DNA of 64,000 nucleotides from the IMG/VR virus record IMGVR_UViG_3300028833_000002. The stretch is one strand, 5' to 3'. Positions 1-64,000 of this stretch are shown here, in pieces. Source of the DNA: a virus (Duplodnaviria > Heunggongvirae > Uroviricota > Caudoviricetes). Positions within the stretch are counted from its first letter, which is position 1. Each line of letters begins with the position of its first letter. The translations under genes were made by a program, and so were the position numbers. A model generated the notes under the pieces. The model was not told where the DNA came from and did not search any database. It worked only from the letters and a program-made list of their open reading frames with translations.

Positions 1-1
1 T

Positions 2-1432
2 TTTGAAGCCGCTGTTGAGGAAGGTGCTACATACACATTCGACTGCGGAAACTATACATGGGTTGGTGTTCAGATGAAAAACGCATCTGGAGGCAACACT
101 CGTGCAGAATTAGGTCATGGACCTGACACTAGGTCAGTTACATTCACAGCAGCAGCAGGTGAAACACAGGCTGTAATGCGTTTCTATCCGGGCGGTGGCG
201 TTGAATTTGACCAAATTGATTGGACTAAGATTTCATACACTAAAGACGGGGAAACTGCTGGTGAATGTGCGGGCCGCAATGCCGCTGACATCGAACGACT
301 TGATGGGTCAGCAATAATACCACCGCTTGTTTCAACAAATATCGTAGATATACTTGCTAAGGGCACTCGTAATGACCCAATTTACTTAACTCTTATGGGA
401 GATTCAATTACCTATGGTTACTCAGCGAGCGATGGAAAGTCATGGGCAGCACGTCTTGCTTCTTATCTTTCTGAAAGATATTTGGCGGGGGTTGTTGTTC
501 AGAACACTGGTGTTTCAGGCTGGGTATCAACAGATGCTGTAAGAGATATTGAAACAGCAATGCCATCAAATTCAAATATCGTTATTGCAATGTTTGGTAC
601 AAATAACCGTAGAGGTTCAACAGAATTAAATGCTCTTTACGATGATTATACAACATTCTATAATCGTGCTCAGAGCATTGGCGCAAAATTCATTCCGGCT
701 TGTTGTACAGCAGAAACATTAGTTAACGAATCTCTTGGTCCTGCTGGTCCGGGCAAATACGTTACTGACATGAGTGAAATTCATAGAATCCTTTCAAGAT
801 GGGCGAAAGACCACAACCTTGAATTACTTGATTTGTATGAAGGATTACTTAAGTATTGTAATTATGACACAGATGCTTTTGATAAGCTCTTTAATCAAAC
901 TGAAACAACAAATGTGGGTGGTCAGAGCTACCCATTCCACATCCATCCTAACGATGATGGACATTACTTAATGTATAGACTTTTCTGTGAGAAGTTAGGA
1001 ATCGCGGCACCTGTTGAATACTTTTCTGCTCCTGTTGGCGGCGGCGGTGCAACAAAATACTTACACCGTATTTACCTTTATAGAAAAGGTTATTATTACA
1101 TTGGATTCGATTTGTTCACAAACTCAGATACATCGTTCCAAGGTGATACTTAGGAAGTATTCAATGCACTTGCAGCAGAATTCACAGCTCAAAACTTTAC
1201 CAACTTCTCATGGAGAAGTATTCCTCATGCAACTGGTTGGTATAGAGAAACATCTGATAGTACGGCTATTACAATCGGAGCAATATACTACGATGGTACT
1301 GACTTTGTTGGTATTCGTGAGGGTGTTTCATTATCAACATTTGCCGATGCAACGATTAAACTCACCAACATGAAGGCGTTCAGTTCTTCACCAAAGGGCA
1401 CAATATTTGACAACAACATCCAAGCTATTTAA
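2..1432 (+). CDS. SGNH/GDSL hydrolase-domain structural protein (5' partial; fibre or esterase); in-frame TAG at 1151-1153 read through to TAA at 1430
   Basis: The frame is open from the window edge. The GDSL block I motif MGDSITYGY and block III FGTNN are present. The ORF continues in the same frame past the TAG and ends at TAA. Confidence 0.6.
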
Positions 1433-1442
1433 ACATAATAAT

Positions 1443-1476
1443 GGGAGGGAGGAACCACCCTCTCTCCTTTTATTTT
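1443..1476 (+). terminator. rho-independent terminator
   Basis: Hairpin gggaggg/ccctctc followed by a T-run. Confidence 0.5.
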
Positions 1477-1514
1477 ATATTAAAGATTTCTACAAAATAA
1501 AAGAGGTGATTAAA

Positions 1515-1775
1515 ATGGCATGGCATACTTATGAATCCTCTGGTAATAGTATTATTGGCGCGAACGTTGAAGAATGTCCGATAACTCCAGACTTCTTAGG
1601 TCATAATACTATTGCTGTAAAGGCTAATGTTAATATAGAAGTCAATGGCAAAGTTTATCATTTAGATGGTATAGAGGGTAGCACAGACATAGATGTTGTC
1701 GGCCCATCTCTTAAAACTAATGATGACTTATATATATTAACCTACGACCAAAAATTTATTAATGTAAGGAGGTAA
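1515..1775 (+). CDS. hypothetical protein (87 aa)
   Basis: An AAAGAGGTGA ribosome-binding site lies 5 nt before the ATG. It follows a terminator. Confidence 0.5.
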   Translation: MAWHTYESSGNSIIGANVEECPITPDFLGHNTIAVKANVNIEVNGKVYHLDGIEGSTDIDVVGPSLKTNDDLYILTYDQKFINVRR

Positions 1776-4700
1776 TGTTAATGACATATGGTAGTGCACA
1801 TTATTGGGCTTCTGAAGACCTTAACACCACAGGTGAAAATGTCGGCATAACCCTTGATAGTATGTGTGATATTATCGCGGCGAATGACGTTACAAATGGT
1901 AATGCTGTTGTATTCATTCCGGGCGATATTGAACACGGACAGAAAGGACATTTTCGCCTTGGTGAAGGCGGTGGAAGTGGCGCAAACATTGATGCTAGTG
2001 CTTATTAGCTTGTTGTCGGTGACGGCGAAGGTAATGGTATTGGCGCACAAGGCGGTGCTGAAGCTTAGGAAGCCAATAAAATTTATTTAAAAAACAAGAG
2101 ATTAGGTCCAAATATTCCAACTCATGAAGATGATGGAACTCCATTGGAAAACGTTGATACTGGTTCTTTTACCATTTCTTCAAATGGTTTAGGTCATACT
2201 CATACTGAAACAGTTCATGATGAAGAACTTGATGAAGATGTAGAGGTATAGGTAGAGGATGATGGCTGGAAAGCTACGATTGAAGATTTAGCTAAAGTGC
2301 TTGCTACTGGTAAGAGTAAGGTTGAGATTGGTGAAAAGGATGCAGATTATAATTTAACTTTCTGGGGAGATACACTCAATGGTCCAGATATAAAAATTAA
2401 AGGTGCCGCAAAAATTGAAATGCTCGAAAAAGCAGTTGAAACTGACAATCCTGGCATTACAGCGATTTCAATGAGAGGTAATTCTCTTATTGATATGTCG
2501 AATGAGAAGGTCTATAATTATGACTGGAAAAATAGATATTTTCCAAATGGTAGTTCAGAACGACAAAATTATAGAAGATTAAGTCCTTTTATTAATAAAG
2601 ATGATGGCCCTATACTTCAACTTAAAGGTTCTCCGACTGTTATGTTTTAGGATGACGCCATCGTTAAAGTTGAAAATGGCTCTCTTGTTGAAGTGGGCGG
2701 TAACGCAAGAGTTCATATTGTTGGTGGCGAATGGATTAATAATGCAGCCCCAAATGCAATAAACGGACTCGAAGAGAAAAAAATAGTTAATATTATGGCT
2801 GGACCAGGTTTTTGGTCTGAGTTATATGGAAAAGATGATTTTTATAGTGTTTTAAACATGAATCCGGGTACACTAATATTAACAACGCAACTTCTAAAAA
2901 ATCAAATTCCAACATCTGGTGGCAGTGGTATTTATAGTTATCAATCATGTTTTTACGATACGGGCTATAGAGACACATATACACCGGGTTATTGTTTTGA
3001 TGCTTCAGATTGGAATGTTTTCCATCTTCGTAGAATAGCTCCGAAAAACTATGCTTCAAGCTCTGCCACAAAATATGATAATCAAAGGTTAAGAAGTAGA
3101 TTAGCTTCCCCAACTTTCAGTATGTCAAATGCAACTATGCTTAGCGTGACAGCAAGAGACGAGTCAGCAATTTGTTTAAATATTGGTGCTGCAGAGCACG
3201 GAACAATTGTAACAGATATAACTACAAATGGACATATCAATATCAAAGCCGGAATGGAACAGGGCGCTTCGTTCGTATACGATTTTGGTTCATAGCCAAA
3301 TGCAGATGCTGCGGTAAAGGTTGGATTTAGTGGTTGTTCAAGAATAGTTTTTCAGCCACAAGATGGCACAAGCATAAACTTTTCTCCAAGAGGGCCTTTT
3401 GGTTTTTTCATTAATGCAAAACATACAGAAATGAACTGGGAATGGGAAAAATTTTATGGTTTATTTGGCGGCCATGATGTTTTTGCTTAGGTTGACGGAA
3501 ATAGCCACTTTGAATCATGGAGCGGAACAGTTATTTTAAGAAACTCTAATAATTTAAGAGCTTATAATGGTTCTGATAACCCTAGATATGAATATTATCC
3601 TTACTTCCCATCTCCTGAAAAAAATCGTTCAGTTAATGGAACAATAACAGTAAATGCAGATTTGTCTGATACATCTATTGCTGATATTGAAAGTACATAT
3701 GGTAATCAGTTAAAGAGTGCAACTGCCTTAAATGCAGCAATAGCAAATGATTATACATGGACTGGTTTTTCTGGAACATCAAAATCAAAATTACCGGCAA
3801 TATATTATGAGACATTATCATGCTCTTCTTGTACTTGTGTGGGAACTATACCAAGTATAGTTCTTTATGGAGAATATGATACTTGGGATGAAATATATAA
3901 CTCGGAAGAATTTAAGCAGTGGGTAAAAACAAATTTAGGTTGCACTAATACTCCAACTTATAATTCTGTAACTGGAGGAGAGATTACTGGGAAATCCCAA
4001 TATAGCGATGGACGTTGGAGTTATAATGGCACTTTCCCTATAAATATAACTAATATTACTATAACAATTAGAAGTGGTAATTCAACAACTCCAATTGATG
4101 AGGCATATTCAAACTTTAAGATTATTTATAATGGTAGTAGTTCATATCCTGGCACAGTTGAAATGAGAAACAAAATTGTAAAAGACTTCTTAGATACTAA
4201 AGACTACTACCTAAGAAAAATCTTTAAACTTCCATCAAGCCCATATTTCTCTTATTCATCACTTACAGAAAATCAATATGAAGAATCAATTTCTTTAGAA
4301 GATATTACTTTTGACCAAACCGGTGGATATTATAATTATTATATAACTATTACAACTTCTACATATATAAATTTAAACAACACAACTGTAGAGCAGTTTT
4401 TACAAAATTCTTAGGTATTAGCTTCTTTAAGAAGTTCTTTTGGTAATTTTACATCAGTAGAGCCTTTGGAAAATGTAGACTTACAATATAGTCGTTATCA
4501 GTATAGCAGATATTACTATGCTATTAAAGGTATTAGGGTTCATTATGACAGCTGGCCATTAACTAATACATTCTACAGTAATAGCCCTAGCAGCGGCGGA
4601 ATGCTAAATTATCCGGGTGAAGATTTAAGTAGTTTAGACCCAGTAACACAGAATACTATAAAAAATAAAATTGAAACATCTTATACATCTAGTTATTATG

Positions 4701-5365
4701 GTGTCTGGGACTGGTCAAATGCAACTTTTGCTAACGACTATGCGGTTACAGAAACAGTAAGATACAGTGTTTCAACAACTTCTAATTATACAGGCAACAC
4801 AGAAACTCATCTTGGAAAGAGCTGGTATGGACCAATTCAAACAGCCGATAGAGTTGGCGATAAGGATTGGGATAGGTCTCCTATTATTCAAGCATACGGT
4901 CCAATAAACATCTGTGTAAGAGAGAAATATCAACCAGGTGTTGAATATAATACCACAATAACTACTAGTGAAAACGAATTTGATTTAACAGATATGAATC
5001 AAGCAATAAGAGATTTCGTAGCATCTAGTCATTACCAAGAATTACTGGATTACATTAGTAATAATTACTCTGGAAAAGAGCTTTATTACATTAATCGTAT
5101 CAATACTACTGCTTCTTCTACACAGTATGTAGTTTATTTCTTCCTTAAAGAAGATGATTGGGACTTAGAAGTGGCTTCAACTACTAATGTGCCTGTAGTT
5201 GATGTGACTGAAGGTTCAGAACTTCGTATGTATGGCGGCGCTAAGATTAAGGCCGTAACCAAGTATGGTGAAACAGTTTACGAATTTAGTAGTGCTGATT
5301 CAGATGAAGAATCTGTATCATTCACTCTTGCGGAACTTAAAGCACTTAAAAACTTATTATCTTAA
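1775..5365 (+). CDS. large tail-fibre-like structural protein (~1196 aa) with at least 7 in-frame TAG codons
   Basis: Track ORFs 1775, 2297, 2693, 3662 and 4466 are all in frame 2 and are separated only by TAG. There is no TAA or TGA for 3.6 kb. An AGGAGG ribosome-binding site precedes the start, and the gene ends at TAA. Confidence 0.6.
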
Positions 5366-5372
5366 TGAGAAT

Positions 5373-5400
5373 GGGGTCTACACAGGCCCCTTTCTTTATC
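5373..5400 (+). terminator. rho-independent terminator
   Basis: Hairpin ggggtc-tacaca-ggcccc followed by TTTCTTT. Confidence 0.55.
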
Positions 5401-5402
5401 TC

Positions 5403-5431
5403 TTTACTTTTTCCTCAAATTATGTTATAAT
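5403..5431 (+). promoter_or_regulatory. sigma70/sigmaA-type promoter, family copy 1
   Basis: TTTACT, 17 nt, TATAAT with extended TG (TATGTTATAAT), ahead of gene 5456. Confidence 0.5.
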
Positions 5432-5455
5432 AAAAATAAAAAAGGAGGAATTAAA

Positions 5456-6580
5456 ATGAATTTTGATAACACACTAGCAACATTCGGCTCAGACGGTGGC
5501 GGTGAATTCAAACGTGATATTGACCGTGAAGAATCCATTGGTTATTCAGATGGCTCTTTCGCCGCGAAATGGGAACCTTTCGCAACAGCCGAAGAGCCAA
5601 TCGTGCCGCAAATTGATGACAAAATCCGTGGTATGTCTTATGGTTACTTTGCTAATCGCGGCGAAATAACATCGAAGAACGGTCTTGCTTCTCAGAGAAC
5701 AATGTTCAATGTGGGATTTAATTGGACTTGTTTAACAGTGGTAAACTACCAAGAATCCTACCATTCTACAAACATCTTCGCAGACCATTTGCGCACTCCG
5801 TCAGACCATGACATCGAATCATTTGTCAACGCCGCACATGAACGAGGGGTTAAGGTATGTTTAAAGCCAATGGTTCATTCTCAGGACAATGTATGGCGTG
5901 CTTTCATAAGTTTTCCATCACACAACATGGATGACGTGGATGCTTATTGGAAGCCGTGGTTTGAATCCTATAAGAACTTCATTCTCCACTATGCTGAACT
6001 GGCGCAGAAACTCGGTGTTGAAATGTTTTGTATTGGATGCGAAATGCTTGGCGCAGAATATCGTGAAGCTGACTGGAGATACATTATCTCCGAAGTTCGC
6101 AGAGTTTATACTGGTATCGTAATCTACAACACTAACCATGACCACGAAGATACTCAGGGATGGTTTGACAGTCTAGACTACATCGGCACATCAGCATACT
6201 ACCCAGTAGGCGACCCAGACAACTCCTATGATGGCATGGTTAAAGCATGGACTGATATACGTTATCGTCTTGACGCAATCGCGGCGAGCCGTAATAAACA
6301 GTTCATCTTCATGGAAATTGGTTGCCGTTCTGTCAAAGGTGCATCAGCACATCCATGGGACTTTAACTATGACCTTCCATACAGCGAATATGAACAACTC
6401 ACATTCTACCAGTCATGTATGGACGTATTCTATGATGACCCATATTTCGCCGGCGTATTCTGGTGGGATTGGCCAACATATCTCCCAACATCCGTAGGCC
6501 GCGATTTCTACATCCACAACAAACTAACTGAAAAATACTTGTATGATTTTAATACGGCAAAGGGTTAGACAAAAACTTAA
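5456..6580 (+). CDS. TIM-barrel glycoside-hydrolase-like protein (possible depolymerase); TAG at 6566 read through
   Basis: An AAGGAGG ribosome-binding site precedes the start. The sequence has clan GH-A-like features (FMEIGC, CIGCEM). The assignment is by motif only. Confidence 0.5.
5558..5568. repeat. exemplar of the palindromic 11-mer TTCGCSGCGAA (TTCGCCGCGAA)
   Basis: Perfect palindrome inside a CDS. Confidence 0.6.
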
Positions 6581-6635
6581 TATCACTACATAAATAGAGA
6601 GGATAGAAATATTCTCTCTATTTTTATTTTATGAG

Positions 6636-7181
6636 GTGATTAATATGACAAGAAACGAATTAGTAAAGTCATTAGAGGCCGACCTTGGTAAACAGCTTGG
6701 CTCTAATTACAATTATGATTGGTGCGCTGCATATGTATCAGATAAACTTTTAAGACCAATTGGAGAAAAGTGGTTTAGTTCATGTACTCAGATGCGTGAT
6801 TACTTCAACCAGAAAGGTAGAGTAAACCATGATTATAGAACCGCTGAAATTGGTGATATTATCGAGTTTGACTGGGATTTAAGCGGCGATTGCGACCATG
6901 TAGGAATCATCGTAGATGTAGACTATGCTAAGGGTATTATCACAACAATTGAAGGCAACACAGACGGAAATCACTGGAAACTTTCAAAGGTTGCAAAGCA
7001 TACTTACAGCATGGATTACAAATACTTCGCAAACATTATCGACATGAGTTCTGTTTTCATGAATGAAGCACAGGAAAACAAACCAGCCGGCGGAGAACAG
7101 ACAGATACAGTTCTTAAGGCTGTAAAACTCATTATCGACGGCGAAGTAGTTTATGATGGCTACGCAAGAATTAAGAAGTAA
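6636..7181 (+). CDS. CHAP-domain peptidoglycan hydrolase (endolysin candidate)
   Basis: There is a conserved Cys in DWCAAYVS and a His in CDHVGIIV, typical of CHAP/NlpC-P60. A GAGGTGA ribosome-binding site is present. Confidence 0.65.
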   Translation: MINMTRNELVKSLEADLGKQLGSNYNYDWCAAYVSDKLLRPIGEKWFSSCTQMRDYFNQKGRVNHDYRTAEIGDIIEFDWDLSGDCDHVGIIVDVDYAKGIITTIEGNTDGNHWKLSKVAKHTYSMDYKYFANIIDMSSVFMNEAQENKPAGGEQTDTVLKAVKLIIDGEVVYDGYARIKK

Positions 7182-7194
7182 TGAGGTGAATTAA

Positions 7195-7518
7195 ATGGCA
7201 GAAGAATTAGTTAAAGAAGAAGTTGTTGAGGAAGCTCCTAAGAAAAAGAGGGGGCGTCCGAAGAAATCTGAAACTGCCGCAGAAACAGCAGTAGTAGAAG
7301 AAACAACTCCAGAAGTAGTTGCAGAAGAACCTGTAGCCGAAGAAGTTGCCGAAGTTGCCGTTGAACCTACTGTAGAAGTTCCTGTTGAAATCGTTACAGC
7401 AGAACCTACAAAGGCAGAAGTTGTTATTCCTTTCGCGGCGAAAGAAGCACCAAACTTCTACGCTGCTCGTGCAAACTCACCATTTAACGGCACAACAATT
7501 TCTTGTGTATTTAGATAA
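7195..7518 (+). CDS. acidic Glu/Val/Pro-rich protein with an AT-hook-like KKKRGRPKK
   Basis: A ribosome-binding site is present. The sequence is low-complexity. Confidence 0.45.
   Translation: MAEELVKEEVVEEAPKKKRGRPKKSETAAETAVVEETTPEVVAEEPVAEEVAEVAVEPTVEVPVEIVTAEPTKAEVVIPFAAKEAPNFYAARANSPFNGTTISCVFR
7432..7442. repeat. exemplar TTCGCGGCGAA
   Basis: Perfect palindrome inside a CDS. Confidence 0.6.
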
Positions 7519-7538
7519 TAACAACAGGCGGTGAGATT

Positions 7539-9146
7539 ATGGCACTTGATTATTCTATTGTTGATGGAATAATCAAAACTCTTATCTCCGGTATTGACGG
7601 TGATAAAAAAGTCACCGCAGAAAATTTCTCAGGAAAGGACTTAAAACAATTCATAGACCACCAAGATGTGTTCTGGGATGGACTTGTATAGTTCATGCAG
7701 AATGAAGATGTAAAGATGGGCAAGTATGGATTGAAGCAAGCTGATTTTCTCAATGAGGAAAACGCGGCAAGTGTTGTTGAATTTATCAATGACCATGCTG
7801 ACCTCATTGAGAATTTTCTTGATGATTGTCTTGAAAGAAAGACCGAACACTGGAACAAGAGTTTTGATAAGTTAATTGAAACTTTTAATGATATGGTTGT
7901 GGAAGATAAATAGATTGGTGAATCTATTTTTACAATAAATGATATTACTGCCGCAAATGCTGGTAATAGTTTTCGCGGCGGAGAATGGGTAAAGCCTTGG
8001 TAGAATGTTGGTGGTTATGATTATGCAGAGGTAAGAGGTAATGATAAGAACAGAGAAATTCTTGATAATCCTTAGTTCTTACAATACACACATAGAATTT
8101 TTGATAAGTTTATTAGACTTCTTATGCCGAAATATGATAGAACACTTGCTGTAGAAGACCTGAACAGAAACTTCTGGGTTATTGGTTAGGTTTTGGCGGC
8201 AATATTGGAGTTCTTGTTTAATGATGATAACCCTTATAAAGATGTGTTTGATGGGATATTAGATGAGATTGCTTAGTTGTGGGAGAATTTGTTATACCTT
8301 TGGATTGGATTTATTGCTATTTCTTAGAAGAAATAGATTGAAGATGTTTAGTTTATTGTTATGAGAGCCCCGGCTGATGATATTAGGAACTTTGAGAAAA
8401 GGGATGGGGCAATGATAAATGCAGGGGGTTTTGATTCTTTTTAGCAATTCTCAAATCTATTAAATTCTTTTAAAAGTAAGGTTGATTTTTTAAAAGATAT
8501 ATATACTAATAGTACAATCGTTGTATTGTTAGAAATTCCTATTTATAAAGCGGGTTATAACGATTGGCATTTTGCAAATTGCTTCGGATTATATGTTTAT
8601 AATAGGAGAGTTAGTAATGTAGGAAATTTCTTAACTGTTATGTATACAGCAAAAGATTTTGCAGTAGATACTTCTGAGCCAGAGTGGTAGTGTTATCCAA
8701 TAACATGTATTGCTTCGGCAAGAACTCATTACCGTTCGCCAAATAGTAATTTGGAAATTATTGATGATTAGGAGTCGTTAGTCGAAAACCCACCACTCAC
8801 AACCTTTATAAAAAATGGCAAAGAATACTCAATAATCACAGAAGTCCGTCCAGATAGAACAATCTGCGCGGCAAGAACCAAATACAACCTATCAATTACT
8901 TTTAGTGGCAAAGACATTACAGACTTAGGAATTACAATGGATTTCTATGATGTTGCTTATGAGTTGTTTGGTGCAGCATCATCAAAAGTATTAACGGTTA
9001 ACCTTGTTTTAGATAATAATGAAATGGTATATGACAGTCACCAAAGCTATACATTACCTTAGCTATCGGGGACTGTTAAAGTTGAAAAAGGAATATATTG
9101 GGGGGAAGTTTTAGCAGACTTTAACCAAAATATTCACTTTAATTAA
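7539..9146 (+). CDS. structural protein, paralogue A (~535 aa), about 13 in-frame TAG codons
   Basis: Frame 0 is open from ATG 7539 to TAA 9144 and is interrupted only by TAG. The region 7914-9146 has no track ORF because of TAG density. It aligns to 11188-13356 and 15246-15803 (LMP...VEDLNRNFWVIx[Q/TAG]). Confidence 0.55.
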
Positions 9147-9160
9147 AGAGGTGATAGAAA

Positions 9161-10153
9161 ATGGCAATAACAGGAACAGGAACATAGGGAGACCCTTTCG
9201 TAGTGCATAGTTACGAGGAATTTATATCGTTGTCTGGTCACGAACCAATAACTGGCACTAAGGCAGTTTATATCCAGTTTTTTGATACTCCAAATCGAAC
9301 CATAGATTGTAACGATTACGGTTCTGAATTTAAATGGGGTGAATTTACTGGTAATGCTCGTCTCTATGGAAACTGCACATATTATATAGACTTAAACGGA
9401 TGTACAATTAAGAACTTTTTAATTGAAGATGGGAAAACAATGTTTTTTGGAGAAGATCAGCATGAGTGGAATGGTTCATATACACGGATTGAAATTAGTA
9501 ACGGTGCAATAAGAAACGTATTCATGGGCTCAGCAACATCAAAGGTGTGCGGCGACTATGTAGAGTTTCATGATGTGTCGCTGTCAGTTAACGCTTCAGG
9601 AAGCACTGTTGTTCCGTTTGATGGCAATGGTCACATAATTATCGACAACACGGCTTTATATTTAGTCGCAAGCACTCTTAATACGTCGCTCATGAAAGGT
9701 GCCCGAATAACAGATACAGATATTGAACTGCATATAGCCAATCAGAATGAGAAAAATATATTCGATGCCACTCTTACGGATTGTCGTATACAGGGAAAAA
9801 TTAGTGGTAAAGGTATGCCTACAGGTCTGAATGCCGATACTTGCGTCTTGGACCACTGCGGTTTAAATTCAAAATCTCTTAATTACACAAATTGTGTAAT
9901 CGATTTGGATTTAACCGATAGTCGCATAATAAACTATGGCTTTGGCGGGTCAAGATACGATGTGTTCATCAACTATAATGGTTATGACTTCAACACAAAC
10001 GTAATTTGCAACTCGCATCATCCTAACGACACCGGACATGAATCATTTTATGGCTACCAGTCAGACTGGAACTTCATCTCACACACTCTCATGCGAAATG
10101 GGGCGTATTTAAACTCAAAAGGCTTTACAGTAGTTGAAGTGGTTGAAGGGTGA
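9161..10153 (+). CDS. hypothetical structural protein; TAG at 9185
   Basis: An AAAGAGGTGA ribosome-binding site precedes ATG 9161. The gene ends at TGA. Confidence 0.5.
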
Positions 10154-10158
10154 CCTGA

Positions 10159-10716
10159 ATGGCTGATTGGAAAATAGTAGACGGTAATCTACCGTTTAAA
10201 GACGGCTTTGCTGTAAGACCTACCGAGTTTGATGATTATCCTAACTGGATATGGCATAATGTAGCAGACGAGTTACCATACAAGGTTGTATTTCCTACTC
10301 TGTTTGCTATAGATGATGCGCCTAAAGCATTGTGGAAGATAAGCGATGATTTACCTTTTAAGTCATCGTTTGCTCCACGATTTATAATTGACGATGCACC
10401 AGCTTCGTTGTGGAAAATCATTGATGGGGATTTACCATTTAAAAGTTTGTTTCCAAAAAACTATGGAATTACAGATGTCCCTCTCGGCATTTGGGCAATA
10501 AAAGACGGGGACCTACCATATCGTAGAAACTTTCCACCAATGCCGGGGCCTCCAACAATGTGGGGTACCATCACAGAACTTACCCTTTCTCAAATGCACA
10601 ACTCCCCAATACTTCTCAAAACCCAAAAGTCCCAAGACGTACAAATTGGTGACACAACAATCCCACATCAAATCACAAAGCGCTTATTCGAAGGCATAGA
10701 TTGGGAATTAATATAA
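10159..10716 (+). CDS. tandem-repeat protein (5 copies of ~22-aa DDAPxxLWKIxDGDLPFKSxF)
   Basis: Internal repeats are visible in the translation. The gene ends at TAA. Confidence 0.55.
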   Translation: MADWKIVDGNLPFKDGFAVRPTEFDDYPNWIWHNVADELPYKVVFPTLFAIDDAPKALWKISDDLPFKSSFAPRFIIDDAPASLWKIIDGDLPFKSLFPKNYGITDVPLGIWAIKDGDLPYRRNFPPMPGPPTMWGTITELTLSQMHNSPILLKTQKSQDVQIGDTTIPHQITKRLFEGIDWELI

Positions 10717-10728
10717 GGAGGTAGTAGT

Positions 10729-13700
10729 ATGAACTACGGACAAGACAAGTTCTTTAATGGCGACAAAGGCCTTTATACTACCCTCATATCAGACCTACTT
10801 AACAAATATAAATCAGACAACGATTTCCGGAAGGACGTCCAAGTGGACTCCTTCTGGAACGAGTCTTTAGCCAGACTTTTAGAATTACTTAACCAAAAGA
10901 TTGACCCTAATGGTATTCGTAATTATGAATCGTCTGGCTTATTAGTAGAACTGATAGACGGTACAATAGATGATTCTGTGTTAAGAGCCGCACTTACCAC
11001 AAAGGATTCAAATGATAGATATGCCGCAATCCGCTTAATGGATGTTATGGACGCGGATGCTGGTGCTAATTTTTGCGGCGAAGACGACTTATATGAACAG
11101 ATGCGCTTTTATGAAACCATTACTATCAATGGTGCAGTTGGTAAAAACGTTTTATTTGATAGTTAGGCTTTTGGACCATTAGATAAATTGTTAGCTGGGG
11201 AAGACATTCTTCATGGCGCCTTTACCTATATAATAAGGGGAATTCGTTCAGGCGTAGATGCCGAAACTGGAAAAGCCTACTGGCCACCTTATGCTGAAGG
11301 TGAAAATTCAGCAACGGCTTCAACTCCAACAACTTATCGGGTAGTCAAGAAACCATGGGTAATTCCTTGGTTCAATCTCGATATGGAAAGTTATTCTAAG
11401 GTTCGCGGCGAAGACAAGAAACTCAGTGTTCTCGCAGACCCATCAGACTTAGGCTTTACCTGTATGCAAAGAGATGGACTTGCAGACGACATGGAATTTA
11501 GAATCCAAGCTATGCAAATCTATAACATATTAGTTGAAATTGGTCTTGAAAAAAATAAAGGAGAAACAGAGTTTGACAAATACAGAGCTTACGGCAAACA
11601 AATCGACTATACATCTCATAGCTTTGAAAATATTAACATGGACAAACGTCAAGTTCTCGAAGTAGACGATACTGTAGAAACTGTTCTCGGAAGTTCAATG
11701 GCTATACGTATAGGTGATGTAATACCACCGGAATCTACCGTAGACTTTAGTAGTATTGAAGACATGTATGTTTCAATCTGTTATAGCCCATTAGAACAAA
11801 CAGAAGGCATCTATCCAATACAACTAACCAACGAAGAAGTAACGCAATACTTCTCAGACATAATCTACAATATACTTGAACAAAGCACAACAGCTCCAGA
11901 CCCATCGGATATAGTATTTAAAGTTAAAAACACAGATAGGGCCGCTAAGAACTTACTCGCCGCCATTGAGGTCGTAGACGAAGACCACGTAGATGACAAT
12001 GCTCCAGTTGCCCTTGGTAGTTGCTTACACTATTGCGGCAAGTTCGGTTCAATCCAACTCATGGAAAAAGAAGCCACAAAAGTCGCAGAAAGAATTGGTG
12101 TGACCTACGAAAAATTTGAAAACATGGAATTTGACGACTTCTGCTCTCTATGGGCGCAAAAAGCAAATCGTTGGATTCGTCTTATCATGCCGCAAAATAA
12201 ACGCAGAGTTGAAGTTGAAGACCTTAATAGAAACTTTTGGGTTATCGCTCAGGTAATTGCCGGCGTTAGTGCTTACTTATTTGACGGGGACGGTCCAATC
12301 AGTGAGTTCCTTAAAGGCATGATTAAAGAAATTGGTCAACTTTGGGAGAATGTTATTTACCTTTGGATGACGCAAAGTTTAATTGGAGAGCCTCCACTTA
12401 TAACAGATACACACTGTGAAGTGCTTATGCCGAACGCAGCTCACGGGAAAGTTTCAATGACCTATGATGATTTCGTTTGCTCTCCAGAACTCAATTATCT
12501 CTTACAAAAATATCCAGACAAAAACCTTTGCATTTTGCCTTACATGAGAAAAAATAATTATGAGAACGATTATTACTCTAAGGTATCGTTCCCAGGTGTT
12601 TATATCTATGATAGAAACATGGATAACCCTTCCTGGGAGGTCTTACCACTAAATACCACAGGGTTGGAAATAGATTTGGGAGATTATGCCGACCATATAT
12701 ATGGTCTGATTAAATTACCGGAATACAACATCTCAACTGGCAAATACATGGTAGACGATTTCACAGCAGAAATGTTCCCTGAGCACTACAGAAATTACTT
12801 AACTTTCGCGCCGCTTAGTTCAGCACCATACATTGGTCTTGACCTTAAGAGATACTATGGTCTTGCAAGAGATATTATAGATTTTGACGGAAAACTCTAC
12901 AAGAAAAATTCTGAAGGTATTTGGGAAAAGAATCCACAAATTGACATTCACATTATCTTTAGAGATACAGTAAGAGAAATGATGACAGATAGGGTAGCTA
13001 ACCTTATGGAGTATAAGGGTGAGTATGAGGAAGGAGTAATCACAACAAAGAAATATAAAACAGCTCTTGACAATGGCCCTCTTGGTGAAGTAGCGCCTAC
13101 ATTAACACCTATTAAAAAGGGCTACTATCAGGGCGAAATGTTAAGCACATATGTTGATGTTGATGACCCTATGTACTCAATTATGGTTTTACCTACCATG
13201 AAAACAGAGCCATATTACGAAACTGAAGCACACTTCAAATCTCATTACAATTACACAGATTTACCTGACCTTGTGGCTTCTGATAAACAAATCTTACTTG
13301 CATATGCAAAGGCAAGCGAAGATTATTCAAATAACCCAGCGGCATTTAAGATGTAGAACTATAATGCATTAAAGGCTTTATACACAACAGAAGAAGTTAT
13401 GTATAAGAATACAGCCGCGGTTTATGATAAAACCACAAGAAGTGCATTAGCAAGTGATACGTCAGGTGAGGAACCAGTTCTTGTATATCCTACATTTGCG
13501 GATTATTTAGCAGAGCTTGTGTCGGTAATCAACAAAGACAAGTATATTTCTCCTTACTGCTTAATATTTGCAGAAGGCGAAAAGAACTTCAACTATCGCG
13601 CCGATACAGAAGAACCACATAAAATGATTAAGTATTTAGCATCAAAAGATGGTTTAGTTTCTCAGTATTATGAGTCAACACATCCGACCGACTTCACCAA

Positions 13701-14769
13701 TGCTAATGCTGTTATTTATTGCGGCAAAGAACATATTGCATCAGATTATCCGGGCCATCGCACAATAAAACCAACTAATGGACATAGTTTCCTAAGTGGT
13801 GTACTTTCTGTTCAGAGAGACGGCGAAAAGTTCAAATTTGGCTATGGTAATTACACTTGCGAGGAAGCACTACAACTCCCTATTGATACAACTGGTGAGG
13901 GACGCACTACAACTTCAATAATGGCCGGACAGCATGAACAATGGTTAACTTGTAAACAGACTGGTTAGGATTTCGGCCCATCAACATGGCTCGTAGTAAA
14001 GGTTGAAGCTCCATATGCTGTTAATACTAAGTTGATTAATGGTAGTAACGACACTATGGAAAAATATTGTTGGGGCACACTGAGAGATGAAATAGACCTA
14101 AATAGATAGTTCGCAAGAAATATCGCGGTGCAATGGTCTACTCGTGAAGAAGCAGACACTTATATAGATACATGGGGAGATGCTGTAAATGCTATCAAAG
14201 AGGCTTTCGCGGCGGAAGAAATGGATATATATGAGGATTCATGGTATTTAGAGCAGGCAATTATAGGTATATCAAATTCACCTTACTATGATGAATGGTA
14301 TATAGAACAGTGTGGCCTTTATGATGACGACCCTCAATGGGATACTAAGGTAAGGGCATGGCTACAAGATAAAGGCATCACGCCGCAGACATACACATCT
14401 CATGGTTTTGATACATGGACTGGTGAACGTATTTTCATCAACACTTCAATGCGTTCTGAAATAAGAGTTTATATGTTCGGTCCGAATGGTATGTATGGTC
14501 AAAAGATTTACAGTAGAAATGCCGATGGTGAATTTGACCAAACTCACATTGAAACGGGCGGCACACATGATGTAGACACAGTTCGTGCTGGCTACGAAGT
14601 TATTAACAACTCTAGCCGCAATCGCAACTATGAAAAATATAAAGACTTCGGTCATAAAACGGACACAACATACTATGACCCAGACCAGATGGATGATACT
14701 GTAGAAGGCCCGGCATGGTATGAACAACACATTACTTGGGTAGACCAAAACCCTCCGTGGGATAATTAA
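10729..14769 (+). CDS. giant structural protein, paralogue B (~1346 aa), 4 in-frame TAG
   Basis: Track ORFs 10729, 11188, 13399 and 14128 share frame 1 and are separated only by TAG (11167, 13354, 13966, ~14107). An AGGAGG ribosome-binding site is present. Confidence 0.55.
11402..11412. repeat. exemplar TTCGCGGCGAA
   Basis: Perfect palindrome inside a CDS. Confidence 0.6.
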
Positions 14770-14780
14770 GAGGTGAGATA

Positions 14781-17708
14781 ATGGAACGTTGGTTAGAATT
14801 TTTAAAAACAATTACTAACTTAAAGGTTCTTGTTCAAATGCTCGGTCTTACTCCTGAAAACGAGGAACGATTCTGGAAAGACCTCCTGGCTTTACTTAAA
14901 AGTCAGGAGCATCCAGTCGTTTTTGATGATGGAGAACTTACTGGATTGGTTGGATAGGTAATTAGTTCAGCAGACTTTGAAGACAGAGATGAAGAACCTT
15001 TTACAAGTGAACTTTACAACACACTTAAAGAGCTGATTTATAATGATACTAATGATAGTTTTTGGAATGAGTCAGTTCAGCAATTAATTAAATATTTCAT
15101 CAAGAACATTGAAGAAAGACCGGAGGACAAGATACTGATTCCAATAGGTGATGATAATGAACATAGTATTAGAATCAGTGATTTAAAGGCCGCAGATGCC
15201 GGCAATGGTTTTGATTATACACCTATTAATGATGAAGACTATTGGGTGCGTCCAAGGTATAATATAGATGATAGGGCTTACGATGAAGTAAGAGGTCACG
15301 ATGCTCTTAATGATGATTTATCAAATGATACGGCTGTACAATTCACAAAAGAAAAAGATATTGAAACATGGATTAGACTCCTTATGCCGCAATATGGTAG
15401 AAGAGTTTTAGTTGAGGATTTAGATAGAAACTTTTGGGTTATTGCTTAGACTATTAGTGCTATTTGCGCATACTTATTTGGCGACGAAAATCCAATAAAT
15501 AAAATGTGTGAAGGTATCGCAAGAGAAGTTTCTGAGATATGGGAAAATGTGTTATACCTTTGGTTAGAAATCGCGGCAATAACACAGAAGAAACAGAAAG
15601 GTATTAGAGTAATGAGTTTGTATGTGCCGCCAAGAGATAATGAACATGGCAGAAAATATGATGACTTTGAAAGTAAAAACAGTGCTATGTCATGGGATAT
15701 TGATGAATATGGTAATATGGTTATCACAGTTGAAGATTGGAATAGTTATAAGAATGAGATTGTGGATAGAATCGGTTATTTAACTGAGGATTTCGCAAAT
15801 TAGGACTTATGTGTTCTTCCAATTGTTAGACTTGATAATTATACAGTTGACTTCTATTCTACAGAATACTATCCTATGGTTTTATTCTATTCTAAAGATA
15901 CTAAGGAATGGACTTACAAGCGTATTAAGGAATAGATTGGTGATACATTAAAGGATTCTTTACTTATTTCGCCGCGATTTGAAGATAAGACAGACGGTAA
16001 GAAACGCTTTACTGATTAGATTATGGGACAGTTTAGAGTTTGTGATGGCGATATGGTAGTGTGGCCTTTCTCAAAAGTTCCAAGTCAAAGTAATGGTGAA
16101 GAAAATCCAACCTTAAAGTATATTGGTTGTTTACGTGTTAAACCAAACATTACTTTAAAGGAGAATGAAACAGAGATAGAAAATCTTGAATTATCTGTTT
16201 ATGATACATTTGCTATGATTTCTACTTCACATGAGGGAGAAATGGTAGACCGAGACTATAGTTTTATAGGTAAATATAGTTTAGTTCCTAGCAATGATGA
16301 CAGCCTTGTGCTTACTTATCAGGCTGATTCAGAACAGGCTGAACAGAGAGAAGAAGAATATGAAGATGACGCTATTCCTTGGCGAGAGCTAAAGGCTTGG
16401 TACGGCGGCGAAGTGGCATCATGGATGTTAGAAACTGCTTCTATCATTTCTTCTGATAATCTGTTTAACAATCAGGCTTATGTTCTTAAAATAGGAAATT
16501 ATCTACCAGAAAATGGCGATGATTTTATTATGGCTTCTGTTGATGATAGTGGCACTTTCAAATACACATCTATGTATGGAAACGTCACAAGAAAATCAGG
16601 AACGGGCCGCAACACCAAATACTATAGACTTAGATGGGACACTTACCAACCGGAAAATGATGGCGGGCCAGATGAAGCTGTTAAAAACAATAAAATTTGT
16701 TATGCAAAAGACCCGGAAAAACGACCATGCACATATCCAACAAAAGCTCATATAGAATATGATGGACTTATCGCGGCGAAGAATTTCATCAAAGCAAATG
16801 CAGGAACTGTAGGTAAGAACCCATGCTTCATTGCGACAACAATTGGCTTAACTCCGTGGTCAGGTACGGGAAGAACAGGTAGCGACGTTTTCTGGGATGT
16901 ATCATTCTTGCCGGCACTATATTTCTATATTCCTACCATAGAGTCATTAACTGGTATGCCATAGGAAACAGAGGGCTATGATTTTTCTCCATACATCAAA
17001 ACCTATACAGAGAATGAAGCCATTTATTTGGTTAATGATTAGCTTAATGCTGATGAAAGACCAGACGGGGACGGCACAGTCTATACCGAAGAAAATGGTC
17101 AAAAGAAAGAAATCGGCAAAATTATCGCTTGCTTACCTATGAATAGATATGAAAGTTACTTTAGAAAGCTGGGTCTTGAAGCTGATGATGGAACTTATAT
17201 GGGTGACTCGCACTGGAGACAATTCTACATTACCAATAATGATGAAAACAACGTATGCTCCAAAGAAGATGTTAATGGTGGTGCAAAAGTGCCGGGCGGT
17301 ACAACAATTTACCAAGCGACTTTTACACCTCGTTTTTGCGGCATGGTAGAATACTTTGACGTACTTCGCCACAACGCATCAAACAGAACAGCATTACTTT
17401 GGGAAGACCAAATTGCAAAAGTTTCAGAAGCAGTAGTTTAGATAGACCAAGACGGCTACGAACAAACAGAAGAAGGCTCAATTAGGTCAGCAAAAAATGT
17501 TGCGTTACCATGGGAAGATAGAGAAGCCTATGAAACACAAAGGTCAACTATGGCAACTGGTTTCCAACAGTTGATGAAAGAAGAAGATGGAGAATGGCAC
17601 GAACGTCCGGAAGACATTTATGGTAATATAGAAAAATGCATCGGGAAAAATGCAGAATACTTCCATGGTAATACAAAACTTAATGGCGGCTTGTGTATAT
17701 ATAGTTAA
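14781..17708 (+). CDS. structural protein, paralogue C (~975 aa), about 8 in-frame TAG
   Basis: Frame 0 is open from 14781 to TAA 17706. Track ORFs 15246, 16023 and 17139 are in the same frame. A GAGGTGA ribosome-binding site is present. Confidence 0.55.
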
Positions 17709-17717
17709 GTAAAACCC

Positions 17718-17746
17718 TTTACTTTTCTACAAAACTATGCTATAAT
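17718..17746 (+). promoter_or_regulatory. promoter family copy
   Basis: TTTACT-17-TATAAT (tatgcTATAAT). Confidence 0.5.
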
Positions 17747-17883
17747 AGATAATGTTCTTAGGAAATACTTTGAACATTATCTATTTTTTTCTACATTATC
17801 TTTGATGCTTGCTTTTTGCGAGTACAACTTACAGTAAAATCTCCCTAAGCGGCGATACTTCGCCAAATAAGGAGGAATTTTTT

Positions 17884-18792
17884 ATGAATAAGAAGAACTT
17901 AAACATGATGTGTGGCATCGTTATTGGCCTAGCGATGTGTTTTACAGTTGCAAGTTGCGGCTAGAACACAAAAGTAGACCTAGTAAACACAGATACTATT
18001 TATGCAGATGTCGCAGAAAGCACAGCAGAAACGACCATTGAAACAACTGTAATAACAACAGTTGCTACATCTAATTCCACAACAACTTCTGCCGCAATCA
18101 CCACAGCAGAAACAACAGTGGAAACAACTAATGCAGAAACAGAAGCTCCGGCAACAGAAGCTGAAGTAGTAATAGTGCCAGAAACAGAAGCACCAGCAGA
18201 ATATGTAGAACCAACACCGGAAACAGAAACTGAACCAGCACCAGTGGTTGAGCCAGTAGAAGAATACTTAGTTTATAAGCCAAGTACATATTACATCCAT
18301 CGTAGCACTTGCAGATGGAACAAAGATGACGCTTATCGTATAGACTCGGCTAATGGACTTACAGCAAGACTTTGTACTGAATGTTGCCCGGAATGTGATG
18401 GATTTGAAGAATACGTTCCGCCAGTGGAAGAAGCTCCAAGTTCTGATGGTTTAACATATTTTGGTTATTTCGGAAGAGTAACATATTACCCAGCAACAGC
18501 ATATTATGATGGTGTTTGCGGCGGTTCAGGTAGAACTCTTATGGGTTATGGTGATTATGGTAATGGCATAAGAGGTTCTGTAGCAAGCAGAACTTTATAT
18601 GAGACATATGGATATAATAGAAATGGTAGAACAACAGTTTATCTCGAATTTCCGGGGTATCCGGAGATGAATGGAACGTACTATTGTGATGATTGCTGTA
18701 GAGATTATGGTGTAATTGACGTTTTCGTATGGAGTGATTATAGCTGTCCATTCTATAATGCCGGTGTAATTACAGCAGACTGTTACATTTAA
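17884..18792 (+). CDS. lipoprotein with Thr/Glu/Pro linker and RlpA-like DPBB (lytic-transglycosylase-like) domain
   Basis: The signal peptide ends in the lipobox VASC. A TAG follows the Cys. The C-terminus reads GRVTYY...GGSG...VASRTL...NGRTTVYLEF. An AAGGAGG ribosome-binding site is present. Confidence 0.55.
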
Positions 18793-18913
18793 TTTTATAT
18801 CAATATCAAGTTTATTTTGTTAATGAACTTGTGTTAAGTTAATTGAATTGGCAACTCAATTGCGAAGGATAAGAAGATAAACACAAGGGAAGATTTTTAC
18901 TGTAAAAATGAAG

Positions 18914-18946
18914 GGATGTTCACAGAGATTGTGAGCATCCTTTTCT
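18914..18946 (+). terminator. rho-independent terminator
   Basis: 11-bp hairpin ggatgttcaca/tgtgagcatcc followed by TTTTCT. Confidence 0.6.
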
Positions 18947-18947
18947 A

Positions 18948-18976
18948 TTTACTTTTTTGAAAGCTTGTGTTATAAT
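18948..18976 (+). promoter_or_regulatory. promoter family copy
   Basis: TTTACT-17-TGTGTTATAAT, ahead of the helicase gene. Confidence 0.55.
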
Positions 18977-19005
18977 AAAAGAAAAAGAATTGGAGGCAGC
19001 AATAA

Positions 19006-20094
19006 ATGAATTTAAGTGAACCACAAAAGAAAATAGTAAAAGCACCTGAAAAGAACATTTTATGCATGGCTGGGGCGGGCTCGGGCAAGACCACCATTCT
19101 CACTCAACGTATCGAATATTTAGTTGAAACCGGTGTAGACCCAACAAAGATTGTGGCTTTTACCTTTACCAATGAAGCCGCAAACGAAATGCGTAGACGT
19201 TTATCAGAAAAGTGTAAAGACGTATTCGTTGGCACTATCCATGGTTATGCCGCGATAATTTGCGGCAGAGCCGGTATAGATGTTGCCGCACTTGTATTAA
19301 AGGAAAAGTTTGATGACATCATTACCAAGGCCTATGAAGCAGATATGACTTATTACTTACCAGTTGAACATCTGCTTTTAGATGAAGTGCAAGACACATC
19401 AGAAAAACAATACAACTTCGTTAAGAAAATCCCGGCAATAAATCGTTTCTATGCTGGAGATTTTAGACAGCAGATTTATGGCTTTAGACTCAAAGACCCA
19501 GACTTCATTTTCAATGAACTGGAACACACTACCTTTAAGACTTATCATCTTATTGATAACTACAGAAGTCCTCAGAACATCATTGATTTCGGTGAAAGAT
19601 TTATTTGTGATTTCATGGTTGACCACGGTTTGCCAAAGTCAAAGGCGGCATCAGGTAGAAAGTCTGCATACATTAATGAAATGGTAGGCTTTAATCAGAT
19701 ACTCGATTATCTTGCATATGATGTGGATAAGGATGACTATGTTAACTGGTCTGTTCTTTGCCGCACAAACATTGAGGTTGAATATGTTGAGGAAAAATTT
19801 AAGGAAAACGGTATTCCATGCTGCATAGTCAAGAGAGATAAAGACCATTACGAACAGGCACAGGAAGATATGTTAACTAACAAGGTTAAGATTATGACAC
19901 AGCATTCTTCAAAGGGTCTTACCCTTCCAAAGGTTGTTGCTATGGACGTAAGAGTTTATAACGACGAGGAACGTAGACTTGCTTATGTTGCTTCAACAAG
20001 AGCACAGGAAGAATTATACATATGTTCGCCGCCAAAAGGCATTAAAAATTGGGATAAGGAACGTAAAAATGCTGGGATGGTGAGTTTTGGATAA
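19006..20094 (+). CDS. UvrD/PcrA-family SF1 helicase (compact)
   Basis: Motif I is AGAGSGKT. FTNEAANEM and VASTRAQEELYI are also present. Confidence 0.65.
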   Translation: MNLSEPQKKIVKAPEKNILCMAGAGSGKTTILTQRIEYLVETGVDPTKIVAFTFTNEAANEMRRRLSEKCKDVFVGTIHGYAAIICGRAGIDVAALVLKEKFDDIITKAYEADMTYYLPVEHLLLDEVQDTSEKQYNFVKKIPAINRFYAGDFRQQIYGFRLKDPDFIFNELEHTTFKTYHLIDNYRSPQNIIDFGERFICDFMVDHGLPKSKAASGRKSAYINEMVGFNQILDYLAYDVDKDDYVNWSVLCRTNIEVEYVEEKFKENGIPCCIVKRDKDHYEQAQEDMLTNKVKIMTQHSSKGLTLPKVVAMDVRVYNDEERRLAYVASTRAQEELYICSPPKGIKNWDKERKNAGMVSFG

Positions 20095-20618
20095 TGTTTA
20101 GGATGATTTATAAAGATGAAACGCAAGAGGTTTGGCTTCCTACGCCTCTTATTGAAATGATGAATGATGTCTACAATAAGGCTTATTTTGAAGACCATAA
20201 TAAACTTAATGAACTTACTCAGATTGCTATGAATTATCTAAGGACAAAACTCAACGGCTTGGGAAAACCTGTTATTTCGGCGCAAATATTTAGAATTAAT
20301 CGTGATGATTGTGATGAAATAACAATGACAGAAACTGGAAAATGCTTGACTGATGCTTTAGAAATGATTAGAATAGCTTTTGATAATACAGAGGGGGAAA
20401 TAGATAAAAAATGGGCTGATGATTTGGAACGGTCTATTTATGAACATTATTACAACGAATATGATGTAAATTGTTATGCTCACTTCTTAGAAGAGCCTAT
20501 TGATAATATTAATTATTTTATTGCCATAAATAAAGAAAAAGAAACCCTTATTCTATTTTTGGAATTAAATGAAGATGGAATATTCCATGACATAGTGGAG
20601 GAGAGTAAACATGAATAA
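20094..20618 (+). CDS. hypothetical protein
   Basis: ATG overlaps the preceding TAA (ATAATG). Confidence 0.5.
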   Translation: MFRMIYKDETQEVWLPTPLIEMMNDVYNKAYFEDHNKLNELTQIAMNYLRTKLNGLGKPVISAQIFRINRDDCDEITMTETGKCLTDALEMIRIAFDNTEGEIDKKWADDLERSIYEHYYNEYDVNCYAHFLEEPIDNINYFIAINKEKETLILFLELNEDGIFHDIVEESKHE

Positions 20619-21171
20619 AACATATGTTATAGCAAACCTTAATCTGTTTGAGCATGGCGACGACACCAAAAGCAGTATCGTTGAGAACTGGAATAAAGTG
20701 GTAAGTGAAGATGATGTTGTTATTGTCATGGGGCCTGTAGGAGTTGGTAGCTTTGATGAAATGAAAAGTGTAATTAGCCAACTCAACGGTGAAAAACTTT
20801 TATATGATTATAGCATTAATCAAATGTTTACCAAAGAGGAATGGAAGGAAATCGGTTTTAAATATTGTTGGAATACACCAATGTTCAATGAATTACCAAA
20901 TGGTGAACTTGTGTTCTATGTACTAGCAGATGATTCTGTACATACTAGAGAAGATTGTGCTTTGTTCGTGACGAGTACAAATCATAATGTTGGTGACATT
21001 AAAAATTACTTTATTCCTGACGCAGATACTTTTGATTTTTGTCCTATAGATGCGGATGAGGTTCTAAATGTTTATAATAATATGATGGCTTTTGAAAGTA
21101 TGCCGGACACTGTTGAAACTCATAGTGAGGTTAAAGAGCTTGAATGGGGTGATGTTAAATGGGATTCGTAA
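20611..21171 (+). CDS. metallophosphoesterase-like protein with degenerate motifs
   Basis: The layout resembles the protein at 33623, but the metal ligands are altered (FEHGDD, IVMGPVG). Confidence 0.4.
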   Translation: MNKTYVIANLNLFEHGDDTKSSIVENWNKVVSEDDVVIVMGPVGVGSFDEMKSVISQLNGEKLLYDYSINQMFTKEEWKEIGFKYCWNTPMFNELPNGELVFYVLADDSVHTREDCALFVTSTNHNVGDIKNYFIPDADTFDFCPIDADEVLNVYNNMMAFESMPDTVETHSEVKELEWGDVKWDS

Positions 21172-22196
21172 TAGGTGCTATTTTCGCGGCAGCAATAATA
21201 CTTGGTTATTGTTTTTTCCATAACAAGTAGGTTAGGCATAAAGAGGCTATCATAGAAGCTGAATATGCACAGAGATTAATAGCCGAGATTTCCAACAATG
21301 TAGTTGCCGAAAAGAACAGACTAATTGATGAACAGGTTTCGGAACACCTAAGACAAGCAACTGAGGACGTTTCCAAATAGCTAAAAACGGTAACAGATGA
21401 ATTTGAAGCTCGTAAGACTCAAATCTATCAACAATTACAGTGTTTGGAAAATGAACTAAGCACAGCGATTGCTAACAAAAACGCTCGTATAAGGGAAATA
21501 ACTGAGGAACTTTCTCGACAATCAGCCGTGGTTGCAACTGAAAATACTGAGAAACTTAATGAGTTAAAGCAACAGTTTCTTGCCGCGAAAGAACAGATAC
21601 AATCAGAGTTCACAACATTCTCTGATGACATCGCGGCGAAAAAGGAAACTCTTCAAAAGGAGCTTGCGGCGCAAGAAGCAAAACAAAAAGAAATTATAGA
21701 GCAATACAAGCGTGCCGAACAAATCAGAGAACAAGAAAACTTCTATCGTATTGTTCTCACTGACAATGAAAAAGAAGATGTTTGTAAACTCCGTAAAATG
21801 GCAGAGGACTTACATGACCCTACCGCCCTTTATAAACTTATCTATGAACAATATTACAAGCGTCCATTCAATGAACTTATGGGGCGCATCATTGGTGAAG
21901 ATACTAGCGTAGGTATCTATAAAATCACCAACATAGAAAACGGCAAATGCTACATAGGTCAAACTAAACAAGAATTTAAAACACGTTTTCTTCAGCACGT
22001 AAAGAGAGGTCTTAAGGTAGAACCATCTACTAAAAATAAACTCTATGCGGCAATGTGGGAAGATGGTGTGGAAAACTTTACCTTTGAAATCTTGGCGCAT
22101 TGTGAAGCAGAAGACCTTAATACTAAGGAAAAAGAATTTATAAACTTCTATAAAGCCAATGAGTGGGGATACAATTCCACTACCGGCGGCTCATAA
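21159..22196 (+). CDS. N-terminal TM helix, coiled coil and C-terminal GIY-YIG nuclease domain; 2 in-frame TAG
   Basis: ATG 21159 is in frame with track ORF 21444. GIYKITNIENGKCYIGQT, R and H are present. A TM helix lies at the N-terminus. Confidence 0.55.
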
Positions 22197-22281
22197 TCTT
22201 AGACACTTCATTATATTTTCTACAAATAATAGTAGAGGGACTTAACCCTCTGCTATTTTCTTTTTAAAGAGGTGAAAATAT

Positions 22282-22908
22282 ATGACACAGAAGAAAACAG
22301 GAATTGATGGTTATGATTATGCTTGGCCAATAAGACCAACTATTCTTCCATACCCATCAGCACCACCAATGCCTCCAATTAAGCCACCATGTCCAGTGCC
22401 GGTATATCCATTCTATCCACCAGTAGGACCAGGCCCAGTGCCAACTCCTTTCATTCCTGGATATATCCCACAGCCTCCAGTTCCTCCATGTCCTCCACCA
22501 CCTTACTTCCCACCAAAGCCAAGTAAGACTGATGCAAGACTTAAGAAGCTTCAGGCAGACATCAAGAGACTTGAACTTGTTCAGACTTTAATCACAAAGT
22601 TCGAGCAGAAGAATGAAGTGGCTATTCTTACAATTGGCGGCGAAAGCTATCAGTTTGGTACAGATAGAATTACAAACTCTGAAAAGGAAGTTGTGGATGG
22701 CACATATGCAAATGTAATTTGTGCTAACGAAGCAGTTCCTCCAACATCAGATTATTTCGATGTTGACCCTGAAGAACTTAGCGTTATACCTAAGAATCCA
22801 ACAGACCTTTTACAGACAGAAAAGAGCAGACTTTCTTTAGAAATTTAGATTATTACAAGTGCTCTTTATGATGATGAGGTGTCTCCCATATCAGAGTCCC
22901 TCGGATGA
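22282..22908 (+). CDS. Pro-rich N-terminal and coiled-coil protein; TAG at 22846 read through to TGA
   Basis: A ribosome-binding site is present. Confidence 0.5.
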
Positions 22909-22933
22909 CACAGTAACTAAATAATCTTATCTT

Positions 22934-22966
22934 GGAGGAATTACCTATGTGATTCCTCCTTTTCTC
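22934..22966 (+). terminator. rho-independent terminator
   Basis: Hairpin ggaggaat/attcctcc followed by TTTTCTCTTT. Confidence 0.6.
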
Positions 22967-22995
22967 TTTACTTTTTAGAAATTTTATGTTATAAT
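22967..22995 (+). promoter_or_regulatory. promoter family copy
   Basis: TTTACT-17-TATGTTATAAT, ahead of gene 23029. Confidence 0.55.
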
Positions 22996-23028
22996 ATAAA
23001 CATAAGATAAAGAAAGGAAGAAAGACGT

Positions 23029-23991
23029 ATGAAGCATAACTTCTCAATATATGATGAAAGACCAATTTTTACAATGCTTATGGGTTTACCGGGCAGTGGT
23101 AAGTCTACATTTGCAAATGAAGTAGTAACTGCTGACAGCCTTACATCTGTTCTTATATCTTCTGATTCTCTTAGAGAGGAATTGTTTGGAGATGTAAATG
23201 ACCAGACACATAACACAGAAGTATTTGAAGAAATGCATAGAAGAACTATTGTTGCACTTAAAGAAGGTAAGGACGTATTCTATGATGCGACAAATCTTTC
23301 CGGCAAGCGTAGAAAGGCTTTCCTTAATTCTCTTAATGGTTTAAAGAATAAGGTTCATAAGAGAATTATGGTATTTGCTACTCCAGTAGAACTTTGTATT
23401 GCAAGAAATCACCGTAGAGAACGTAAGGTTCCTACAGAAGTAATTGAAAGAATGTATAAAACACTTACAATGCCGCGATATACTGAAGGATGGGATAGTA
23501 TTGTTTACTGGAGAGATGATTCCGTAAATATTACACCAGACTTCTATTACGTAGACAGCATTGATAATGACCACGATAGCCACTGGCACCCAAGAAATAT
23601 CGCAGACCACATGGATGCTGTTTATGATTACGTAAGCAAGAATTGTGAGGAACGTGGTCTTAAATGTGATACAATTCTTAGAGCCGCAAAGTATCATGAC
23701 GTAGGTAAGCCTTACGTTAAGTCAAGAATCAACAATCGCGGCGAAGTTGATATAGAATCACACTATTACAACCACGAAAATGTAGGTGCATATATCCTTG
23801 CTTGTTGCGGCGAAAGCGACTACACAGTTGCTCTTGTTCAGTATCACATGGATATTATGCGTGAATCACATGATAAGAATGACTTCGACCCAAGAGCTAC
23901 AAAGGCTTATAAGGATTTCGTAGATGGCTATGGTGAAAAGATGGCTGAATGTTTAGTGCTTATCAATGAAGCAGATAGGAAAATGGCATAA
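23029..23991 (+). CDS. P-loop polynucleotide-kinase-like N-domain fused to an HD phosphohydrolase domain (Pnkp-like RNA/DNA end-healing enzyme)
   Basis: A Walker A motif GLPGSGKST is present. The C-terminal half carries an HD motif (KYHDVGKP) and additional His/Asp residues. Confidence 0.6.
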   Translation: MKHNFSIYDERPIFTMLMGLPGSGKSTFANEVVTADSLTSVLISSDSLREELFGDVNDQTHNTEVFEEMHRRTIVALKEGKDVFYDATNLSGKRRKAFLNSLNGLKNKVHKRIMVFATPVELCIARNHRRERKVPTEVIERMYKTLTMPRYTEGWDSIVYWRDDSVNITPDFYYVDSIDNDHDSHWHPRNIADHMDAVYDYVSKNCEERGLKCDTILRAAKYHDVGKPYVKSRINNRGEVDIESHYYNHENVGAYILACCGESDYTVALVQYHMDIMRESHDKNDFDPRATKAYKDFVDGYGEKMAECLVLINEADRKMA

Positions 23992-24004
23992 GAGGTGAAA
24001 GAAA

Positions 24005-24388
24005 ATGAAAGATGGACCAATAACGCTCAATCGAGCAATAAAATGTTATACTCCGCTGCGAAGTCATAATAAAAAGGCATCTGAGGATTTTCTTAAAAAG
24101 TGGAATTTCCATTATGAAGATGCTTGGAACTTAGACTATGAAATTGCATACTTTATTCTTGTGCGGCTAGTGTTATACAAAGAAAACAAGCATGGTATTC
24201 CGGGACGCCTTGGGGAGGGAGATTTTAGAGCCCTTGAAAGAAAATGGGACACTATATTAGACAAGATGATTCGAGCCTTCTATTTCTATATAGCTATAGA
24301 TGACTATGACCGCACTCCTCGAATGACAAAGGTTATTGAAAAAGGTTTTAAACTTTTTTCTGATTACTACTACAGTTTATGGGATTAA
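24005..24388 (+). CDS. hypothetical protein
   Basis: A ribosome-binding site is present. Confidence 0.5.
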   Translation: MKDGPITLNRAIKCYTPLRSHNKKASEDFLKKWNFHYEDAWNLDYEIAYFILVRLVLYKENKHGIPGRLGEGDFRALERKWDTILDKMIRAFYFYIAIDDYDRTPRMTKVIEKGFKLFSDYYYSLWD

Positions 24389-24397
24389 GTGAAACTC

Positions 24398-24426
24398 TTT
24401 ACTTTTAGTGAGAGATATGTTATAAT
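24398..24426 (+). promoter_or_regulatory. promoter family copy driving the suppressor tRNA (about 290-nt leader)
   Basis: TTTACT-17-TATGTTATAAT. Confidence 0.55.
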
Positions 24427-24713
24427 ATAAATATAGTAAAAAGCACGAGTCAGTCGTGTAACAGTTATATAGCGAAGGTTCAGACTTCAATAAGTAGGGC
24501 GTAAGCCGCGAAAACATTGGCTTCTGTTCAAAAAAGAGTCGCTGGTTGTACATACAAGATATGTACATGTAAGGGAAGAAGATGTTGGGTGCGCAGAGCA
24601 TGGGATACCTTCTCAACATCCAGACCTACTACAAGCTCTGTTTAGGCTGTCACTATCTTGCCCATGTGATAGCCGGTCGAAGGGATTCCGATGGCAATAG
24701 GAATTCCATATGC

Positions 24714-24788
24714 TTCCACGTCGTCAAGAGGCTCAAGACACCGCTCTCTAAAAGCGGCATTTCGAAGGTTCGAATCCTTCCGTGGAAA
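24714..24788 (+). tRNA. amber suppressor tRNA, anticodon CUA (reads UAG); Gln-like body with U1:A72
   Basis: The acceptor is ttccacg/cgtggaa. The anticodon arm is ccgct-ctCTAaa-agcgg. The T-arm is gaagg-ttcgaat-ccttc. It has its own promoter at 24398. Confidence 0.7.
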
Positions 24789-24834
24789 TCGCGGCAATCC
24801 GCAAATAAAATATTTTAAAAAGAGGTAATAATTT

Positions 24835-25191
24835 ATGTACAAATGTCCAGTATGCAATTTTTCAACAGATGATATTGTTGCTTACAGCGAACACATCGCA
24901 AAGGAAGCTGACAAGGAAGTAAAGGCTCAGAAGGATAAGGAGCTGAAGATTAAGGAAAAGGCAGAACAGGAAATCACAGATGGTATCAAGGCTATCAATG
25001 CTAAGATTAAGGCTTACAATGACAAGTATGGTAAGACCGACAACATTAAGGAACTTAGATTCTGTAAGGAAGGTAAAGTTGTTTTTCGCGGCGCAAGGTC
25101 TGATTGCCCTGTAGTAGAAGACCCACTTGCCGACATAAGCACAGAAGACTTTGAAAAGCTCATTAATAGCGTATTTGACCTTACAAACTAA
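24835..25191 (+). CDS. zinc-finger-like (CPVC) coiled-coil protein
   Basis: A GAGG ribosome-binding site is present. Confidence 0.5.
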   Translation: MYKCPVCNFSTDDIVAYSEHIAKEADKEVKAQKDKELKIKEKAEQEITDGIKAINAKIKAYNDKYGKTDNIKELRFCKEGKVVFRGARSDCPVVEDPLADISTEDFEKLINSVFDLTN

Positions 25192-25200
25192 GGAGCAGCC

Positions 25201-25365
25201 ATGAAAAGATATAAGGACTATTCAAAAGATTTTGACAAGGCTGAACCAATGGATGTCATACCAAACGAGTACAAGAAGAAGAAAGAAAAGGATTCAGAGC
25301 GCAGACGTTCTAAGCGCAAGAGAGATAATTATTACGATGATGATGACGAGGAGGACTACGAATGA
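25201..25365 (+). CDS. small highly charged protein (54 aa)
   Basis: An AAGGAG ribosome-binding site is present. It is not in the track because it is shorter than 60 aa. Confidence 0.35.
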   Translation: MKRYKDYSKDFDKAEPMDVIPNEYKKKKEKDSERRRSKRKRDNYYDDDDEEDYE

Positions 25366-25682
25366 TAGTTAACGGTAAAATTGGTGCAACAGCACTCGCA
25401 GGCAATGGCGGTGTAATTGCAGTAGCTACAAAGATTGATGGTAATAAGGCAGAAGCTCAGATTCCGGTTAAGCTGGAGGACATTGGCAAGGTTCTTGCAA
25501 TTGCAGAAGTTCCTGTTTGGGAAAACCTTGTTGGGGCTTCAATTAGAATTAATTATGTTCAGAATGAGGATGGCGATTATGCTATTACCAATATCCTGAA
25601 CTATCTTGAAGACAATGTGTCTATTGAGATTGATAATTCAGAACCAGAGCCGGAAGCTGTAGAAGCAGAACCAGCTGAATAA
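25362..25682 (+). CDS. hypothetical protein
   Basis: Overlapping stop and start. Confidence 0.5.
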   Translation: MIVNGKIGATALAGNGGVIAVATKIDGNKAEAQIPVKLEDIGKVLAIAEVPVWENLVGASIRINYVQNEDGDYAITNILNYLEDNVSIEIDNSEPEPEAVEAEPAE

Positions 25683-25698
25683 TTTCCATAAAATACCA

Positions 25699-25736
25699 AA
25701 AGTGTCAGTGTTTATAAAGCATTGACACTTTTTTTA
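25699..25736 (+). terminator. rho-independent terminator (overlaps the -35 of the next promoter)
   Basis: Hairpin aaagtgtca/tgacacttt followed by TTTTTTT. Confidence 0.55.
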
Positions 25737-25750
25737 ATTTGTGATATAAT
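25723..25750 (+). promoter_or_regulatory. promoter family copy
   Basis: TTGACA-16-TGTGATATAAT followed by TTATAGAAAGTTAAGAAAGGAG. Confidence 0.55.
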
Positions 25751-25781
25751 TATTATAGAAAGTTAAGAAAGGAGTAAGACA

Positions 25782-26072
25782 ATGGCAAGGATAACACAGG
25801 AACAAATTGAACAGATTAATGAACTTTATCTTATTCATAAGAATAAATCGTTGGTTGCAAGACTGGTTGGTGTATCTGTTGCTTCGGTAAATAAGTATTT
25901 AATACCCGGATATGCCGGCAAAGATAGCGTAGAAGTGAACACAGACTTTGATGAAAGCAAAATTACCGGCCCGGCAGAATATGAAACATGGCAGAGTTTT
26001 CTTGATGGCTGTAGACTTACACCGGAAGAATGGGCAATGCTTAAGGAATTACAGAATGAGGTGCTTATATGA
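25782..26072 (+). CDS. HTH DNA-binding protein (sigma-region-4/resolvase-like helix-turn-helix)
   Basis: The helix-turn-helix is SLVARLVGVSVASVNKYL. An AAGAAAGGAG ribosome-binding site is present. Confidence 0.5.
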   Translation: MARITQEQIEQINELYLIHKNKSLVARLVGVSVASVNKYLIPGYAGKDSVEVNTDFDESKITGPAEYETWQSFLDGCRLTPEEWAMLKELQNEVLI

Positions 26073-26377
26073 AGTACATACCAAGAGAAATGTTTACCGA
26101 CGGACAATATCTTGCCGCGATTGATAGCATTGATTTTATTTCTGACAATGGATTAATCTTTGATGGAAGTTTTCATGTTATCGGCGCAAGACTTATGGGT
26201 TTATCTTACCCAGACTATCTTAGGTATCTTCGTTCAAAGGGAGCTACCTTAAAAGGTAAGACTGGATATACTTATGCTTATTTTAAGGATAAAGATAAGT
26301 GTCAGAAGGTTTGTGATGTATTAAATACAAAGGCAATAGAATTAACTAATAAAATGAAGGGGAAGGCATATGTTTAA
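26069..26377 (+). CDS. hypothetical protein
   Basis: Overlapping stop and start. Confidence 0.5.
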   Translation: MKYIPREMFTDGQYLAAIDSIDFISDNGLIFDGSFHVIGARLMGLSYPDYLRYLRSKGATLKGKTGYTYAYFKDKDKCQKVCDVLNTKAIELTNKMKGKAYV

Positions 26378-26606
26378 GAAAATACCAAAATATTTTTATT
26401 TAGGCAAGGCATGGATTGTAGCAAAGGAAGGCGGCTATTGTGAAACTACTTTGGCTGTAGATTCGGGCGAAATTATTAACTGGGAAAATGAAGTCTTTGG
26501 TAGAAATGCCGAGGAAGTTATAATTGAATATTATGAACTGCTTGGCGGAAAGATGGTATATCAGGGCAAGGAAGTCATAACAAGAGAAACTTGGAGTGAG
26601 AGATAA
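26370..26606 (+). CDS. hypothetical protein Confidence 0.45.
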   Translation: MFKKIPKYFYLGKAWIVAKEGGYCETTLAVDSGEIINWENEVFGRNAEEVIIEYYELLGGKMVYQGKEVITRETWSER

Positions 26607-27178
26607 TGAAGCGTTTGTCTTTTTATATGTTGCTTGCCGCGTTCTTGTCCGGCTTATTCTATTCCGCATCGTATCCTTATATCTATGCAGAAACAGTAAA
26701 GGCGGTAACCCAAGGTTATATTAGCTTTGAGTCTGTTTTTGCTTGCTTGGGTAGCATTGTATTTTGCGGCTTATGGAATAAGTATAGTGATAAACTATTT
26801 CGCGGCTATCGAATCATACTTTGGTTGGAAGTTTTGTTTGACGTGATATTGTTTGTTGATGTGTTGATACGAGGTGATTTGAAATTTTACTTTGTGTTTA
26901 ATATTATTATCTATAGTATTATCACTAAGAACTTAGCTTGTGGCGGCACGAAGATGCGAGCAATTGTTAATCCAACAGAAAAGCAAAGAGAGTGGTATGA
27001 TAACTCATGTAATATTGTATGTTCCGCTGCGACCCTTATAGGCGTTGGTATGACAACGATTTTAAAGCCGAGTTTGACTATGCTTTTTGTATTGGCTCTT
27101 TGCGGCAATATAATAGATAATTTTATATATTTAGGTATCTATGGTAAGATTATAAAGGAGAGAAAATGTAATGTGTGA
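26606..27178 (+). CDS. multi-pass membrane protein
   Basis: Several hydrophobic segments are present. Confidence 0.5.
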   Translation: MKRLSFYMLLAAFLSGLFYSASYPYIYAETVKAVTQGYISFESVFACLGSIVFCGLWNKYSDKLFRGYRIILWLEVLFDVILFVDVLIRGDLKFYFVFNIIIYSIITKNLACGGTKMRAIVNPTEKQREWYDNSCNIVCSAATLIGVGMTTILKPSLTMLFVLALCGNIIDNFIYLGIYGKIIKERKCNV

Positions 27179-27419
27179 AGAAAAAATGAATGAGAAACTT
27201 GTATTCTCTTACTATGAAATAGTTAATAGTGTAAGTGAAATGCGGTCAAGAGTTTCGGGAAGGTATATTACGCTAGAAGATGCAGAAGAAGCATTAAAAG
27301 ACTGTTGTGACTGGTATCGCCCGAAAGGTACTGGTACAATTAATATAGTAGAGTTTTATCTTAATCCAAAAACAAATTGTATAAATAAGACTAAACGAAA
27401 AATTCTTAGTGTCTTTTAA
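27171..27419 (+). CDS. hypothetical protein Confidence 0.45.
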   Translation: MCEEKMNEKLVFSYYEIVNSVSEMRSRVSGRYITLEDAEEALKDCCDWYRPKGTGTINIVEFYLNPKTNCINKTKRKILSVF

Positions 27420-27432
27420 AGGAGAAATAATT

Positions 27433-27699
27433 ATGAATAAACTAAAGTGGAGTAAGAAAGAAGATTGTACGTGGATTCCGGGCTTTATAGCAACAGTTGC
27501 AATAATTTTGGTGCTTATTGCTGTGGGCATGAGAATTAACCAAGGTAAAAAAACTAATGCAATTATGTATTGCGGCGATAAAACTTATTATATTGATACA
27601 TATTCAATTCCGGGAATCTATATTATAGCCACTGATATATATGGTCAAAAATTATATCTTCCAGTAAACAATACAATAATTAAAAAAGTTAGCAATTAA
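27433..27699 (+). CDS. small membrane protein
   Basis: A GGAG ribosome-binding site precedes the ATG at 27433, which lies within the track ORF starting at 27409. Confidence 0.45.
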   Translation: MNKLKWSKKEDCTWIPGFIATVAIILVLIAVGMRINQGKKTNAIMYCGDKTYYIDTYSIPGIYIIATDIYGQKLYLPVNNTIIKKVSN

Positions 27700-27710
27700 G
27701 GAGTGACATT

Positions 27711-28052
27711 ATGGAAAAGCGTCAGGCTTTCTATCTCTATCTTGATGATATACGTGAGATAGACCCTATATGCAACCAATTTAAATATTACAAGCATTGT
27801 CATGTGGTTGATGAAGCAAAGTTTTTTGTTCAGTCAGCTATTAGTATTGGAGCGACTGAAATTTGGTTTGACCTTGACCACGACCTTGGCGACTATGCCC
27901 CATATGGTGGGGATGGTATTGAGTTAGTTAATTGGCTTGTTGAGATGTATCATGACAAGAACGTTGACTTCAAATTCCATTTCCATTCTATGAACCCTGT
28001 CGGCGTTCAGAATATGAGAAATGCAATTGAAAAGTATTGGGAGGAATTTTAA
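27711..28052 (+). CDS. hypothetical protein
   Basis: A ribosome-binding site is present. Confidence 0.5.
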   Translation: MEKRQAFYLYLDDIREIDPICNQFKYYKHCHVVDEAKFFVQSAISIGATEIWFDLDHDLGDYAPYGGDGIELVNWLVEMYHDKNVDFKFHFHSMNPVGVQNMRNAIEKYWEEF

Positions 28053-28534
28053 TGATTTATGTAAAAGGTAATCTTTTGGAATCACCTGTTCATATTATCG
28101 CCCATCAGGTAAACTGTCTGGGCATCATGGGTGGCGGCATTGCTCTTCAGATTAAGAATAAGTGGCCAAGGGTATTTGAGGACTATAAGGAATTTATTGA
28201 GGATTGGGAATACTGTAATGATGGAGAGCTTCCGCTCGGTCATTGTTTACCAGTAAGACTTAATAATGAACAAAGAACTGTTATTAATATCTTTGGTCAG
28301 AATGGAATTGGCGGCATGGCAACAGACTACGATGCTGTAAGAAAGGCTTTTATTGAACTTAAAGAATATCTCGTTACCGATAAAATATATAGGCATGACT
28401 CACAAATTCCAGTTGGTATCCCATACAAAATGGGTTGTGGACTTGGCGGCGGAGATTGGGACACTTATCGCAAAATGCTTCAGGAGCTTGAAGACGAATA
28501 CAATTTCCTTTTTATTGCTCACGTTTTGGGATAA
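28052..28534 (+). CDS. Macro domain protein (ADP-ribose / Appr-1''-p processing)
   Basis: The macro signature is HQVNCLGIMGGGIALQI. The start is at ATG 28052 after a GGGAGGA ribosome-binding site. Confidence 0.6.
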   Translation: MIYVKGNLLESPVHIIAHQVNCLGIMGGGIALQIKNKWPRVFEDYKEFIEDWEYCNDGELPLGHCLPVRLNNEQRTVINIFGQNGIGGMATDYDAVRKAFIELKEYLVTDKIYRHDSQIPVGIPYKMGCGLGGGDWDTYRKMLQELEDEYNFLFIAHVLG

Positions 28535-28545
28535 ACTGGTAGGTC

Positions 28546-28574
28546 TTTACTTTTATCTTAACTTGTGTTATAAT
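28546..28574 (+). promoter_or_regulatory. promoter family copy
   Basis: TTTACT-17-TGTGTTATAAT followed by ATATACAGAAAGTTAAGAGAGGAG. Confidence 0.6.
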
Positions 28575-28605
28575 ATATACAGAAAGTTAAGAGAGGAGAA
28601 AAGAA

Positions 28606-28902
28606 ATGTTTACTTGTAAAGAGTGCGATTTCTACCTTCAGAAATTTAAAGGACAATGCTCCGACCCTAGTGAAAACTGCGGACACAAGAGTGATTGCTA
28701 TGGTTGGTGCGATAAATATGACATAGATGTCTGTGGCTACGGTTCTCGTGATTGTGTTACAATAACATCTTGCGGCGAATGCAAGAACTTTAAACTCTAT
28801 GAGGACGGTCCTCATAATGAGTATGAAGGCTATTGTACAGTAGATGGTATGTGTAGACATGACGGAGCGGGAGCGGGGTGTGAAGATTTTGAAGAAAGAT
28901 GA
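28606..28902 (+). CDS. Cys-rich small protein
   Basis: Its own promoter copy lies upstream. Confidence 0.5.
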   Translation: MFTCKECDFYLQKFKGQCSDPSENCGHKSDCYGWCDKYDIDVCGYGSRDCVTITSCGECKNFKLYEDGPHNEYEGYCTVDGMCRHDGAGAGCEDFEER

Positions 28903-28906
28903 AAAT

Positions 28907-29113
28907 ATGCTTGATAATTGGAAAACCAATATACTTGACAATTGGAGAGCTGTAGATATAGAAGGTATTAAATCCGTAATAGCATATCGCGGTCATATTT
29001 TTCTCGACATTGAGGAATTACATCAATGGAAAATAGAAAATGAGTGGAATGGTATTGATATTGCTGTAACCAAAGAAGATATATTAAGAGAAGGAGAAAT
29101 ATATAATGACTAA
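28907..29113 (+). CDS. hypothetical protein Confidence 0.4.
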   Translation: MLDNWKTNILDNWRAVDIEGIKSVIAYRGHIFLDIEELHQWKIENEWNGIDIAVTKEDILREGEIYND

Positions 29114-29918
29114 AGATTCATTAGGTAATAGAATGAAAACTTATGAGGCTGTTCCAAAGAATTTCCTCATGAGAAAAAACCCTGTTATCATTAGGCTGGA
29201 TGGCAAGGCCTTTCATACGTTCACTCGTGGTTTTGAAAAGCCGTTCGATAAAATCATTGAAACAGCCATGACACAAACCATGCTTTATCTTTGTAAAAAC
29301 ATACAGGGTTGTGTTCTTGGCTACACCCAGTCTGACGAGATTACTCTTATTCTCTGTGACTATCAGAAAGTTGATACAGCCGCATGGTTTGATTACAATG
29401 TTCAGAAAATGGTTTCTATCTCTGCGGCCATGGCGACATATGCTTTTAACATGGTTCTTGAAAATATCGCGGCGGATTTATTTGCCGAAGCTGGTAATCA
29501 GACAACTGAGATGACCGACCTCCTCATGAGAAAGATAGACAAGGGCGCATTCTTTGATGCACGTGCGTTCTCACTTCCTCGTAATGAGGTAATAAATTGT
29601 CTTATCTGGCGCCAGCAGGATGCAACTCGCAACTCAATTCAAGGCCTTGCGCAGTCGCTCTATTCTCACAAGGAACTTCAGGGCATTAGTTGTAATGAAC
29701 TTCAGGACAAGATGTTTACTGAAAAGGGTGTAAACTGGAATGACCTTACGACTTATCAGAAGCGTGGAGCGTGTGCTGTTCGTAAGATGGTAAACAAAAT
29801 ATCACCTACAAATGCAGTTGTCCCAAGATGTGATTGGGTTATAGATGATGACATTCCTATATTCACGCAAAACAGGGACTATGTTGAAAGTAGGATTAAT
29901 TTTTCTGAAGGAGAATAA
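29106..29918 (+). CDS. Thg1-like protein (tRNA 3'-5' nucleotidyltransferase / tRNA-His guanylyltransferase family)
   Basis: The sequence reads RMKTYEAV...PVIIRLDGKAFHTFTRGFEKPFD...GYTQSDEITLIL. This matches Thg1/TLP signature motifs. Confidence 0.75.
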   Translation: MTKDSLGNRMKTYEAVPKNFLMRKNPVIIRLDGKAFHTFTRGFEKPFDKIIETAMTQTMLYLCKNIQGCVLGYTQSDEITLILCDYQKVDTAAWFDYNVQKMVSISAAMATYAFNMVLENIAADLFAEAGNQTTEMTDLLMRKIDKGAFFDARAFSLPRNEVINCLIWRQQDATRNSIQGLAQSLYSHKELQGISCNELQDKMFTEKGVNWNDLTTYQKRGACAVRKMVNKISPTNAVVPRCDWVIDDDIPIFTQNRDYVESRINFSEGE

Positions 29919-29923
29919 AATTC

Positions 29924-29952
29924 TTTACTTTCTTTTAAAATTATGTTATAAT
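29924..29952 (+). promoter_or_regulatory. promoter family copy
   Basis: TTTACT-17-TATGTTATAAT. Confidence 0.55.
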
Positions 29953-29984
29953 AATTATAGAAATTAAGAAAGGGAGAATGTCAA

Positions 29985-30311
29985 ATGGCTTTCAAAAAAG
30001 GACGTTGGCCGATTATACTTCGTCATAGAGAAGAAGACGGTTCAGAATCTATAATCGTAAAAGTAGTTGATGGTTATTTTTCTTCAGGTGATGTTTTCTA
30101 CCATAAAAACTACCCTAGCGAACGCTACTGGGTATTAACTGATAAAATGACTGGTAGAAGAATCTACGATGCTAAAACACGTAGAGATTGTGCCGACTGG
30201 TATGAATGGAACTATCAAAAGGTACTTGACAAAAGATTAACAGAAGAATATACAGAATGGTGTAATCAGTTCAACGAACTTGTGAAAGAAAGTGAGGTTC
30301 TCCATGAATAA
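29985..30311 (+). CDS. hypothetical protein
   Basis: Its own promoter copy lies upstream. Confidence 0.5.
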   Translation: MAFKKGRWPIILRHREEDGSESIIVKVVDGYFSSGDVFYHKNYPSERYWVLTDKMTGRRIYDAKTRRDCADWYEWNYQKVLDKRLTEEYTEWCNQFNELVKESEVLHE

Positions 30312-30447
30312 AAAGGATAAAAAGAAAATCCTTGAATCAGTTAAGGGTGGCGAGCGTAAGCCGCCAATGCCTTCACCTAAGAGATTCGTGGATAGAAAAC
30401 GTCAGGCAGATAAGGATAAGTGTAGAAAGAAAGGTGAAGATGAATGA
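30304..30447 (+). CDS. small basic protein (47 aa)
   Basis: An AGTGAGG ribosome-binding site is present. The ORF overlaps its neighbours. Confidence 0.3.
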   Translation: MNKKDKKKILESVKGGERKPPMPSPKRFVDRKRQADKDKCRKKGEDE

Positions 30448-30845
30448 GAACAAGGTTTTCGGCTAAAGAACTTACTGAATATGAAAGACTCACAGACGAA
30501 ATAAAAATCGCGGCAAGAGATATAACAAGGAAATTCCGTCCTAGTCTTCCTATGTATGAACCTTGGGCATTTGATTTATATGTTGGTGATTCAACCGTTA
30601 CGATAAAGTGGAGTGGAAGTTGCGATTGTGACCCCGATGAATTTGATGTTCGCTATGAGTGGTTTGACATGACAGATGAAGAACTCGATGAACTTATAGA
30701 TGAAGAAGAAAAGAGAAAAAAGCGGCTAGAAAAATATAAAGAACTCGATAAATTAAAGGTTGATTTAAAGATAAAAACAGCCGCGATTGCTAGAATGGAA
30801 GAACAGATTAAGGATTTACAGGAACAGTTAGGAGAGAGCGAATAA
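30444..30845 (+). CDS. coiled-coil protein Confidence 0.5.
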   Translation: MRTRFSAKELTEYERLTDEIKIAARDITRKFRPSLPMYEPWAFDLYVGDSTVTIKWSGSCDCDPDEFDVRYEWFDMTDEELDELIDEEEKRKKRLEKYKELDKLKVDLKIKTAAIARMEEQIKDLQEQLGESE

Positions 30846-31336
30846 TGGACGGAATGGATGAATGGAGATTTGCCGACGCAAATTGTGATGCAGATGAAGC
30901 CAGATATGAACAGCAGAGAAAAGTGGAAAAGAAAAACGCATACTGTAACATCATTCGTGATTATGGAAAGCTACGTGAAATCGCGGCGAAGATAATTAAT
31001 GCCTTGGATGTTAAGGATGAAGAAGCTGACGAGATAACACAGCATAACATAACAGCATTATATGTGGACAATTCTCATACTACAATTGATATAGAATGGA
31101 TGCAAGTATTTGACGGACGTAGGACAGCCACTGGTTATGTTGAAACAGTTCCAGCAGAGTGGTTTGCGTTAGATGACAGCAGTCTTCGAAGCGTAGTAAA
31201 ATCGTATAAAAAGCAGATACAAGAATTAGTTGAAGGCCTTAAAAAAGATTTAGACACTGCAATAGAAGCCAAAAAGGCGGCCGATGAACGCATTGCTGAG
31301 ATAAAAAGACAACTTTCAAATCTGGAGGGGTACTAA
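30845..31336 (+). CDS. hypothetical protein Confidence 0.5.
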   Translation: MDGMDEWRFADANCDADEARYEQQRKVEKKNAYCNIIRDYGKLREIAAKIINALDVKDEEADEITQHNITALYVDNSHTTIDIEWMQVFDGRRTATGYVETVPAEWFALDDSSLRSVVKSYKKQIQELVEGLKKDLDTAIEAKKAADERIAEIKRQLSNLEGY

Positions 31337-31539
31337 TGGACTATGGTCATGACACCATCCTAAAAATCCTCATGGAACGTGATGGATTATCAGAACTTAA
31401 TGCCGAAAATATTATCGAAGATGTTTCGCGGCAAATCGAGGAATGTATACACCACGGCGACCTAGACGTGCTCGAAGATATAATTGCAGATGAATTAGGT
31501 TTAGAGCCTGATTTCTTAGAATATTTTTTACCAATTTGA
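31336..31539 (+). CDS. hypothetical protein Confidence 0.45.
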   Translation: MDYGHDTILKILMERDGLSELNAENIIEDVSRQIEECIHHGDLDVLEDIIADELGLEPDFLEYFLPI

Positions 31540-31553
31540 GGAGGACATTTTAA

Positions 31554-32450
31554 ATGGGTTTTTTCACAAGAGAACTGAAGAACGGTTCAACAGAAGTAAG
31601 AGTAGGTAGAATTGTAGGCGTATCAATTGCCGGCATTGTCGGACTGATTACATTATTCTCGTCATTCACTAAGGTAAACACCGGTTATACTGGTGTAAGA
31701 GTAATCCTTGGTGCAGTACAGGAATCTACATTCGAGCCGGGCTTCCATCTTATGACACCTTACGTAGAAACAGTTGTTAAGATGGATAATAAGGTCAGAA
31801 AGATTGAGGTTAATGCGGCTTCAACATCAAAAGACCTTCAGGCGGTAAGTTCTACACTCGCAATCAACTATCATCTTTCAAAGGAAAAGTCTGTTGATAT
31901 GTTTAAGTCAGTAGGTCTTTCATATGAAGACACACTTCTCCAGCCGGCAATTCAGGAAGCTACAAAGTCTATTATGGCGCAGTATAAGGCTGAGGAACTT
32001 ATTAAGAACAGAGCCGAAGTTTCTGTTGCCATCATGGATGAGATTAGCCGCAAGATGAATGGCTATGGTATTATGATTGATGAATTCAACATCACAAACT
32101 TTGACTTCTCACAGGCGTTTAATGATGCTATTGAGCAGAAGCTCGTGGCAGAACAGAATAAGATTAAGGCGGCAACAGAAAATGAACAGAGAGTTGCAGC
32201 CGCTGAAGCTGATGCCGCAGAAGCAAAGGCTAGAGCAGAAGGTGAAGCCGAAGCCGCAAGAGTTAAGGCTGAAGGCGAAGCCGCAGCAATTAGGGCAAGG
32301 GCCGCTGCAGAAGCAGAAGCTAACGAACAGATTAGAAAGTCTATTACTAATGAACTTATTGATTATAATAGAATTGAAAAGTGGAACGGTGAACTTCCTA
32401 ATATTATGACTGGTTCAGACGGCAATGTAATTGTTAATGCTACAAAGTAA
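31554..32450 (+). CDS. SPFH/Band-7 (stomatin/HflC-like) membrane protein
   Basis: An N-terminal TM helix is followed by an SPFH core and an Ala/Glu-rich coiled coil. Confidence 0.65.
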   Translation: MGFFTRELKNGSTEVRVGRIVGVSIAGIVGLITLFSSFTKVNTGYTGVRVILGAVQESTFEPGFHLMTPYVETVVKMDNKVRKIEVNAASTSKDLQAVSSTLAINYHLSKEKSVDMFKSVGLSYEDTLLQPAIQEATKSIMAQYKAEELIKNRAEVSVAIMDEISRKMNGYGIMIDEFNITNFDFSQAFNDAIEQKLVAEQNKIKAATENEQRVAAAEADAAEAKARAEGEAEAARVKAEGEAAAIRARAAAEAEANEQIRKSITNELIDYNRIEKWNGELPNIMTGSDGNVIVNATK

Positions 32451-32462
32451 AGGAGTAATGAT

Positions 32463-32675
32463 ATGAGTTTAGGTTGGACTATTGTTTGTTTAGTTGTAAG
32501 TGTTGTATTTATGTTTTTAAATTATTTAAATTATTATGTTTATATTGATATGAATGATTTAGATAAAACAATATCAGAGAAAATCTTTAAAAAGGGACAG
32601 GTAAACGGCGTTATAATTACAATCATGTTTTGTCTTGTTATGTATTTATTTAAATTAACGGGGTTAACGATATGA
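32463..32675 (+). CDS. small membrane protein Confidence 0.4.
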   Translation: MSLGWTIVCLVVSVVFMFLNYLNYYVYIDMNDLDKTISEKIFKKGQVNGVIITIMFCLVMYLFKLTGLTI

Positions 32676-32848
32676 GTTTAGCACAAATTCTTTGGCTTAT
32701 ACTTTTAAATACTATTCTTCTCACCTATAACATCGCCATGCAATTAAACAACAAAGATTCAAGCGGAACAAGATGTTTTGGCAGAGGTTTCTGTGTTGGT
32801 GTAACAAGCCTAATGATTACGCTTCTTATTTCAGGTGTATTTAGATAA
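32672..32848 (+). CDS. small membrane protein (58 aa)
   Basis: Overlapping ATGA. It is followed by a terminator. Confidence 0.35.
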   Translation: MSLAQILWLILLNTILLTYNIAMQLNNKDSSGTRCFGRGFCVGVTSLMITLLISGVFR

Positions 32849-32853
32849 CATTC

Positions 32854-32883
32854 GAGCGACACAATACGTGTCGCTCTTTTTGT
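32854..32883 (+). terminator. rho-independent terminator
   Basis: Hairpin gagcgacac/gtgtcgctc followed by TTTTTG. Confidence 0.6.
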
Positions 32884-32902
32884 TGGAAAATTTTATAAAA
32901 CC

Positions 32903-32931
32903 TTGACTTTTTCATTAAACTATGTTATAAT
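32903..32931 (+). promoter_or_regulatory. promoter family copy
   Basis: TTGACT-17-TATGTTATAAT followed by ATATATAGAAAATGAAAGAGAGG. Confidence 0.6.
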
Positions 32932-32961
32932 ATATATAGAAAATGAAAGAGAGGTGTGAAT

Positions 32962-33630
32962 ATGTATTATTACTATACTGACCGTTATCCGGATAATCGG
33001 TTTCATGAATACAAGTATCCGATTAAACTCGATGAAGAAGGTTTAATTCATGTGCTTGCTAGGATACTTGATTTCAGCAGACCTGGTGTGGTAAATCCAT
33101 ACTATGATGTGGATTTTAGCGGCACAGATTTGAGAATAGAATCAGAAAAGTTTTATTGTTTTTGTGAATATTCTGTAGTCAATTATGTTCCAAAGCGCTA
33201 TATCTTTACTAATGAAAATGGCGGCATAGTAGATATTCGTCAGTTTGAAGATAGGGTTAGAAAATACAGACATAAAAATATACCTCTTTATTGGCAGCAC
33301 TTAGGCACACCAAATCGCGGCGAAAAATGTATAACAAGCTATAGAGAACCATTTCGTTTCAGAGAGGGGCCAGTGCCGGGCCGACACCACCATCGAGGAT
33401 GGAATTACACACCTACCACACACTACTTTCAGAATTTTAAAAACAAAGAAAATCTTAGACCTGGCACAGTTCCAAACTCATGGGATTCTGCTGACACTAG
33501 ATGGTATAGACATTGCGATAAGTCTTGGAAGTCAAGCTACAAGTGCCGCCATCAGTGGGAGAAACATTTAATCAGAAGAAATAAAACAAATAATGCATAT
33601 GTAGATATGGAGGAAGATATAGATGAATAA
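32962..33630 (+). CDS. hypothetical protein with a His/Arg-rich C-terminus
   Basis: ATG 32962 follows a GAGAGGTG ribosome-binding site. The track start at 32956 is a GTG. Confidence 0.5.
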   Translation: MYYYYTDRYPDNRFHEYKYPIKLDEEGLIHVLARILDFSRPGVVNPYYDVDFSGTDLRIESEKFYCFCEYSVVNYVPKRYIFTNENGGIVDIRQFEDRVRKYRHKNIPLYWQHLGTPNRGEKCITSYREPFRFREGPVPGRHHHRGWNYTPTTHYFQNFKNKENLRPGTVPNSWDSADTRWYRHCDKSWKSSYKCRHQWEKHLIRRNKTNNAYVDMEEDIDE

Positions 33631-34201
33631 GACATTTTTTATTAGTGATACACATTTTAATCACAATAAGCCTTTTGTTTATGCGGCAAGAGGTTTTAAG
33701 ACAATTGAAGATATGAATGAAGCGATTATCACCAACTGGAACAGAGTGGTTGAAGATGGTGATAAGGTGTTTGTGCTTGGAGATTTTGCTCTTGGGATGG
33801 ACCTTGCAAATATTGAGGATATTCTTCTTGAACTTCACGGCGAAAAGCACTTTATCAGAGGAAACCATGATACGGACAGTAAGTGGGAATTCTATAAGAA
33901 TATGGATAGCGATGCTAATGTCTATGTTCATGACTGGACTTACATTACTAAAATGGGTAAGAACATGGTTTACATGAGCCATTTTCCTACTATGGTAAAT
34001 GACCACAGCCTTAAACCACTTAACAAGGCTATCATTAACCTTTTCGGACATACTCACAGCAAGGATAAGTTCTTTAAGGTTGGTGGTTATACTAATTACT
34101 TTATGTATAATGTAGCATGTGATGCTCATGACTGTACTCCGGTAAGTTGGGAAGACATCTATGCTGACATTAAAGGAGCTTTGGAAAAAGGAGGGGATTA
34201 A
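33623..34201 (+). CDS. calcineurin-like metallophosphoesterase
   Basis: DTHFNH, GDFALG, GNHD and GHTH are present. Confidence 0.7.
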   Translation: MNKTFFISDTHFNHNKPFVYAARGFKTIEDMNEAIITNWNRVVEDGDKVFVLGDFALGMDLANIEDILLELHGEKHFIRGNHDTDSKWEFYKNMDSDANVYVHDWTYITKMGKNMVYMSHFPTMVNDHSLKPLNKAIINLFGHTHSKDKFFKVGGYTNYFMYNVACDAHDCTPVSWEDIYADIKGALEKGGD

Positions 34202-34879
34202 ATGTTTGAACATATCTATATTACGGGCGATACGCATCACGATGTTGATATAGGAAAATTCATACCTTTTATGGATAAATGTGACACCACGCCGGAAAAA
34301 GACCTTATGATTATATTGGGCGACTGGGGCGGTGTTTGGTATGGTGATAAAAGGGATGATGCTGCATTAAAGATGTATGATAATTTTCCTTGGACGACTT
34401 TTGCTACCGCCGGCAACCATGAAAATTTCGATGCCCTCAGAAAATATCCTTTTGTTGATTTTTGCGGCGGAAGAGCGCGTAAGATTGGTGAACGTTGTTA
34501 CGTTGGTGTGACAGGAGAAATATACGATTTTTGCGGCAAAACATTTCTTAATGTCAATGGCGCAGATTCAACAGATAAGGCTTTTCGTATAGAAGGTGAA
34601 TCTTGGTGGCCACAGGAAAGAATTAAACAAGGACAAGTAGATTGTGCAATAGAAAACCTTAAAAAGTATGACAGAAAGGTAGACACAATAATATCTCATA
34701 CGGGCGGCAGTTTTGTTGTGTCTTGTCTTGGTTTTGAGATTACTCCATCTGACAAAATGCTTGACCAAATACTTGATAACTGTGATTATACATATCATTT
34801 TTGCGGCCATTATCACGTAGACATGAGATTGTCTTCTCAGGAAAGAATTTTTTATAATGACATTGTGGAGTTAAGATAA
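34202..34879 (+). CDS. calcineurin-like metallophosphoesterase (second, tandem)
   Basis: GDTHHD, LGDWGG, GNHENF and GHYH are present. Confidence 0.7.
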   Translation: MFEHIYITGDTHHDVDIGKFIPFMDKCDTTPEKDLMIILGDWGGVWYGDKRDDAALKMYDNFPWTTFATAGNHENFDALRKYPFVDFCGGRARKIGERCYVGVTGEIYDFCGKTFLNVNGADSTDKAFRIEGESWWPQERIKQGQVDCAIENLKKYDRKVDTIISHTGGSFVVSCLGFEITPSDKMLDQILDNCDYTYHFCGHYHVDMRLSSQERIFYNDIVELR

Positions 34880-35097
34880 TGAGTTACGATAATACAAAAT
34901 ATTATATTGATGATTCCTTTGATGAATTTTGTTTTGGTGAAGCTATGAGCCTTACCTTAATTAAAAAAGGCATGAAATGGCACAGAAAAGATAAAGTCTT
35001 TGAAGATTACCGTGGTGTGTTTTGGTCTGAAGAGATTGTGTTTGGTTTAATAGACAAAATAATTCATCAGACAATATTAAAGGAAGATTCTATCTAG
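34879..35097 (+). CDS. hypothetical protein Confidence 0.45.
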   Translation: MSYDNTKYYIDDSFDEFCFGEAMSLTLIKKGMKWHRKDKVFEDYRGVFWSEEIVFGLIDKIIHQTILKEDSI

Positions 35098-35183
35098 ACA
35101 TGGCTAAAAGATTTAGCTTTTCGCCGTGAAAGTTTGCTGGAATCAGTCACCAAACCAAGATTAAATTTACGGAGGGAAAACTA

Positions 35184-35519
35184 ATGAATGATTTACATAT
35201 TCTAAAGTCGGGAAATCCCGACATCATCGACAAGAAATATGCGAAGTTTAGATGCCTATGCGGCTGTGAATGGGAAGCTAGCGAAAATGCATATTTAGAG
35301 GACTGGAGCCAACATTCAATACCAATATATTGTGCGTGTCCTACGTGTCACAGACTTGTTTATTGTGTAAGTGATGTAAAACCTCAGAACACTAATGGAT
35401 ATGTTGATTACACCGTTCGTGAAACATCGGGTTATAATACATATTGTGACCTGTTAGAAGCGTGGAATGAGCATTTTCCGAACAATCCAGCACTCGACGA
35501 ATGGGAGGGAAAAGAATGA
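35184..35519 (+). CDS. zinc-ribbon protein
   Basis: CLCGCEW...CACPTCH. Confidence 0.5.
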   Translation: MNDLHILKSGNPDIIDKKYAKFRCLCGCEWEASENAYLEDWSQHSIPIYCACPTCHRLVYCVSDVKPQNTNGYVDYTVRETSGYNTYCDLLEAWNEHFPNNPALDEWEGKE

Positions 35520-35737
35520 CATATAAAGGATTTTTAAAATGGGCAAATGACAGAGCTTGTGATGGACGATGGGGTCTTGATGTTGCAATGGCATGCACTC
35601 AGATGGCAACACTCTTATATTCTGTTCCATGGTTTCGGCGCAAGAAATTATGGCAAGAAATGCAAGGTGATGAATTTGTAGAACAAGTAGTTGTTCCTAC
35701 CAATACCAGATACCAAATAACTGACAAATATCGCTAA
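35516..35737 (+). CDS. hypothetical protein
   Basis: The ATG overlaps the preceding stop. Confidence 0.45.
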   Translation: MTYKGFLKWANDRACDGRWGLDVAMACTQMATLLYSVPWFRRKKLWQEMQGDEFVEQVVVPTNTRYQITDKYR

Positions 35738-35757
35738 CTGGAAATATCTGGTAGGCA

Positions 35758-35786
35758 TTTACAAAAACCTAATTTTATGATATAAT
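35758..35786 (+). promoter_or_regulatory. promoter family copy
   Basis: TTTACA-17-TATGATATAAT followed by ATATATAGAAAGTTAAGAGAAAGGA. Confidence 0.6.
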
Positions 35787-35819
35787 ATATATAGAAAGTT
35801 AAGAGAAAGGATGTTATTT

Positions 35820-36383
35820 ATGGGACTTGACCAGTACATATATTTTAAAAGAAAGATTACTGACCCGATTAAGGTAAGTGTGTCAATAGCAAAAGACATT
35901 AAGGAGCTTATCGAATTTAAAAAGGAACTTATAGATAGTATAGAGGACGATGCTACAAGAGGTTTTCGCGCGGAAAAGGCACTCAATGATTTTATTAAGA
36001 TGACTGGGAAAAAAGTAGAAACGTGCTCTATGGAGGAAAGCGAAGAGGTAATGTATTGGCGCAAAGGCTACGAATTTCAGGAGTGGTTTGTAAATAACAC
36101 TAATTATCCGTCAGGCGCTAACCTCTACGAACACCCAATCACAAGAGAAGACCTTGAACAGTTAGTAGACAACTGCAAAGAAGTTTCTAATGTCTATGCA
36201 GATGTTGTGGACGACAAGTTGGGAGTTACTGAGTTTATACAGAATTACTTCCCAAGCTATCGTGAAAGAGATTTAGGTTTTTTCATTGACGTAGATAGAA
36301 CGATAGAAACTCTAGAGAGCGTTCTTGGTGACGAAAATTATAGTGCAGATAAAGGAGAGTTTGTTTACTATGAGTGGTGGTAA
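35820..36383 (+). CDS. hypothetical protein
   Basis: The second ATG is used. The first ATG, 3 codons upstream, lies inside the conserved leader. Confidence 0.5.
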   Translation: MGLDQYIYFKRKITDPIKVSVSIAKDIKELIEFKKELIDSIEDDATRGFRAEKALNDFIKMTGKKVETCSMEESEEVMYWRKGYEFQEWFVNNTNYPSGANLYEHPITREDLEQLVDNCKEVSNVYADVVDDKLGVTEFIQNYFPSYRERDLGFFIDVDRTIETLESVLGDENYSADKGEFVYYEWW

Positions 36384-36633
36384 TAAAAAGCGTAGCAAAG
36401 AGGACTTAATAAAAGATATTAAAAATGGTATTGTAGTTCCACTTGAAGGCGCAGATATTATACAGTATGATGACCTTGGTAAGAAATTTGTAAACCCCGG
36501 CCTTGTTGAGCTTCTTCAGAACAATGGCTTCTATGTTTGTTCAGCGGAGTTGGCAAACCGCTTTATGAAAGAAAGTCTTGAACTTGCTCAGTTAAAGGCA
36601 ACTTATGCAACAACAGTATCGAAGGGAGACTAA
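36370..36633 (+). CDS. hypothetical protein Confidence 0.45.
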   Translation: MSGGNKKRSKEDLIKDIKNGIVVPLEGADIIQYDDLGKKFVNPGLVELLQNNGFYVCSAELANRFMKESLELAQLKATYATTVSKGD

Positions 36634-36634
36634 T

Positions 36635-37024
36635 ATGACCGGACGTGAGTTCTTTGAATATATACGTTTTTTATTTAACAATTACGGCAACTCTATAAGA
36701 ATTTGGATAGATGAAGATAACTGGGAAGAGGAAGTGAAAGAACGCTTCCCAGAGATTGCTGAAATTCTCATTGCCGCGATTTTAGGTAAATGTCCATGTT
36801 CTCCGAATTATAAAGACGAAGACTATGCTGATTTCTATATTAGCGGACTGGCAAACTATCTTGCTTTTATTTATCACATTGGCGTAGAGTTCCTTAACAT
36901 AAAGGAAATTGAAGTAGGGTTCGGCTCATGGGATAAGTATATATATGTACTTTCTATGTGTGTATTTGATGGCGACGAAAGCTATATAACCATAAACGAA
37001 GTAAATGATTCTTTAGATTCTTAA
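36635..37024 (+). CDS. hypothetical protein
   Basis: An AAGGGAG ribosome-binding site is present. Confidence 0.5.
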   Translation: MTGREFFEYIRFLFNNYGNSIRIWIDEDNWEEEVKERFPEIAEILIAAILGKCPCSPNYKDEDYADFYISGLANYLAFIYHIGVEFLNIKEIEVGFGSWDKYIYVLSMCVFDGDESYITINEVNDSLDS

Positions 37025-37041
37025 TGAAATGGAGGCTAACA

Positions 37042-37272
37042 ATGAGTAGACTTGAAACCGCAAAGAAGATTATTAAGGAACATATGGACACAATTATGTG
37101 GGGCATTTTCGATACTCGTAACATATTGGGAGATTTTACGAGAACCGTTTTTAATGAAAATGGTTTAACAATAGATATTTGTGATGATTGGCGCTACTTT
37201 GAAGTTTTTGGCTTAACAGATGAGGAATTTCTTGAACTCAAAAAGTTTTATGAAAGTTTGGGTGGTATCTAA
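37042..37272 (+). CDS. hypothetical protein
   Basis: A GGAGG ribosome-binding site is present. Confidence 0.45.
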   Translation: MSRLETAKKIIKEHMDTIMWGIFDTRNILGDFTRTVFNENGLTIDICDDWRYFEVFGLTDEEFLELKKFYESLGGI

Positions 37273-37275
37273 TAA

Positions 37276-37488
37276 ATGAAAGTATTACGAAGCGGCATTG
37301 ACCTTTATGTGCAGAAATGTAGTTGCGGTTGTATCTTTGCTTATAGTAAAACTGACACTACATCTGTTCAGAGCGGCATACAAGAATGGGACACGGAAGT
37401 TGAATGCCCGGAATGTCATTTAGCAGAACACGCGTTCTTTTTCACTAGGAATAAGTTTAAAGAGGAATTGGAACCAGAGCAAAATTGA
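37276..37488 (+). CDS. zinc-ribbon protein
   Basis: CSCGC...CPEC. Confidence 0.45.
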   Translation: MKVLRSGIDLYVQKCSCGCIFAYSKTDTTSVQSGIQEWDTEVECPECHLAEHAFFFTRNKFKEELEPEQN

Positions 37489-37509
37489 TTTACCAGAATA
37501 TGGTAGGTG

Positions 37510-37538
37510 TTGACTTTCTCTTAAAAATATGCTATAAT
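37510..37538 (+). promoter_or_regulatory. promoter family copy
   Basis: TGGTAGGTGTTGACT-17-TATGCTATAAT followed by the conserved leader. Confidence 0.6.
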
Positions 37539-37572
37539 ATATATAGAAAGTTAAGAGAAAGGACATCATAAC

Positions 37573-37905
37573 ATGAGAGTAAAAACTCACTTAATAGTTA
37601 CCGACCAATGGGATGAATATGGTGTAAAATGGTGCGGCAAGATAGCTGACAGCAATCCTCTTTTCAAAAACAATCTTCCTGTTTTTGTTATCATAACAAA
37701 ACAGGGACGAGTTGAGTTAAACACGCTTAATCTTAAAGAGGTTGAAAAAGTGGCAAAACGAATGGCTTTTCCGAGAGGAAGAGGTTCAATCACAACAGAT
37801 AAGGCTTATATCTATATTAAAGAAGAAAATGGCGGCGAAAAGATTATGGGAGTGGTTGAACGCTGTCACGTAAGAAAATATGCTCCAATGTTTGATGAGG
37901 TGTAA
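37573..37905 (+). CDS. hypothetical protein
   Basis: A promoter copy lies upstream. Confidence 0.5.
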   Translation: MRVKTHLIVTDQWDEYGVKWCGKIADSNPLFKNNLPVFVIITKQGRVELNTLNLKEVEKVAKRMAFPRGRGSITTDKAYIYIKEENGGEKIMGVVERCHVRKYAPMFDEV

Positions 37906-37908
37906 AAT

Positions 37909-38502
37909 ATGAAGAATAAAAAGTGGGGAACAATCAGTTCCGATGCTCCGGTTTACGTTATTTTATTTGTTTCAAGAAATAAAGATAACGCAGATGTTGA
38001 AGGCTTTACTGAACGCCGCAAATCATTTATTTCTCAGCAGTCTGCTGAGGAACTTATGCCGGCTTTCCGTGATTTTGTTGAAAAAGGTGTAGCCGGTGAA
38101 TTTTGCCGCTTCTATAGAAGTGTAAACGCAAGAGATATGGGCGTTATCAGGAAAAAGCTCCTTCATTTCTTAATTGAGGAGGATGATTTTAACCTTTGTT
38201 GCATTAGGTCTAAGGTTGCTGGTTTCGCGGCTCAGAAGGAATGTGCCGCAGAGAAGAAGTGGCTGATTGATTTTGATACTACAGACTCCGTGAAACTTAA
38301 TGAGTTCTTAGAGTACATTTCAGAAAAGGATGAAACCATTGAAGCGACAGTAAACGATACTCCACATGGGCGTGCAATCGTTCTTAGTCATGGTTTCAAC
38401 TCTCAGGACTTTGCTCAGAAGTGGGGAGAGATTGCTACAATCAAGAAAGATGATTTACTTTTCATTGATGGACGTGCAAAACCGGAATTTGTACCATGGT
38501 AA
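37909..38502 (+). CDS. hypothetical protein Confidence 0.5.
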   Translation: MKNKKWGTISSDAPVYVILFVSRNKDNADVEGFTERRKSFISQQSAEELMPAFRDFVEKGVAGEFCRFYRSVNARDMGVIRKKLLHFLIEEDDFNLCCIRSKVAGFAAQKECAAEKKWLIDFDTTDSVKLNEFLEYISEKDETIEATVNDTPHGRAIVLSHGFNSQDFAQKWGEIATIKKDDLLFIDGRAKPEFVPW

Positions 38503-38515
38503 AATATGGTAGGTG

Positions 38516-38544
38516 TTGACTTTTAGAGAAAACTGTGTTATAAT
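38516..38544 (+). promoter_or_regulatory. promoter family copy
   Basis: TGGTAGGTGTTGACT-17-TGTGTTATAAT followed by the leader. Confidence 0.6.
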
Positions 38545-38575
38545 ATATATAGAAAGTTAAGAGAGAGGTAAATAT

Positions 38576-38815
38576 ATGTCAGAATCTAAGAAGGGAAAAT
38601 GGATATATTCAAGAGACCCTTATACCGATGATTTGAGGATTACTTGTGAATGTTGTGGATTTTTTCTCGAAGGTGATAACTTACCAAAGAAATTTAAAAG
38701 AGAAGTTCAACATTATTCTGATGGTTTTGGAGCGTTTGAACAGCATAGGGTAAGGATTATATATGAACCACCATGTCAGTGCCCTTCTTGTGGAGCAGAA
38801 TTAGAAAGGAAGTAA
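38576..38815 (+). CDS. zinc-ribbon protein
   Basis: CECCGF...CQCPSCG. Confidence 0.45.
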   Translation: MSESKKGKWIYSRDPYTDDLRITCECCGFFLEGDNLPKKFKREVQHYSDGFGAFEQHRVRIIYEPPCQCPSCGAELERK

Positions 38816-38819
38816 GAAT

Positions 38820-39710
38820 ATGGAATTCAAGAAATATATTGATATTGAACGCTTAAAAGAAAAATATGCTATGGCTTTTAAGCCTGGTGAAATGATTACA
38901 GTTTCCGAGAAAATTGATGGCAGCAATGCCTCGTTTGACGGTAATCTTAATGCCTTCTCTCGTCGTAAGGTATTAGACGAAACAAATACCCTTAATGGCT
39001 TTTATGATTTTGTGAAAACACTTGATGCCACAAAGGTTATGGAGGTTCTTGGTGAGAACTTTATTGTCTTTGGTGAATGGTTGTGCAAGCATACTGTAAA
39101 ATACCCAGAAGATAAGATGCATAAGTTCTACGCCTTTGACGTATGGAATAAGGAAACAGCACAATACCTTCCTTGGAGTGAAGCAAAAAAGATTATCGCA
39201 GAACTTGGTCTTAACACAGTACCAATTTTTTATGAAGGCCCATTCACATCTTGGGATGACATTAATAAATTGGTTGGACAGACAAAAATGGGGGCTTCTC
39301 CTTGCGGGGAAGGACAGGTCGTAAAATCACAGGACAGACTTGACAACAAGTCCTCAAACACCCCGGCATATGTAAAAATTGTTGATGCACGTTTCTCTGA
39401 GGTAAAGGGTCAGAAGGAACAGAAGATGGTTGACCCTGAAAAAATTGCTGCAAAGCATGCTCAGGAAGCTCTTGCTGCAACTATCGTAACAGAAAGACGA
39501 GTAGAAAAACTCATACAGAAAATAATAGAAGACGGTCTTATTCCAGCAGAATGGGATGAAAAGGACCTTGGTACAATTGCAAAGCATCTTCCAAAGGCTG
39601 TATATGCGGACTGCGTAAAGGAAGAACCGGAAACAGTTGCTCAGATTGAAAACTTTGGTAAGATTGCGGCTGGCATTGCAATGAAGCTTGCAAGAGGACT
39701 GGTAAAATGA
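38820..39710 (+). CDS. ATP-dependent RNA ligase, Rnl2-like
   Basis: Nucleotidyltransferase motifs are present: I EKIDGSN, III FGEWL, IV EGQVVK, V YVKIV. Confidence 0.65.
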   Translation: MEFKKYIDIERLKEKYAMAFKPGEMITVSEKIDGSNASFDGNLNAFSRRKVLDETNTLNGFYDFVKTLDATKVMEVLGENFIVFGEWLCKHTVKYPEDKMHKFYAFDVWNKETAQYLPWSEAKKIIAELGLNTVPIFYEGPFTSWDDINKLVGQTKMGASPCGEGQVVKSQDRLDNKSSNTPAYVKIVDARFSEVKGQKEQKMVDPEKIAAKHAQEALAATIVTERRVEKLIQKIIEDGLIPAEWDEKDLGTIAKHLPKAVYADCVKEEPETVAQIENFGKIAAGIAMKLARGLVK

Positions 39711-39907
39711 AATTTTTAAAAGGAATAATTTTCGCGGCGAAAGTAGTGGGGGCATTAGCGGTAATAGCTATGGGATTGTTTGTATTATATATTACCTTTA
39801 TATTCTTAGGAATTTTATGGACCGAATGTGGTCCCGTTCCTACGATTCTTGCCGCGATTTACATAATTTCTTTTGTTGTTTTTATAAGCGATACGAACAA
39901 ATCTTGA
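39707..39907 (+). CDS. small membrane protein Confidence 0.4.
   Translation: MKFLKGIIFAAKVVGALAVIAMGLFVLYITFIFLGILWTECGPVPTILAAIYIISFVVFISDTNKS
39721..39731. repeat. exemplar TTCGCGGCGAA
   Basis: Perfect palindrome inside a CDS. Confidence 0.6.
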
Positions 39908-39929
39908 CTTTTTTAAAGTTGTGTTATAA
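39903..39929 (+). promoter_or_regulatory. promoter family copy (15-nt spacer)
   Basis: TTGACT-15-TGTGTTATAAT. Confidence 0.5.
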
Positions 39930-39965
39930 TTAATATATAATAAAAATTCTAAGGAGGAATTTCTA

Positions 39966-40568
39966 ATGGAAATGGGTAATTTTATGAAGGGTATGTTTGG
40001 ACCGGTTAAGGGTGGTCTTTGTCGTCTGACTATTGATGGCAATATCGCAGTAAAGGTTAATGGTGGTTATAAGGCTTATAATCCAACCGAGAAGGCTTTT
40101 GTTAACTGTGACAACTTCGTATTTGATGTTGGTGATGAAATGTTCTTCGTTATTCCTACAAATACTGTTACGGCTGGTGATATTATCCTTGCTGGCGGAA
40201 GTGAACCGGCTCCTCGTTACGTTCTCAAAGTTGCAGATGACATGATTACTTGCATTAACTACAAGAACGGTACAGTTGAGAACATCATGCCTGAACGTCA
40301 TATGTTTATGGGCAATACTTATTTCTATGGAAAGATTACAAGCCTGTTTGGCAACATGGGCGGTATGTTCGGTGCAAGCGCTGATGGCGCACAGAACGTT
40401 ATGAAGTTCATGATGATGAAGCAGTTAATGGGTGGCATGACTGGCACAGACGGTGGCAATCCGATGCTCATGATGATGATGATGAACGGTGGCGGTATGA
40501 ATATGTTTGATAATCTTTTCAAGGCTGTAAATCCTGTTGCACCAGCAGAAACAAAGGAGGGTGAATAA
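39966..40568 (+). CDS. hypothetical protein with a Met/Gly-rich C-terminus
   Basis: An AAGGAGG ribosome-binding site is present. Confidence 0.5.
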   Translation: MEMGNFMKGMFGPVKGGLCRLTIDGNIAVKVNGGYKAYNPTEKAFVNCDNFVFDVGDEMFFVIPTNTVTAGDIILAGGSEPAPRYVLKVADDMITCINYKNGTVENIMPERHMFMGNTYFYGKITSLFGNMGGMFGASADGAQNVMKFMMMKQLMGGMTGTDGGNPMLMMMMMNGGGMNMFDNLFKAVNPVAPAETKEGE

Positions 40569-40571
40569 TCT

Positions 40572-41453
40572 ATGGGAGGGGGCTCATGGACGACTGAAAA
40601 GTTTAAGAGTTATTCTACATCAATGAGCAGAGGGGTTGACTCTACAGGTAGAGCCCTTCTTAGCGATGATGTAACCCAGAACTATACTCAGCGTGGTCTG
40701 GCAAAGGAACTTAATCCTTTTAATGTAAAGAGAGAATGTAGGGACAGTGAGGAACACCCAAATACTGTTCCTGTAATCCTCGCCCTTGACGTTACTGGTT
40801 CTATGGGTAAGGCGGCCAACGAAGTTGCCGCAGAACTTAATAACATCATGACTGAACTTTATGAAAAGGTAGCAGACGTTGAGTTTATGATTGCGGCTAT
40901 TGGTGACTTCTCTTATGATGATGCACCACTTCAGGTATCGCAGTTTGAATCTGATATTCGTATCGCTGAACAGCTTGATAAGGTTTATTTTGAACGTGGC
41001 GGCGGTCCGAATGATTGGGAATCTTATTCAGCCATTTGGAAGTTCGCGGCGGAAAGAACTGAACTTGACTGTTGGAAGAGGGGCAAGAAGGGTATTATCA
41101 TAACAATGGGTGATGAAATTCTTAATCCTTATATTGATAGTGATAAGTATGAAGAAGTAGTTAATCAGGGTTCTTTAGCTTGTGGCTTTGATACAAAGAA
41201 GATTTATGAAGCCGTAAAGGATAAGTATGACCTCTATCATATAAACGTTGACCACAGAAGCTATAAGCCAAGCCTGTCTACTTGGTATAAGACTCTTGGT
41301 AAGGACCATGTATTTGATTGCTCAGTAAAGGAAATTGCTCAGATTATTCCTCAGATTATTACTACCCATGAAAGCGAAGGCTTTATAGTTGGTGTAGACG
41401 TGGCGCCAAAGCCAGATAGTATAATCGAATTTACAAACGAAATTTCTTGGTAA
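40572..41453 (+). CDS. von Willebrand factor A domain protein
   Basis: The MIDAS motif is DVTGSMG. Confidence 0.6.
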   Translation: MGGGSWTTEKFKSYSTSMSRGVDSTGRALLSDDVTQNYTQRGLAKELNPFNVKRECRDSEEHPNTVPVILALDVTGSMGKAANEVAAELNNIMTELYEKVADVEFMIAAIGDFSYDDAPLQVSQFESDIRIAEQLDKVYFERGGGPNDWESYSAIWKFAAERTELDCWKRGKKGIIITMGDEILNPYIDSDKYEEVVNQGSLACGFDTKKIYEAVKDKYDLYHINVDHRSYKPSLSTWYKTLGKDHVFDCSVKEIAQIIPQIITTHESEGFIVGVDVAPKPDSIIEFTNEISW

Positions 41454-41465
41454 AAGGAGAGCAAA

Positions 41466-42602
41466 ATGACGGACGTAAAAATTGTAACTGGATTAAATTA
41501 TGGTGATGAGTCAAAAGGACTCGTTGCCAATGCAGTAAGCACACCTACTTGCCTGAATATCTTACCATCTAATTCTTGTCAGAGAGCACACACAGTAGTT
41601 GAAAATGGAGTGAGAAAAGTGTTCCGTCATTTTGGTAGTGGTACACTTAAAGGAGCGGCTACCTATTTCACAGATAAGTTTCTTGTAAATCCTGCTATGT
41701 TTAGACAGGAATGGGAAGAACTTGCTGCAATGGGTATCACTCCGAAGGTGTATGTACGTTTAGGGGCTATGTGTGTAACTCCTATTGATATGTTTGCAAA
41801 TGTGAATGTTGAGGAACGTCGCGGCGAAAAATCTCATTCATCTACTGGTTGCGGTGTTTGGGAAACTATATGCCGTCATAAGACTTTAGCATTTTCACAG
41901 GGTATGTATGCGTGTGAAGATATAGTTGCATATTATGAAGAAGTCTTAAAAGATAAAAATGGCATTCTGCCGGAAAATGTAAAAGAGTTCTTGCATGGTG
42001 ATTGTCTTAAAGATAATATAAATGAAGACTTTACGTGGTTCTATGAACACGTTACCGTAATTAAAGACCAGTGGGAAGAAACACAACTTCTCCACTCTTA
42101 TCCACTTCTTGTGTTTGAGAATGGTCAGGGATTACTTCTTGATGATAGATATAGCTGCGATATTAACCATAATACCCCGGCATGTGTTGGCATGATAGAA
42201 GCTGAAAGAATACTTAATCAGAATTTTCTTAGAACAGAAGTTAATGTTGAAGCACTTTATGTAACACGTTCATATTACACTCGTCATGGTAAGGGACAGA
42301 TAGGCCTATGGAGTAATTGTGAATGTGATAAGGACGAAATTAATCCATGTATGTTTGATGCCACAAATGTGCCGAACCCAAATCAGGGCACTCTACGTTA
42401 TGGTAAAATTGATGAACTTGAAGCCAAGACAATCGCGGCGAGAGCGGTCAATGATAGTATAAGTCCATTCTTTGATGTTACCACTTCTATGGTGGTTACT
42501 CATTGTAATGAATATATGAATAATTATTTAATTGATGCCGCAAACGACCAGAAATTAAATCTTTATGTTTCTTATGACGAAACTAATATTCGTAAAGTTT
42601 AA
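41466..42602 (+). CDS. adenylosuccinate synthetase family protein (PurA/PurZ-like)
   Basis: GLNYGDESKG, QRAHTV, FENGQGLLLDDRYSCDINHNTP and YYTRHGKGQ match PurA blocks. The protein is short (378 aa). Confidence 0.7.
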   Translation: MTDVKIVTGLNYGDESKGLVANAVSTPTCLNILPSNSCQRAHTVVENGVRKVFRHFGSGTLKGAATYFTDKFLVNPAMFRQEWEELAAMGITPKVYVRLGAMCVTPIDMFANVNVEERRGEKSHSSTGCGVWETICRHKTLAFSQGMYACEDIVAYYEEVLKDKNGILPENVKEFLHGDCLKDNINEDFTWFYEHVTVIKDQWEETQLLHSYPLLVFENGQGLLLDDRYSCDINHNTPACVGMIEAERILNQNFLRTEVNVEALYVTRSYYTRHGKGQIGLWSNCECDKDEINPCMFDATNVPNPNQGTLRYGKIDELEAKTIAARAVNDSISPFFDVTTSMVVTHCNEYMNNYLIDAANDQKLNLYVSYDETNIRKV

Positions 42603-42604
42603 AT

Positions 42605-42634
42605 CTTTACTTTTTTTGAAAAAAGTGATATAAT
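42605..42634 (+). promoter_or_regulatory. promoter family copy driving the tRNA-Leu/His/UAA operon
   Basis: TTTACT-18-GTGATATAAT. Confidence 0.5.
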
Positions 42635-42677
42635 ATATACATAATATGAAAGAGAAATAAAAATCTCTTTCAGTTAT

Positions 42678-42757
42678 GCTCTCGTGGTGGAATTGGTAGA
42701 CACGTATGCCTTAGGAGCATATGTTAATTCGTGTGGGTTCGAGTCCCACCGGGAGCA
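42678..42757 (+). tRNA. tRNA-Leu(UAG), type II
   Basis: The loop is ctTAGga, the variable arm is long, and the T-loop is GTTCGAGTC. Confidence 0.7.
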
Positions 42758-42759
42758 CT

Positions 42760-42831
42760 GTGTACGTAGTGTAATGGTTAACATGGAAGGATGTGGCCCT
42801 TCCGATGTGGGTCCAATTCCCGCCGTACACC
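42760..42831 (+). tRNA. tRNA-His(GUG); CCA encoded at 42832-42834
   Basis: The acceptor is gtgtacg/cgtacac. The loop is atGTGgc. Confidence 0.6.
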
Positions 42832-42835
42832 CCAC

Positions 42836-42909
42836 CCCCCTGTAATCCAACCGGCAGAGATAGCGCTCTTAAACAGCGTCCAGTACCAGTTCAAATCTGG
42901 TCAGGGGGA
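42836..42909 (+). tRNA. type-I (short variable arm) tRNA with anticodon UAA; Gln-like D-arm
   Basis: The acceptor is ccccctg/caggggg. The anticodon arm is gcgct-ctTAAac-agcgt. The T-arm is accag-ttcaaat-ctggt. Confidence 0.5.
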
Positions 42910-43249
42910 CTTTGATATGACAATGTATGCGAAACATGGACTCGATTAATATAGGCGTTAATTCCTCCGCGGGAGCTGCTTCTCCATGTGCTGTAGGCTC
43001 CTCATTGTCACACAAACGCTCCACAGCGAAAGGTGGCGTAATTCATTCTAGGCAACGTCAAAGCCAAATCAGGAGCTTGGTGAATGTCATTAGAGGACAA
43101 GAAAAGAGCATACCTTTTCTATCCCATTCTTAGCCGAATCTTAAACCAAGGCGTGGATGTGGAAGGGCTTGGCCCGGATGGCAACGCAGACCAACTCACG
43201 AGTGTCTAGGCGTTGAGTAGGTTTAACTTCGGTGAAAATGATTATAACG

Positions 43250-43277
43250 GGGCGAGAATTTATCTCGTCCTTTTTTA
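43250..43277 (+). terminator. rho-independent terminator
   Basis: Hairpin gggcgaga/tctcgtcc followed by TTTTTTATTTT. Confidence 0.55.
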
Positions 43278-43299
43278 TTTTGGAAAATTTTAGTTTCTA

Positions 43300-43328
43300 T
43301 TGACTTTTACTTTAAATTGTGTTATAAT
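43300..43328 (+). promoter_or_regulatory. promoter family copy
   Basis: TTGACT-17-TGTGTTATAAT followed by the leader. Confidence 0.6.
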
Positions 43329-43377
43329 ATATATAGAAAGTTAAGAGAAAGATAAAAACAGAAAGGACGTATCGCTT

Positions 43378-43746
43378 ATGTTAGAATACTTTAACTACGA
43401 AAACTTAGAATTCAAGGGTTTAATCTACAGCCAGAACGTTCCACTTGCCGCAGTTAATGAAGATGAACACATCTGTTGCGGTAGACTTACAGCGTTTGTT
43501 AAGGCTTTTAACAGCAAGGGTAGTTTATCAATTGAATACGGTTTCAGCGATGATGACGACTGGGAACAGTTCCGTGGTTTCAGATGCGAAAACGAAGTAG
43601 AACAGAAGCGTATGTTCGAGGAAATCGTTAGAATTACAAAAGACTTTTGTTCGTTCTACAAGGTAGGTTTTATTCCGGACTTCTACGAAGACTGGTCAAA
43701 GGTCGTAGATTCTACTCTCGGTAAGGCTTCAAAGTATGATTATTAA
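43378..43746 (+). CDS. hypothetical protein
   Basis: A promoter copy lies upstream. Confidence 0.5.
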   Translation: MLEYFNYENLEFKGLIYSQNVPLAAVNEDEHICCGRLTAFVKAFNSKGSLSIEYGFSDDDDWEQFRGFRCENEVEQKRMFEEIVRITKDFCSFYKVGFIPDFYEDWSKVVDSTLGKASKYDY

Positions 43747-43765
43747 TTGAAAGGAATATGAAATT

Positions 43766-44053
43766 ATGAAAATGTGTAAGAATTGCAGAAAAGAATATGG
43801 TTGGAGCAGATATGATGAATATTGCTGCAAGGAATGTTGGGAAGCCAATTATTGGGAGAAGGCTCTTGATAGCAAGGCTATTATAATTGGCGGTCATTGT
43901 TATCATGCTTATGGCGGCAAGTTTGATAAGTCAAAGAAGATTAAGATTAGAATGAATGATGGTACGCTTATTGAAACCTATGAACTGTTCGATGGCGGCA
44001 AGATACCGAGAAAGTTCCATATGAAAGATAATGCAAAGTTTGTTAAGTGGTGA
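43766..44053 (+). CDS. Cys-rich protein Confidence 0.45.
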   Translation: MKMCKNCRKEYGWSRYDEYCCKECWEANYWEKALDSKAIIIGGHCYHAYGGKFDKSKKIKIRMNDGTLIETYELFDGGKIPRKFHMKDNAKFVKW

Positions 44054-44068
44054 GCAATCACCACATAT

Positions 44069-44142
44069 GCTCTCGTAGTCCAATGGCAGTAGACAGTGCA
44101 CTCAAAATGCATCCAGTGTGGGTTCGAATCCCATCGAGAGCA
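44069..44142 (+). tRNA. type-I tRNA with anticodon CAA; Gln-like D-arm (paralogue of 42836)
   Basis: The acceptor is gctctcg/cgagagc. The anticodon arm is gtgca-ctCAAaa-tgcat. The T-arm is gtggg-ttcgaat-cccat. Confidence 0.5.
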
Positions 44143-44163
44143 CTTGGAAAAATCTGGTAGGTG

Positions 44164-44192
44164 TTGACTTTTACTTTAGATTGTGTTATAAT
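44164..44192 (+). promoter_or_regulatory. promoter family copy
   Basis: CTGGTAGGTGTTGACT-17-TGTGTTATAAT followed by the leader. Confidence 0.6.
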
Positions 44193-44203
44193 ATATATAG
44201 AAA

Positions 44204-44410
44204 ATGAGAAAGGAAGTAAAAAATATGTTTATTATGAATAATGGCGACCCAAAGAAGAACGCGGCCTCATATCTTTTTTCTTGTAAGAATTGTGGATGTG
44301 AATGGATGGCAGAACGAAAAGAGGTTTCAATTACACCGCCTTGTTTACCATATGCGATTTATATGAAGTGTCCGAATTGTAGAAAGACGGTAGAAGCAAA
44401 GGAGAGATAA
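44204..44410 (+). CDS. zinc-ribbon protein
   Basis: CKNCGC...CPNCRK. Confidence 0.45.
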   Translation: MRKEVKNMFIMNNGDPKKNAASYLFSCKNCGCEWMAERKEVSITPPCLPYAIYMKCPNCRKTVEAKER

Positions 44411-44412
44411 AA

Positions 44413-45534
44413 ATGTTAAAGATTCAGGAGTTTATTTTTGCACATGAAAATTGGCGTGAACTTTTGTCTGCCGCACCATATAATCTTAAAATTACAGAAG
44501 ATGATGGTTTCGTTATCTTTAAGTATAATCAGATAGATTCTGACTTTAACGAAGAAATTTGCAAAGAAGCTCGTGGTCTTATTCTTGACTCTACTGACAA
44601 CTTTAAGGCTGTTAGAATGGCGTTTAAAAAGTTCTTTAATCTCGGGGAATCTCATGCCGCAAAAATTGATTGGAATACTGCGACAGCCGGAGAAAAACTT
44701 GACGGTAGCCTTATGTCTGTATGGTATGCTCGCGGCGAATGGCATTTAAGCACCAATGGTACCATTGATGCCTTTAAAGCTCCACTTAACGGTGTTGGTC
44801 CATACAAGAACTTCGGTGAGTTATTTACTTCTGTAATGCCATTAGATTTCTTCGAAGGTGAACACTTCGGTAAGAACTGGGCAGACTTAAACTTATGTTT
44901 CACTTTCGAGTTAGTTTCTCCTTATAACAAGGTTGTTATAGACTACCCTGAAACAAAGGTATACTTACTTTCTATGCGTGAGATGGACACACTTCACGAA
45001 ATTAGCGGTGATGTAGTTAGAACTTTTGGTAAGATTAACGGCCTCAACCTTCCACAAGAATACAAACTCAGTAATGAAAAGGAATTTTGTGAGCTTGTAG
45101 AGTCTATGCCGGACGGCCATGAAGGTATCGTAGTTCGTGATATGTACAATGAACGTGTAAAGATAAAGACAAAGAGATACTTTGAACTTCATCGTATGGT
45201 TAACAATGGTGTAATTACTATTGAAAGAATTGTAGAATTAATCAAAGCAAATGACTATGAAGAGCTTTTAGCCTACTATCCGGAGATGACAGAAAAATTC
45301 ACAAAAATTATGTATCAGATACAATCCGCTGATGCTTACATCAAAAGAGTAAAGGCAGAAGTTAACACTTGTAAGAAATTTCAGGCCAACCGTAAAGATT
45401 TTGCCGAGTTCGCAAAACAGCAGAAAATCCCGGCATTATACTTCGCCGCGCTGGATGGAAAGATAGACAATTTTGTTGAGAAATTAACCACAAATCAGTT
45501 CATTAAGATGTTTAAGATAGGAGAAGACATATGA
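44413..45534 (+). CDS. RNA-ligase-like nucleotidyltransferase (Rnl1-like)
   Basis: Motif I is GEKLDGS, motif IV EGIVVRD, motif V VKIKTKR. Confidence 0.6.
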   Translation: MLKIQEFIFAHENWRELLSAAPYNLKITEDDGFVIFKYNQIDSDFNEEICKEARGLILDSTDNFKAVRMAFKKFFNLGESHAAKIDWNTATAGEKLDGSLMSVWYARGEWHLSTNGTIDAFKAPLNGVGPYKNFGELFTSVMPLDFFEGEHFGKNWADLNLCFTFELVSPYNKVVIDYPETKVYLLSMREMDTLHEISGDVVRTFGKINGLNLPQEYKLSNEKEFCELVESMPDGHEGIVVRDMYNERVKIKTKRYFELHRMVNNGVITIERIVELIKANDYEELLAYYPEMTEKFTKIMYQIQSADAYIKRVKAEVNTCKKFQANRKDFAEFAKQQKIPALYFAALDGKIDNFVEKLTTNQFIKMFKIGEDI

Positions 45535-45773
45535 CAAAAACAGAATATTACATTTCACTCATTTGCTCGACATTTCTATTAAGCCTTAAAACAATTGGTA
45601 TTCCTTTTATTATCGCCGCGATATGCTTCTTTATCTTCGGCTTTAAGGAATTTCCAATGTGGATTTGGTTTTTAAGTTATGGATTAATGGAGAATTGGAA
45701 AAGCTGTAGGTCAGCATTGAATTTGATGCTGGTTGGTATGAGTAGGATGGATGATAAGGATGGGAAAAATTAA
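45531..45773 (+). CDS. small membrane protein Confidence 0.45.
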   Translation: MTKTEYYISLICSTFLLSLKTIGIPFIIAAICFFIFGFKEFPMWIWFLSYGLMENWKSCRSALNLMLVGMSRMDDKDGKN

Positions 45774-45779
45774 CACCAC

Positions 45780-45808
45780 TTTACAAAAACCTTAATTTAT
45801 GCTATAAT
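45780..45808 (+). promoter_or_regulatory. promoter family copy
   Basis: TTTACA-17-TATGCTATAAT followed by the leader. Confidence 0.55.
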
Positions 45809-45840
45809 ATATATAGAAAATCAGGAAGGAACTAAAAACT

Positions 45841-46146
45841 ATGATGTCATTTGAAAATTTCGACAATTTTATGAACAAACTTATTGATAAGTTTCAGACA
45901 GCAGAAGATTTCTACAATAAAATTGATGCGGCACTTGGTAATTGTGCTTGTGAGCCGATTATCGAGCATAGTGGTCTTTATCTTGCAGTTCAGATTCTTG
46001 CGGCAGCCGTTGGTGATAAGAATGAATGGGTTGAATATTTCTTTTATGAAGCAAACATGAAGCCATTCACGGCCGAGGTAGATGATAGGAAAATTGTAAT
46101 TTGCAATAATCAAGACCTTTATCAGTTAATTTTGGGAGTGATTTAA
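45841..46146 (+). CDS. hypothetical protein Confidence 0.5.
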   Translation: MMSFENFDNFMNKLIDKFQTAEDFYNKIDAALGNCACEPIIEHSGLYLAVQILAAAVGDKNEWVEYFFYEANMKPFTAEVDDRKIVICNNQDLYQLILGVI

Positions 46147-46214
46147 TGAATACGCCGCGATTTCCTTTATATGAATTTATTTCATTTCATTTCATTTAAT
46201 ATTTCTCCTATAAA

Positions 46215-46350
46215 TTTTTTCCAAAGTTGGAAATTTTTTTCCAAGGTATTGAGGAATCATATGGTAATTTTTTTCCAAGGTTGGAAATTTTTTTCCAAGG
46301 TCTTGAAAAATCATATGGAAAATTTTTTCCAAGGTTGGAAATTTTTTTCC
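46215..46350. repeat. iteron array: about 2.5 direct repeats of a ~54-bp unit, each with the inverted repeat TTTCCAAGGTTGGAAA (candidate replication origin)
   Basis: Units run 46215-46267, 46268-46322 and 46323-46350. They are flanked by (ATTTC)x3 and a further TTGGAA...TTCCAA inverted repeat at 46384-46401. Confidence 0.55.
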
Positions 46351-46425
46351 TGTAGTATTTTTATTCCAAAACTACATTATTTTTGGAAGAAAATTTCCAA
46401 ATGATTTTTCGAGAGAGGTGATATA

Positions 46426-46965
46426 ATGACCTACCCAAATCAATTTGAAATGAAAATTATCAAAAAGAGAGAAGAGGAGGTTTTTCTTATGATAGATTGG
46501 AAAGATATTACAACGGCGGGAAATGTTCTATCTGCTTCTGCCTTTAAGTTATTTCTGTATTTATCAAAAAATAAGGACGGATATAACTTTTATTTTAGCC
46601 CTAAAGACTTTATAAATAACTTTGAAATGAGTGACAAGACGTATCGAAACGCACGTTTGGAACTTATAGAAAAAGGATATTTGGTTCAGAATGGAAATAC
46701 GCTGACATTTAATTCTAAAGGGGGATTAAATATAGACCCGGAAAGATTGCGTGAACAAATTCTTGAATTGGATAAAGAATTGGAAGCTATAGATATGCAA
46801 GCGGAAATGGAATATAAAGAATATTTAACCAAAAAGAACCTTAAACAGTTTAAAGAAGATAATATTCCAATCTCTTTATATATCGCGGCATTAAAGGAAG
46901 CCTTAAACCACGGTTATGAAATTAAAAACAAATATAGTTCTGTTGAATTAAAGGATATTATTTAA
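46426..46965 (+). CDS. candidate replication initiator / replisome-organiser N-domain protein
   Basis: It lies immediately downstream of the iteron array. A winged-helix-like segment reads FKLFLYLSKNKDGY...TYRNARLELIEKGYL. Confidence 0.5.
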   Translation: MTYPNQFEMKIIKKREEEVFLMIDWKDITTAGNVLSASAFKLFLYLSKNKDGYNFYFSPKDFINNFEMSDKTYRNARLELIEKGYLVQNGNTLTFNSKGGLNIDPERLREQILELDKELEAIDMQAEMEYKEYLTKKNLKQFKEDNIPISLYIAALKEALNHGYEIKNKYSSVELKDII

Positions 46966-46977
46966 GGGAGGTAAGTA

Positions 46978-47541
46978 ATGATAATTGGGATAGACATCGA
47001 CAACGTTCTAGTCAACACCACAGAGTGTGTGCTGGAATACCTAAACGAACGAACGGGACTTAATCTTAAACTGGAAGACATCAAGACCTACAGCATCGAA
47101 GATTATGTTCCGCCCGAAAACAGATTGCTTGTTCCCGAAGCCTTTGAATCAAAACATATGTGGAAAAAGGTTGACTTCATCGAGGGCGCAACAGAAGCAA
47201 TAAAGAAACTGGTTGAAGATGGTCATGAGATTTATTTTGCTACGGCTACCTTGCCGGAAAACCTTAAAAAGAAAATGAACCATCTTTCAAGGAATCTCGA
47301 TTTTCTTGGACTCGATTACATCAAAAGCCACACAATATGTATCACCAATAAACAGTTGCTTAGGTTTGATGTGATGATAGATGATTTTCTTGGTAATCTT
47401 CGCGGCGAAAGAACGTATGAATCTATTTGTTTGGCTTATCCGTGGAATGAGTTTACAGAAGAAGATGATAAAGATGAACGTCTTTATAGGGTAGATAATT
47501 GGCGTGAAATTTATTTGTTAATAAAGATATTTTTAGGTTAA
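46978..47541 (+). CDS. HAD-family 5'(3')-deoxyribonucleotidase-like
   Basis: The N-terminal motif is GIDIDNVL (DxD). Confidence 0.55.
   Translation: MIIGIDIDNVLVNTTECVLEYLNERTGLNLKLEDIKTYSIEDYVPPENRLLVPEAFESKHMWKKVDFIEGATEAIKKLVEDGHEIYFATATLPENLKKKMNHLSRNLDFLGLDYIKSHTICITNKQLLRFDVMIDDFLGNLRGERTYESICLAYPWNEFTEEDDKDERLYRVDNWREIYLLIKIFLG
47399..47409. repeat. exemplar TTCGCGGCGAA
   Basis: Perfect palindrome inside a CDS. Confidence 0.6.
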
Positions 47542-47553
47542 AGGAGTATTAAT

Positions 47554-48069
47554 ATGTTTGAATATAAAGGCAAAACTTACAAAGGTGCACAGGAATTACT
47601 TGACAACTATCGCAAACTTGATGAGGAGTTTTGGGACTATCATGAAGAAGAAGGCCTTGAAGAAAAACGGCAAAAAGCAGAAGAAGCATGGGACGCTGTG
47701 TTTGCATATTGGATGAAACTTCTTAAAGATGCCACAGTTGGTATGAAGGATGTTTCAGAAGATGAGTATGATGAGGTTTACTACGGTCTGCTTGATGAAA
47801 TTGAGATTCTGGTAGAAGATATAATTGAAGCAGATAGTGCTACTGATTATAAAGTTACATATCGTGATTTGGAAAAGACTTATGAAAATCGCACTTATTA
47901 CTTTGAAGATTTTGCACCTAGTAAGCTCATTTTTGGTATTGATGCTACTTATTCTCCATATTACGGCTGTGAGTTTGATAGATTAAACCCAAAAGCATAC
48001 CTTAAAGTACCAGTAACAAAATATGAATACAGACCAATAGGCACAATGGAGAGTGATGAAGATGAGTGA
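47554..48069 (+). CDS. hypothetical protein Confidence 0.5.
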   Translation: MFEYKGKTYKGAQELLDNYRKLDEEFWDYHEEEGLEEKRQKAEEAWDAVFAYWMKLLKDATVGMKDVSEDEYDEVYYGLLDEIEILVEDIIEADSATDYKVTYRDLEKTYENRTYYFEDFAPSKLIFGIDATYSPYYGCEFDRLNPKAYLKVPVTKYEYRPIGTMESDEDE

Positions 48070-48553
48070 TGAAATTCGTATACCAAAAGCTCTAAAGAGT
48101 CCGGATTATTATATGCATCTTAAAGAAAAGCTAAAGGAACAGCAAGCTAAGATAAAAAACGAAGAAGCGATTGCATATGAAATTCGCGGCGAAATAGAAA
48201 CATATCAGCAAGAAAGATTAAAGTCGCTTGTTGGTAGATATTTTAAGACCAAAGATGGTGATGTATTTGTTGTTGTTGGAGTTCCAAAAGTAAGCTATAC
48301 AATGACAAGTAAACTCTTTAATCCTTATCAGATACCGGTTTTAATAGCCACTTTAGGTCAGAAAAGAGGTATCGTTGTCGGAACAGAAATGTATGTTGAA
48401 GCTGAAACCGTTTTTAGTAGGGCGGTTGATGCAGAAGACCCAGAAGCTAAATTTCTTTCAGAATATACCGAGATAACCAAAGATGAGTTTTTCGCCGCGA
48501 TAATTGATAACTTAACCGGCATTGTTGACGCACTGGAGGAAGACCATGGATAA
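48053..48553 (+). CDS. hypothetical protein Confidence 0.5.
   Translation: MMKMSDEIRIPKALKSPDYYMHLKEKLKEQQAKIKNEEAIAYEIRGEIETYQQERLKSLVGRYFKTKDGDVFVVVGVPKVSYTMTSKLFNPYQIPVLIATLGQKRGIVVGTEMYVEAETVFSRAVDAEDPEAKFLSEYTEITKDEFFAAIIDNLTGIVDALEEDHG
48183..48193. repeat. exemplar TTCGCGGCGAA
   Basis: Perfect palindrome inside a CDS. Confidence 0.6.
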
Positions 48554-48926
48554 ACTAACACATTGCGATAAGATGTTTTATTGTTGTTTAGGCGCAGTAG
48601 CAGATAAAAATAGTTATCGCTTATACAAAGAATATCTTAAATCAAAAGGCGGCACATTAGACCATAAATATGGACACACCTTTGCATACCTAAACATATC
48701 AACAGCCACCGATGATATGTCCTTTGTAAATTCATTTATCAATATGTGCGGAGGCCTACTCCATGATGGACTCATAGTAATGGAAATCCACATTGACGGA
48801 GATTTCTCTGATGCAGTCCACGAATCTATTGTAGACTTTGCTGAATATTGGCTTGGTGAATTTATGGACTATATCGGCACAATTCACAATTCTATTATTT
48901 TTGGTTTGAAGCCTGAAAATATTTGA
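48546..48926 (+). CDS. hypothetical protein
   Basis: ATG 48546 follows a GGAGGA ribosome-binding site. Confidence 0.5.
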   Translation: MDKLTHCDKMFYCCLGAVADKNSYRLYKEYLKSKGGTLDHKYGHTFAYLNISTATDDMSFVNSFINMCGGLLHDGLIVMEIHIDGDFSDAVHESIVDFAEYWLGEFMDYIGTIHNSIIFGLKPENI

Positions 48927-48997
48927 GGGCTTTTCAAAATAAATTACATATTAGTATCGCGGCGAAAACCGTGAAATAAAAATCGAGGTGAATTTGA

Positions 48998-49246
48998 ATG
49001 AAGAAGATTGCACTTGCTGCACTTGTTGCTGTAATGGCAGTTGCTTGCTTCGCTTGCACCGCTCCTGGTTCTGAATCAAGCGATAAGGTAGAAGAAACAA
49101 CTGTAGTATCTGAAACTGTTCTCGAAACAGAAGCAGAAACAACTGTTGAATCTACTGAAGCTGAAACAGAAGCAGAAACAACAGAAGCTGAGACAGTTCT
49201 CGAAACAGAAGCAGAAGTATCTGAATCTGTTCTCGAAACAGAATAA
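48998..49246 (+). CDS. small lipoprotein with Glu/Thr repeats
   Basis: The lipobox is AVAC. ETEAETT repeats are shared with the protein at 17884. Confidence 0.5.
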   Translation: MKKIALAALVAVMAVACFACTAPGSESSDKVEETTVVSETVLETEAETTVESTEAETEAETTEAETVLETEAEVSESVLETE

Positions 49247-49444
49247 TAGCCTAAGAAGGACAACTTTACTCAACTAAACCCCACGTGGAAGTGGTGAAAC
49301 TCCCCGATTGGGATGGTATGGCATCCTAGGAGTGTTGGCTCCACCATACATATTTTGCGGCTTGGTGAAAATAGTTATCACATATCCCTCATAAGGATAA
49401 GTTCAGGGCGCACTTCCCTGAGCCGCGATTTCGAGGTGTATTAT

Positions 49445-49615
49445 ATGAAACAAGACCTTATTGAAATTGAAGCATTTTGTCAAGTAGAAGACTGTTGTTT
49501 TGGCTGTCCTTATGAAGATGAATGTTTTGACCAATTTCTCATGTATGGTTTTATACACGCAAAGGATTGGATGGAACACTTTACCTGTATATTCTATGCG
49601 GAAGGAGAAGTCTAA
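49445..49615 (+). CDS. small Cys-rich protein (56 aa)
   Basis: An internal ATG with a GAGGTG ribosome-binding site. The upstream part of track ORF 49313 looks non-coding. Confidence 0.35.
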   Translation: MKQDLIEIEAFCQVEDCCFGCPYEDECFDQFLMYGFIHAKDWMEHFTCIFYAEGEV

Positions 49616-49635
49616 TTGGAAAAATTTATAAAATA

Positions 49636-49664
49636 TTGACTTTTTCTTAATTTTATGATATAAT
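49636..49664 (+). promoter_or_regulatory. promoter family copy
   Basis: TTGACT-17-TATGATATAAT. The 20 nt upstream are identical to the copy at 54792. Confidence 0.6.
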
Positions 49665-49698
49665 ATATATAGAAAGTTAAGAGAAAGGACTTGAAAGT

Positions 49699-50469
49699 AT
49701 GACACTTAAAGAAAAAGCTACAAGATTTCTTAATGAAAAGGCATTTGACCTCTTTGAAATGCTCAAAACTACAGAGCTTACAAATGATGAACAGATTGGT
49801 TTAGTTGAATCATTTCAGTTCGAGAAAGCTGGTTATCACCCAGTTTGTGGTATGACTAAGGTTTGCTTTGTTTTTGATGATTTTGTAATCAAGACAAGTT
49901 TTGACTATAAGGTTATGTATCCACTTACTGGCGATGGTGTTTCAAAGAAAGTTATAGAACTCGAAGATGCTTGCGAAACAGAATATCTTGCATACAAAAA
50001 GGCTGTTGAGGAAGGTCTTGGCGACTTCTTCTTTGAAACAGATTATCTTGGTTGTGGTATCTACGTTCAGGAAAGATGTGAAGAATCACTTCAGGACGCT
50101 AGATATTCTAGAGATGAATTTGATTCTGCTACAAAAGAGTATAACGAATATGAAAAAGAGTGCGCAATTGATGCACTTGTAGATTCCATCCCAGAAGAAG
50201 AAGCTGAGATAGATGTTGACGAGTATACAACAGTTGGCGATTCTGTAAGATACGTTGACTCTTATCTTAAAGAAGACTGCGTGACAAACTTCATTCAGAC
50301 ATATGACAGTGGTTCAATGGTTAAACTTGCAAGATTCCTTTTTAATTATGACATCACTGACATTCACGATGGAAACGTTGGCTTCGATAAGGTTGGTAGA
50401 CTTAGAATTTTTGATTTTAGCGGTTTCTGCTCTTCTACAAGAGAGCTGGTGAAAGGAGTAAAGGCATGA
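49699..50469 (+). CDS. hypothetical protein
   Basis: A promoter copy lies upstream. Confidence 0.5.
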   Translation: MTLKEKATRFLNEKAFDLFEMLKTTELTNDEQIGLVESFQFEKAGYHPVCGMTKVCFVFDDFVIKTSFDYKVMYPLTGDGVSKKVIELEDACETEYLAYKKAVEEGLGDFFFETDYLGCGIYVQERCEESLQDARYSRDEFDSATKEYNEYEKECAIDALVDSIPEEEAEIDVDEYTTVGDSVRYVDSYLKEDCVTNFIQTYDSGSMVKLARFLFNYDITDIHDGNVGFDKVGRLRIFDFSGFCSSTRELVKGVKA

Positions 50470-50831
50470 TTTGGTTGATTTTAATGGGTATTACGATTGT
50501 GATAATGATTATTAGTTGTATCAAAACCAAATATTTATGGGCTTTTGTTCTAATATTGTTTGGTTTTGAACTTATAATAGCCGGACATGTTAGATATGAT
50601 GATAAGCCATCTGACATGAATGTGGTAGAAATAACGGCTAAACTTGAATGTGATTCGGATTATCTTAACGTTATGGGTTATACAGAAGCTGTTGAATATA
50701 ATAAACGAGTTGAAATGACACAGAAACTTAGTGATTCTGTATGGTTCGGCGCGATTGTTAGAGGAAAAGATAAAATGGCAGACCCAATACCTCTTGAAAA
50801 CTATAAAATTACCAAAAATTGTAAGGATTAA
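50466..50831 (+). CDS. membrane protein Confidence 0.45.
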   Translation: MIWLILMGITIVIMIISCIKTKYLWAFVLILFGFELIIAGHVRYDDKPSDMNVVEITAKLECDSDYLNVMGYTEAVEYNKRVEMTQKLSDSVWFGAIVRGKDKMADPIPLENYKITKNCKD

Positions 50832-50843
50832 GTTTCTTAACTC

Positions 50844-50872
50844 TTTACAAAATCTGAAATCTATGTTATAAT
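50844..50872 (+). promoter_or_regulatory. promoter family copy
   Basis: TTTACA-17-TATGTTATAAT. Confidence 0.55.
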
Positions 50873-50903
50873 AAATATAGAAAATAAAGAAAGGATGTTG
50901 TTT

Positions 50904-51449
50904 ATGGGACAGGAATTAATAGTTAACTTAGAATTTAAATCCGAAAAAACAAATAAGGTTAATGAGTTTCTTGTTTGCTATTGGAGAAAAGGTTGGAGCA
51001 TGACAGATAAAATCATGAGCACCTTTAAGAAGAGTAAACATAAGATTAGCGAAAGTGAAGATGGTCAGGAGATTGTTCTTCGTGCGAATAGCATTTATGA
51101 CCTTAGAGATTTGCTTTATAAGGAACTCGGTGATACCGAAGCTGATAGTTTCCAGCACTCTTTTTGGGGCGCATATAGATGTTATCAGCAGACCATTTCT
51201 CAGTTCGGAAATGTAAGTGCATGGATTCAGTTTTGGGAAAATCGTTTTAATGTGCTTGATGAACTTGAAAATGCTCAGGCCGATGGCGAATCTCCATGTT
51301 TTGATGGATGTTTTGACCCGGATGCCCTTAATGATATGTTTACACTTTATACAGATAGTGAAGCGACAGATAAGGAAAAGGAATTCATTTGGGTTCTTCA
51401 TCACCTTGATGAAATGGAAGTAACTTTAAAAATTGGAAATTATTTTTAA
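50904..51449 (+). CDS. hypothetical protein
   Basis: The second ATG is used. The first ATG lies inside the conserved leader. Confidence 0.5.
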   Translation: MGQELIVNLEFKSEKTNKVNEFLVCYWRKGWSMTDKIMSTFKKSKHKISESEDGQEIVLRANSIYDLRDLLYKELGDTEADSFQHSFWGAYRCYQQTISQFGNVSAWIQFWENRFNVLDELENAQADGESPCFDGCFDPDALNDMFTLYTDSEATDKEKEFIWVLHHLDEMEVTLKIGNYF

Positions 51450-51452
51450 GTC

Positions 51453-51481
51453 TTTACAAAAACAAAAAATTATGGTATAAT
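51453..51481 (+). promoter_or_regulatory. promoter family copy driving tRNA-Gln(UUG)
   Basis: TTTACA-17-TATGGTATAAT. Confidence 0.55.
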
Positions 51482-51518
51482 AGATATAGAAAGTGAGAGA
51501 GAAATCTCTCACAGATAC

Positions 51519-51591
51519 TGCTCCATAGTGGCAATTGGTAAAACAGCGGAATTTGACTCCGTATTTCCAGGTTCGAATCCTGGTGGGGCAA
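51519..51591 (+). tRNA. tRNA-Gln(UUG)
   Basis: The loop is atTTGac. U1:A72 is present. It has its own promoter at 51453. Confidence 0.65.
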
Positions 51592-51624
51592 TCGAATTTT
51601 TTAATTCAGAAAGGATTTTTAATT

Positions 51625-52035
51625 ATGGGTTATTACACAAATTTTCATATGACAGTAGCAAAGGTTATAGACGGAAGAACAGTAATTCTTGATAAAGAAG
51701 ATGCCGATTATGACAAAATCGCTTGTGCCTTTTATGACATTTGGGAATGTCCAAGTGAAGATGTTCGCAAATCAGAATGGTATCTTGATGAAGCAAGAGA
51801 ACTCTTTGAGGAAATTACCGTTGACGATAAGGAAGGCAAGTGGTATGAATATGAAGAAGATATGATTCGTCTTTCTAAGGAATTCCCGGACTTCACTTTT
51901 GTACTTGAAGGTCGTGGCGAAGAGCGTCCAGACTGGTGGGTAGGAAGTTGGGAAAATGGAATTGGTTCAGTTCACTATGCTAAAATTGTTGAGCCAGAGT
52001 GCCCAATTTGGTATAACCTCCATCCGGATTTCTAA
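51625..52035 (+). CDS. hypothetical protein
   Basis: ATG 51625 follows an AAAGGA ribosome-binding site. The track ORF start at 51535 lies inside tRNA-Gln. Confidence 0.5.
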   Translation: MGYYTNFHMTVAKVIDGRTVILDKEDADYDKIACAFYDIWECPSEDVRKSEWYLDEARELFEEITVDDKEGKWYEYEEDMIRLSKEFPDFTFVLEGRGEERPDWWVGSWENGIGSVHYAKIVEPECPIWYNLHPDF

Positions 52036-52048
52036 GAAACCTTAATTC

Positions 52049-52077
52049 TTTACAAATTCTAAAAATTATGTTATAAT
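52049..52077 (+). promoter_or_regulatory. promoter family copy
   Basis: TTTACA-17-TATGTTATAAT. Confidence 0.55.
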
Positions 52078-52101
52078 AATTATAGAAAATGAGAAAGGAA
52101 C

Positions 52102-52284
52102 TTGATTATGACAAGATGGAATGTAGTTAGAATAAATCCTGAAACAAAGGAAAGAATTCCTCTTCCTGCTTCTTACTCTGATAAGAAATATGCTGAGGAT
52201 TTAGCTAGAGCATTTAATTATGAATGGAAGCATCCTGAAACTGGTTTAGTTTTTAAACTTGAAGTTGAGAGCCGTGAAGTTTAA
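52102..52284 (+). CDS. small protein Confidence 0.4.
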   Translation: MIMTRWNVVRINPETKERIPLPASYSDKKYAEDLARAFNYEWKHPETGLVFKLEVESREV

Positions 52285-52287
52285 TTC

Positions 52288-52316
52288 TTTACAAATTCTA
52301 AATTTTATGGTATAAT
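52288..52316 (+). promoter_or_regulatory. promoter family copy driving the 52.4-53.6 kb tRNA island
   Basis: TTTACA-17-TATGGTATAAT. Confidence 0.55.
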
Positions 52317-52440
52317 AAATATAGAAATTGAGAAAAGAGTATTTCAAAACATTTGTGAAACTTCGGTCCGATTCCGGGGTAGAGTCGCTCTAAGGGGCGA
52401 ACTGCTGGTTGCAATACCAAAGTCAATTTCTTAAATATAT

Positions 52441-52512
52441 AGGTCTTTGGTGTAACGGGAGCATATTCGCCTCCAAAGCGATAAGGTGTGGGTTCAAATC
52501 CTACAGGACCTG
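52441..52512 (+). tRNA. tRNA-Trp(CCA)
   Basis: The loop is ctCCAaa. Confidence 0.6.
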
Positions 52513-52835
52513 TTAATCGTCGTAGGTTCAAGTCCTACCCCCAAAGAATAAAATCTCTGAGGGGACAATCGGAGAGACGAGAGGAGATAACCTCTATAAA
52601 AGAACCATGTTTGCCGACTACACGTTAATATAAGCCGGGAAATTCGCCATCAGCACCACCCATTAAGGTGGATGGACGTGGAAGTAATGGTCCACCTTGG
52701 CACCCAACGTGTCAAGTAGCCGAGAGAATAAATGGCGGAGTAACTCAGACGGCTCTGAGCACTATCTTGAAAATAGTTGGTACCGTGAAGAGCGGTATGG
52801 GGCTCGACACCTCACCTCACTTCGCCGCCAAATAA

Positions 52836-52906
52836 TGCTCCTTAGTGAAGCGGTAACACAGTAGGCCCTGACCCTATAATCGAAGGTTCGAATCCTTCAG
52901 GAGCAA
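52836..52906 (+). tRNA. tRNA-Gln(CUG)
   Basis: The loop is ccCTGac. U1:A72 is present. Confidence 0.6.
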
Positions 52907-52912
52907 TTAAAT

Positions 52913-52986
52913 GCCGTTGTAGCTCAGTTAGTAGTAGCGCGTGTCTGAAGAACACGAGGTCGAAGGTGCAATCCCTTCCGGCGGCA
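52913..52986 (+). tRNA. tRNA-Phe(GAA)
   Basis: The loop is ctGAAga. Confidence 0.65.
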
Positions 52987-53086
52987 CTTAAAGTAATTAT
53001 AAGGATAACCTAGAGTCCTCAGAGTGCGCACCAAGTTCAGAATAAGGTTTCGGTGAAGTCTGAATGTCCTTTGTAATTACTTAGTA

Positions 53087-53159
53087 TGCGACAGTGGCCT
53101 AATGGATAGGGCAGCATCCTTCTAAGATGTTTGGTGAAGGTTCGATTCCTTCCTGTCGC
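53087..53159 (+). tRNA. tRNA-Arg(UCU)
   Basis: The loop is ctTCTaa. Confidence 0.65.
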
Positions 53160-53165
53160 GTTTGA

Positions 53166-53255
53166 TGGTCACATAAGCCTAATGGTAAGGCAGTTGTTTG
53201 CTAAACAATGAGTAATCGGTTATTCCGGTGTTTAGGTTCAAGTCCTAATGTGACC
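53166..53255 (+). tRNA. tRNA-Ser(GCU), type II
   Basis: The loop is ttGCTaa. The variable arm is long. Confidence 0.65.
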
Positions 53256-53265
53256 GCTTTATAAA

Positions 53266-53339
53266 TGACGGTGTGGTGAAGTGGTTTAACGCGGCCGGCC
53301 GCAACCCGGTTATTCGTAGGTTCAAATCCTACCACCGCC
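53266..53339 (+). tRNA. tRNA-Cys(GCA) (tentative)
   Basis: The loop is ccGCAac. There is one acceptor mismatch. Confidence 0.5.
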
Positions 53340-53534
53340 TTATGGGTTCCTTATGATATACAGAGCTATATAGCTATTCATAAGGTTGGATAAAGTGTTA
53401 GATTATTAGCACCGAAAATAAAATTCGATATAAGCCGAAATGTATAATACTAGTCAAAGATTTCGGTGTGCCAGTTTCCAAAGAATTTTGTTAAGTCTTC
53501 GGACGGAACTTTTTAGGGTGAGGGGCACAATTAT

Positions 53535-53618
53535 CGGCGTGTGGCGGAATTGGCAGACGCGCCAGCCTAAGGAGCTGGTGTCCTTCGGGACGTGTGGGTT
53601 CGAGTCCCACCACGCCGA
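53535..53618 (+). tRNA. tRNA-Leu, type II, anticodon AAG as folded (A34 is unusual)
   Basis: The loop is ctAAGga. The variable arm is long. Confidence 0.55.
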
Positions 53619-53639
53619 CTTTATCTTGAAAACTTAATA

Positions 53640-54236
53640 AAAAGTATGTTGTAACCATGTGTTAAAATGAGGGACTAATCATCTCTGCATGGGCGCGGCG
53701 GAACGGCTGAGAGGTCGGGTCAAGGGATACCTTGACAGGGTTTCTTTTCTGATGTTGAAAGGCTGAGGAACAAGATGGTATACCAGCCATCAAGAGAGAA
53801 GTCGCGGCACAAGGACAACGTGAGTAATGGCACACCTAACCTGGTTGCTCCAACAATAGACGCTCTCTGTGAGAGAATAACCCCGTAGACCACATCCGCA
53901 AGATGTGAGTAAATGCTGGGAACGCAAAATAATGGAGTTGAGCCGAGAACGGCTTGAAAAAGCTGGAATAAACCCGATGGTGGTGCGAGTAGCCCAAGGC
54001 TTAGACTGGTTATTAGATTTCTATAATTTAAGGAAAATCTGAACGATGGGTGAAAGTTGGAGGTAAACAAATCCTCTCAGTGCTTTAGGTTCTTCGGAAC
54101 TGCGGTAAGAAGTTTTAGAGCGACGGCTTTAAGGCTCAGACTTATCGTCACTGTGGCTGAATAATACGTAGCGTTGTTTAAGTATGGCGAACAAAAACCA
54201 GCAATGTATTTTTTATTAGGTTTTCAAGATAGATAT
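53640..54236 (+). ncRNA. ~600-nt non-coding, GC-enriched, structured region inside the tRNA island (unknown RNA; candidate group-I-intron-like or Y-RNA-like element)
   Basis: Stops are dense in all three + frames. Many complementary segments are present (for example gggatacc...ggtataccagcc). The only ORF is a minus-strand one (53720-54070) with no ribosome-binding site. Confidence 0.3.
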
Positions 54237-54309
54237 GCCCTCATAGCTCAGTTGGCAGAGCACCGTCTTGATAAGGCGGGTGTCGAAGGTTCAATCCCTT
54301 CTGAGGGCA
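54237..54309 (+). tRNA. tRNA-Ile(GAU)
   Basis: The loop is ttGATaa. Confidence 0.7.
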
Positions 54310-54312
54310 CTG

Positions 54313-54393
54313 TGCCGGAGGCCGAATAGTGTAGTGGTTAGCACGCCAAGAGATACAGACTTGGAAACAGCGGTTCAAATCCGCTTTGGGTGG
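54313..54393 (+). ncRNA. tRNA-like element with canonical D- and T-arms, unpaired acceptor and a 9-nt anticodon-position loop
   Basis: tagtgtagtggttagcac and agcgg-ttcaaat-ccgct are present. I could not close an acceptor helix. Confidence 0.3.
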
Positions 54394-54791
54394 ACCGGAC
54401 TTAAAAGCGCTAGTCCAGTAAGTGCATTGCTGCCATATTAATGCTTAATATGGTTCGAGCCATAGAAATATGGTGAAAGTCCCTTTGATGATACAGCCAG
54501 AAGGGCGGAGAGCGAGTAAGTCTTATAGGTCGCGGCCTATAAGTACCGAGGACATGCAAAACTGATGTTATGGAATATCCCGGCACCGTGTTGTCGTTAG
54601 AGATGCATCAGGCTCACACACGGATATGTGCCTATAATTCAATGGTAGAATAGCGGTCTTTGTGAAAATAGTTTAATGTAAAACTTTGAACCGAATGGTT
54701 TGAAATATGAGTTCGATTCTCATTTTTCGCGCTAAACCGTCTATCCCAGTTCAACTCTGGGTGGGCGCACTTTGGAAAAATTTATAAAATA

Positions 54792-54820
54792 TTGACTTTT
54801 ACTAAAAACTATGTTATAAT
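54792..54820 (+). promoter_or_regulatory. promoter family copy (ahead of the candidate R-M pair)
   Basis: TTGACT-17-TATGTTATAAT followed by the leader. Confidence 0.6.
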
Positions 54821-54851
54821 ATATATAGAAAATCAAGAAAGGAAGATTTTA

Positions 54852-55382
54852 ATGGAAAGGCAAGCGCACGGATTCTCTTTTGAACAATATGCCACAAAGA
54901 AATATGGAATTGAATTAAACAGTGATTATACTGGAAAATGGGATGGCTTATATTGTGGAGAACCAATCTCAATTAAAATTGAGAAAAAGGGTAGCGATAT
55001 AGAAATGGCAGATATATTTAGAAACATGGATATAGATAGCAATTTCTATTTACTTGTTGGGTTTTGGGACGGAACAAAAGATAATGTCACTGATGAATTT
55101 TTGCTTCACGTTGACTGCAATGAATATGCAAGTTTGTTTAATAAGGAAATGAGTTATAAATTTAAAACCTTACTTAATAGTATTACCAATGACCACGGCG
55201 ATGATGAAAAATGGAAAAAAGAAATTTCAATCTTAAAAAGAGAATGGAAAGACTCTACTCCAAATCTTATTCGTCCACGTTTTAAGCGTGACCACAAGAC
55301 TCAAAAAAGAATACAGTGTGCGATTAATAATAAAGACTTTTATAATTATTTTATTCCAAAATATGAGGTGAACCAAATATGA
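54852..55382 (+). CDS. small PD-(D/E)xK-like protein (candidate restriction or nicking nuclease)
   Basis: ATG 54852 follows an AAAGGAAG ribosome-binding site. The segment WDGLY...IEKK fits D...ExK. It overlaps the MTase gene by 4 nt. Confidence 0.4.
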   Translation: MERQAHGFSFEQYATKKYGIELNSDYTGKWDGLYCGEPISIKIEKKGSDIEMADIFRNMDIDSNFYLLVGFWDGTKDNVTDEFLLHVDCNEYASLFNKEMSYKFKTLLNSITNDHGDDEKWKKEISILKREWKDSTPNLIRPRFKRDHKTQKRIQCAINNKDFYNYFIPKYEVNQI

Positions 55383-56200
55383 GTGGAGAGACCAAAAGTC
55401 TTGGTCAAAAAGATTTAGCAGACCGCTTTTATACGAAAGATTCAGTAGCCAAACAGTGTGTAGATTATTTAAACACATTGGTTGATACAACAAATGCCCA
55501 TTTTATAGAACCAAGTGCAGGGGCGGGAGCATTTTTACCTTATCTTAATAAATATGATGCTTTTGATATTCTTCCAGCCTCTGATAATATAATTAAGGCT
55601 GATTGGCTTAAACTTGATAAGACAAAATTGTATAGCGATGATTATCTAAACATAATCATTGGCAATCCGCCTTTTGGAGTCCAAGGCAATATGGCGATTA
55701 AATTTTTTAATGCGTCAAAAGAAGCGGACTATATTGCTTTTATACTTCCAAAATCTTTTAGAAAGCCTTCTATTCAAAATCAACTTGACCCTTATTTCAA
55801 GTTAATTGGAGAAATTGACATTCCCGAAAAAAGCTTTATCTTTAATGGAAAAGATTATGGTGTCAATTGCACTTTTCAAGTCTGGAAAAAGGAAGAGGTT
55901 CCTCGTAAAAAAGTAAAGGGGAAAATTGTTTCTAAATACTTTGATTTTACAAAAGACAAAAGTAAAGCAACTTGTTCAGTAAGAAGGGTTGGAGCTTCAG
56001 CCGGGAAAGCAAGTAAAAACTTAGAATATTCAGAACAAAGTAATTATTTTATAATCAATAAAACTTCAATGAATGATGAGGACTTCATTGATTTTCTTAA
56101 TAATCTTGCACACGAAAGGGCAGAAAATGCTGTTGGCCCCAAATCATTATCAAAAACTGAATTTATTGAAGACTTTGAAGCTTCTTATAACGGTTCGTAA
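55379..56200 (+). CDS. DNA N6-adenine (amino) methyltransferase
   Basis: Motif I is EPSAGAGAF. Motif IV is GNPPF. Confidence 0.65.
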   Translation: MSGETKSLGQKDLADRFYTKDSVAKQCVDYLNTLVDTTNAHFIEPSAGAGAFLPYLNKYDAFDILPASDNIIKADWLKLDKTKLYSDDYLNIIIGNPPFGVQGNMAIKFFNASKEADYIAFILPKSFRKPSIQNQLDPYFKLIGEIDIPEKSFIFNGKDYGVNCTFQVWKKEEVPRKKVKGKIVSKYFDFTKDKSKATCSVRRVGASAGKASKNLEYSEQSNYFIINKTSMNDEDFIDFLNNLAHERAENAVGPKSLSKTEFIEDFEASYNGS

Positions 56201-56229
56201 AAATTGCTTTTCCAAAAAATTAGGAAAAC

Positions 56230-56258
56230 TTGACTTTTTCCAAAACTTATGTTATAAT
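56230..56258 (+). promoter_or_regulatory. promoter family copy
   Basis: TTGACT-17-TATGTTATAAT. The leader is identical to the 54792 copy. Confidence 0.6.
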
Positions 56259-56289
56259 ATATATAGAAAATCAAGAAAGGAAGATTTTA

Positions 56290-56541
56290 ATGTATATTTC
56301 AGTACAGTTTAGAAACAAATTCAATGATTTTTCCGGCAAAGAGTATGATTTTGAAGTTGTCGGTGGCGTTCCTAAAATGGGTTCAGTTATCCGAATGGTT
56401 TCAGAAGACATGACTAAAAAGGTATGTAATGGCACGAGAGTTAAGGTTGTCGGTGTTAAAACCGTTTCTTCAACTTCTCAGGAAAGGGTAAGATGTATTT
56501 TGGCATCAATGAATGAGCCATCTATTAGTAAGGAGAGATAA
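56290..56541 (+). CDS. hypothetical protein
   Basis: ATG 56290 follows the leader. The track start lies inside the promoter. Confidence 0.45.
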   Translation: MYISVQFRNKFNDFSGKEYDFEVVGGVPKMGSVIRMVSEDMTKKVCNGTRVKVVGVKTVSSTSQERVRCILASMNEPSISKER

Positions 56542-56542
56542 T

Positions 56543-56872
56543 ATGTATTTAATAACTCTTGAATATATTGATTCTATTGGTTCTCCATTAGAAACTTATC
56601 TTTTCAGAAATCGCGGCGAAGCATGGAGATTTTTTAAGGATAAAATGCTTGAAATACTTACCGAGGAAATTCTCTATGGAGATACCGCAAACGATTGTGA
56701 CGGCGTTCGATTAAAGGATAATCTTGATGATGAAGTTTATTACCTTATTGGTAAGGATGGCGCAAGATTAGATATGTTACCAAAAGAGCTTGATGAAGAC
56801 TTTGGTTATATTGAATTCTATGTTTCAAATTACATTTCTATAATTATTAGAGATATAGAGTTTGAAGATTGA
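56543..56872 (+). CDS. hypothetical protein
   Basis: An AAGGAG ribosome-binding site is present. Confidence 0.45.
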   Translation: MYLITLEYIDSIGSPLETYLFRNRGEAWRFFKDKMLEILTEEILYGDTANDCDGVRLKDNLDDEVYYLIGKDGARLDMLPKELDEDFGYIEFYVSNYISIIIRDIEFED

Positions 56873-56885
56873 AAAAGTGAAAGAC

Positions 56886-56914
56886 TTTACAAAATCTGAA
56901 ATTTATGTTATAAT
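56886..56914 (+). promoter_or_regulatory. promoter family copy
   Basis: TTTACA-17-TATGTTATAAT followed by the leader. Confidence 0.55.
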
Positions 56915-56945
56915 AAATATAGAAAGTTAAGAGAGGAGAAAACAA

Positions 56946-57149
56946 ATGGAACAGATTTCTTGGGAAAAGGCAAAAGAGATTGTTGATGAAGTTTACGGTA
57001 GTGGCTGGAGTTTGGTTGATGAAGATGAGGACGAATTCATTTGTCCGGAATGCGAAGACCCAATTCTCAGAGAAGATTATCCAATCTTAGATTTTTGCCG
57101 CGAAAATAAGACATTCATTTGTCCGGTTTGTGAAAATGAAATCGGTTAA
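56946..57149 (+). CDS. zinc-ribbon protein
   Basis: CPECEDP...CPVCENE. Confidence 0.45.
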   Translation: MEQISWEKAKEIVDEVYGSGWSLVDEDEDEFICPECEDPILREDYPILDFCRENKTFICPVCENEIG

Positions 57150-57159
57150 AGTGAAAGGC

Positions 57160-57188
57160 TTGACTTTTCTTGAAAGTTATGTTATAAT
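57160..57188 (+). promoter_or_regulatory. promoter family copy (first of a tandem pair)
   Basis: TTGACT-17-TATGTTATAAT. Confidence 0.55.
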
Positions 57189-57243
57189 TAATACATAATA
57201 AATACAAAGAAAGTTCAAATCGAAAACTTAAAAAGTGAAAGGC

Positions 57244-57272
57244 TTGACTTTCTTTGAAGATTATGTTATAAT
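57244..57272 (+). promoter_or_regulatory. promoter family copy (second of the tandem pair; ahead of the GIY-YIG gene)
   Basis: TTGACT-17-TATGTTATAAT. Confidence 0.55.
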
Positions 57273-57320
57273 TAATACATAATAAATACAAAACAATAAA
57301 TAAAAAGGAGCTGATTAGTT

Positions 57321-57950
57321 TTGGCATACATTTATAAAATCACAAATCTTATCAATGGCAAACTTTATATAGGTAAAACTTATAATTCTATTTAGGAAAG
57401 ATTTAAAGAGCATTGTAAAGATAGTCAAAGAGAACGATGCGAAAAAAGACCTTTATATAGTGCCATGAGAAAATATGGAACTGAAAATTTCACAATAGAA
57501 TTAATTGAGGAAACTTCTGTTCCAGAGGAGAGAGAAAAATATTGGATTGAATATTATGGTTCTTTCAAAAATGGTTATAATGCAACAATAGGCGGTGACG
57601 GGAAACCTTATATAGATAGAGATTTGGTAGTTGCCACTTATAAAGCTACATTAAATCAGGCAGAGGTTGCAAGAATTATGAATATTTCTACTGATAGCGT
57701 TAGTTTAATTCTTAAAGAAAAAGATGTAGACACAATTCCCTCTACTCTAGTTAGCCAAAGAGTTAATGGTAAAGTTGTAAATCAATATTCTCTTGATGGT
57801 GAATATATACAATCTTTTCCGTCAGCTTTAGCGGCGGCAAGAGCTTTAGGGAAAATAACTCCAACATCTAAAGGTGCTTCTTCTCAAATCTCTTCAGTTT
57901 GTAGAGGTAAAAGGAAAAGTGCTTATGGATACAAGTGGAGTTGGGGATAA
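57321..57950 (+). CDS. GIY-YIG homing-endonuclease-like protein; TTG start; 1 in-frame TAG
   Basis: YIYKITNLINGKLYIGKT...R...E...N are present. An AAGGAG ribosome-binding site lies 11 nt before TTG 57321. The gene is next to the tRNA island. Confidence 0.55.
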
Positions 57951-58092
57951 ATTATTCCCAACAAATATACGGGGCGCGGGACTGCAAGGGGTGGTCATCT
58001 GTCTTGCAAACAGAAAATCAGCTGGATTCGATTTCCAGGCGCTCCACTTATCATCCGGCTTGGTGAAGCCTTTGAATTCACCGTCCTTTCTT

Positions 58093-58164
58093 GGCCCTAT
58101 CGTCTAGCGGTTAGGACGTCAGCTTTTCACGCTGAAAACCCCAGTTCGATTCTGGGTAGGGTCA
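58093..58164 (+). tRNA. tRNA-Glu(UUC)
   Basis: The loop is ttTTCac. Confidence 0.7.
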
Positions 58165-58253
58165 TCAGATTGAAGCAGACTTGACGCTTACTTCGTAAGT
58201 TTTTGGGTACTTATACAGAAAAAATCAGCGTCATACATATTCTCAATCTTTAT

Positions 58254-58327
58254 GGGAGATTAGCTCAGCTGGTCAGAGCGGAACCCTGTTAAGGTTACGG
58301 TCATAGGTTCAAATCCTATATCTCCCG
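58254..58327 (+). tRNA. tRNA-Asn(GUU)
   Basis: The loop is ctGTTaa. Confidence 0.6.
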
Positions 58328-58331
58328 CTAT

Positions 58332-58402
58332 GGTCTATTCGTTCAACGGTAGGACGGCCGACTGTCTATCGGCAGATAGGGGTTCGATTCCCCTATGGAC
58401 CG
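58332..58402 (+). tRNA. tRNA-Asp(GUC)
   Basis: The loop is ctGTCta. Confidence 0.65.
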
Positions 58403-58493
58403 CTTAGTATCCGATTCGTTACTTGGACGTATTCCAAGCCAATTCCACAAATTACGACGGACGGCTCTACTAATCCATTAATTTAATTTATAT

Positions 58494-58564
58494 AGAGGAT
58501 GTGGTGTAATGGGAGCATACTTCATTTGGGGTGAAGGGGAGCAGTTCAAATCTGACATCTTCTA
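58494..58564 (+). tRNA. tRNA-Pro(UGG)
   Basis: The loop is ttTGGgg. Confidence 0.6.
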
Positions 58565-58570
58565 TCGTAT

Positions 58571-58639
58571 GAAGTGAGGGCAAATGGTAAGTCATTTAGT
58601 TACAAACTAAAAGGAGTGGGTTCGATTCCCATCGCTTCT
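58571..58639 (+). tRNA. atypical tRNA, anticodon ACA as folded (3-bp D-stem)
   Basis: The acceptor is gaagtga/tcgcttc. The loop is ttACAaa. Confidence 0.35.
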
Positions 58640-58642
58640 TTC

Positions 58643-58712
58643 GCGGCGAGGACAAATGGAAAGTCGCCGTCCTCATAAGTCGGAGATAGTAGGTTCGATT
58701 CCTACCGCCGCA
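58643..58712 (+). tRNA. tRNA-Met/fMet/Ile2 (CAU)
   Basis: The loop is ctCATaa. The 5' acceptor is formed by a copy of the TCGCGGCGA motif. Confidence 0.6.
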
Positions 58713-59014
58713 ATCGGTCGTCGCAGACCAAGTATTGGTTGCTATTAACCAATTTAGAGTGTAGATGGTGAATGGTCTTCTACATAGTCCATCATACTCT
58801 ACCAGACACAGTAGAAGAGTGGGTTGGAAGTTTTTTATCATGTTTCTTACAAAAATACATGGTTGACAGGTAGACCAAAGAGAGCCTACTGCTGAACGAG
58901 GAGAGAGGACGTTCCGGTTTTCCCACTAGCACCGTAACGTTAGTAGGGAGCGGAGCACTGCTCAGTGTGTGGTCGTTGGCGGGATGGAGTCATCGTGAAC
59001 AAGAATTCCATCCA

Positions 59015-59098
59015 AATTTATGGACAAGTGTGGAAAGCGGCGAAACCAGCGGACTGTAAATCCGTGACATTAGAAACACCGAAGGTTCGAGTCCTTCC
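59015..59098 (+). tRNA. tRNA-Tyr(GUA), type II
   Basis: The loop is ctGTAaa. Confidence 0.7.
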
Positions 59099-59342
59099 TT
59101 GTCCATTATGTTGAAGCAGTTTAATGAGATACTTCATAACAGAATTTAAGGATGACACATTCTATTATATTTGATTTCTCGTCAAGAAATCGCGGCTAGC
59201 CCAAGGCAGAAATTGGGCATTTACTTCTCATTAAGACATTCTCAACAGTTATTTTTTAAAATTGACAGAAGCAGTATGAACACTTACTTCATTAGACATG
59301 CAATCTGATTTTTAGTCGTGTTCGTTATATTCTCTGTCCTCA

Positions 59343-59413
59343 GCAGATGTAGTTTAATGGTAAAACCTCCGGCCTCCACCCGGAAAATATGAGTCCGATT
59401 CTCATTATCTGCT
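59343..59413 (+). tRNA. tRNA-Gly(UCC)
   Basis: The loop is ccTCCac. Confidence 0.65.
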
Positions 59414-59429
59414 TTAGCCGAAGCATTAG

Positions 59430-59507
59430 AAAACGGTTACTTCAATTGGTTTGAAAATTTCTTTGCTCAGAAATAGTGCGGTTCGAGTCCGTTTAACCCG
59501 TTTTCAC
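59430..59507 (+). ncRNA. tRNA-like element: perfect 7-bp acceptor (gaaaacg/cgttttc), T-arm-like GGTTCGAGTCC, non-canonical anticodon region (6-bp stem with 6-nt loop, or 8-nt loop)
   Basis: Hand fold. Confidence 0.3.
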
Positions 59508-59604
59508 CTTTCTCGGTCATTAGTTTTAAGTCGATGCAATATATACGGTTACTTCGACAGCCTGTTAACCTGTAATTGATACCTTCCGTATATAATTTTC
59601 TCGA

Positions 59605-59677
59605 CTATATGCTCCTGTAGCACAATTGGTAGTGCGCGAAACTTGTAATTTCGAGGTTCTCGGTCCGAGTCCGAGTG
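59605..59677 (+). tRNA. tRNA-Thr(UGU)
   Basis: The loop is ctTGTaa. Confidence 0.7.
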
Positions 59678-59685
59678 GGAGCTTA

Positions 59686-59716
59686 AATAATGACCGGATA
59701 GTTTAACTGTCCGGTC
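59686..59716 (+). terminator. rho-independent terminator closing the tRNA island
   Basis: Hairpin gaccgga/tccggtc followed by TTTTTT. Confidence 0.6.
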
Positions 59717-59726
59717 TTTTTTATTC

Positions 59727-59755
59727 TTTACTTTTAAAAGAAATTATGTTATAAT
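59727..59755 (+). promoter_or_regulatory. promoter family copy (ahead of 59788 and Ro60)
   Basis: TTTACT-17-TATGTTATAAT followed by TTATAGAAAGTTAAGAGAGGAAAAG. Confidence 0.55.
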
Positions 59756-59787
59756 AATTATAGAAAGTTAAGAGAGGAAAAGTGAGT

Positions 59788-60081
59788 ATGACAACACCAC
59801 AATGTTTTGAAATAATCTCAGAAGAAAAACTCAGATTAATGCCCACGAAAAATCTTATAGACCTTATGAGAGTTTATGATTATATTCGCCCCGATTACAC
59901 ATATGACTGCTATTGGAGCAATTGCAGATGCCAAAAGGCTTGTAAGGCTCTTCGCCGCGAAATGGCAATGAGAATTTACACAATTCTCAAAACAAGACCT
60001 CACATCCCAAATAAGGCAGAAGCTAAGAAAATAAGACAAGAACGTGCGGCAAAGAGATTTAAGACAACATCCGCAAGATAA
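59788..60081 (+). CDS. basic Cys-containing protein immediately upstream of the Ro60 gene
   Basis: A ribosome-binding site and a promoter copy are present. Confidence 0.45.
   Translation: MTTPQCFEIISEEKLRLMPTKNLIDLMRVYDYIRPDYTYDCYWSNCRCQKACKALRREMAMRIYTILKTRPHIPNKAEAKKIRQERAAKRFKTTSAR
59951..59961. repeat. exemplar TTCGCCGCGAA
   Basis: Perfect palindrome inside a CDS. Confidence 0.6.
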
Positions 60082-60098
60082 TTAAGGAGGACGATATT

Positions 60099-61754
60099 AT
60101 GAGCAGAATAGCAAGAGAAATTAAGGCAGAAAACAAGACAAAGAACACAGTAACAAACTTTATGGGCGGCAAGTCTTATACAATTAATCCGATTGATACG
60201 CTTAAATTAGTTGCGGCTTCATCAATCTTTGGTGAACCATCTTATTACCGTTCAAATGTAAGAGAAGCAAGATACCGTTGCGACAGACTGGTTGAAAACT
60301 TCTTTCCAGATTACATTGGTAAGACAACAACAGAAATCTTTGAAGATGTAATTGACAATGCTCTTTCTTATGATTTCGGCGCAACACTCGAATTTGCCGC
60401 AGAACTTAGAAATACCTATAATATGAGATTAAACCCACAGGTAATCATGGTTCGTGCCGCAATCCACGAGGGTAGAGCAAAGTTCACATCTGAAAACCCT
60501 GGTCTTTTCGCGGCAATAAATGATAAGGTAATGGCAAGAGCAGATGAACCAGCAACTCAGCTTGCATATTACATCTACAAGAACGGCGGCAAGTCAAAGC
60601 TCCCATCTGTATTAAAGAGAAGCATTGCTGATAAGCTCTCAAAGCTCGATGCATATGCGGTTAATAAGTATAAAAATGCTGAAATCGGCATGATAAATGC
60701 CGTTCGTCTTACACACGCAAATTCTCCAGTGTTAGATGACCTCTTAAATGACAATTTAAAGGTTTCAGATGCCGACGAAACATGGGAACAGAAGCGCTCA
60801 CGCGGCATGGGTTGGAAGGAAATCTTCAACTCAACAAACATGGGACACATGGCACTTTTAAGAAACCTTAGAAACGTTTTCGAGGAAGTTGAAGATATTA
60901 ACTTCGCTAAGAAATACCTTAAGAAGTTAAAGGATGGTGTACTTCGCGGCAAGCAGTTCCCATTCAGATACTACACAGCAATGGGTGTTATCGAAGCATC
61001 AAGAGTTAACTACAAGTCCCTTATCCTCGATACTCTTGAAGAATGTATGGATATTGCTATCGACAATATGCCAAAGTTAAAGGGTAAGACAATGTGCTTA
61101 TCTGATAACAGTGGTTCTGCTTGGGGCGGTATCACATCAGAGTATGGTAGCGTTGTAGTCGCCGAAATCGACAACCTTTCTTCTGTAATTGCTGGAAAGC
61201 TCTCAGACGAAGGTTATGTTGGTAAGTTCGGTGATAAGTTAAAGGTCTTCCCAGTTTCCAAGAGAAATGGATGCTTAATTCAGGCAAAGGAAATCAGCAG
61301 AGATAAGTCTCACGATGTTGGTGGTTCTACTGAAGGCGGCATTTGGGAGTTCCTTATCAACGCAATCAATGATGGTGAGTTCTACGATAATATCTTTATC
61401 TTCTCTGATATGCAGGCTGGACACGGTGGCCTTTACGGCACATCGGTTCAGATGAGCAGATACAGCAGCAAGTATGGTGTTGATGGTGGACGTTATATCG
61501 ACGTTTACAAGTTAGTTAAGGAATACCGTCAGAAGGTAAACCCAAAGGTCAATGTCTTCATGGTGCAGACTGCCGGCTACAACAACGTAATCTTACCAGA
61601 ATACTCTTACAGAACTGCTATCCTCTCCGGATGGACAGGTAAGGAAGTTAGCTTCGCGGCAGACTTCATTAAGAGATGGGATGATATTGAGGACAGACAG
61701 AACGCCCCAAGGCAGAAGTCAAGGTCAAATCTTCCACCAGTAAGATATAGATAA
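60099..61754 (+). CDS. rsr: Ro60/Rsr orthologue (TROVE domain plus vWA/MIDAS)
   Basis: The TROVE signature is GGKSYTINPIDTLKLVAASSIFGEPSYY. The C-terminal MIDAS is DNSGSAW. The size is about 551 aa. An AAGGAGG ribosome-binding site is present. Confidence 0.75.
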   Translation: MSRIAREIKAENKTKNTVTNFMGGKSYTINPIDTLKLVAASSIFGEPSYYRSNVREARYRCDRLVENFFPDYIGKTTTEIFEDVIDNALSYDFGATLEFAAELRNTYNMRLNPQVIMVRAAIHEGRAKFTSENPGLFAAINDKVMARADEPATQLAYYIYKNGGKSKLPSVLKRSIADKLSKLDAYAVNKYKNAEIGMINAVRLTHANSPVLDDLLNDNLKVSDADETWEQKRSRGMGWKEIFNSTNMGHMALLRNLRNVFEEVEDINFAKKYLKKLKDGVLRGKQFPFRYYTAMGVIEASRVNYKSLILDTLEECMDIAIDNMPKLKGKTMCLSDNSGSAWGGITSEYGSVVVAEIDNLSSVIAGKLSDEGYVGKFGDKLKVFPVSKRNGCLIQAKEISRDKSHDVGGSTEGGIWEFLINAINDGEFYDNIFIFSDMQAGHGGLYGTSVQMSRYSSKYGVDGGRYIDVYKLVKEYRQKVNPKVNVFMVQTAGYNNVILPEYSYRTAILSGWTGKEVSFAADFIKRWDDIEDRQNAPRQKSRSNLPPVRYR

Positions 61755-61761
61755 TATAAAG

Positions 61762-61791
61762 GGAGTAGGAAAAATTTTCCTACTCCTTTTT
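61762..61791 (+). terminator. rho-independent terminator after Ro60
   Basis: Hairpin ggagtagga/tcctactcc followed by TTTTT. Confidence 0.6.
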
Positions 61792-61828
61792 CATTTTTTC
61801 AAAAAAATTTTTTGAGATTCGACTAAAA

Positions 61829-61839
61829 TTCGCCGCGAA
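61829..61839. repeat. exemplar TTCGCCGCGAA (intergenic)
   Basis: Perfect palindrome. Confidence 0.6.
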
Positions 61840-61953
61840 AAGAGGGTGATTTTTCTCCTCTAGGTAATTTTTAAGATAAGGTTATTAAAAAAAGTTAGAG
61901 GATTTAGGAAGGCATAATTTGCCTTCTGAGATTGTCATACAAATGAATAGATT

Positions 61954-61964
61954 TTCGCGGCGAA
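61954..61964. repeat. exemplar TTCGCGGCGAA (intergenic, just upstream of a promoter)
   Basis: Perfect palindrome. Confidence 0.6.
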
Positions 61965-61983
61965 AGGAAATATCTGGTAGACA

Positions 61984-62012
61984 TTTACTTTTCTTAAAAA
62001 GTATGATATAAT
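61984..62012 (+). promoter_or_regulatory. promoter family copy
   Basis: CTGGTAGACATTTACT-17-TATGATATAAT followed by the leader. Confidence 0.6.
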
Positions 62013-62058
62013 ATATATAGAAAGTTAAGAGAGAGATAAGATAGAAAGGACTAAAATT

Positions 62059-62481
62059 ATGAACGCTATTGTTTTTGAGAGAGTTAAAGAATATTACGGT
62101 GGTATTCCAAGTTGTAATGTACATATTTTAAGTGAAAAGGATTTCATTGATTGCGTTTATCCAAACCCTGACACTCTTGGTTATGAACCATGCTATGAAC
62201 GTCATTACTTCATAGATGGTAAAGACAGTGGAGTTAGTGAAGAAGCTCAGATTCGATTTGCAAATTGGTGCGATATGACTATTGTTCTTACCTTAAAGAA
62301 CATAGATGAGCACATTGCTAACTTTGAGGAGAAGGTGGGATTTATCAGAGAAACACTTGAAAAGGGTAATTTCCCTCGTATAGTTATAGTTTATTGGGAT
62401 AGACCGGAATACTGGGAAGAAGAACTGAAATTCTTCACAATGGTAGTTGATACTCTTAAAGAGATTAAGGAGGCATTATAA
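62059..62481 (+). CDS. hypothetical protein
   Basis: A promoter copy lies upstream. Confidence 0.5.
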   Translation: MNAIVFERVKEYYGGIPSCNVHILSEKDFIDCVYPNPDTLGYEPCYERHYFIDGKDSGVSEEAQIRFANWCDMTIVLTLKNIDEHIANFEEKVGFIRETLEKGNFPRIVIVYWDRPEYWEEELKFFTMVVDTLKEIKEAL

Positions 62482-62804
62482 TGGGAATACCTAAATACAC
62501 TTATATAGTTAGTTTAAGGGGCGGCAACGAGAAATCCTTTGATAATTATTATGAAGCCTTTGAATATGTGCTTTCTATAAGCACGATTGATTTTGTTGTG
62601 GATTGTTTAAATACTGTAATGGGAAAATGTATTTTTACTCGTGAAACAGTTGGTAGTATGTTCGATTCAAAGAATGTGGCAGATGAACTTACTGAGAAAA
62701 CCTTTGACTATCTTGTAATGAGTTATTGTAGAGATAAGTTTCAACTTCTTACCGAAAATATGTGGTATTTGGGTCATGGCTGGACATTAAGAAAGAAGGC
62801 ATAG
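62481..62804 (+). CDS. hypothetical protein Confidence 0.5.
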   Translation: MGIPKYTYIVSLRGGNEKSFDNYYEAFEYVLSISTIDFVVDCLNTVMGKCIFTRETVGSMFDSKNVADELTEKTFDYLVMSYCRDKFQLLTENMWYLGHGWTLRKKA

Positions 62805-62805
62805 T

Positions 62806-63267
62806 ATGAATGAGATAAAAAGGCTAAAGGCTTGGTATAAGAAGAGAATAGAAGATTGGGAAAATACAGTTTGTGCATTGGGTTTTATCAGTATGATTTT
62901 AAATTTTCTTCTCATGACATTTTTCCTTGTAACAAAAGGGAAAATAGGTTTACTGTTTTTACTTAGTGTGGTAGTACAAGGATTTGGTATTACTTTTCTG
63001 ACTCATGAATATGAGATTGAGAGTGAAGAGGAAAATCTTAAAATCTTTATGAAAAGAGTTGGCGAGTGTTATAAAATGATGGATACTTTTGGCGCGGCAA
63101 TAGAAATTAGTTCTCATAATTATCAGAAAATTTCTTATGATGTGTTAATGAAGGCTTTAGGTGACTATGGTTTTTGTGCAACAAATTCGTCTTCAAACCC
63201 TTTTACATTAAAAGACTATGAGATGAGTAAGATACTTTATTTAACACGTTCTCACGGTAATGTTTAA
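62806..63267 (+). CDS. membrane protein Confidence 0.5.
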   Translation: MNEIKRLKAWYKKRIEDWENTVCALGFISMILNFLLMTFFLVTKGKIGLLFLLSVVVQGFGITFLTHEYEIESEEENLKIFMKRVGECYKMMDTFGAAIEISSHNYQKISYDVLMKALGDYGFCATNSSSNPFTLKDYEMSKILYLTRSHGNV

Positions 63268-63284
63268 TAAAAGGAGAGATTAGT

Positions 63285-63614
63285 ATGGCAGTAATACTTG
63301 CAAGTTTTGAGAAAGCTAAATGGGATTTTACAGAGGGAGATTCTGGCAACATTGATGTCTTTCTTAACGACAACAGTGATATAGATTTTAATTCAAAACT
63401 TATATTAAGTGAAATGCCCAAGAGCCGCGAAAGTCGTTATGACTTTGATATAGAGGGTAGTCCAAGAGGTAAATTCTTTAGTGCTTAGGTTTACATAGAC
63501 ATTGATGATTTGACTGTGGGTGATGGCTTGATTACAGGTGATATTACTGGTGTTTTTGAAAGATGTTTTAATAATTTTGCGGCGGATGAAGACCCTCATA
63601 TTAATCTATACGTA
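63285..63614 (+). CDS. hypothetical protein; TAG at 63486 read through to TAA
   Basis: An AAGGAGAG ribosome-binding site is present. Confidence 0.45.
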
Positions 63615-63627
63615 AGGAGGACAAAGT

Positions 63628-64000
63628 AATGAAAAATTTTTTCTTGTATGATAACTTAAAAACAGAAGATGAAATAAGAAAATATATAAAAGATACTGTT
63701 GAATGGGATGATGTGGCAATAAAAATGGGCGAGCCTTATACCCAAACCAGAGAAGATAATTTCTGTAGAGATTATGAAGAAGCAAGAACTGATTTAACTC
63801 TCTCAGAAATGGAAGAGTGCTTTGAAGAATATGTGGATGACATAGTAGAAGCTGTTAAAATGGGAGAAGAAAAATTCAGTATTACCTACAAAGAAGTAAA
63901 ACATAAACTTATATTGGAAGACTCCGAGGCATTTATTCAAAACTCCAAAATTCTGTTAATTACCGACTGGACGAAAGTTCATGAGGAAAAAATTGGTGCG
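63628..64000 (+). CDS. hypothetical protein (3' partial, runs off the window)
   Basis: An AGGAGG ribosome-binding site is present. The frame is open to the window end. Confidence 0.4.

What the first reader, a model, noticed from the sequence alone, without database searches (positions are those of the whole stretch)
29106..29918. Phage-encoded Thg1-like protein (reverse, 3'-5' polymerase)
The signature RLDGKAFHTFTRGFEKPFD...GYTQSDEITLI is present, and the size is 270 aa. These match the Thg1/TLP family, which adds nucleotides to tRNA 5' ends.

Bacterial TLPs repair 5'-truncated tRNAs. A phage copy beside a large tRNA complement is unusual. It could repair phage or host tRNAs. It could also add G-1 to the phage tRNA-His, whose gene (42760) lacks a templated G-1.
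Basis: partly seen in the sequence, partly recalled or inferred. Interest (0 to 1): 0.75.

Follow-up and report, generated by a model that had tools for sequence, protein, structure and literature searches.

The report
Phage Thg1-like tRNA 5'-end polymerase
This large rumen/gut phage carries an intact copy of a reverse-direction (3'-5') RNA polymerase that repairs or extends tRNA 5' ends; such genes turn out to be common in big phages, but here it sits in a genome whose own histidine tRNA lacks the extra 5' G the enzyme could add, a link that comparison with relatives supports only in part.

Summary
ORF 29106..29918 (+, 270 aa) is a full-length, catalytically complete bacterial-type Thg1-like protein (TLP): Pfam PF04446 E 2e-30, phrog_4717 E 4e-91, BtTLP structure 4kgk E 5e-64, and all published catalytic residues conserved. 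The phage tRNA-His (42760..42834) does have U, not G, at -1, plus C73 and an encoded CCA.

The claim that this is unusual is not supported. Homologues are annotated in 163 deposited phages and in at least 7,967 metagenomic protein clusters.

The gene lies among RNA end-healing and sealing genes (Pnk-HD, cREC, Macro, two phosphoesterases, two RNA ligases) next to a 26-tRNA array.

The G-1 idea fits the biochemistry: BtTLP adds G-1 opposite C73 as efficiently as yeast Thg1 works on its natural substrate. Comparative support is partial. In eight close syntenic lineages, every TLP or TLP remnant sits in a U-1 genome and none in a G-1 genome. However, one U-1 genome has no TLP in the region and another has a frameshifted copy. 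Outside this clade, TLP-positive phages include G-1-encoding ones and one with no tRNAs.

Verdict: a new member of a known but experimentally unstudied phage family. It most likely works in tRNA 5'-end repair or maturation, with tRNA-His G-1 addition as a testable specific role.

The parts
29106..29918 (+). Thg1-like protein (TLP) gene, 270 aa, intact. Catalytic carboxylates D32, D77, E78, with R30, E14, H37, K45, S76, K101, R153 and N176 conserved. A ~25-residue helical insertion lies at ~120-147 relative to BtTLP.
29092..29096 (+). Shine-Dalgarno-like AGGAG, 9 nt upstream of the TLP ATG. The upstream ORF overlaps the TLP start by 8 nt.
28844..29113 (+). 89-aa ORF of unknown function. Together with the TLP it forms the 28897..29969 cassette that is cleanly absent in relatives L332 and L275. 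L330 retains this ORF and lacks only the TLP.
42760..42834 (+). Phage tRNA-His(GUG): G1-C72 perfect 7-bp stem, U at -1 (42759), C73 (42831), encoded CCA (42832..42834). It is the only one of the 26 tRNAs in the window with an encoded CCA, and it is the candidate substrate for templated G-1 addition.
42678..42758 (+). tRNA-Leu(UAG), 1-2 nt upstream of tRNA-His. With tRNA-Leu(UAA) at 42836..42910 it forms a tight Leu-His-Leu cluster.
42606..42634 (+). Promoter-like site with an extended -10 (TTTACT-17-TG-TATAAT) upstream of the Leu-His-Leu tRNA cluster. This is a consensus match only.
23029..23991 (+). P-loop kinase (AAA_33) fused to an HD phosphohydrolase: a polynucleotide-kinase-like RNA end-healing enzyme.
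27711..28052 (+). cREC_REC domain protein (predicted cyclic-phosphate processing).
28037..28534 (+). Macro-domain protein (Pfam E 2e-4, just under the cutoff; phrog_335 E 2e-35).
33623..34879 (+). Two adjacent calcineurin-type metallophosphoesterases (33623..34201 and 34202..34879).
38820..39710 (+). RNA ligase, PF09414 (Rnl2-type).
44413..45534 (+). RNA ligase, PF09511 (T4 Rnl1-type).

Best explanation
The ORF encodes an active bacterial-type Thg1-like protein, a 3'-5' RNA polymerase that the phage carries as an accessory tRNA-maintenance enzyme. By analogy with BtTLP, it would activate a tRNA 5'-monophosphate with ATP and then add NTPs in the 3'-5' direction by two-metal catalysis (D32/D77), each nucleotide templated by the opposite base of the 3' acceptor strand. 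In this phage the most specific substrate is its own tRNA-His. That tRNA is transcribed with U at -1, so RNase P should release it starting at G+1. C73 followed by CCA then provides the template for adding the G-1 that histidyl-tRNA synthetase recognises. The same enzyme probably also rebuilds 5'-truncated acceptor stems of other tRNAs, working with the neighbouring kinase/phosphatase and ligase genes. Shown: family membership, an intact active site, the fold, the U-1/C73 gene structure, and the neighbourhood. Inferred: enzymatic activity, the substrates, and any dependence of tRNA-His on the TLP.
For: Identity and active site:
- PF04446 E 2e-30; phrog_4717 E 4e-91; BtTLP 4kgk E 5e-64.
- BtTLP D30/D75/E76, R28, E12, H35 and R131 (PMC3701042) map to D32/D77/E78, R30, E14, H37 and R153. 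D32, E78, R30, E14, H37 and R153 are invariant in both alignments; D77 is invariant among the 10 and present in at least 90% of the 25.
- AF2 model pLDDT 82.5; its top 32 PDB fold hits are all Thg1/TLP structures.

Substrate logic:
- The tRNA-His gene has U-1, C73 and CCA.
- BtTLP adds G-1 opposite C73 with kcat/KM 5500 M-1 s-1, against 108 for A73, and repairs 5'-truncated tRNAs 5-160 times better still (PMC3061083).
- Dictyostelium DdiTLP2 matures mitochondrial tRNA-His by adding G-1 opposite C73 (PMC6471195).

Context:
- Pnk-HD, cREC, Macro, two phosphoesterases and two RNA ligases lie on the same strand within +/-16 kb, next to 26 tRNAs.
- RNA-repair genes recur beside TLPs in unrelated phages: phiA009 (Rnl1), Kalah2 (Pnk), a Vibrio phage (COG0617), FNU3 (RNA ligase).
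- 18 of 51 TLP lineages have a homologue of one of the window's repair genes within 10 kb.
- The TLP lies inside tRNA arrays, next to tRNA-His, in two diverged lineages.

Clade comparison:
- Intact TLPs (window, L338, and L327 at a different slot) and a decayed one (L336) are all in U-1/C73/CCA genomes. The three G-1 lineages (L330, L275, L325/326) have none in the slots that could be seen.
- In L327 a deleted copy coexists with a second TLP, estimated at ~65% identity (only its C-terminal 17 residues were seen). This suggests the function was kept.
Against: - L332 is a 186-kb contig, 87-94% identical and syntenic. It has the U-1/C73/CCA allele with a compensatory stem change but no TLP in 20.7 kb covering both slots.
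- L336 carries the same allele with a frameshifted TLP, and 212-216-aa disrupted forms recur on ~17 contigs. So the U-1 tRNA-His stays under selection without the local TLP.
- The gene has been lost or gained at least three separate times, with different boundaries.
- The within-clade association is not significant (Fisher one-sided 0.18, or 0.07 if remnants count), and the lineages are not independent.
- Beyond the clade, TLP-positive phages have G-1 encoded (L001/L002, L238, L126/L032, FNU3, L245) or no tRNA genes at all (PMBT8).
- About 27% of 59 background phage tRNA-His genes lack G at -1, against 3 of 8 TLP-positive lineages, so there is no enrichment.
- No phage TLP has been assayed.
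Confidence: 0.5

Rival explanations
1. Repair only. The TLP is a general tRNA 5'-end repair or quality-control enzyme of the phage's RNA-repair arsenal, acting on host or phage tRNAs whose 5' ends are damaged or mis-processed during infection. It has no special role in tRNA-His maturation. The U-1 tRNA-His either works without G-1 or receives it some other way.
For: - BtTLP prefers 5'-truncated tRNAs of any identity over -1 addition by 5-160-fold.
- PMBT8 has a TLP and no tRNA genes.
- Many TLP-positive phages encode G-1.
- L332 and L336 keep a conserved U-1 tRNA-His without a functional local TLP.
- The TLP sits among Pnk, ligase and phosphoesterase genes here and in other phages.
- The jumbo-phage survey lists Thg1 among RNA-repair enzymes (PMC7824862).
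Against: - No host nuclease is known that truncates tRNA 5' ends during phage defence. The known tRNA-targeting defence nucleases I am aware of (own knowledge, not checked here) mostly cut the anticodon loop or arm.
- It leaves unexplained how a C73 tRNA-His without G-1 would be charged by a bacterial HisRS.
- Within the clade, the TLP is never found in G-1 genomes.
Confidence: 0.3
2. Obligate partnership. The U-1/C73/CCA tRNA-His allele depends strictly on the phage TLP, which is the only route to G-1, and tRNA-His maturation is the TLP's principal function in this phage lineage.
For: - All four TLP-bearing clade lineages have the U-1 allele and none of the three G-1 lineages shows a TLP.
- U-1 always comes with an encoded CCA and G-1 never does in this clade.
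- In L327, TLP function is retained through a second copy after the first was deleted.
Against: - L332 (no TLP) and the widespread frameshifted forms (L336) keep an intact, compensatorily evolving U-1 tRNA-His.
- The numbers are small and phylogenetically linked.
- A TLP elsewhere in those genomes could not be excluded or shown.
Confidence: 0.12
3. The enzyme acts on a non-tRNA RNA, for example the ROOL RNA or other structured RNAs encoded in the array. Alternatively it is a nearly neutral, decaying accessory gene with no important role.
For: - TLPs do not need the His anticodon and have broad RNA recognition (PMC6471195).
- A ROOL RNA and a Ro60-like protein are encoded nearby.
- Deletion and frameshifting are frequent among close relatives.
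Against: - The window's copy is intact, with the catalytic and nucleotide-binding residues conserved across sequences 58-97% identical (only D77 falls short of invariance, at >=90% of 25). It also has a good RBS.
- Thousands of intact homologues persist on phage-sized contigs.
- No non-tRNA substrate is established for bacterial-type TLPs.
Confidence: 0.08

Closest known systems
Bacillus thuringiensis TLP (BtTLP; PDB 4kgk/4kgm)
   Same: Closest solved relative: phmmer E 5e-64, 45% identity in the alignment, Foldseek E 1e-24 with target TM 0.84-0.87. It shares all three carboxylates and the triphosphate- and ribose-contacting residues. Like BtTLP, the query lacks the eukaryotic HINNLYN motif.
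   Different: The window protein is phage-encoded. It has a ~25-residue helical insertion at ~120-147 that is absent in BtTLP. It sits in a genome whose tRNA-His lacks an encoded G-1, whereas according to PMC3061083 all bacteria apart from about 20 alpha-proteobacteria encode G-1. Its activity has not been measured.
phrog_4717 phage 'tRNA-His guanylyltransferase' (e.g. Bacillus phage Bc431v3 gp143, Fusobacterium phage Fnu1/FNU3, Staphylococcus phage PMBT8)
   Same: Same protein family (E 4e-91; 43-47% identity). Typically found in large phages with tRNA arrays and RNA-repair genes. FNU3 even shares the layout TLP - two small ORFs - prohibitin/SPFH.
   Different: No deposited phage is more than 60% identical, and the window has no nucleotide match in the phage collection. 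tRNA-His status varies across these phages: Bc431v3 is C-1/A73, FNU3 is G-1/A73, and PMBT8 has no tRNAs.
Dictyostelium DdiTLP2 (mitochondrial tRNA-His G-1 addition opposite C73)
   Same: The only TLP with a demonstrated physiological role in adding G-1 opposite C73. That is the reaction proposed here.
   Different: It is a eukaryotic organellar enzyme. Sequence relatedness to the phage protein was not examined, and the phage case is not demonstrated.
Eukaryotic Thg1 (yeast, human, Candida; PDB 3otb, 3wbz, 5xox)
   Same: Same fold and catalytic carboxylates, and the same three-step chemistry is expected: adenylylation, nucleotidyl transfer, pyrophosphate removal.
   Different: Only ~20% identity (E 1e-7 to 1e-9). 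The query has WRQQDATRNSIQ where Thg1 has WRQVDCHINNLYN. Thg1 adds G-1 without a template opposite A73 and recognises the GUG anticodon; TLPs are template-dependent.
Phage T4 Pnkp / Rnl1 tRNA repair pathway
   Same: The window encodes a kinase-phosphohydrolase, an Rnl1-type and an Rnl2-type ligase and phosphoesterases around the TLP. This is a healing-and-sealing toolkit beside a tRNA array.
   Different: From my own knowledge (not checked here), T4 repairs anticodon-loop breaks and has no 3'-5' polymerase. A step that requires rebuilding of 5' acceptor ends is not part of that pathway.

Membership tests
Thg1/TLP superfamily (PF04446) | Significant match to the Thg1 catalytic-domain profile above the curated cutoff | tested here: met
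   105.7 bits against a cutoff of 29.2, E 2.2e-30, covering profile positions 2-130 of 130.
Thg1/TLP superfamily (PF04446) | Three conserved carboxylates (BtTLP D30, D75, E76 = hTHG1 D29, D76, E77) | tested here: met
   D32, D77 and E78 by gap-free alignment to 4kgk, using residue numbers from PMC3701042. All three are invariant in 10 diverse TLPs. In the 25-sequence alignment D32 and E78 are invariant and D77 is present in at least 90%.
Thg1/TLP superfamily (PF04446) | Residues for 5'-activation and nucleotidyl transfer (BtTLP R28, E12, H35, R131; the K/S/N of the activation step) | tested here: met
   R30, E14, H37, R153, S76, K101 and N176 are invariant, and K45 nearly so.
Thg1/TLP superfamily (PF04446) | Thg1-type fold (palm-like catalytic core plus C-terminal domain) | tested here: met
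   AF2 model pLDDT 82.5, pTM 0.84. The top 32 Foldseek PDB hits are all Thg1/TLP, the best being 4kgm at E 1e-24. Pfam's separate C-terminal model was not reported at E<=0.01, but residues 148-268 align to BtTLP 126-241.
Thg1/TLP superfamily (PF04446) | 3'-5' nucleotide addition activity | not testable with these tools
   Needs an enzyme assay.
Bacterial/archaeal-type TLP (as opposed to eukaryotic Thg1) | Closer to TLPs than to Thg1, and lacks the HINNLYN motif of eukaryotic Thg1 | tested here: met
   BtTLP E 5e-64 against Candida, human and yeast Thg1 at E 1e-9 to 1e-7. The query has WRQQDATRNSIQG where Candida Thg1 has WRQVDCHINNLYN.
Bacterial/archaeal-type TLP (as opposed to eukaryotic Thg1) | Preference for Watson-Crick templated addition and for 5'-truncated tRNAs | not testable with these tools
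   Known for BtTLP and MaTLP; inferred here.
phrog_4717 (phage tRNA-His guanylyltransferase) | Full-length profile match | tested here: met
   E 3.7e-91, residues 3-265 on profile positions 2-240 of 250.
Post-transcriptional G-1 addition pathway for tRNA-His | The tRNA-His gene lacks G at -1 | tested here: met
   Position 42759 is T. The register is fixed by U8, the 7-bp stem and the Rfam model.
Post-transcriptional G-1 addition pathway for tRNA-His | The discriminator can template G (C73) for a template-dependent TLP | tested here: met
   C at 42831, followed by an encoded CCA.
Post-transcriptional G-1 addition pathway for tRNA-His | The enzyme and the G-1-less tRNA-His gene co-occur across related genomes | tested here: inconclusive
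   Within the clade: TLP or a remnant in 4 of 5 U-1 lineages and in 0 of 3 G-1 lineages (p 0.07-0.18, lineages not independent), with L332 as a counter-case. Across phages there is no enrichment.
Post-transcriptional G-1 addition pathway for tRNA-His | The mature tRNA-His carries G-1, and this depends on the enzyme | not testable with these tools
   Needs 5'-end mapping in infected cells with and without the TLP.
Mitochondrial-type tRNA 5' editing | Encoded mismatches in the first three acceptor-stem pairs of several tRNAs | tested here: inconclusive
   Apart from the expected initiator C1xA72, only tRNA-Cys(GCA) (A2xC71) and an odd tRNA with anticodon ACA (U1xU72) have such mismatches. The other 23 stems, tRNA-His included, pair at positions 1-3.
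Phage RNA healing-and-sealing repair module | Kinase/phosphatase and RNA ligase genes co-located with the TLP | tested here: met
   Pnk-HD, cREC, Macro, two metallophosphoesterases, and Rnl2- and Rnl1-type ligases on the same strand. The same block is conserved in relatives.

The most novel reading that the evidence does not exclude
In this clade of ~180-190-kb TAG-recoded rumen/gut phages, one tRNA-His allele has given up its genome-encoded G-1 (U-1, C73, encoded CCA) and relies on a phage-borne TLP to install this HisRS identity element after transcription. That would be a self-contained tRNA-His maturation pathway of the eukaryote/organelle type carried by a bacterial virus. The gene and the allele would co-vary among near-identical genomes, and the TLP would be re-acquired at a second site when the first copy is lost.
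Probability: 0.3. Interest if true: 0.6.

Novelty: new member of a known kind. Interest (0 to 1): 0.42.

Why it matters
Bacterial-type TLPs have well-described in vitro chemistry, but no physiological role has been established for them in bacteria. The specialist review I read (2019) does not mention phages at all. This work shows that large phages are a major reservoir of TLPs: 163 deposited genomes and thousands of metagenomic clusters. In these phages the gene sits among tRNA arrays and RNA-repair genes. In one clade it behaves as a presence/absence cassette whose distribution tracks, imperfectly, a tRNA-His allele that lacks G-1. If the link is real, it gives a natural and genetically tractable system for asking what a TLP does in vivo, and it would be the first bacterial-world example of required post-transcriptional G-1 addition. 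If the link is not real, phage TLPs point to an unrecognised kind of tRNA 5'-end damage during infection. As a gene annotation, the finding itself is ordinary.

Tried and rejected
- **Megablast of 24 kb of the window** against deposited phages: no match.
- **Locating phage tRNA-His genes by similarity** to the window's tRNA-His: only 4 weak hits, not usable.
- **Exact 30-mer of the window's tRNA-His** in viral contigs: no match.
- **Phosphoesterase anchor in viral contigs**: no relatives, so the clade is absent from IMG/VR.
- **Sequence or contig-name overlap** between background loci lacking G-1 and TLP-positive loci: none.
- **5'-editing idea.** The mismatched acceptor stem of the tRNA-His next to the TLP in L001/L002 suggested TLP-dependent 5' editing. 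I rejected this as a TLP-specific feature. U4xU69 recurs in 10 unique phage tRNA-His genes, and stem mismatches are generally about 3 times more frequent in phage tRNA-His (27/92 against 137/1154).
- **'L275 and L277 lack a TLP'** turned out to be premature. The L277/L327 lineage has a second TLP just outside the first locus frame, so absence is claimed only where both slots were seen.
- **The L336 frameshift** might have been an assembly error. I rejected that because 212-216-aa forms recur as at least 7 distinct sequences on ~17 contigs.
- **PurZ identity** of the adenylosuccinate-synthetase-like gene: only weak PurA matches in the PDB, unresolved.
- **A TLP elsewhere in L332's 185,807-bp genome**: not found among the cluster members listed, but the listing is incomplete.
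Full report
**1. Observation**

The ORF at 29106..29918 (+) exists as described. It is 270 aa and contains RLDGKAFHTFTRGFEKPFD and GYTQSDEITLI. AGGAG lies 9 nt before the ATG. An independent gene call on an ENA contig gives the identical product, flagged PF04446.

The protein matches Pfam Thg1 at E 2.2e-30 (105.7 bits, cutoff 29.2) and the phage family phrog_4717 'tRNA-His guanylyltransferase' at E 3.7e-91. Its best solved relative is the Bacillus thuringiensis Thg1-like protein (4kgk, E 4.7e-64). Eukaryotic Thg1s match at only 1e-9 to 1e-7.

The window holds 26 tRNA genes. ARAGORN and the Rfam tRNA model both place tRNA-His +1 at 42760 and N73 at 42831. It has a perfect 7-bp stem with U8 in register, T at -1 (42759), C73, and an encoded CCA. 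It is the only tRNA in the window with an encoded CCA.

**2. Is it a real, active-looking TLP?**

The BtTLP structure paper names D30, D75 and E76 as the conserved carboxylates (D30 and D75 bind the two Mg2+). It also names R28, E12, H35 and R131 as nucleotide contacts (PMC3701042). The gap-free alignment to 4kgk (query 4-119 = chain 2-117) maps these to D32, D77, E78, R30, E14 and H37, and R131 maps to R153.

All of these, plus S76, K101 and N176, are invariant in an alignment of ten phage and bacterial TLPs. In a second alignment of 25 metagenomic homologues (58-97% identical) they are again invariant, except D77, which is present in at least 90%.

Where Candida Thg1 has WRQVDCHINNLYN, the query has WRQQDATRNSIQG. 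It is therefore of the TLP type, not the eukaryotic Thg1 type.

An AlphaFold2 model (pLDDT 82.5, pTM 0.84) finds only Thg1/TLP structures among its top 32 PDB matches, with BtTLP best at E 1e-24 and target TM 0.84-0.87.

The one visible difference from BtTLP is an insertion of about 25 residues (~120-147), predicted as a helical extension. It is shared by the viral-metagenome relatives (L001, L004, L052) and, in shorter form, by the Fusobacterium phage.

**3. Is a phage copy unusual?**

No.
- tblastn finds homologues in 163 deposited phage records (Bacillus 46, Prevotella/Lak 15, Caulobacter 13, Mycobacterium 11, and others), mostly already annotated as tRNA-His guanylyltransferase.
- The gene was noted in Bacillus phage Bc431v3 in 2013, and as a sporadic RNA-repair enzyme of jumbo phages in 2021.
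- In the large protein collection the search saturated at 7,967 clusters with E<=1e-40, many of them on contigs of 150-205 kb.
- No phage TLP appears to have been studied experimentally. The 2019 Thg1/TLP review does not mention phages.

This particular phage is new to the deposited collections: there is no megablast match and all TLP hits are below 60% identity. Its own contig is 191,580 bp. The closest 'bacterial' hits are contigs of 120-180 kb binned as Eubacterium/Eubacteriales MAGs from yak rumen and gut. These are most likely phage genomes, and they hint at a Clostridia host.

**4. Context**

All genes in the region are on the + strand. Around the TLP lie:
- a P-loop kinase-HD phosphohydrolase (23029..23991);
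- a suppressor tRNA(CUA) (24714..24788);
- a cREC 'cyclic-phosphate processing' domain protein (27711..28052);
- a Macro-domain protein (28037..28534);
- an SPFH/Band-7 protein (31554..32450);
- two metallophosphoesterases (33623..34879);
- an Rnl2-type RNA ligase (38820..39710);
- an Rnl1-type RNA ligase (44413..45534);
- the tRNA array (42678..59683);
- a Ro60/TROVE-like protein (60099..61754).

RNA-repair genes recur next to TLPs in unrelated phages:
- Aeromonas phiA009: Rnl1 plus an ATPase 1.5 kb downstream.
- Mycobacterium Kalah2: polynucleotide kinase two genes downstream.
- A Vibrio phage: a COG0617 nucleotidyltransferase 1.3 kb downstream.
- Fusobacterium FNU3: an RNA ligase, and the same layout TLP - two ORFs - prohibitin.

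Across 51 TLP lineages, 18 have a recognisable homologue of one of the window's repair genes within 10 kb. For the background tRNA-His loci the figure is 9 of 120, but those loci are about 2.2 times shorter, so the enrichment is roughly two-fold.

In two diverged lineages (L001/L002, and L234/L238) the TLP lies inside the tRNA array, 120-490 bp from tRNA-His.

**5. The G-1 hypothesis: biochemistry**

BtTLP adds G-1 opposite C73 with kcat/KM 5500 M-1 s-1, the same as yeast Thg1 on its natural substrate. Opposite A73 the value is 108. It repairs 5'-truncated tRNAs 5-160 times more efficiently still (PMC3061083). Dictyostelium DdiTLP2 provides a physiological precedent for G-1 addition opposite C73. 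According to the same paper, all bacteria encode G-1 except about 20 alpha-proteobacteria.

A C73 tRNA-His with U at -1 is therefore both in need of G-1 and the preferred -1 substrate of this enzyme type. A promoter-like site with an extended -10 lies about 44 bp upstream of the Leu-His-Leu cluster.

**6. The G-1 hypothesis: comparison across phages**

It does not hold as a general rule.
- Staphylococcus phage PMBT8 (complete, 88 kb) has a TLP and no tRNA genes.

The TLP-positive lineages with a visible tRNA-His are mixed:

| Lineage | -1 / N73 |
|---|---|
| Window | U / C |
| L234 | U / U |
| Bc431v3 | C / A |
| L001/L002 | G / C |
| L238 | G / C |
| L126 (same contig as L032) | G / C |
| FNU3 | G / A |
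| L245 | G / A |

- In an unbiased pattern-based sample, 59 unique well-formed phage tRNA-His genes comprised 38 G-1/C73, 7 U-1/C73 and 14 others (5 of them G-1/A73). About 27% lack G at -1.
- Three of eight TLP-positive lineages lacking G-1 is no enrichment over that background.

**7. The G-1 hypothesis: comparison inside the clade**

Anchoring on genes that lie between the TLP and the tRNA-His recovered syntenic relatives about 85-92% identical at the nucleotide level. Slot 1 is the window's TLP position. The alternative slot is two small genes upstream of cREC.

| Lineage | TLP slot 1 | Alternative slot | tRNA-His allele |
|---|---|---|---|
| Window | intact, 270 aa | none | U-1/C73/CCA |
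| L338 (180 kb) | intact, 271 aa | not seen (locus begins inside the slot-1 TLP) | U-1/C73/CCA |
| L327/L328 | deletion scar (RBS plus first 21 codons kept) | 264-aa TLP | U-1/C73/CCA, on the same contig |
| L336 (156 kb) | 87% identical, +1 frameshift at codon 31/32 | none | U-1/C73/CCA |
| L332 (186 kb) | empty | empty | U-1/C73/CCA, with a compensatory stem change |
| L330/L331 | empty | empty | G-1/C73, no CCA (a different allele) |
| L275 | empty | not seen | G-1/C73, no CCA |
| L325/L326 | empty | not seen | G-1/C73, no CCA |

Every TLP or TLP remnant is in a U-1 genome and none is in a G-1 genome. In this clade U-1 always comes with an encoded CCA, and G-1 never does. However, the U-1 allele persists, with compensatory substitutions, in one genome with no TLP in the 20.7 kb examined and in one with a frameshifted copy.

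The frameshifted form is real and widespread: at least 7 distinct sequences of 212-216 aa on about 17 contigs within the window's own 90% cluster.

Fisher one-sided p is 0.18 for functional TLPs and 0.07 if remnants are counted. The lineages are not independent.

The TLP-less relatives break homology with the window at three different boundary pairs: 29098/29951, 28897/29969 and 29167/30275. These lie at RBS-like AAGAAAGG microhomologies. The gene is therefore an accessory cassette that has been gained or lost repeatedly.

**8. Conclusion**

The gene is a genuine, intact bacterial-type TLP, and a new member of a known phage family whose function has never been tested.

The best-supported reading (confidence about 0.5) is a tRNA 5'-end repair and maturation enzyme within the phage's tRNA and RNA-repair region. 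Templated G-1 addition to the phage's own U-1/C73/CCA tRNA-His is its most specific plausible job.

The alternatives are:
- a pure repair role with no tRNA-His connection (0.3);
- strict dependence of tRNA-His on the TLP (0.12), which L332 and L336 weaken;
- a non-tRNA substrate, or near-neutrality (0.08).

The decisive data are complete-genome searches of the TLP-less U-1 relatives, an in vitro G-1 addition assay, and 5'-end mapping of the tRNA-His.

Noticed in passing
window 1..17708 and 24714..24788: The phage appears to be TAG-recoded. Reading TAG as sense merges runs of same-frame ORFs into long proteins: 1763..5365 (7 ORFs, 1200 aa), 10717..14769 (4 ORFs, 1350 aa), 14766..17708 (6 ORFs, 980 aa). 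No such merging occurs in 18-64 kb. A suppressor tRNA(CUA) is encoded at 24714..24788, and relatives L001/L002 have two.
   Followed up: partly
window 53631..54219 (+): A full-length ROOL RNA (Rfam RF03087, 285 bits against a gathering score of 99, E 3e-64) sits inside the tRNA array, between tRNA-Leu(AAG) and tRNA-Ile.
   Followed up: no
window 60099..61754 (+): A 551-aa Ro60/TROVE-like protein (phrog_850 E 8e-49; Pfam TROVE E 2.5e-8) lies at the end of the tRNA array. No Y-RNA-like partner was looked for.
   Followed up: no
window 41466..42602 (+): A divergent adenylosuccinate-synthetase-like protein lies directly upstream of the Leu-His-Leu tRNA cluster and is conserved there in all clade relatives. 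Matches: phrog_1211 E 5.5e-34; Pfam PF00709 E 1.8e-14; only weak PurA matches in the PDB. Whether it is PurZ-like (2-aminoadenine DNA) is unresolved.
   Followed up: partly
window 42836..42910 and 44069..44143: Two tRNAs with Leu anticodons (UAA, CAA) are only 75 nt long with a 5-nt variable loop, which is class-I architecture. tRNA-Leu(UAG) and tRNA-Leu(AAG) in the window, and tRNA-Leu(CAA) in L234/L236/L238, have the usual long variable arm.
   Followed up: no
loci L089-L208 (background sample of phage tRNA-His genes): About 27% of 59 unique, well-formed phage tRNA-His genes lack G at -1 (7 are U-1/C73). This is unexpected given the near-universal encoded G-1 of bacteria.
   Followed up: partly
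loci L001-L080, L089-L208 and window: Acceptor-stem mismatches are about 3 times more frequent in phage tRNA-His than in other phage tRNAs (27/92 against 137/1154, p 2e-5). A recurrent U4xU69 occurs in 10 unique genes, all of them G-1/C73.
   Followed up: partly
window 28897..30275; L275, L277/L327, L330, L332, L336: The TLP locus is a hotspot of presence/absence variation among ~90%-identical genomes. There are three different deletion or insertion boundary sets, one frameshifted allele that is widespread, and in one lineage a second TLP (~65% identical by inference) two genes upstream of cREC.
   Followed up: yes
window 53267..53340 and 58569..58642: tRNA-Cys(GCA) has an A2xC71 mismatch, and an odd tRNA with anticodon ACA has U1xU72. 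These are the only non-initiator mismatches in the first three acceptor pairs in the window. ARAGORN also calls a tRNA with a 2-base anticodon at 54662..54732, and Rfam finds an extra tRNA at 54320..54393.
   Followed up: no
window 21444..22196; L275 14883..15080; L338 4360..5775: Homing-endonuclease-type genes are scattered through the region. There is a GIY-YIG gene in the window, and a LAGLIDADG domain fused into the phosphoesterase in L338. In the G-1 relatives L275 and L325/L326, an insert of ~770 bp separates tRNA-Leu(UAG) from tRNA-His; in L275 it holds a 65-aa HTH-like ORF.
   Followed up: no
window 31554..32450; L084 21389..22198: An SPFH/Band-7 (prohibitin-like) gene lies ~1.6 kb downstream of the TLP in the window. 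The same arrangement is seen in Fusobacterium phage FNU3 and in all clade relatives. Its function in phages is unknown.
   Followed up: no

What the first reader, a model, noticed from the sequence alone, without database searches (positions are those of the whole stretch)
41466..42602. PurA-family enzyme (378 aa): auxiliary AMP-synthesis gene or PurZ of a 2-aminoadenine (Z-base) genome?
PurA blocks are clearly present (GDESKG, QRAHTV, FENGQGLLLD...NTP, YYTRHGKGQ). The protein is short and divergent. This is how phage PurZ, the enzyme that makes 2-aminoadenine deoxynucleotides, appears relative to cellular PurA.

A stand-alone HD phosphohydrolase (DatZ-like), a MazG-like enzyme (MazZ) or a DpoZ polymerase would usually accompany PurZ. 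None is obvious in this window, apart from the HD domain fused to the kinase at 23029. This is therefore a hypothesis only.
Basis: inference. Interest (0 to 1): 0.7.

Follow-up and report, generated by a model that had tools for sequence, protein, structure and literature searches.

The report
PurA-like enzyme with vWA partner
This phage gene encodes a divergent relative of the AMP-synthesis enzyme PurA; it is not the PurZ enzyme of 2-aminoadenine genomes, but the catalytic member of a widespread three-gene cassette, not found described in the literature searched, that almost always includes a von Willebrand-A (metal-site) protein.

The parts
39912..39941 (+). Promoter-like site (TTTAAA-18-TATAAT) upstream of the first cassette gene. 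It is followed by the Shine-Dalgarno sequence AAGGAGG at about 39951.
   Evidence: This is a consensus match only; the number of such sites in the region is not above the shuffle expectation.
39966..40568 (+). Cassette gene 1: a 200-aa protein. It has a conserved N-terminal domain of about 125 aa, then a basic patch, a Met/Gly-rich segment and an acidic tail.
   Evidence: ORF. No Pfam, PHROG or PADLOC hit. A homolog lies upstream of the vWA gene in 79/80 viral loci, 61/80 genomic loci and 132/152 distant loci. Proteins of analogous composition and position (no significant sequence match) are in Vibrio phage pv27 and Rhizobium phage RHph_Y65. PDB profile hits are weak only: intein Hint E 0.1, SH3 E 0.3.
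40572..41453 (+). Cassette gene 2: a 293-aa von Willebrand A domain protein. It has a MIDAS-like motif (D73-V-T75-G-S77 ... S151 ... D181) and an invariant N-terminus (MGGxxW).
   Evidence: AF2 model pLDDT 83. The top 50 Foldseek PDB hits are all vWA / integrin I domains. Invariant residues are listed. phrog_2971, function unknown, 7.5e-51. 6244 homologs, with no Pfam vWA domain assigned. A homolog lies directly upstream of the PurA-like gene in Vibrio (2.6e-48), Rhizobium (3.5e-38) and Mycobacterium (5.8e-31) phages.
41466..42602 (+). Cassette gene 3 (the finding): a 378-aa PurA-like enzyme of a distinct clade of the adenylosuccinate-synthetase superfamily.
41502..41519 (+). P-loop G13-D14-E15-S16-K17-G18. 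Asp14 corresponds to the catalytic Asp13 of E. coli PurA, the position that is Ser in PurZ/PurZ0.
41580..41594 (+). Q39-R40-A41-H42-T43. His42 corresponds to the catalytic His41 of PurA. Gln39 replaces the IMP-phosphate ligand Asn38, and Arg40 is specific to the query's subfamily.
42279..42290 (+). T272-R273-H274-G275. His274 replaces Val273 of PurA, PurZ and PurZ0. This is the hallmark of the vWA-linked family (17/17 diverse members and 117/117 close members).
42357..42401 (+). Loop D298-A-T-N-V-P-N-P-N-Q307-G-T-L-R311-Y312. It aligns with the aspartate-binding loop of PurA (ATTGRRRR). The Thr-Thr and Arg-Arg dyads of all aspartate-using clades are replaced.
   Evidence: Alignment confidence is moderate.
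42498..42512 (+). T345-H346-C-N348-E349. It aligns with the guanine-recognition motif T-K331-L-D333 of E. coli PurA.
   Evidence: Alignment confidence is moderate.

Best explanation
The gene is the enzymatic member of a conserved three-gene operon: a Met/Gly-rich protein, a vWA/MIDAS protein and a PurA-like enzyme. The operon travels as a unit in large phages, plasmids and bacterial chromosomes. The enzyme belongs to a distinct clade of the adenylosuccinate-synthetase superfamily that I found no functional characterisation of. It is not PurZ, and the phage shows no sign of a 2-aminoadenine pathway.

Shown:
- The fold is that of the superfamily.
- The PurA catalytic set is retained: Asp13, Lys16, His41, Gln224 and Thr239 (E. 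coli numbering).
- The family has its own invariant signature: Asn38 to Gln, Val273 to His, Ser240 to Pro.
- The family forms a separate clade.
- The gene is near-obligately linked to the vWA gene.

Inferred:
- The enzyme still performs the PurA-type two-step reaction: NTP-dependent phosphorylation of the 6-oxo group of a hypoxanthine-type (IMP-like) nucleotide, followed by displacement by an amine. Retention of Asp13 argues for a substrate without a 2-amino group.
- The loop that binds L-aspartate in PurA, PurZ and PurZ0 is replaced by a different, equally conserved loop. The guanine-specifying Lys331/Asp333 are replaced by His/Asn. The amine substrate and the NTP are therefore probably not aspartate and GTP.
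- The product would be an N6-substituted adenine nucleotide (or nucleotide adduct), rather than adenylosuccinate destined for AMP.
- The vWA protein, through its metal site, probably acts as a bound partner: substrate presenter, regulator or target.

The biological role (nucleotide signal, modification, or counter-defence) is unknown.
For: Superfamily membership and fold.

Not PurZ:
- Asp, not Ser, at position 13 in 117/117 close and 17/17 diverse members.
- PurZ HMM 12.9 bits against a cutoff of 300, with positive controls at 350-397.
- PDB profile ranking: bacterial PurA 1e-18, archaeal PurA 2.5e-9, PurZ 5e-3, PurZ0 0.03.
- hhalign against E. coli PurA 98.6% over 260 columns, against phiVC8 PurZ 78% over 51 columns. 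Global profile alignment 7.6e-45 against PurA and 4.9e-20 against PurZ/PurZ0.
- Separate clades at 100 / 100 / 98.5% bootstrap.
- No DatZ/MazZ/DpoZ in the window, in the complete 176 kb relative MT835469 or in 160 loci.
- DatZ-carrying phage records are a different set.

Not ordinary PurA:
- 34.7 bits against a 402 cutoff, whereas a genuine Lachnospiraceae PurA scores 435.
- Remodelled loops.

Cassette:
- Colinear block in an otherwise unrelated phage.
- Vibrio, Rhizobium and Mycobacterium phages.
- 79/80 viral loci and 73/73 genomic loci with enough upstream DNA.
- Rhodococcus plasmid.
- Near-identical phyletic profiles in 50,697 phage records: 223 versus 220 records.
- No other window gene is comparably linked.
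- Tight operon spacing.
Against: There is no biochemical evidence, and substrates are inferred from aligned residues only. The C-terminal third aligns with PurA only in a forced global profile alignment at moderate confidence, so the equivalences R303 to Thr309 and D333 to Asn348 could be off by a register. Arg311 may functionally replace Arg303/305. Some family members keep Asp at the D333 position. Most residues needed for canonical adenylosuccinate synthesis are present, so the enzyme might simply make adenylosuccinate, with the vWA protein playing an unrelated or regulatory role. Gene linkage does not prove physical or functional interaction. The remaining ~116 kb of this phage's genome (size inferred from ~180 kb relatives) was not available.
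Confidence: 0.55

Rival explanations
1. Ordinary auxiliary metabolic gene. A phage-encoded adenylosuccinate synthetase makes adenylosuccinate from IMP, aspartate and GTP (or ATP) to boost the AMP/dATP supply for an AT-rich genome. The vWA protein merely regulates or localises it.
For: The catalytic residues Asp13, Lys16, His41, Gln224 and Thr239, and most IMP contacts, are retained. By profile comparison the family is closer to bacterial PurA than to any other group. The window is about 38% GC and carries another nucleotide-metabolism gene, NT5C at 46978-47541.
Against: The protein scores about 10-fold below every PurA equivalog cutoff. The Thr-Thr / Arg-Arg aspartate loop kept by PurA, PurZ and PurZ0 is replaced, and Lys331/Asp333 are replaced. 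The family is a separate clade. The cassette also sits in bacterial chromosomes and plasmids of organisms expected to have a housekeeping PurA (not checked in these genomes), and it is almost never separated from the vWA gene.
Confidence: 0.28
2. PurZ. The enzyme condenses dGMP with aspartate to make the precursor of 2-aminoadenine, and the phage has a Z-substituted genome.
Against: - Asp, not Ser, at the position that defines PurZ/PurZ0; the preprint says an earlier study found that S14D abolishes substrate selectivity in phiVC8 PurZ.
- The PurZ HMM score is far below its cutoff, with working positive controls.
- The protein lies outside the PurZ+PurZ0 clade.
- No DatZ, MazZ/DUF550, DutZ or DpoZ partner was found anywhere tested.
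- Genuine purZ genes sit next to datZ/mazZ or a DNA polymerase I gene, and this gene does not.
- The PHROG label is a catch-all that E. coli PurA also hits at 2e-146.
- The differences in fold scores are too small to discriminate.
Confidence: 0.02
3. A non-metabolic NTPase-vWA machine. The PurA-like protein acts mainly as a P-loop NTPase switch or remodeller, paired with a vWA adaptor in the manner of MoxR-vWA, NorQ-NorD or chelatase pairs. It would act on a protein client, possibly the Met/Gly-rich protein.
For: vWA proteins commonly pair with P-loop ATPases, and the NorD vWA domain is among the fold hits. After the AdSS superfamily, the fold neighbours are SIMIBI-class GTPases such as SRP54, FtsY and FlhF. 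The third partner is low-complexity and variable: Met/Gly-rich, or a kinase with a weak J-domain signal.
Against: The residues specific to purine-nucleotide chemistry (Asp13, His41, Gln224, Thr239) are invariant across a very diverse family. That is not expected if only NTP hydrolysis mattered.
Confidence: 0.12

Closest known systems
Bacterial adenylosuccinate synthetase PurA (e.g. E. coli PurA, PDB 1ADE/1CG0)
   Different: About 50 residues shorter. Far below the equivalog cutoffs. Asn38 to Gln, Val273 to His, Ser240 to Pro. The aspartate loop ATTGRRRR is replaced by TN..N..QGxLRY, and the guanine motif TKLD by TH.NE. Separate clade. Almost always encoded next to a vWA gene.
PurZ and PurZ0 (phiVC8, S-2L, SH-Ab 15497; Arthrobacter, Streptomyces and Microbacterium phages), the dGMP-using enzymes of Z-genome phages
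   Different: PurZ and PurZ0 have Ser at position 13 (6/6 here; 147/147 in PMC12884076). They keep Val273 and the TTVTKxxRR loop and pass the PurZ HMM. They sit beside datZ/mazZ or a DNA polymerase I gene and occur in a different set of phages.
Short archaeal PurA (Pyrococcus horikoshii, PDB 5K7X/2D7U)
   Different: Profile E-value is only 2.5e-9, against 1e-18 for bacterial PurA. I did not have its full sequence for a residue-level comparison.
P-loop NTPase + vWA pairs (MoxR-vWA, NorQ-NorD, Mg-chelatase ChlI-ChlD)
   Same: A P-loop NTPase encoded next to a MIDAS-type vWA protein. This is an analogy of gene pairing only; NorD appears among the fold hits of the partner.
   Different: The NTPase here is of the PurA type and keeps its purine-nucleotide active site, and it is not an AAA+ protein. 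No homology between the NTPase partners is implied.

Membership tests
PurZ / PurZ0 (succino-amino-deoxyadenylate synthase) | [quoted passage not shown] | tested here: not met
   The query has Asp14-Glu15. Asp is present in 117/117 close and 17/17 diverse family members, and Ser in 6/6 PurZ/PurZ0. The criterion comes from PMC12884076 and 10.1101/2025.10.22.683976.
PurZ / PurZ0 (succino-amino-deoxyadenylate synthase) | Score above the curated cutoff of the NCBIfam PurZ model NF038379 (300 bits) | tested here: not met
   12.9 bits. Positive controls: phiVC8 397, S-2L 350, PurZ0 Wawa 365. Other family members score 37-54.
PurZ / PurZ0 (succino-amino-deoxyadenylate synthase) | Phylogenetic placement inside the PurZ+PurZ0 clade | tested here: not met
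   In the NJ tree (347 columns, 200 bootstraps) the family is monophyletic at 100% and the PurZ group is separate at 100%. A simple distance method was used, not maximum likelihood.
PurZ / PurZ0 (succino-amino-deoxyadenylate synthase) | Genomic company of dATP/dGTP-clearing enzymes (DatZ, MazZ/DUF550, DutZ/DmtZ, DUF5664) and often DpoZ | tested here: not met
   None was found in the window by Pfam or tblastn. None was found in the complete 176 kb relative MT835469 or in 160 related loci. DatZ-bearing phages are a different set. The rest of this phage's own genome was not available.
PurZ / PurZ0 (succino-amino-deoxyadenylate synthase) | dGMP + Asp + ATP/GTP to dSMP activity; 2-aminoadenine in virion DNA | not testable with these tools
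   Requires an enzyme assay and nucleoside LC-MS.
Adenylosuccinate synthetase superfamily (Pfam PF00709) | Score above the Pfam gathering threshold, and the characteristic fold | tested here: met
Canonical PurA (IMP:L-aspartate ligase, GDP-forming; NCBIfam equivalogs) | Score above the equivalog cutoffs (368-700 bits) | tested here: not met
   The best score is 34.7 bits against 402. A genuine PurA from [Eubacterium] eligens scores 435.
Canonical PurA (IMP:L-aspartate ligase, GDP-forming; NCBIfam equivalogs) | Catalytic residues Asp13, Lys16, His41 and Gln224 (roles known from the E. coli enzyme; my own knowledge of the Honzatko/Fromm literature) | tested here: met
   Asp14, Lys17, His42 and Gln221 are invariant in the family.
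Canonical PurA (IMP:L-aspartate ligase, GDP-forming; NCBIfam equivalogs) | Aspartate-binding loop with Thr300/Thr301 and Arg303/Arg305 | tested here: not met
   The loop reads TNVPNPNQGTLRY. Forced global hhalign maps T301 to Gln307 and R303 to Thr309. The motif comparison across 29 sequences is. Alignment confidence is moderate, and Arg311 may substitute for one Arg.
Canonical PurA (IMP:L-aspartate ligase, GDP-forming; NCBIfam equivalogs) | Guanine specificity residues Lys331 and Asp333 | tested here: not met
   The aligned residues are His346 and Asn348. Some family members have Asp at the second position. From memory: the E. coli D333N mutant switches from GTP to XTP (Kang et al. 1994), which is recalled and was not checked here.
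von Willebrand A domain with MIDAS (partner protein 40572-41453) | vWA fold and a DxSxS...T...D-type metal site | tested here: met
   The top 50 Foldseek hits are all vWA / I-domains. D73-x-T75-x-S77, S151 and D181 are invariant. Metal binding itself was not tested.
Known or candidate anti-phage defence systems (PADLOC-DB) | HMM match of any cassette protein | tested here: not met
   There are no hits for the three cassette proteins. Only the actinobacterial kinase partner hits generic kinase models.

The most novel reading that the evidence does not exclude
The vWA-linked PurA-like enzymes are a new class of purine-nucleotide ligases. They activate the 6-oxo group of IMP (or dIMP) and join it to an amine other than free aspartate, such as another amino acid, a polyamine, or an amino group of the partner proteins (for example the invariant Gly-rich N-terminus of the vWA protein). 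The product would be an N6-substituted adenine nucleotide or a protein-nucleotide adduct used by phages, plasmids and some bacteria in a so far unrecognised nucleotide-based function: signal, modification or counter-defence.
Probability: 0.35. Interest if true: 0.8.

Novelty: new variant of a known kind. Interest (0 to 1): 0.6.

Why it matters
- **Annotation.** The label '2-aminooxy adenylosuccinate synthetase' (PurZ) comes from a catch-all PHROG. In the RefSeq and PHROG-style annotated records seen here it is attached to this family in phage genomes including cluster C mycobacteriophages, Rhizobium Kleczkowskaviridae and Va1-like vibriophages; the family as a whole is found in over 200 phage records. 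Read literally, the label would wrongly predict Z-substituted DNA in all of them. The Asp/Ser position and the vWA neighbour give a simple rule to tell the two groups apart.
- **Biology.** A large and diverse family is almost always encoded with a vWA/MIDAS protein, across phages of at least three bacterial phyla plus plasmids and chromosomes. It comprises 620 clusters at 50% identity below E 1e-30, and the partner has over 6,000 homologs. This points to a conserved function that I found described nowhere. The active site keeps PurA's nucleotide-activating residues but changes the loops that align with the sites for the second substrate and the NTP base. This suggests new purine chemistry that can be tested directly with cultured phages.

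Tried and rejected
- **Megablast** of the region against the phage collection found no match.
- **The PHROG label** was rejected as evidence after the control showed that E. coli PurA hits the same PHROG.
- **Loss of Arg143** (the inter-subunit IMP-phosphate ligand) was suggested by MAFFT. hhalign places the invariant Arg137 beside it, so I make no claim.
- **An RNA-repair role for the cassette** was considered, because the window holds Rnl1, an Rnl2-type ligase, Thg1, a kinase-HD protein, Macro, cREC and TROVE, and the mycobacteriophage has Pnk nearby. Across 152 distant loci, however, no such gene accompanies the cassette in more than 26 loci. The association is a feature of this phage lineage, not of the cassette.
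- **Defence-system membership:** no PADLOC hit.
- **The Met/Gly-rich protein:** there are no family hits. The weak PDB profile hits to an intein Hint segment (E 0.1) and an SH3 domain (E 0.3) are inconclusive.
- **Sequence search of the vWA partner against the PDB** gave only a spurious TssA hit. Its fold had to be identified from the AF2 model.
- **Literature searches** for a PurA-vWA pairing, for phage PurA homologs in counter-defence and for Bixzunavirus adenylosuccinate found nothing relevant.
- **tblastn with E. coli PurA** against the window gave no hit, although HMM methods detect the relationship.
Full report

**Is it PurZ?** The literature gives explicit criteria. In a survey of 481 phage PF00709 homologs, the catalytic Asp13 of E. 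coli PurA was 99% conserved in the PurA group. It was replaced by Ser in all 147 phage PurZ/PurZ0 sequences (PMC12884076). [quoted passage not shown] The preprint also says that an earlier study found that S14D abolishes selectivity (10.1101/2025.10.22.683976).

I fetched genuine PurZ (phiVC8, S-2L, SH-Ab 15497), PurZ0 (Arthrobacter phage Wawa, Streptomyces phage Hiyaa, Microbacterium phage Theresita) and cellular PurA (E. coli, Nocardia, Listeria, Haladaptatus, [Eubacterium] eligens). The results:

- **P-loops.** PurZ reads Q(F/Y)G-S-TGKG, PurZ0 reads GS-EAKG, PurA reads WG-D-EGKG and the query reads YG-D-ESKG.
- **Position 13.** Asp is present in 117/117 close relatives and 17/17 diverse relatives.
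- **PurZ HMM.** NCBIfam's PurZ model scores the query at 12.9 bits (cutoff 300). It scores phiVC8 PurZ 397, S-2L PurZ 350 and PurZ0 365, so the model works.
- **PDB profile ranking.** A family profile ranks bacterial PurA at E about 1e-18, short archaeal PurA at 2.5e-9, and PurZ/PurZ0 at 0.005-0.2.
- **Profile-profile comparison.** Against E. coli PurA the result is 98.6% probability over 260 columns. Against phiVC8 PurZ it is 78% over 51 columns. In forced global mode the E-values are 7.6e-45 and 4.9e-20.
- **Tree.** A bootstrapped NJ tree (347 columns, 200 replicates) gives three separate groups: the query's family (100%), PurZ+PurZ0 (100%) and cellular PurA (98.5%).

**Companions of PurZ.** Genuine purZ genes sit beside datZ/mazZ or a DNA polymerase I gene.

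- Pfam annotation of 85 window ORFs finds no YfbR-type HD, MazG, DUF550, DUF5664, dUTPase or family-A polymerase.
- Six-frame tblastn with phiVC8 and S-2L DatZ, MazZ and DpoZ gives nothing better than E 0.14. That hit is the generic HD motif of the polynucleotide-kinase-HD fusion at 23029-23991.
- A complete 176,210-bp relative from human faeces (MT835469.1; PurA-like 37.5% identical) has no hit at E<=1 to any of these genes.
- None occurs within +-8-10 kb in 80 viral and 80 genomic related loci.
- Across 50,697 phage records, DatZ occurs in 94 records: podovirus-type Vibrio, Aeromonas, Acinetobacter, Shewanella and others, with no Mycobacterium or Rhizobium among the groups listed. The query's family occurs in 223 records: Mycobacterium 202, Rhizobium 10, Va1-like Vibrio 6.
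- The hit list of real PurZ (Arthrobacter 105, Vibrio podoviruses 38, Microbacterium 18 and so on) hardly overlaps.

**Is it an ordinary PurA?** Not by the curated tests. Its best NCBIfam equivalog score is 34.7 bits against a cutoff of 402, while a genuine Lachnospiraceae PurA scores 435.

- **Residues kept.** The family keeps the catalytic set: Asp14, Glu15, Lys17, His42, Gln221 and Thr237, corresponding to E. coli D13, E14, K16, H41, Q224 and T239.
- **Signature of its own.** Asn38 becomes Gln (16/17 diverse members). Val273 becomes His (17/17 diverse and 117/117 close members; Val in all PurA, PurZ and PurZ0). Ser240 becomes Pro. In the query's subfamily Ala39 becomes Arg.
- **C-terminal third.** The last ~100 residues align with nothing in local mode. 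By motif and forced global alignment, the aspartate-binding loop differs. That loop keeps a Thr-Thr and an Arg-Arg dyad in every aspartate-using clade where the motif was located (PurA TTGRxRR; PurZ/PurZ0 TTVTKxxRR). In the family it reads (T/S)N..N..Q(G/D)x(L/F/I)(R/K)(Y/F), with Gln307 and Arg311 invariant. The guanine motif T-K331-L-D333 reads T-H-x-(N/D)-E.
- **Caveats.** These equivalences carry moderate confidence. I withdrew an initial impression that Arg143 is lost, because hhalign places the invariant Arg137 next to it.

**The unexpected result: a cassette.** MT835469 shares almost nothing with the window except a colinear block of three genes: a 200-aa Met/Gly-rich protein (52% identity), a 293-aa protein (50%) and the PurA-like gene (37%). 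The evidence that this is a conserved unit is as follows.

- **In the window.** The genes lie at 39966-40568, 40572-41453 and 41466-42602, with gaps of 3 and 12 nt. Each has its own Shine-Dalgarno sequence, a promoter-like site lies at 39912-39941, and new promoter-like sites appear only after the PurA-like stop codon.
- **The middle protein.** It has no Pfam vWA domain and no name in any source, despite 6,244 homologs. Its AF2 model (pLDDT 83) is a von Willebrand A / integrin I-type domain: the top 50 Foldseek PDB hits are all of that fold. It has invariant MIDAS-like residues (D73-x-T75-x-S77, S151, D181) and an invariant N-terminus, MGGxxW.
- **In cultured phages.** Its homolog lies directly upstream of the PurA-like gene in Vibrio phage pv27 (2.6e-48), Rhizobium phage RHph_Y65 (3.5e-38) and Mycobacterium phage MoMoMixon (5.8e-31). 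The Vibrio and Rhizobium phages also have a Met/Gly-rich protein in front of it; phmmer detected no significant similarity to the window protein, so that correspondence rests on composition and position. The mycobacteriophage instead has a protein kinase with a weak J-domain signal.
- **In a plasmid.** The same kinase-vWA-PurA-like trio is on a Rhodococcus koreensis plasmid.
- **In uncultured phages and genomes.** In IMG/VR, 79 of 80 loci have both partners upstream. In GTDB genomes, all 73 loci with at least 1 kb of upstream DNA have the vWA gene. These include large contigs of cultured Mediterraneibacter hominis (a prophage-like context) and Lachnospiraceae AC2031, whose ±8 kb locus shows no phage structural genes: a two-component system, an NrtR-type Nudix regulator, a methyltransferase and TetR.
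- **Specificity of the linkage.** Among 152 loci whose PurA-like protein is under 50% identical to the query, the vWA gene is present in 146 and the Met/Gly-rich gene in 132. No other window gene exceeds 26.
- **Phyletic profiles.** In the phage collection the two genes have nearly identical profiles: 223 and 220 records, with Mycobacterium 202/201, Rhizobium 10/10 and Vibrio 6/6.
- **Family size.** There are 4,236 clusters at 50% identity with E<=1e-3, 3,002 with E<=1e-10 and 620 with E<=1e-30.
- **Prior description.** No cassette protein matches PADLOC defence models. I found no paper that describes the pairing.

**Mechanism (inference).** The invariance of Asp14, Lys17, His42 and Gln221 over a very diverse family argues for a working enzyme. 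It would perform the first PurA half-reaction, the NTP-dependent phosphorylation of the 6-oxo group of a purine nucleotide. Retention of Asp at position 13 argues for a hypoxanthine-type (IMP-like) substrate, not a guanine-type one. The replacement of the aspartate loop by a different, strongly conserved loop, and of the guanine-recognition residues, argues that the amine and the NTP differ from those of PurA. From memory, the E. coli D333N mutant switches from GTP to XTP (Kang et al. 1994); I did not check this here. The near-obligate vWA partner, with an intact metal site, most simply acts as a bound subunit: presenter, regulator or target.

My confidence in the parts of this picture is as follows.

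| Statement | Confidence |
|---|---|
| Distinct vWA-linked clade, not PurZ | about 0.9 |
| Proposed chemistry | about 0.45 |
| Composite best explanation (as scored) | 0.55 |
| Rival: ordinary auxiliary PurA | 0.28 |
| Rival: NTPase-vWA machine without nucleotide ligation | 0.12 |
| Rival: PurZ | 0.02 |

**Limits.**
- The tree is a distance tree.
- The C-terminal residue equivalences come from forced profile alignment, not from superposed coordinates.
- No multimer prediction was possible.
- Only 64 kb of this phage's genome, inferred to be ~180 kb from its relatives, was examined, although relatives and phyletic profiles cover the gap.
- Whether virion DNA is canonical can only be settled experimentally.

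Noticed in passing
window 1-18000 (and 21159-22196); tRNA at 24714-24788: TAG appears to be recoded as a sense codon in the structural (late) genes. Reading through TAG merges fragments into + strand ORFs of 1196 aa (1775-5365, 7 TAG), 535 aa (7539-9146, 13 TAG, where no standard ORF exists), 1346 aa (10729-14769, 4 TAG) and 975 aa (14781-17708, 8 TAG). Total ORF length rises 32%, against 10% for TGA read-through. A suppressor-type tRNA with anticodon CTA is encoded at 24714-24788. The region from about 19 kb to 64 kb, including the cassette, mostly reads in the standard code.
   Followed up: partly
window 42678-59683: There are 26 tRNA genes in several arrays, covering most amino acids. One array starts 76 nt after the PurA-like stop codon.
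   Followed up: no
window 23029-23991, 27711-28534, 29106-29918, 38820-39710, 44413-45534, 60099-61754: A rich set of RNA-repair-type genes: AAA_33 polynucleotide kinase fused to HD, a cREC receiver-like domain, Macro, Thg1 (tRNA-His guanylyltransferase-like), an Rnl2-type RNA ligase, a T4 Rnl1-type ligase and a TROVE/Ro60-like protein. Band-7/SPFH, metallophosphoesterase and NT5C genes are also present. The set is not linked to the cassette across distant loci.
   Followed up: partly
L183:3443-5044 (Rhizobium leguminosarum plasmid pRLN3, NZ_CP025015.1): A 533-aa plasmid-borne 'adenylosuccinate synthetase' has Ser at the Asp13 position and clusters with PurZ/PurZ0 (100% bootstrap). It carries an N-terminal P-loop kinase-like extension (weak AAA_18 hit) and lies near a metallophosphoesterase gene. 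It is a bacterial PurZ-like fusion that may deserve its own look.
   Followed up: partly
L008:6001-7251, L009:6001-7113, L010:5980-7308 (RefSeq and GenBank phage records): The PurA-like genes of Rhizobium phage RHph_Y65, Vibrio phage pv27 and Mycobacterium phage MoMoMixon, and of the other RefSeq/PHROG-annotated records listed, are annotated '2-aminooxy adenylosuccinate synthetase'. The label comes from phrog_1211, which also matches E. coli PurA at 2e-146. These genes have Asp13 and a vWA neighbour, so the PurZ-type name is probably wrong.
   Followed up: yes
L010:3535-4665 and L184:2191-2796: In the actinobacterial versions of the cassette (Mycobacterium phage MoMoMixon gp256 and a Rhodococcus koreensis plasmid), a protein kinase takes the place of the Met/Gly-rich protein (Pkinase 2.7e-8; weak DnaJ signal, E 0.009). 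One metagenomic context (L014) also has a weak DnaJ-domain gene upstream of the vWA gene.
   Followed up: partly
window 39966-40568 and homologs (alignment A3): The N-terminal domain of the Met/Gly-rich protein gives weak profile hits to the C-terminal part of an intein Hint domain (Pho RadA intein, E 0.1). In many members a Cys lies near the start (GMCRL) and a Gly-Asn-Thr near the end (FMGNTY). The Cys is absent from the Vibrio and Rhizobium phage versions, so this may be only a small beta-barrel resemblance.
   Followed up: partly
L141:9304-13197 (Lachnospiraceae bacterium AC2031 chromosome): Immediately downstream of the chromosomal cassette lies a 1297-aa protein with no Pfam or PADLOC match, followed by an NrtR-type Nudix regulator.
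   Followed up: no
six IMG/VR loci among L015-L094: In six viral loci about 1.1 kb separates the vWA and PurA-like genes, instead of under 220 nt, which suggests an inserted gene between them. One locus (L043) shows no vWA hit at all.
   Followed up: no

What the first reader, a model, noticed from the sequence alone, without database searches (positions are those of the whole stretch)
46150..46965. Candidate replication origin: iterons, an AT-rich region and an adjacent initiator gene
There are about 2.5 direct repeats of a ~54-bp unit. Each unit contains the palindrome TTTCCAAGGTTGGAAA. The array is flanked by (ATTTC)x3 and another TTGGAA/TTCCAA inverted repeat.

Immediately downstream lies a gene (46426) with a winged-helix-like segment typical of initiator or replisome-organiser proteins. 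The 77-aa track ORF across the repeats (46171-46404) is a repeat-translation artefact.
Basis: partly seen in the sequence, partly recalled or inferred. Interest (0 to 1): 0.6.

Follow-up and report, generated by a model that had tools for sequence, protein, structure and literature searches.

The report
Phage repeat array with binder gene
A large gut or rumen phage carries a conserved cassette of repeated palindromic DNA sites next to the gene for the small winged-helix protein that most likely binds them; it is laid out like a plasmid-type replication origin, but that function is unproven, and in sister phages the same DNA-binding domain is fused to a DNA-cutting enzyme that sits where the repeats would be.

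Summary
A 54-bp unit is repeated 2.6 times at 46211-46350. It is built from six copies of an 18-bp palindrome, TTGGAAA-N4-TTTCCAA, a motif clustered nowhere else in the 64 kb. A T-rich tract with (ATTTC)n precedes it. A 179-aa gene follows it, encoding an initiator-class winged helix (HTH_36; PHROG 'replication initiation protein', N-terminal part only) plus a helical tail.

Comparative data show a cassette. Ten of 10 stand-alone homolog loci (28-97% identity) carry the same layout: GC clamp or terminator, T-rich tract, conserved box, repeat array, promoter/SD, gene. The repeat word co-varies with the recognition helix. The array is more conserved than the flanking genes.

In 5 of 5 loci where the same domain is fused to an I-TevI-type GIY-YIG nuclease, the array is absent. 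One of these is a syntenic sister phage in which the nuclease domain occupies the array's position.

Binding of the array by the adjacent protein is well supported. 'Replication origin' is the best single reading (about 0.45) but is not shown. There is no skew change and no replisome genes nearby, the cassette is dispensable in a sister phage, and the protein has no recognisable helicase-recruiting domain. An autoregulatory operator array is the main rival.

The parts
45780..45808 (+). Context: strong sigma70-type promoter (TTTACA-17-TGcTATAAT) of the upstream 101-aa gene (45841-46146). No terminator-like site lies between it and the array, so read-through into the array is possible.
   Evidence: 11 of 12 consensus matches, TG extension; no terminator listed between 46146 and 46426.
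46153..46162 (.). Left boundary 'GC clamp', CGCCGCGATT. Relatives have the same GCCGCG motif or a GC-rich terminator hairpin at this position.
   Evidence: Sequence. Same motif in L002, L008 and L029. Terminator hairpins in L010 and L015 and L013/L014.
46163..46200 (+). AT-rich tract, T-rich on the gene strand, containing (ATTTC) x4.8 at 46175-46197. Candidate DNA-unwinding element.
   Evidence: TRF. (83% AT over 46163-46216). (T/(A+T) = 0.68 over nine loci, against a background of 0.465).
46201..46222 (+). Conserved non-coding box ATTTCTCCTATAAATTTTTTCC at the junction between the T-rich tract and the array. Function unknown.
   Evidence: Near-identical string in L010. ATTTCTC(C/T) box found 178-258 nt before the start codon in L002, L010, L014-L016, L018, L028 and L029. 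Unique in the window, so not a general promoter motif.
46211..46350 (.). 54-bp tandem repeat, 2.6 copies: the repeat array proper.
46227..46244 (.). Dyad site 1, TTGGAAATTTTTTTCCAA (perfect 18-bp palindrome with an N4 centre).
   Evidence: 0 mismatches.
46261..46278 (.). Dyad site 2, ATGGTAATTTTTTTCCAA (degenerate left half).
   Evidence: 2 mismatches, family D2.
46281..46298 (.). Dyad site 3, TTGGAAATTTTTTTCCAA.
   Evidence: 0 mismatches.
46315..46332 (.). Dyad site 4, ATGGAAAATTTTTTCCAA.
   Evidence: 1 mismatch.
46335..46352 (.). Dyad site 5, TTGGAAATTTTTTTCCTG (degenerate right half).
   Evidence: 2 mismatches.
46370..46380 (+). Proximal conserved box AACTACATTAT. Putative -10 element of the gene's own promoter (inferred).
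   Evidence: The same CTAC(A/T)T box lies near the gene-proximal end of the array in L008, L009, L013, L016, L018 and L029. In L029 it is the -10 of a 10-of-12 sigma70-type promoter. No promoter scoring >=9 of 12 is found inside the window's own array.
46383..46414 (.). Inverted partial copy of the repeat unit, containing dyad site 6 (46383-46400, TTGGAAGAAAATTTCCAA) and abutting the ribosome-binding site. Candidate autoregulatory operator. Together with 46301-46332 it can form a long hairpin or cruciform.
   Evidence: I1: 32-nt arms, 88% complementary; 1 mismatch; ssDNA dG -27.4 kcal/mol, z -6.35.
46411..46421 (+). Shine-Dalgarno region GAGAGAGGTGA.
   Evidence: A conserved GGAGGTGA precedes the start codon in homolog loci.
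46426..46965 (+). Gene for the 179-aa protein: N-terminal YPNQ motif, winged helix (aa 25-95, nt 46498-46710; recognition helix DKTYRNARLELIE) and a helical tail (aa 105-178, nt 46738-46959).

Best explanation
Window 46153-46965 is a self-contained 'site array plus binder' cassette. Dimers of the 179-aa winged-helix protein bind the six GGAAA-N4-TTTCC palindromes directly upstream of their own gene.

The most likely function is an accessory, iteron-type replication origin with its own small initiator. In this reading, protein loaded on the array distorts and opens the adjacent T-rich, repeat-bearing tract (46163-46200), and the phage replisome then enters. The inverted site at 46383-46414, next to the promoter/SD, lets the protein repress its own synthesis, as Rep proteins of iteron replicons do.

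**Shown:** the repeats, the domain class, the conserved architecture, the co-variation of site and recognition helix, and the constraint on the array.

**Inferred:** binding itself, melting of the T-rich tract, replisome recruitment and autoregulation.

A second, better-supported layer concerns nucleases. The cassette's DNA-binding module has repeatedly been joined to homing-endonuclease nuclease domains. Wherever that has happened, the array is gone.
For: 1. **Non-random array, unique in the window**.

3. **Conserved architecture in 10 of 10 stand-alone homolog loci** (28-97% identity): GC clamp or terminator, T-rich tract, ATTTCTCY box, ~200-bp repeat array, promoter/SD, gene. Upstream 8-mer repeat coverage has z = 3.2-10.8.

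4. **Co-variation of recognition helix and repeat word.** YRNA(R/K) pairs with GGAA/TTCC words, FRRAR with GGACAA, and YYRAM with TTTTGAGA. By direct reading of L012, YDRAK pairs with CTGTCAA/TTGACAG.

5. **The non-coding array is more conserved than the flanking genes** between the window and L002: 97.5% against 89-94%.

6. **More cis-elements than an operator needs.** There is a strand-asymmetric T-rich tract with short repeats and a conserved box. The box is not the gene's promoter in L028, L029 and L020, where a sigma70-type promoter lies between the array and the gene.

7. **The layout matches the defining features of iteron origins**: iterons plus an adjacent DUE with internal repeats, with Rep binding one DUE strand (PMC4980987).

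8. **Precedent.** ICP1 Odn is a HEG-type nuclease that captured the iteron-binding domain of the PLE RepA initiator and needs the semi-palindromic iterons to cut that origin (PMC8263062). Here, nuclease fusions with an identical recognition helix (L005) lack the array.
Against: - No experiment and no compositional footprint. GC skew is positive throughout. 4-fold-site skew does not flip at 46.2 kb, though with all genes co-oriented this is a weak test for a phage.
- No replisome genes in the 64 kb, and none beside the homologs in L014, L016 and L018.
- No DnaA boxes.
- The protein is small. Only its winged helix resembles initiators, and its tail matches only generic helical bundles. The tail is retained in several nuclease fusions (P0006, P0008, P0022). 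That fits a dimerisation or DNA-binding role better than helicase recruitment.
- Foldseek ranks GntR, MarR and MntR regulators as high as initiators.
- The sister phage L005 (185.8-kb contig) has no array, so the element is dispensable.
- In small circular elements with their own Rep_3 initiator, the domain is an HNH-endonuclease partner, not the Rep.
- The AT-rich tract is not the most AT-rich segment of the window.
- T4's oriE iterons, the nearest large-phage analogue, have themselves never been tied to origin activity (PMC3016281).
Confidence: 0.45

Rival explanations
1. Purely transcriptional control. The array is a multi-site operator or enhancer for an autoregulated winged-helix transcription factor. 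That factor switches its own transcription unit (46426 to about 48926: itself, an NT5C nucleotidase and three small genes) on or off during infection, with no role in replication.
For: - The sites lie directly upstream of the gene, or across its promoter and SD. The inverted site at 46383-46414 abuts the SD.
- In L028 a half-site lies inside the spacer of a TTGACT-17-TATAAT promoter.
- Promoters lie between the array and the gene in L020, L028 and L029.
- No strong promoter follows until 49636, so the gene heads a small operon.
- The fold resembles GntR, MarR, MntR and LexA regulators as much as it resembles initiators.
- The cassette sits among early and accessory genes and is dispensable.
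- I-TevI shows that such DNA-binding domains can act as autorepressors (PMC2988022).
Against: - Six to ten sites spread over ~200 bp is more than known autorepressors use.
- So is a conserved, strand-asymmetric T-rich tract with short repeats and an extra conserved box on the far side of the array.
- The sequence relatives annotated in PHROGs are initiators, not regulators.
- The nuclease fusions carry no operator upstream. The I-TevI-style autorepression model does not predict this.
- This reading is not exclusive of the origin reading, because Rep proteins also autoregulate.
Confidence: 0.3
2. Homing-endonuclease biology is the primary function. The stand-alone protein plus array would be either a nuclease-less remnant of a homing endonuclease with its target or operator sites, or an anti-homing immunity device in which a nuclease-free binder occludes the sites that the fused GIY-YIG enzyme of competing phages would cut.
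For: - The same module is fused to I-TevI-class GIY-YIG domains (P0004, P0006, P0008, P0022, P0031).
- It also directly follows NUMOD4+HNH ORFs in small circles.
- Array and nuclease are mutually exclusive: 10 of 10 against 0 of 5.
- In L005/L007 the nuclease domain replaces the array precisely, between ~90%-identical flanks.
- The recognition helix is identical in L005 and the window.
Against: - A decaying remnant would not keep a full-length protein, a conserved N-terminal motif and tail, or a complex conserved cis-region across lineages at 28-47% identity.
- Nor would it keep an array more conserved than its neighbouring genes.
- Stand-alone forms are the large majority of the family: about 5 of 51 sampled members have a nuclease domain.
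- If the array were only a target, deleting it would be the simplest escape.
Confidence: 0.13
3. A plasmid-like partition centromere with its centromere-binding protein, or a packaging site (cos/pac) with a small-terminase-like binder. Lambda Nu1 is likewise a ~180-aa winged-helix protein with a coiled coil, and it binds repeated R sites just upstream of its gene.
For: The size and domain order (winged helix followed by helical tail), and a repeated-site array directly upstream of the gene, resemble both ParR/parC-type centromeres and lambda cosB/Nu1. This comparison rests on established knowledge and was not tested by homology.
Against: - No ParA/ParM-type ATPase and no large-terminase gene lies next to the cassette or anywhere in the Pfam-scanned parts of the window (19-63 kb). 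The downstream gene is an NT5C nucleotidase.
- No Pfam, PHROG or NCBIfam hit to terminase small subunits or to centromere-binding proteins.
- The cassette moves between unrelated accessory neighbourhoods in different phages.
- It is absent from a sister phage. That would be lethal for a packaging site.
Confidence: 0.05
4. The repeats act as RNA (tandem weak terminators or attenuators, or a structured leader), or are a functionless low-complexity expansion.
For: Each unit reads as a short hairpin followed by a U-run (UUUCCAAGGUUGGAAAUUUUUUU). The region folds better than shuffles as RNA (z -3.8). Read-through from the 45780 promoter is possible.
Against: - No meaningful Rfam match.
- The stems are 6-7 A/U-rich pairs with too few G-C pairs for the terminator scan to report them.
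- In relatives the repeat word changes with the protein's recognition helix, not so as to preserve RNA pairing.
- In several relatives terminators precede the array and promoters follow it, so the array is largely untranscribed there.
- The array is under stronger constraint than the flanking genes.
Confidence: 0.04

Closest known systems
Iteron-type theta replicons (RK2 TrfA/oriV, F RepE, pPS10 RepA, Rep_3 plasmids such as lactococcal pCI305-type replicons)
   Same: The order of elements matches: an AT-rich tract with internal short repeats, an array of ~20-bp-spaced initiator sites, and an inverted site at the start of the adjacent gene for a winged-helix binder. Rep proteins autoregulate through such inverted sites (PMC4980987; the pCI305 layout is from my own knowledge).
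   Different: - The protein does not match Rep3_N, Rep3_C or any other Rep family model.
- It has one winged helix plus a helical tail, not two winged helices.
- The sites are palindromes rather than simple direct iterons.
- There are no DnaA boxes.
- The host is a ~180-kb phage genome that can do without the cassette.
PLE RepA (RepA_N family) with its iteron origin, and phage ICP1 Odn, the origin-directed nuclease
   Same: - Semi-palindromic repeats are bound by an initiator's N-terminal winged-helix domain.
- That DNA-binding domain co-varies with its repeats.
- A homing-endonuclease-type nuclease has captured the same DNA-binding domain (PMC8263062).
- Here, GIY-YIG fusions share the cassette's recognition helix.
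   Different: - Odn is a phage weapon against a satellite's origin located elsewhere. Here the fusion sits at the very locus of the array in a sister phage and replaces it, giving an allelic, homing-like arrangement.
- The nuclease is GIY-YIG (TIGR01453 class) at the N-terminus, not T5orf172 at the C-terminus.
- Neither origin function nor cleavage has been tested here.
Phage replisome organisers and initiators with origin repeats (lambda O/ori-lambda; SPP1 G38P/oriL; DnaD-like loaders of Firmicutes phages)
   Same: The N-terminal winged helix is of the same sequence class (PHROGs 270, 186, 678) and a similar fold (DnaD-NTD, DnaB-NTD). Repeats with dyad symmetry lie next to an AT-rich tract.
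   Different: - Those proteins are 230-380 aa, with a C-terminal domain that recruits the helicase or its loader. This protein matches only the first ~100 profile positions.
- Their origins usually lie inside or beside a replication gene module. This cassette lies among RNA-repair, tRNA and nucleotide-metabolism genes.
Bacteriophage T4 oriE iterons with repEA/repEB
   Same: A large lytic-type phage with an array of evenly spaced short repeats next to small early genes. Similar iterons occur in syntenic regions of relatives, and the origin is non-essential (PMC3016281).
   Different: T4's repeats are 12-nt direct repeats. No link between them and origin activity has been established. No homology between RepEB and this protein was tested or found.
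I-TevI and other GIY-YIG homing endonucleases that double as autorepressors
   Same: Modular GIY-YIG nuclease plus a separate sequence-specific DNA-binding domain. That domain can bind an operator without cutting (PMC2988022). The fusions here are of the I-TevI nuclease class.
   Different: - I-TevI's binding domain is a zinc finger, minor-groove helix and small HTH, not an HTH_36 winged helix with a helical tail.
- The fusions here have no operator array upstream.
- The window's protein has no nuclease domain at all.

Membership tests
Iteron-type replication origin with cognate Rep | Array of repeated initiator-binding sites at roughly helical-repeat multiples | tested here: met
   Six 18-bp dyads spaced 34, 20, 34, 20 and 48 bp apart, with a 54-bp super-repeat. 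Analogous arrays lie upstream of all 10 stand-alone homologs.
Iteron-type replication origin with cognate Rep | Adjacent AT-rich DNA-unwinding element containing short repeats | tested here: inconclusive
   A T-rich tract with (ATTTC) x4.8 is present and is conserved in position and strand asymmetry. It is not the most AT-rich segment of the window, and unwinding was not tested.
Iteron-type replication origin with cognate Rep | Adjacent gene encodes a protein that binds the repeats specifically | not testable with these tools
   Indirect support only: a winged-helix fold, co-variation of recognition helix and repeat word, and co-occurrence in 10 of 10 loci. An EMSA or footprint is needed.
Iteron-type replication origin with cognate Rep | The protein belongs to a recognised initiator family over its whole length | tested here: not met
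   Only HTH_36 at threshold (25.3 against 25 bits). It matches PHROG 270 over positions 15-98 of 383 only. No NCBIfam hit. No significant PDB sequence match.
Iteron-type replication origin with cognate Rep | Replication actually initiates at the site (skew shift, marker frequency, autonomous replication) | tested here: inconclusive
   There is no GC-skew change in the window and no flip at 4-fold sites. However, only 64 of ~180 kb is available, and phage skew follows transcription.
Phage replisome organiser / DnaD-like helicase loader | N-terminal winged helix of the DnaD-NTD / HTH_36 class | tested here: met
Phage replisome organiser / DnaD-like helicase loader | C-terminal DnaD/DnaB_2-type or other helicase/loader-binding domain | tested here: not met
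   No Pfam hit in residues 100-179 other than a spurious coiled-coil match. The tail matches only generic helical bundles.
Phage replisome organiser / DnaD-like helicase loader | Location in a replication gene module | tested here: not met
   Neighbours are RNA ligases, PurZ, NT5C and tRNAs. The same holds for L014, L016 and L018. Only L012 lies ~2 kb from a PHP/PolIII-alpha gene.
GIY-YIG homing endonuclease | GIY-YIG catalytic domain | tested here: not met
   The window's protein has none. Its relatives P0004, P0008 and P0022 carry a Pfam GIY-YIG domain; P0004 and P0008 also hit TIGR01453.
GIY-YIG homing endonuclease | Separate sequence-specific DNA-binding module shared with the nuclease-bearing relatives | tested here: met
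   80% identity between the window protein (aa ~6-100) and the C-terminal half of P0004, with an identical recognition helix.
Autoregulated winged-helix transcription factor with operator | Palindromic sites overlapping its own promoter or translation start | tested here: inconclusive
   The inverted site at 46383-46414 abuts the SD. In L028 a half-site lies in a promoter spacer. No convincing sigma70-type promoter was found inside the window's own array.
Small terminase with cos/pac site | Terminase small-subunit homology and an adjacent large-terminase gene | tested here: not met
   No such Pfam, PHROG or NCBIfam hits. The downstream gene is NT5C.

The most novel reading that the evidence does not exclude
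The cassette is a phage accessory origin/initiator module that serves as the natural homing target of endonucleases built from its own parts. GIY-YIG (and, in small circular elements, HNH) nuclease domains have repeatedly captured the resident initiator-type winged-helix domain. This automatically gives them specificity for the iteron array in nuclease-free genomes. They cut there and are copied in, replacing the array with the nuclease-coding segment. The wHTH coding sequence and the upstream gene act as homology arms.

This would be an allelic, phage-versus-phage version of ICP1's origin-directed nuclease. It would also be a concrete route by which homing endonucleases are born and choose their targets.
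Probability: 0.25. Interest if true: 0.75.

Novelty: new variant of a known kind. Interest (0 to 1): 0.55.

Why it matters
**Origins in uncultivated large phages.** If the origin reading holds, this cassette gives a sequence-defined, experimentally portable origin/initiator pair for a clade of uncultivated ~180-kb, TAG-recoded Clostridia phages. No replication biology is known for this clade. The protein family has about 700 detectable relatives and no match in cultured phages or plasmids.

**A clean test system whatever the function.** The data define a protein-DNA recognition pair with natural specificity variants: GGAA/TTCC, GGACAA, TTTTGAGA and CTGTCAA words with matching recognition helices.

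**How homing endonucleases acquire targets.** Arrays and nuclease domains on the same binding module are strictly mutually exclusive. So far, only ICP1 Odn documents a nuclease borrowing an initiator's iteron-binding domain. This finding makes that question directly testable.

Tried and rejected
- **Direct similarity searches found nothing.** Megablast of the locus and tblastn of two family members against INPHARED phages and PLSDB plasmids gave no matches. No annotated relative could be used.
- **First viral-contig scan** with the single protein found nothing. An alignment-based scan was needed.
- **Rfam** gave only a sub-threshold miRNA-family match, judged chance.
- **RNA and ssDNA folding z-scores** merely restate the inverted repeats. 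They were not taken as evidence for an RNA element.
- **'TTCTCCTATAAAT' as a recurrent phage promoter motif:** rejected, because it is unique in the window.
- **DnaA boxes:** at chance level in the window and absent from the array.
- **PADLOC:** no defence-system hit for the window protein.
- **The 77-aa ORF as a real gene:** rejected, because its frame is not conserved.
- **ATG at 46489** (preceded by GAGGAGG) as the true start: considered and rejected. The YPNQ N-terminus encoded from 46426 is conserved in homologs.
- **Small-terminase/cos and ParR/centromere readings:** rejected for lack of partner genes and homology.
- **I-TevI-style operator for the nuclease fusions:** rejected, because the fusions have no array.
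Full report
**What is there**

The stop codon of a 101-aa gene is at 46144-46146, and the next gene starts at ATG 46426. Between them lies a 279-bp non-coding stretch. Tandem Repeats Finder reports ATTTC x4.8 at 46175-46197 and a 54-bp unit x2.6 at 46211-46350 (91% matches, score 238). This is the strongest tandem repeat in the 64-kb window.

The core of the unit is an 18-bp palindrome, TTGGAAA-N4-TTTCCAA. It has six copies, at 46227, 46261, 46281, 46315, 46335 and 46383. At <=2 mismatches the window holds 9 hits against 0.96 expected by chance, and six of them are here. The exact core GGAAA-N4-TTTCC occurs nowhere else in the window.

The last copy belongs to a 32-nt inverted copy of the unit (46301-46332 / 46383-46414, 88% complementary). 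This inverted copy abuts the Shine-Dalgarno sequence. It lets the proximal part fold into a long hairpin as single-stranded DNA (dG -27.4 kcal/mol, z -6.35). The palindrome it named, TTTCCAAGGTTGGAAA, is the alternative pairing of the same half-sites.

**The gene**

ORF 46426-46965 encodes 179 aa.
- Pfam gives HTH_36 at threshold (25.3 against 25 bits).
- PHROGs gives 'replication initiation protein' (phrog_270, 4.9e-7), but only over profile positions 15-98 of 383. It also gives a DnaD-like loader match (2.7e-4).
- An AlphaFold2 model built on 51 family members is confident (mean pLDDT 88.8). It shows a winged helix at residues 25-95 followed by helices at 105-122, 124-137 and 149-178.

So the winged-helix claim holds and the domain is of the initiator class. 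The protein as a whole belongs to no described initiator family.

**The genome**

The window is from a large phage.
- Nearly all genes are on the + strand, and GC skew is positive throughout.
- There are 26 tRNAs, including a CTA-anticodon suppressor.
- The cassette sits among accessory genes: two RNA ligases, a Pnkp-like kinase/HD protein, Thg1, PurZ-like adenylosuccinate synthetase, NT5C nucleotidase, a TROVE protein and GIY-YIG endonucleases.
- No polymerase, primase or replicative helicase gene is in the window.
- The closest relatives lie on contigs of 180,267 and 185,807 bp.

**Comparative evidence for a cassette**

An exhaustive HMMER search found 704 relatives at E <= 0.001. Many are full-length ~178-aa proteins that align end to end with the window's protein. 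The alignment includes the N-terminal YPNQ motif, which fixes ATG 46426 as the start, and the helical tail.

I recovered the DNA around stand-alone homologs from 28% to 97% identity: L002, L008, L010, L012, L014, L015, L016, L018, L020, L028 and L029. Each shows the same order of elements:
- a GCCGCG clamp or a GC-rich terminator hairpin;
- a 50-70-bp AT tract, T-rich on the gene strand (T/(A+T) = 0.68 in nine loci against a background of 0.465), with TATTT/ATTTC periodicity;
- a conserved box ATTTCTC(C/T), 178-258 nt before the start codon;
- an array of ~200 bp of repeated sites about two helical turns apart;
- a CTAC(A/T)T box;
- GGAGGTGA and then the gene.

Three measurements support selection and specific pairing.
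- *Repeat content.* In the 300 bp upstream, 8-mer repeat coverage exceeds shuffles with z = 3.2-10.8 in all 10 stand-alone loci scored (the nine relatives above other than L028 and L029, plus the window).
- *Co-variation.* The repeat word changes with the protein's recognition helix. YRNA(R/K) proteins have [T/C]GGAA[A/T]/TTCC words, FRRAR (L029) has GGACAA, and YYRAM (L020) has TTTTGAGA. By direct reading of L012, YDRAK has CTGTCAA/TTGACAG.
- *Constraint.* Between the window and L002 the array is 97.5% identical (5 mismatches in 198). The flanking genes are 89-94% identical (76 mismatches in 929).

Together these make specific binding of the array by the adjacent protein very likely. I put it at about 0.85. 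It is inferred, not shown.

**Nuclease fusions**

In the syntenic relatives L005/L006 (185.8-kb contig) and L007, the flanks align at about 90%. However, window 46147-46437 is replaced by ~310 bp of unrelated sequence encoding a GIY-YIG domain. That domain is fused in frame, through a TAG codon, to the same winged helix. The recognition helix is identical, and the 245 bp encoding the tail are missing.

Other fusions keep the tail (P0006, P0008, P0022). Their nuclease is of the I-TevI class: TIGR01453, with P0008 above the curated cutoff.

None of the five fusion loci has an upstream array (z -1.1 to 1.8; gaps -1 to 156 bp). That is 10 of 10 against 0 of 5. A hand-calculated Fisher exact test gives about 3e-4 if the loci were independent, but the window and L002 are not independent.

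In complete circular contigs of 5-7 kb (terminal repeat equal to the assembler k-mer), a shorter homolog directly follows or overlaps a NUMOD4+HNH_3 endonuclease ORF. Again there is no array. One circle, L030, carries a bona fide Rep_3 initiator of its own.

The module is thus a DNA-binding unit found in two states: alone with a site array, or joined to a homing-type nuclease without one. The only precedent I found is ICP1 Odn. It is a HEG-type nuclease carrying a copy of the PLE RepA iteron-binding domain, and it needs the semi-palindromic iterons to cut that origin (PMC8263062).

**Origin or operator?**

*For an origin:*
- The element order is that of iteron replicons: iterons plus a repeat-bearing DUE, with Rep binding one DUE strand (PMC4980987).
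- The cassette has cis-elements an operator does not need, namely the strand-asymmetric T-rich tract and the distal box.
- In L020, L028 and L029 a good sigma70-type promoter lies between the array and the gene. The distal elements are therefore not that promoter.
- The annotated sequence relatives are initiators.

*Against an origin:*
- There is no skew inflection and no flip of 4-fold-site skew across 46.2 kb. GC4 is -0.15 on the left and -0.27 on the right, and the CI of the difference spans 0.
- There are no DnaA boxes.
- No replisome genes lie nearby, here or in L014, L016 and L018.
- The protein has no helicase-recruiting domain, and its tail is retained in nuclease fusions.
- The cassette is dispensable in L005.
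- The AT tract is not extreme.
- T4's oriE iterons, the nearest large-phage analogue, remain functionally unproven (PMC3016281).

*For an operator:*
- The inverted site sits at the SD, and a half-site lies within the L028 promoter spacer.
- The gene heads a small operon, with no strong promoter until 49636.
- The fold resembles GntR and MarR regulators.

The two readings are not exclusive, since Rep proteins autoregulate. I assign about 0.45 to an accessory iteron-type origin with autoregulation and about 0.30 to transcriptional control only. I assign about 0.13 to a primarily homing-related role, with the rest going to centromere, packaging or RNA readings.

One speculative observation: if the conserved CTACATTAT box (46372-46380) is a -10 element, dyad 5 would be centred near -41.5 and dyad 6 near +6. 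This is an inference from spacing only.

**Verdict**

This is a new, uncharacterised family and a new variant of the iteron/initiator theme. It has an unusual and testable link to the birth of homing endonucleases.

Noticed in passing
window 24714-24788 (tRNA, anticodon CTA); window 1-19000; also L005 ~10080, L007, L008 1276, L009, L016, L018: TAG appears to be read as an amino acid, most likely Gln. There is a suppressor tRNA. Treating TAG as sense raises coverage by ORFs of >=100 aa in the structural region (1-19 kb) from 0.71 to 0.97, but hardly changes the early region. In relatives, in-frame TAGs fall at conserved Gln positions: the 'PNQ' and 'KNQDG' motifs, and a TAG in L007 where L005 has CAG. 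So recoding is concentrated in late genes.
   Followed up: partly
window 41466-42602: PurZ-like adenylosuccinate synthetase (phrog_1211 '2-aminooxy adenylosuccinate synthetase' 5.5e-34; Pfam Adenylsucc_synt 1.8e-14). This raises the possibility that the phage replaces adenine with 2-aminoadenine (a Z-genome). No other Z-pathway genes were looked for.
   Followed up: no
window 19006-45534 and 60099-61754; tRNA arrays 42678-42910, 52440-54732, 57971-59683: Unusually rich RNA-repair and tRNA toolkit: 26 tRNAs, two RNA ligases (38820-39710 RNA_ligase; 44413-45534 Rnl1-type), a Pnkp-like AAA_33+HD protein (23029-23991), Thg1 tRNA-His guanylyltransferase (29106-29918), a cREC_REC cyclic-phosphate-processing domain protein (27711-28052) and a TROVE/Ro-like protein (60099-61754).
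   Followed up: partly
window 21444-22196 and 57465-57950: Two further free-standing homing-endonuclease-like genes: a GIY-YIG domain at the C-terminus of a 250-aa protein, and a 161-aa protein with a NUMOD1 motif. The genome is actively colonised by such elements.
   Followed up: no
window 43300, 44164, 45780, 49636; probably also ~54780 and ~56220: Near-identical strong sigma70-type promoters (TTGACT/TTTACA-17-TGnTATAAT). At 45797-45830 the promoter is followed by a leader, TATAATATATATAGAAAATCAGGAAGGA. The same string is translated as 'YVIIYIENQERKIL' at the N-termini of the mechanical ORFs 54792 and 56230, and it recurs in L005 and L008. This looks like a repeated early promoter/leader module.
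   Followed up: no
L030, L033, L037, L040, L043 (genome-contig hits): Complete circular elements of 5-7 kb, binned into gut or rumen Clostridia, Elusimicrobia and Nanosyncoccus MAGs. They carry a serine resolvase and either a Rep_3 initiator (L030) or an unannotated 443-469-aa protein with an 'AIDLDG' motif (primase-polymerase-like by eye only). They also carry a NUMOD4+HNH endonuclease ORF directly followed by a 'VPNQR' winged-helix ORF, some with in-frame TAG.
   Followed up: partly
window 49090-49243 (within ORF 48998-49246): A 39-bp coding tandem repeat x4.1 (65% matches), giving a Glu/Thr-rich repeat in a small protein with an N-terminal signal-like segment.
   Followed up: no
window 46718-46733 and 46962-46978: The 245-bp segment encoding the helical tail (present in the window and L002, absent in L005/L007) is bracketed by a short direct repeat: TCTAAAGGGGG at one end and TTTAAGGGAGG at the other. 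This suggests the L005 lineage lost the tail by deletion between these repeats.
   Followed up: no
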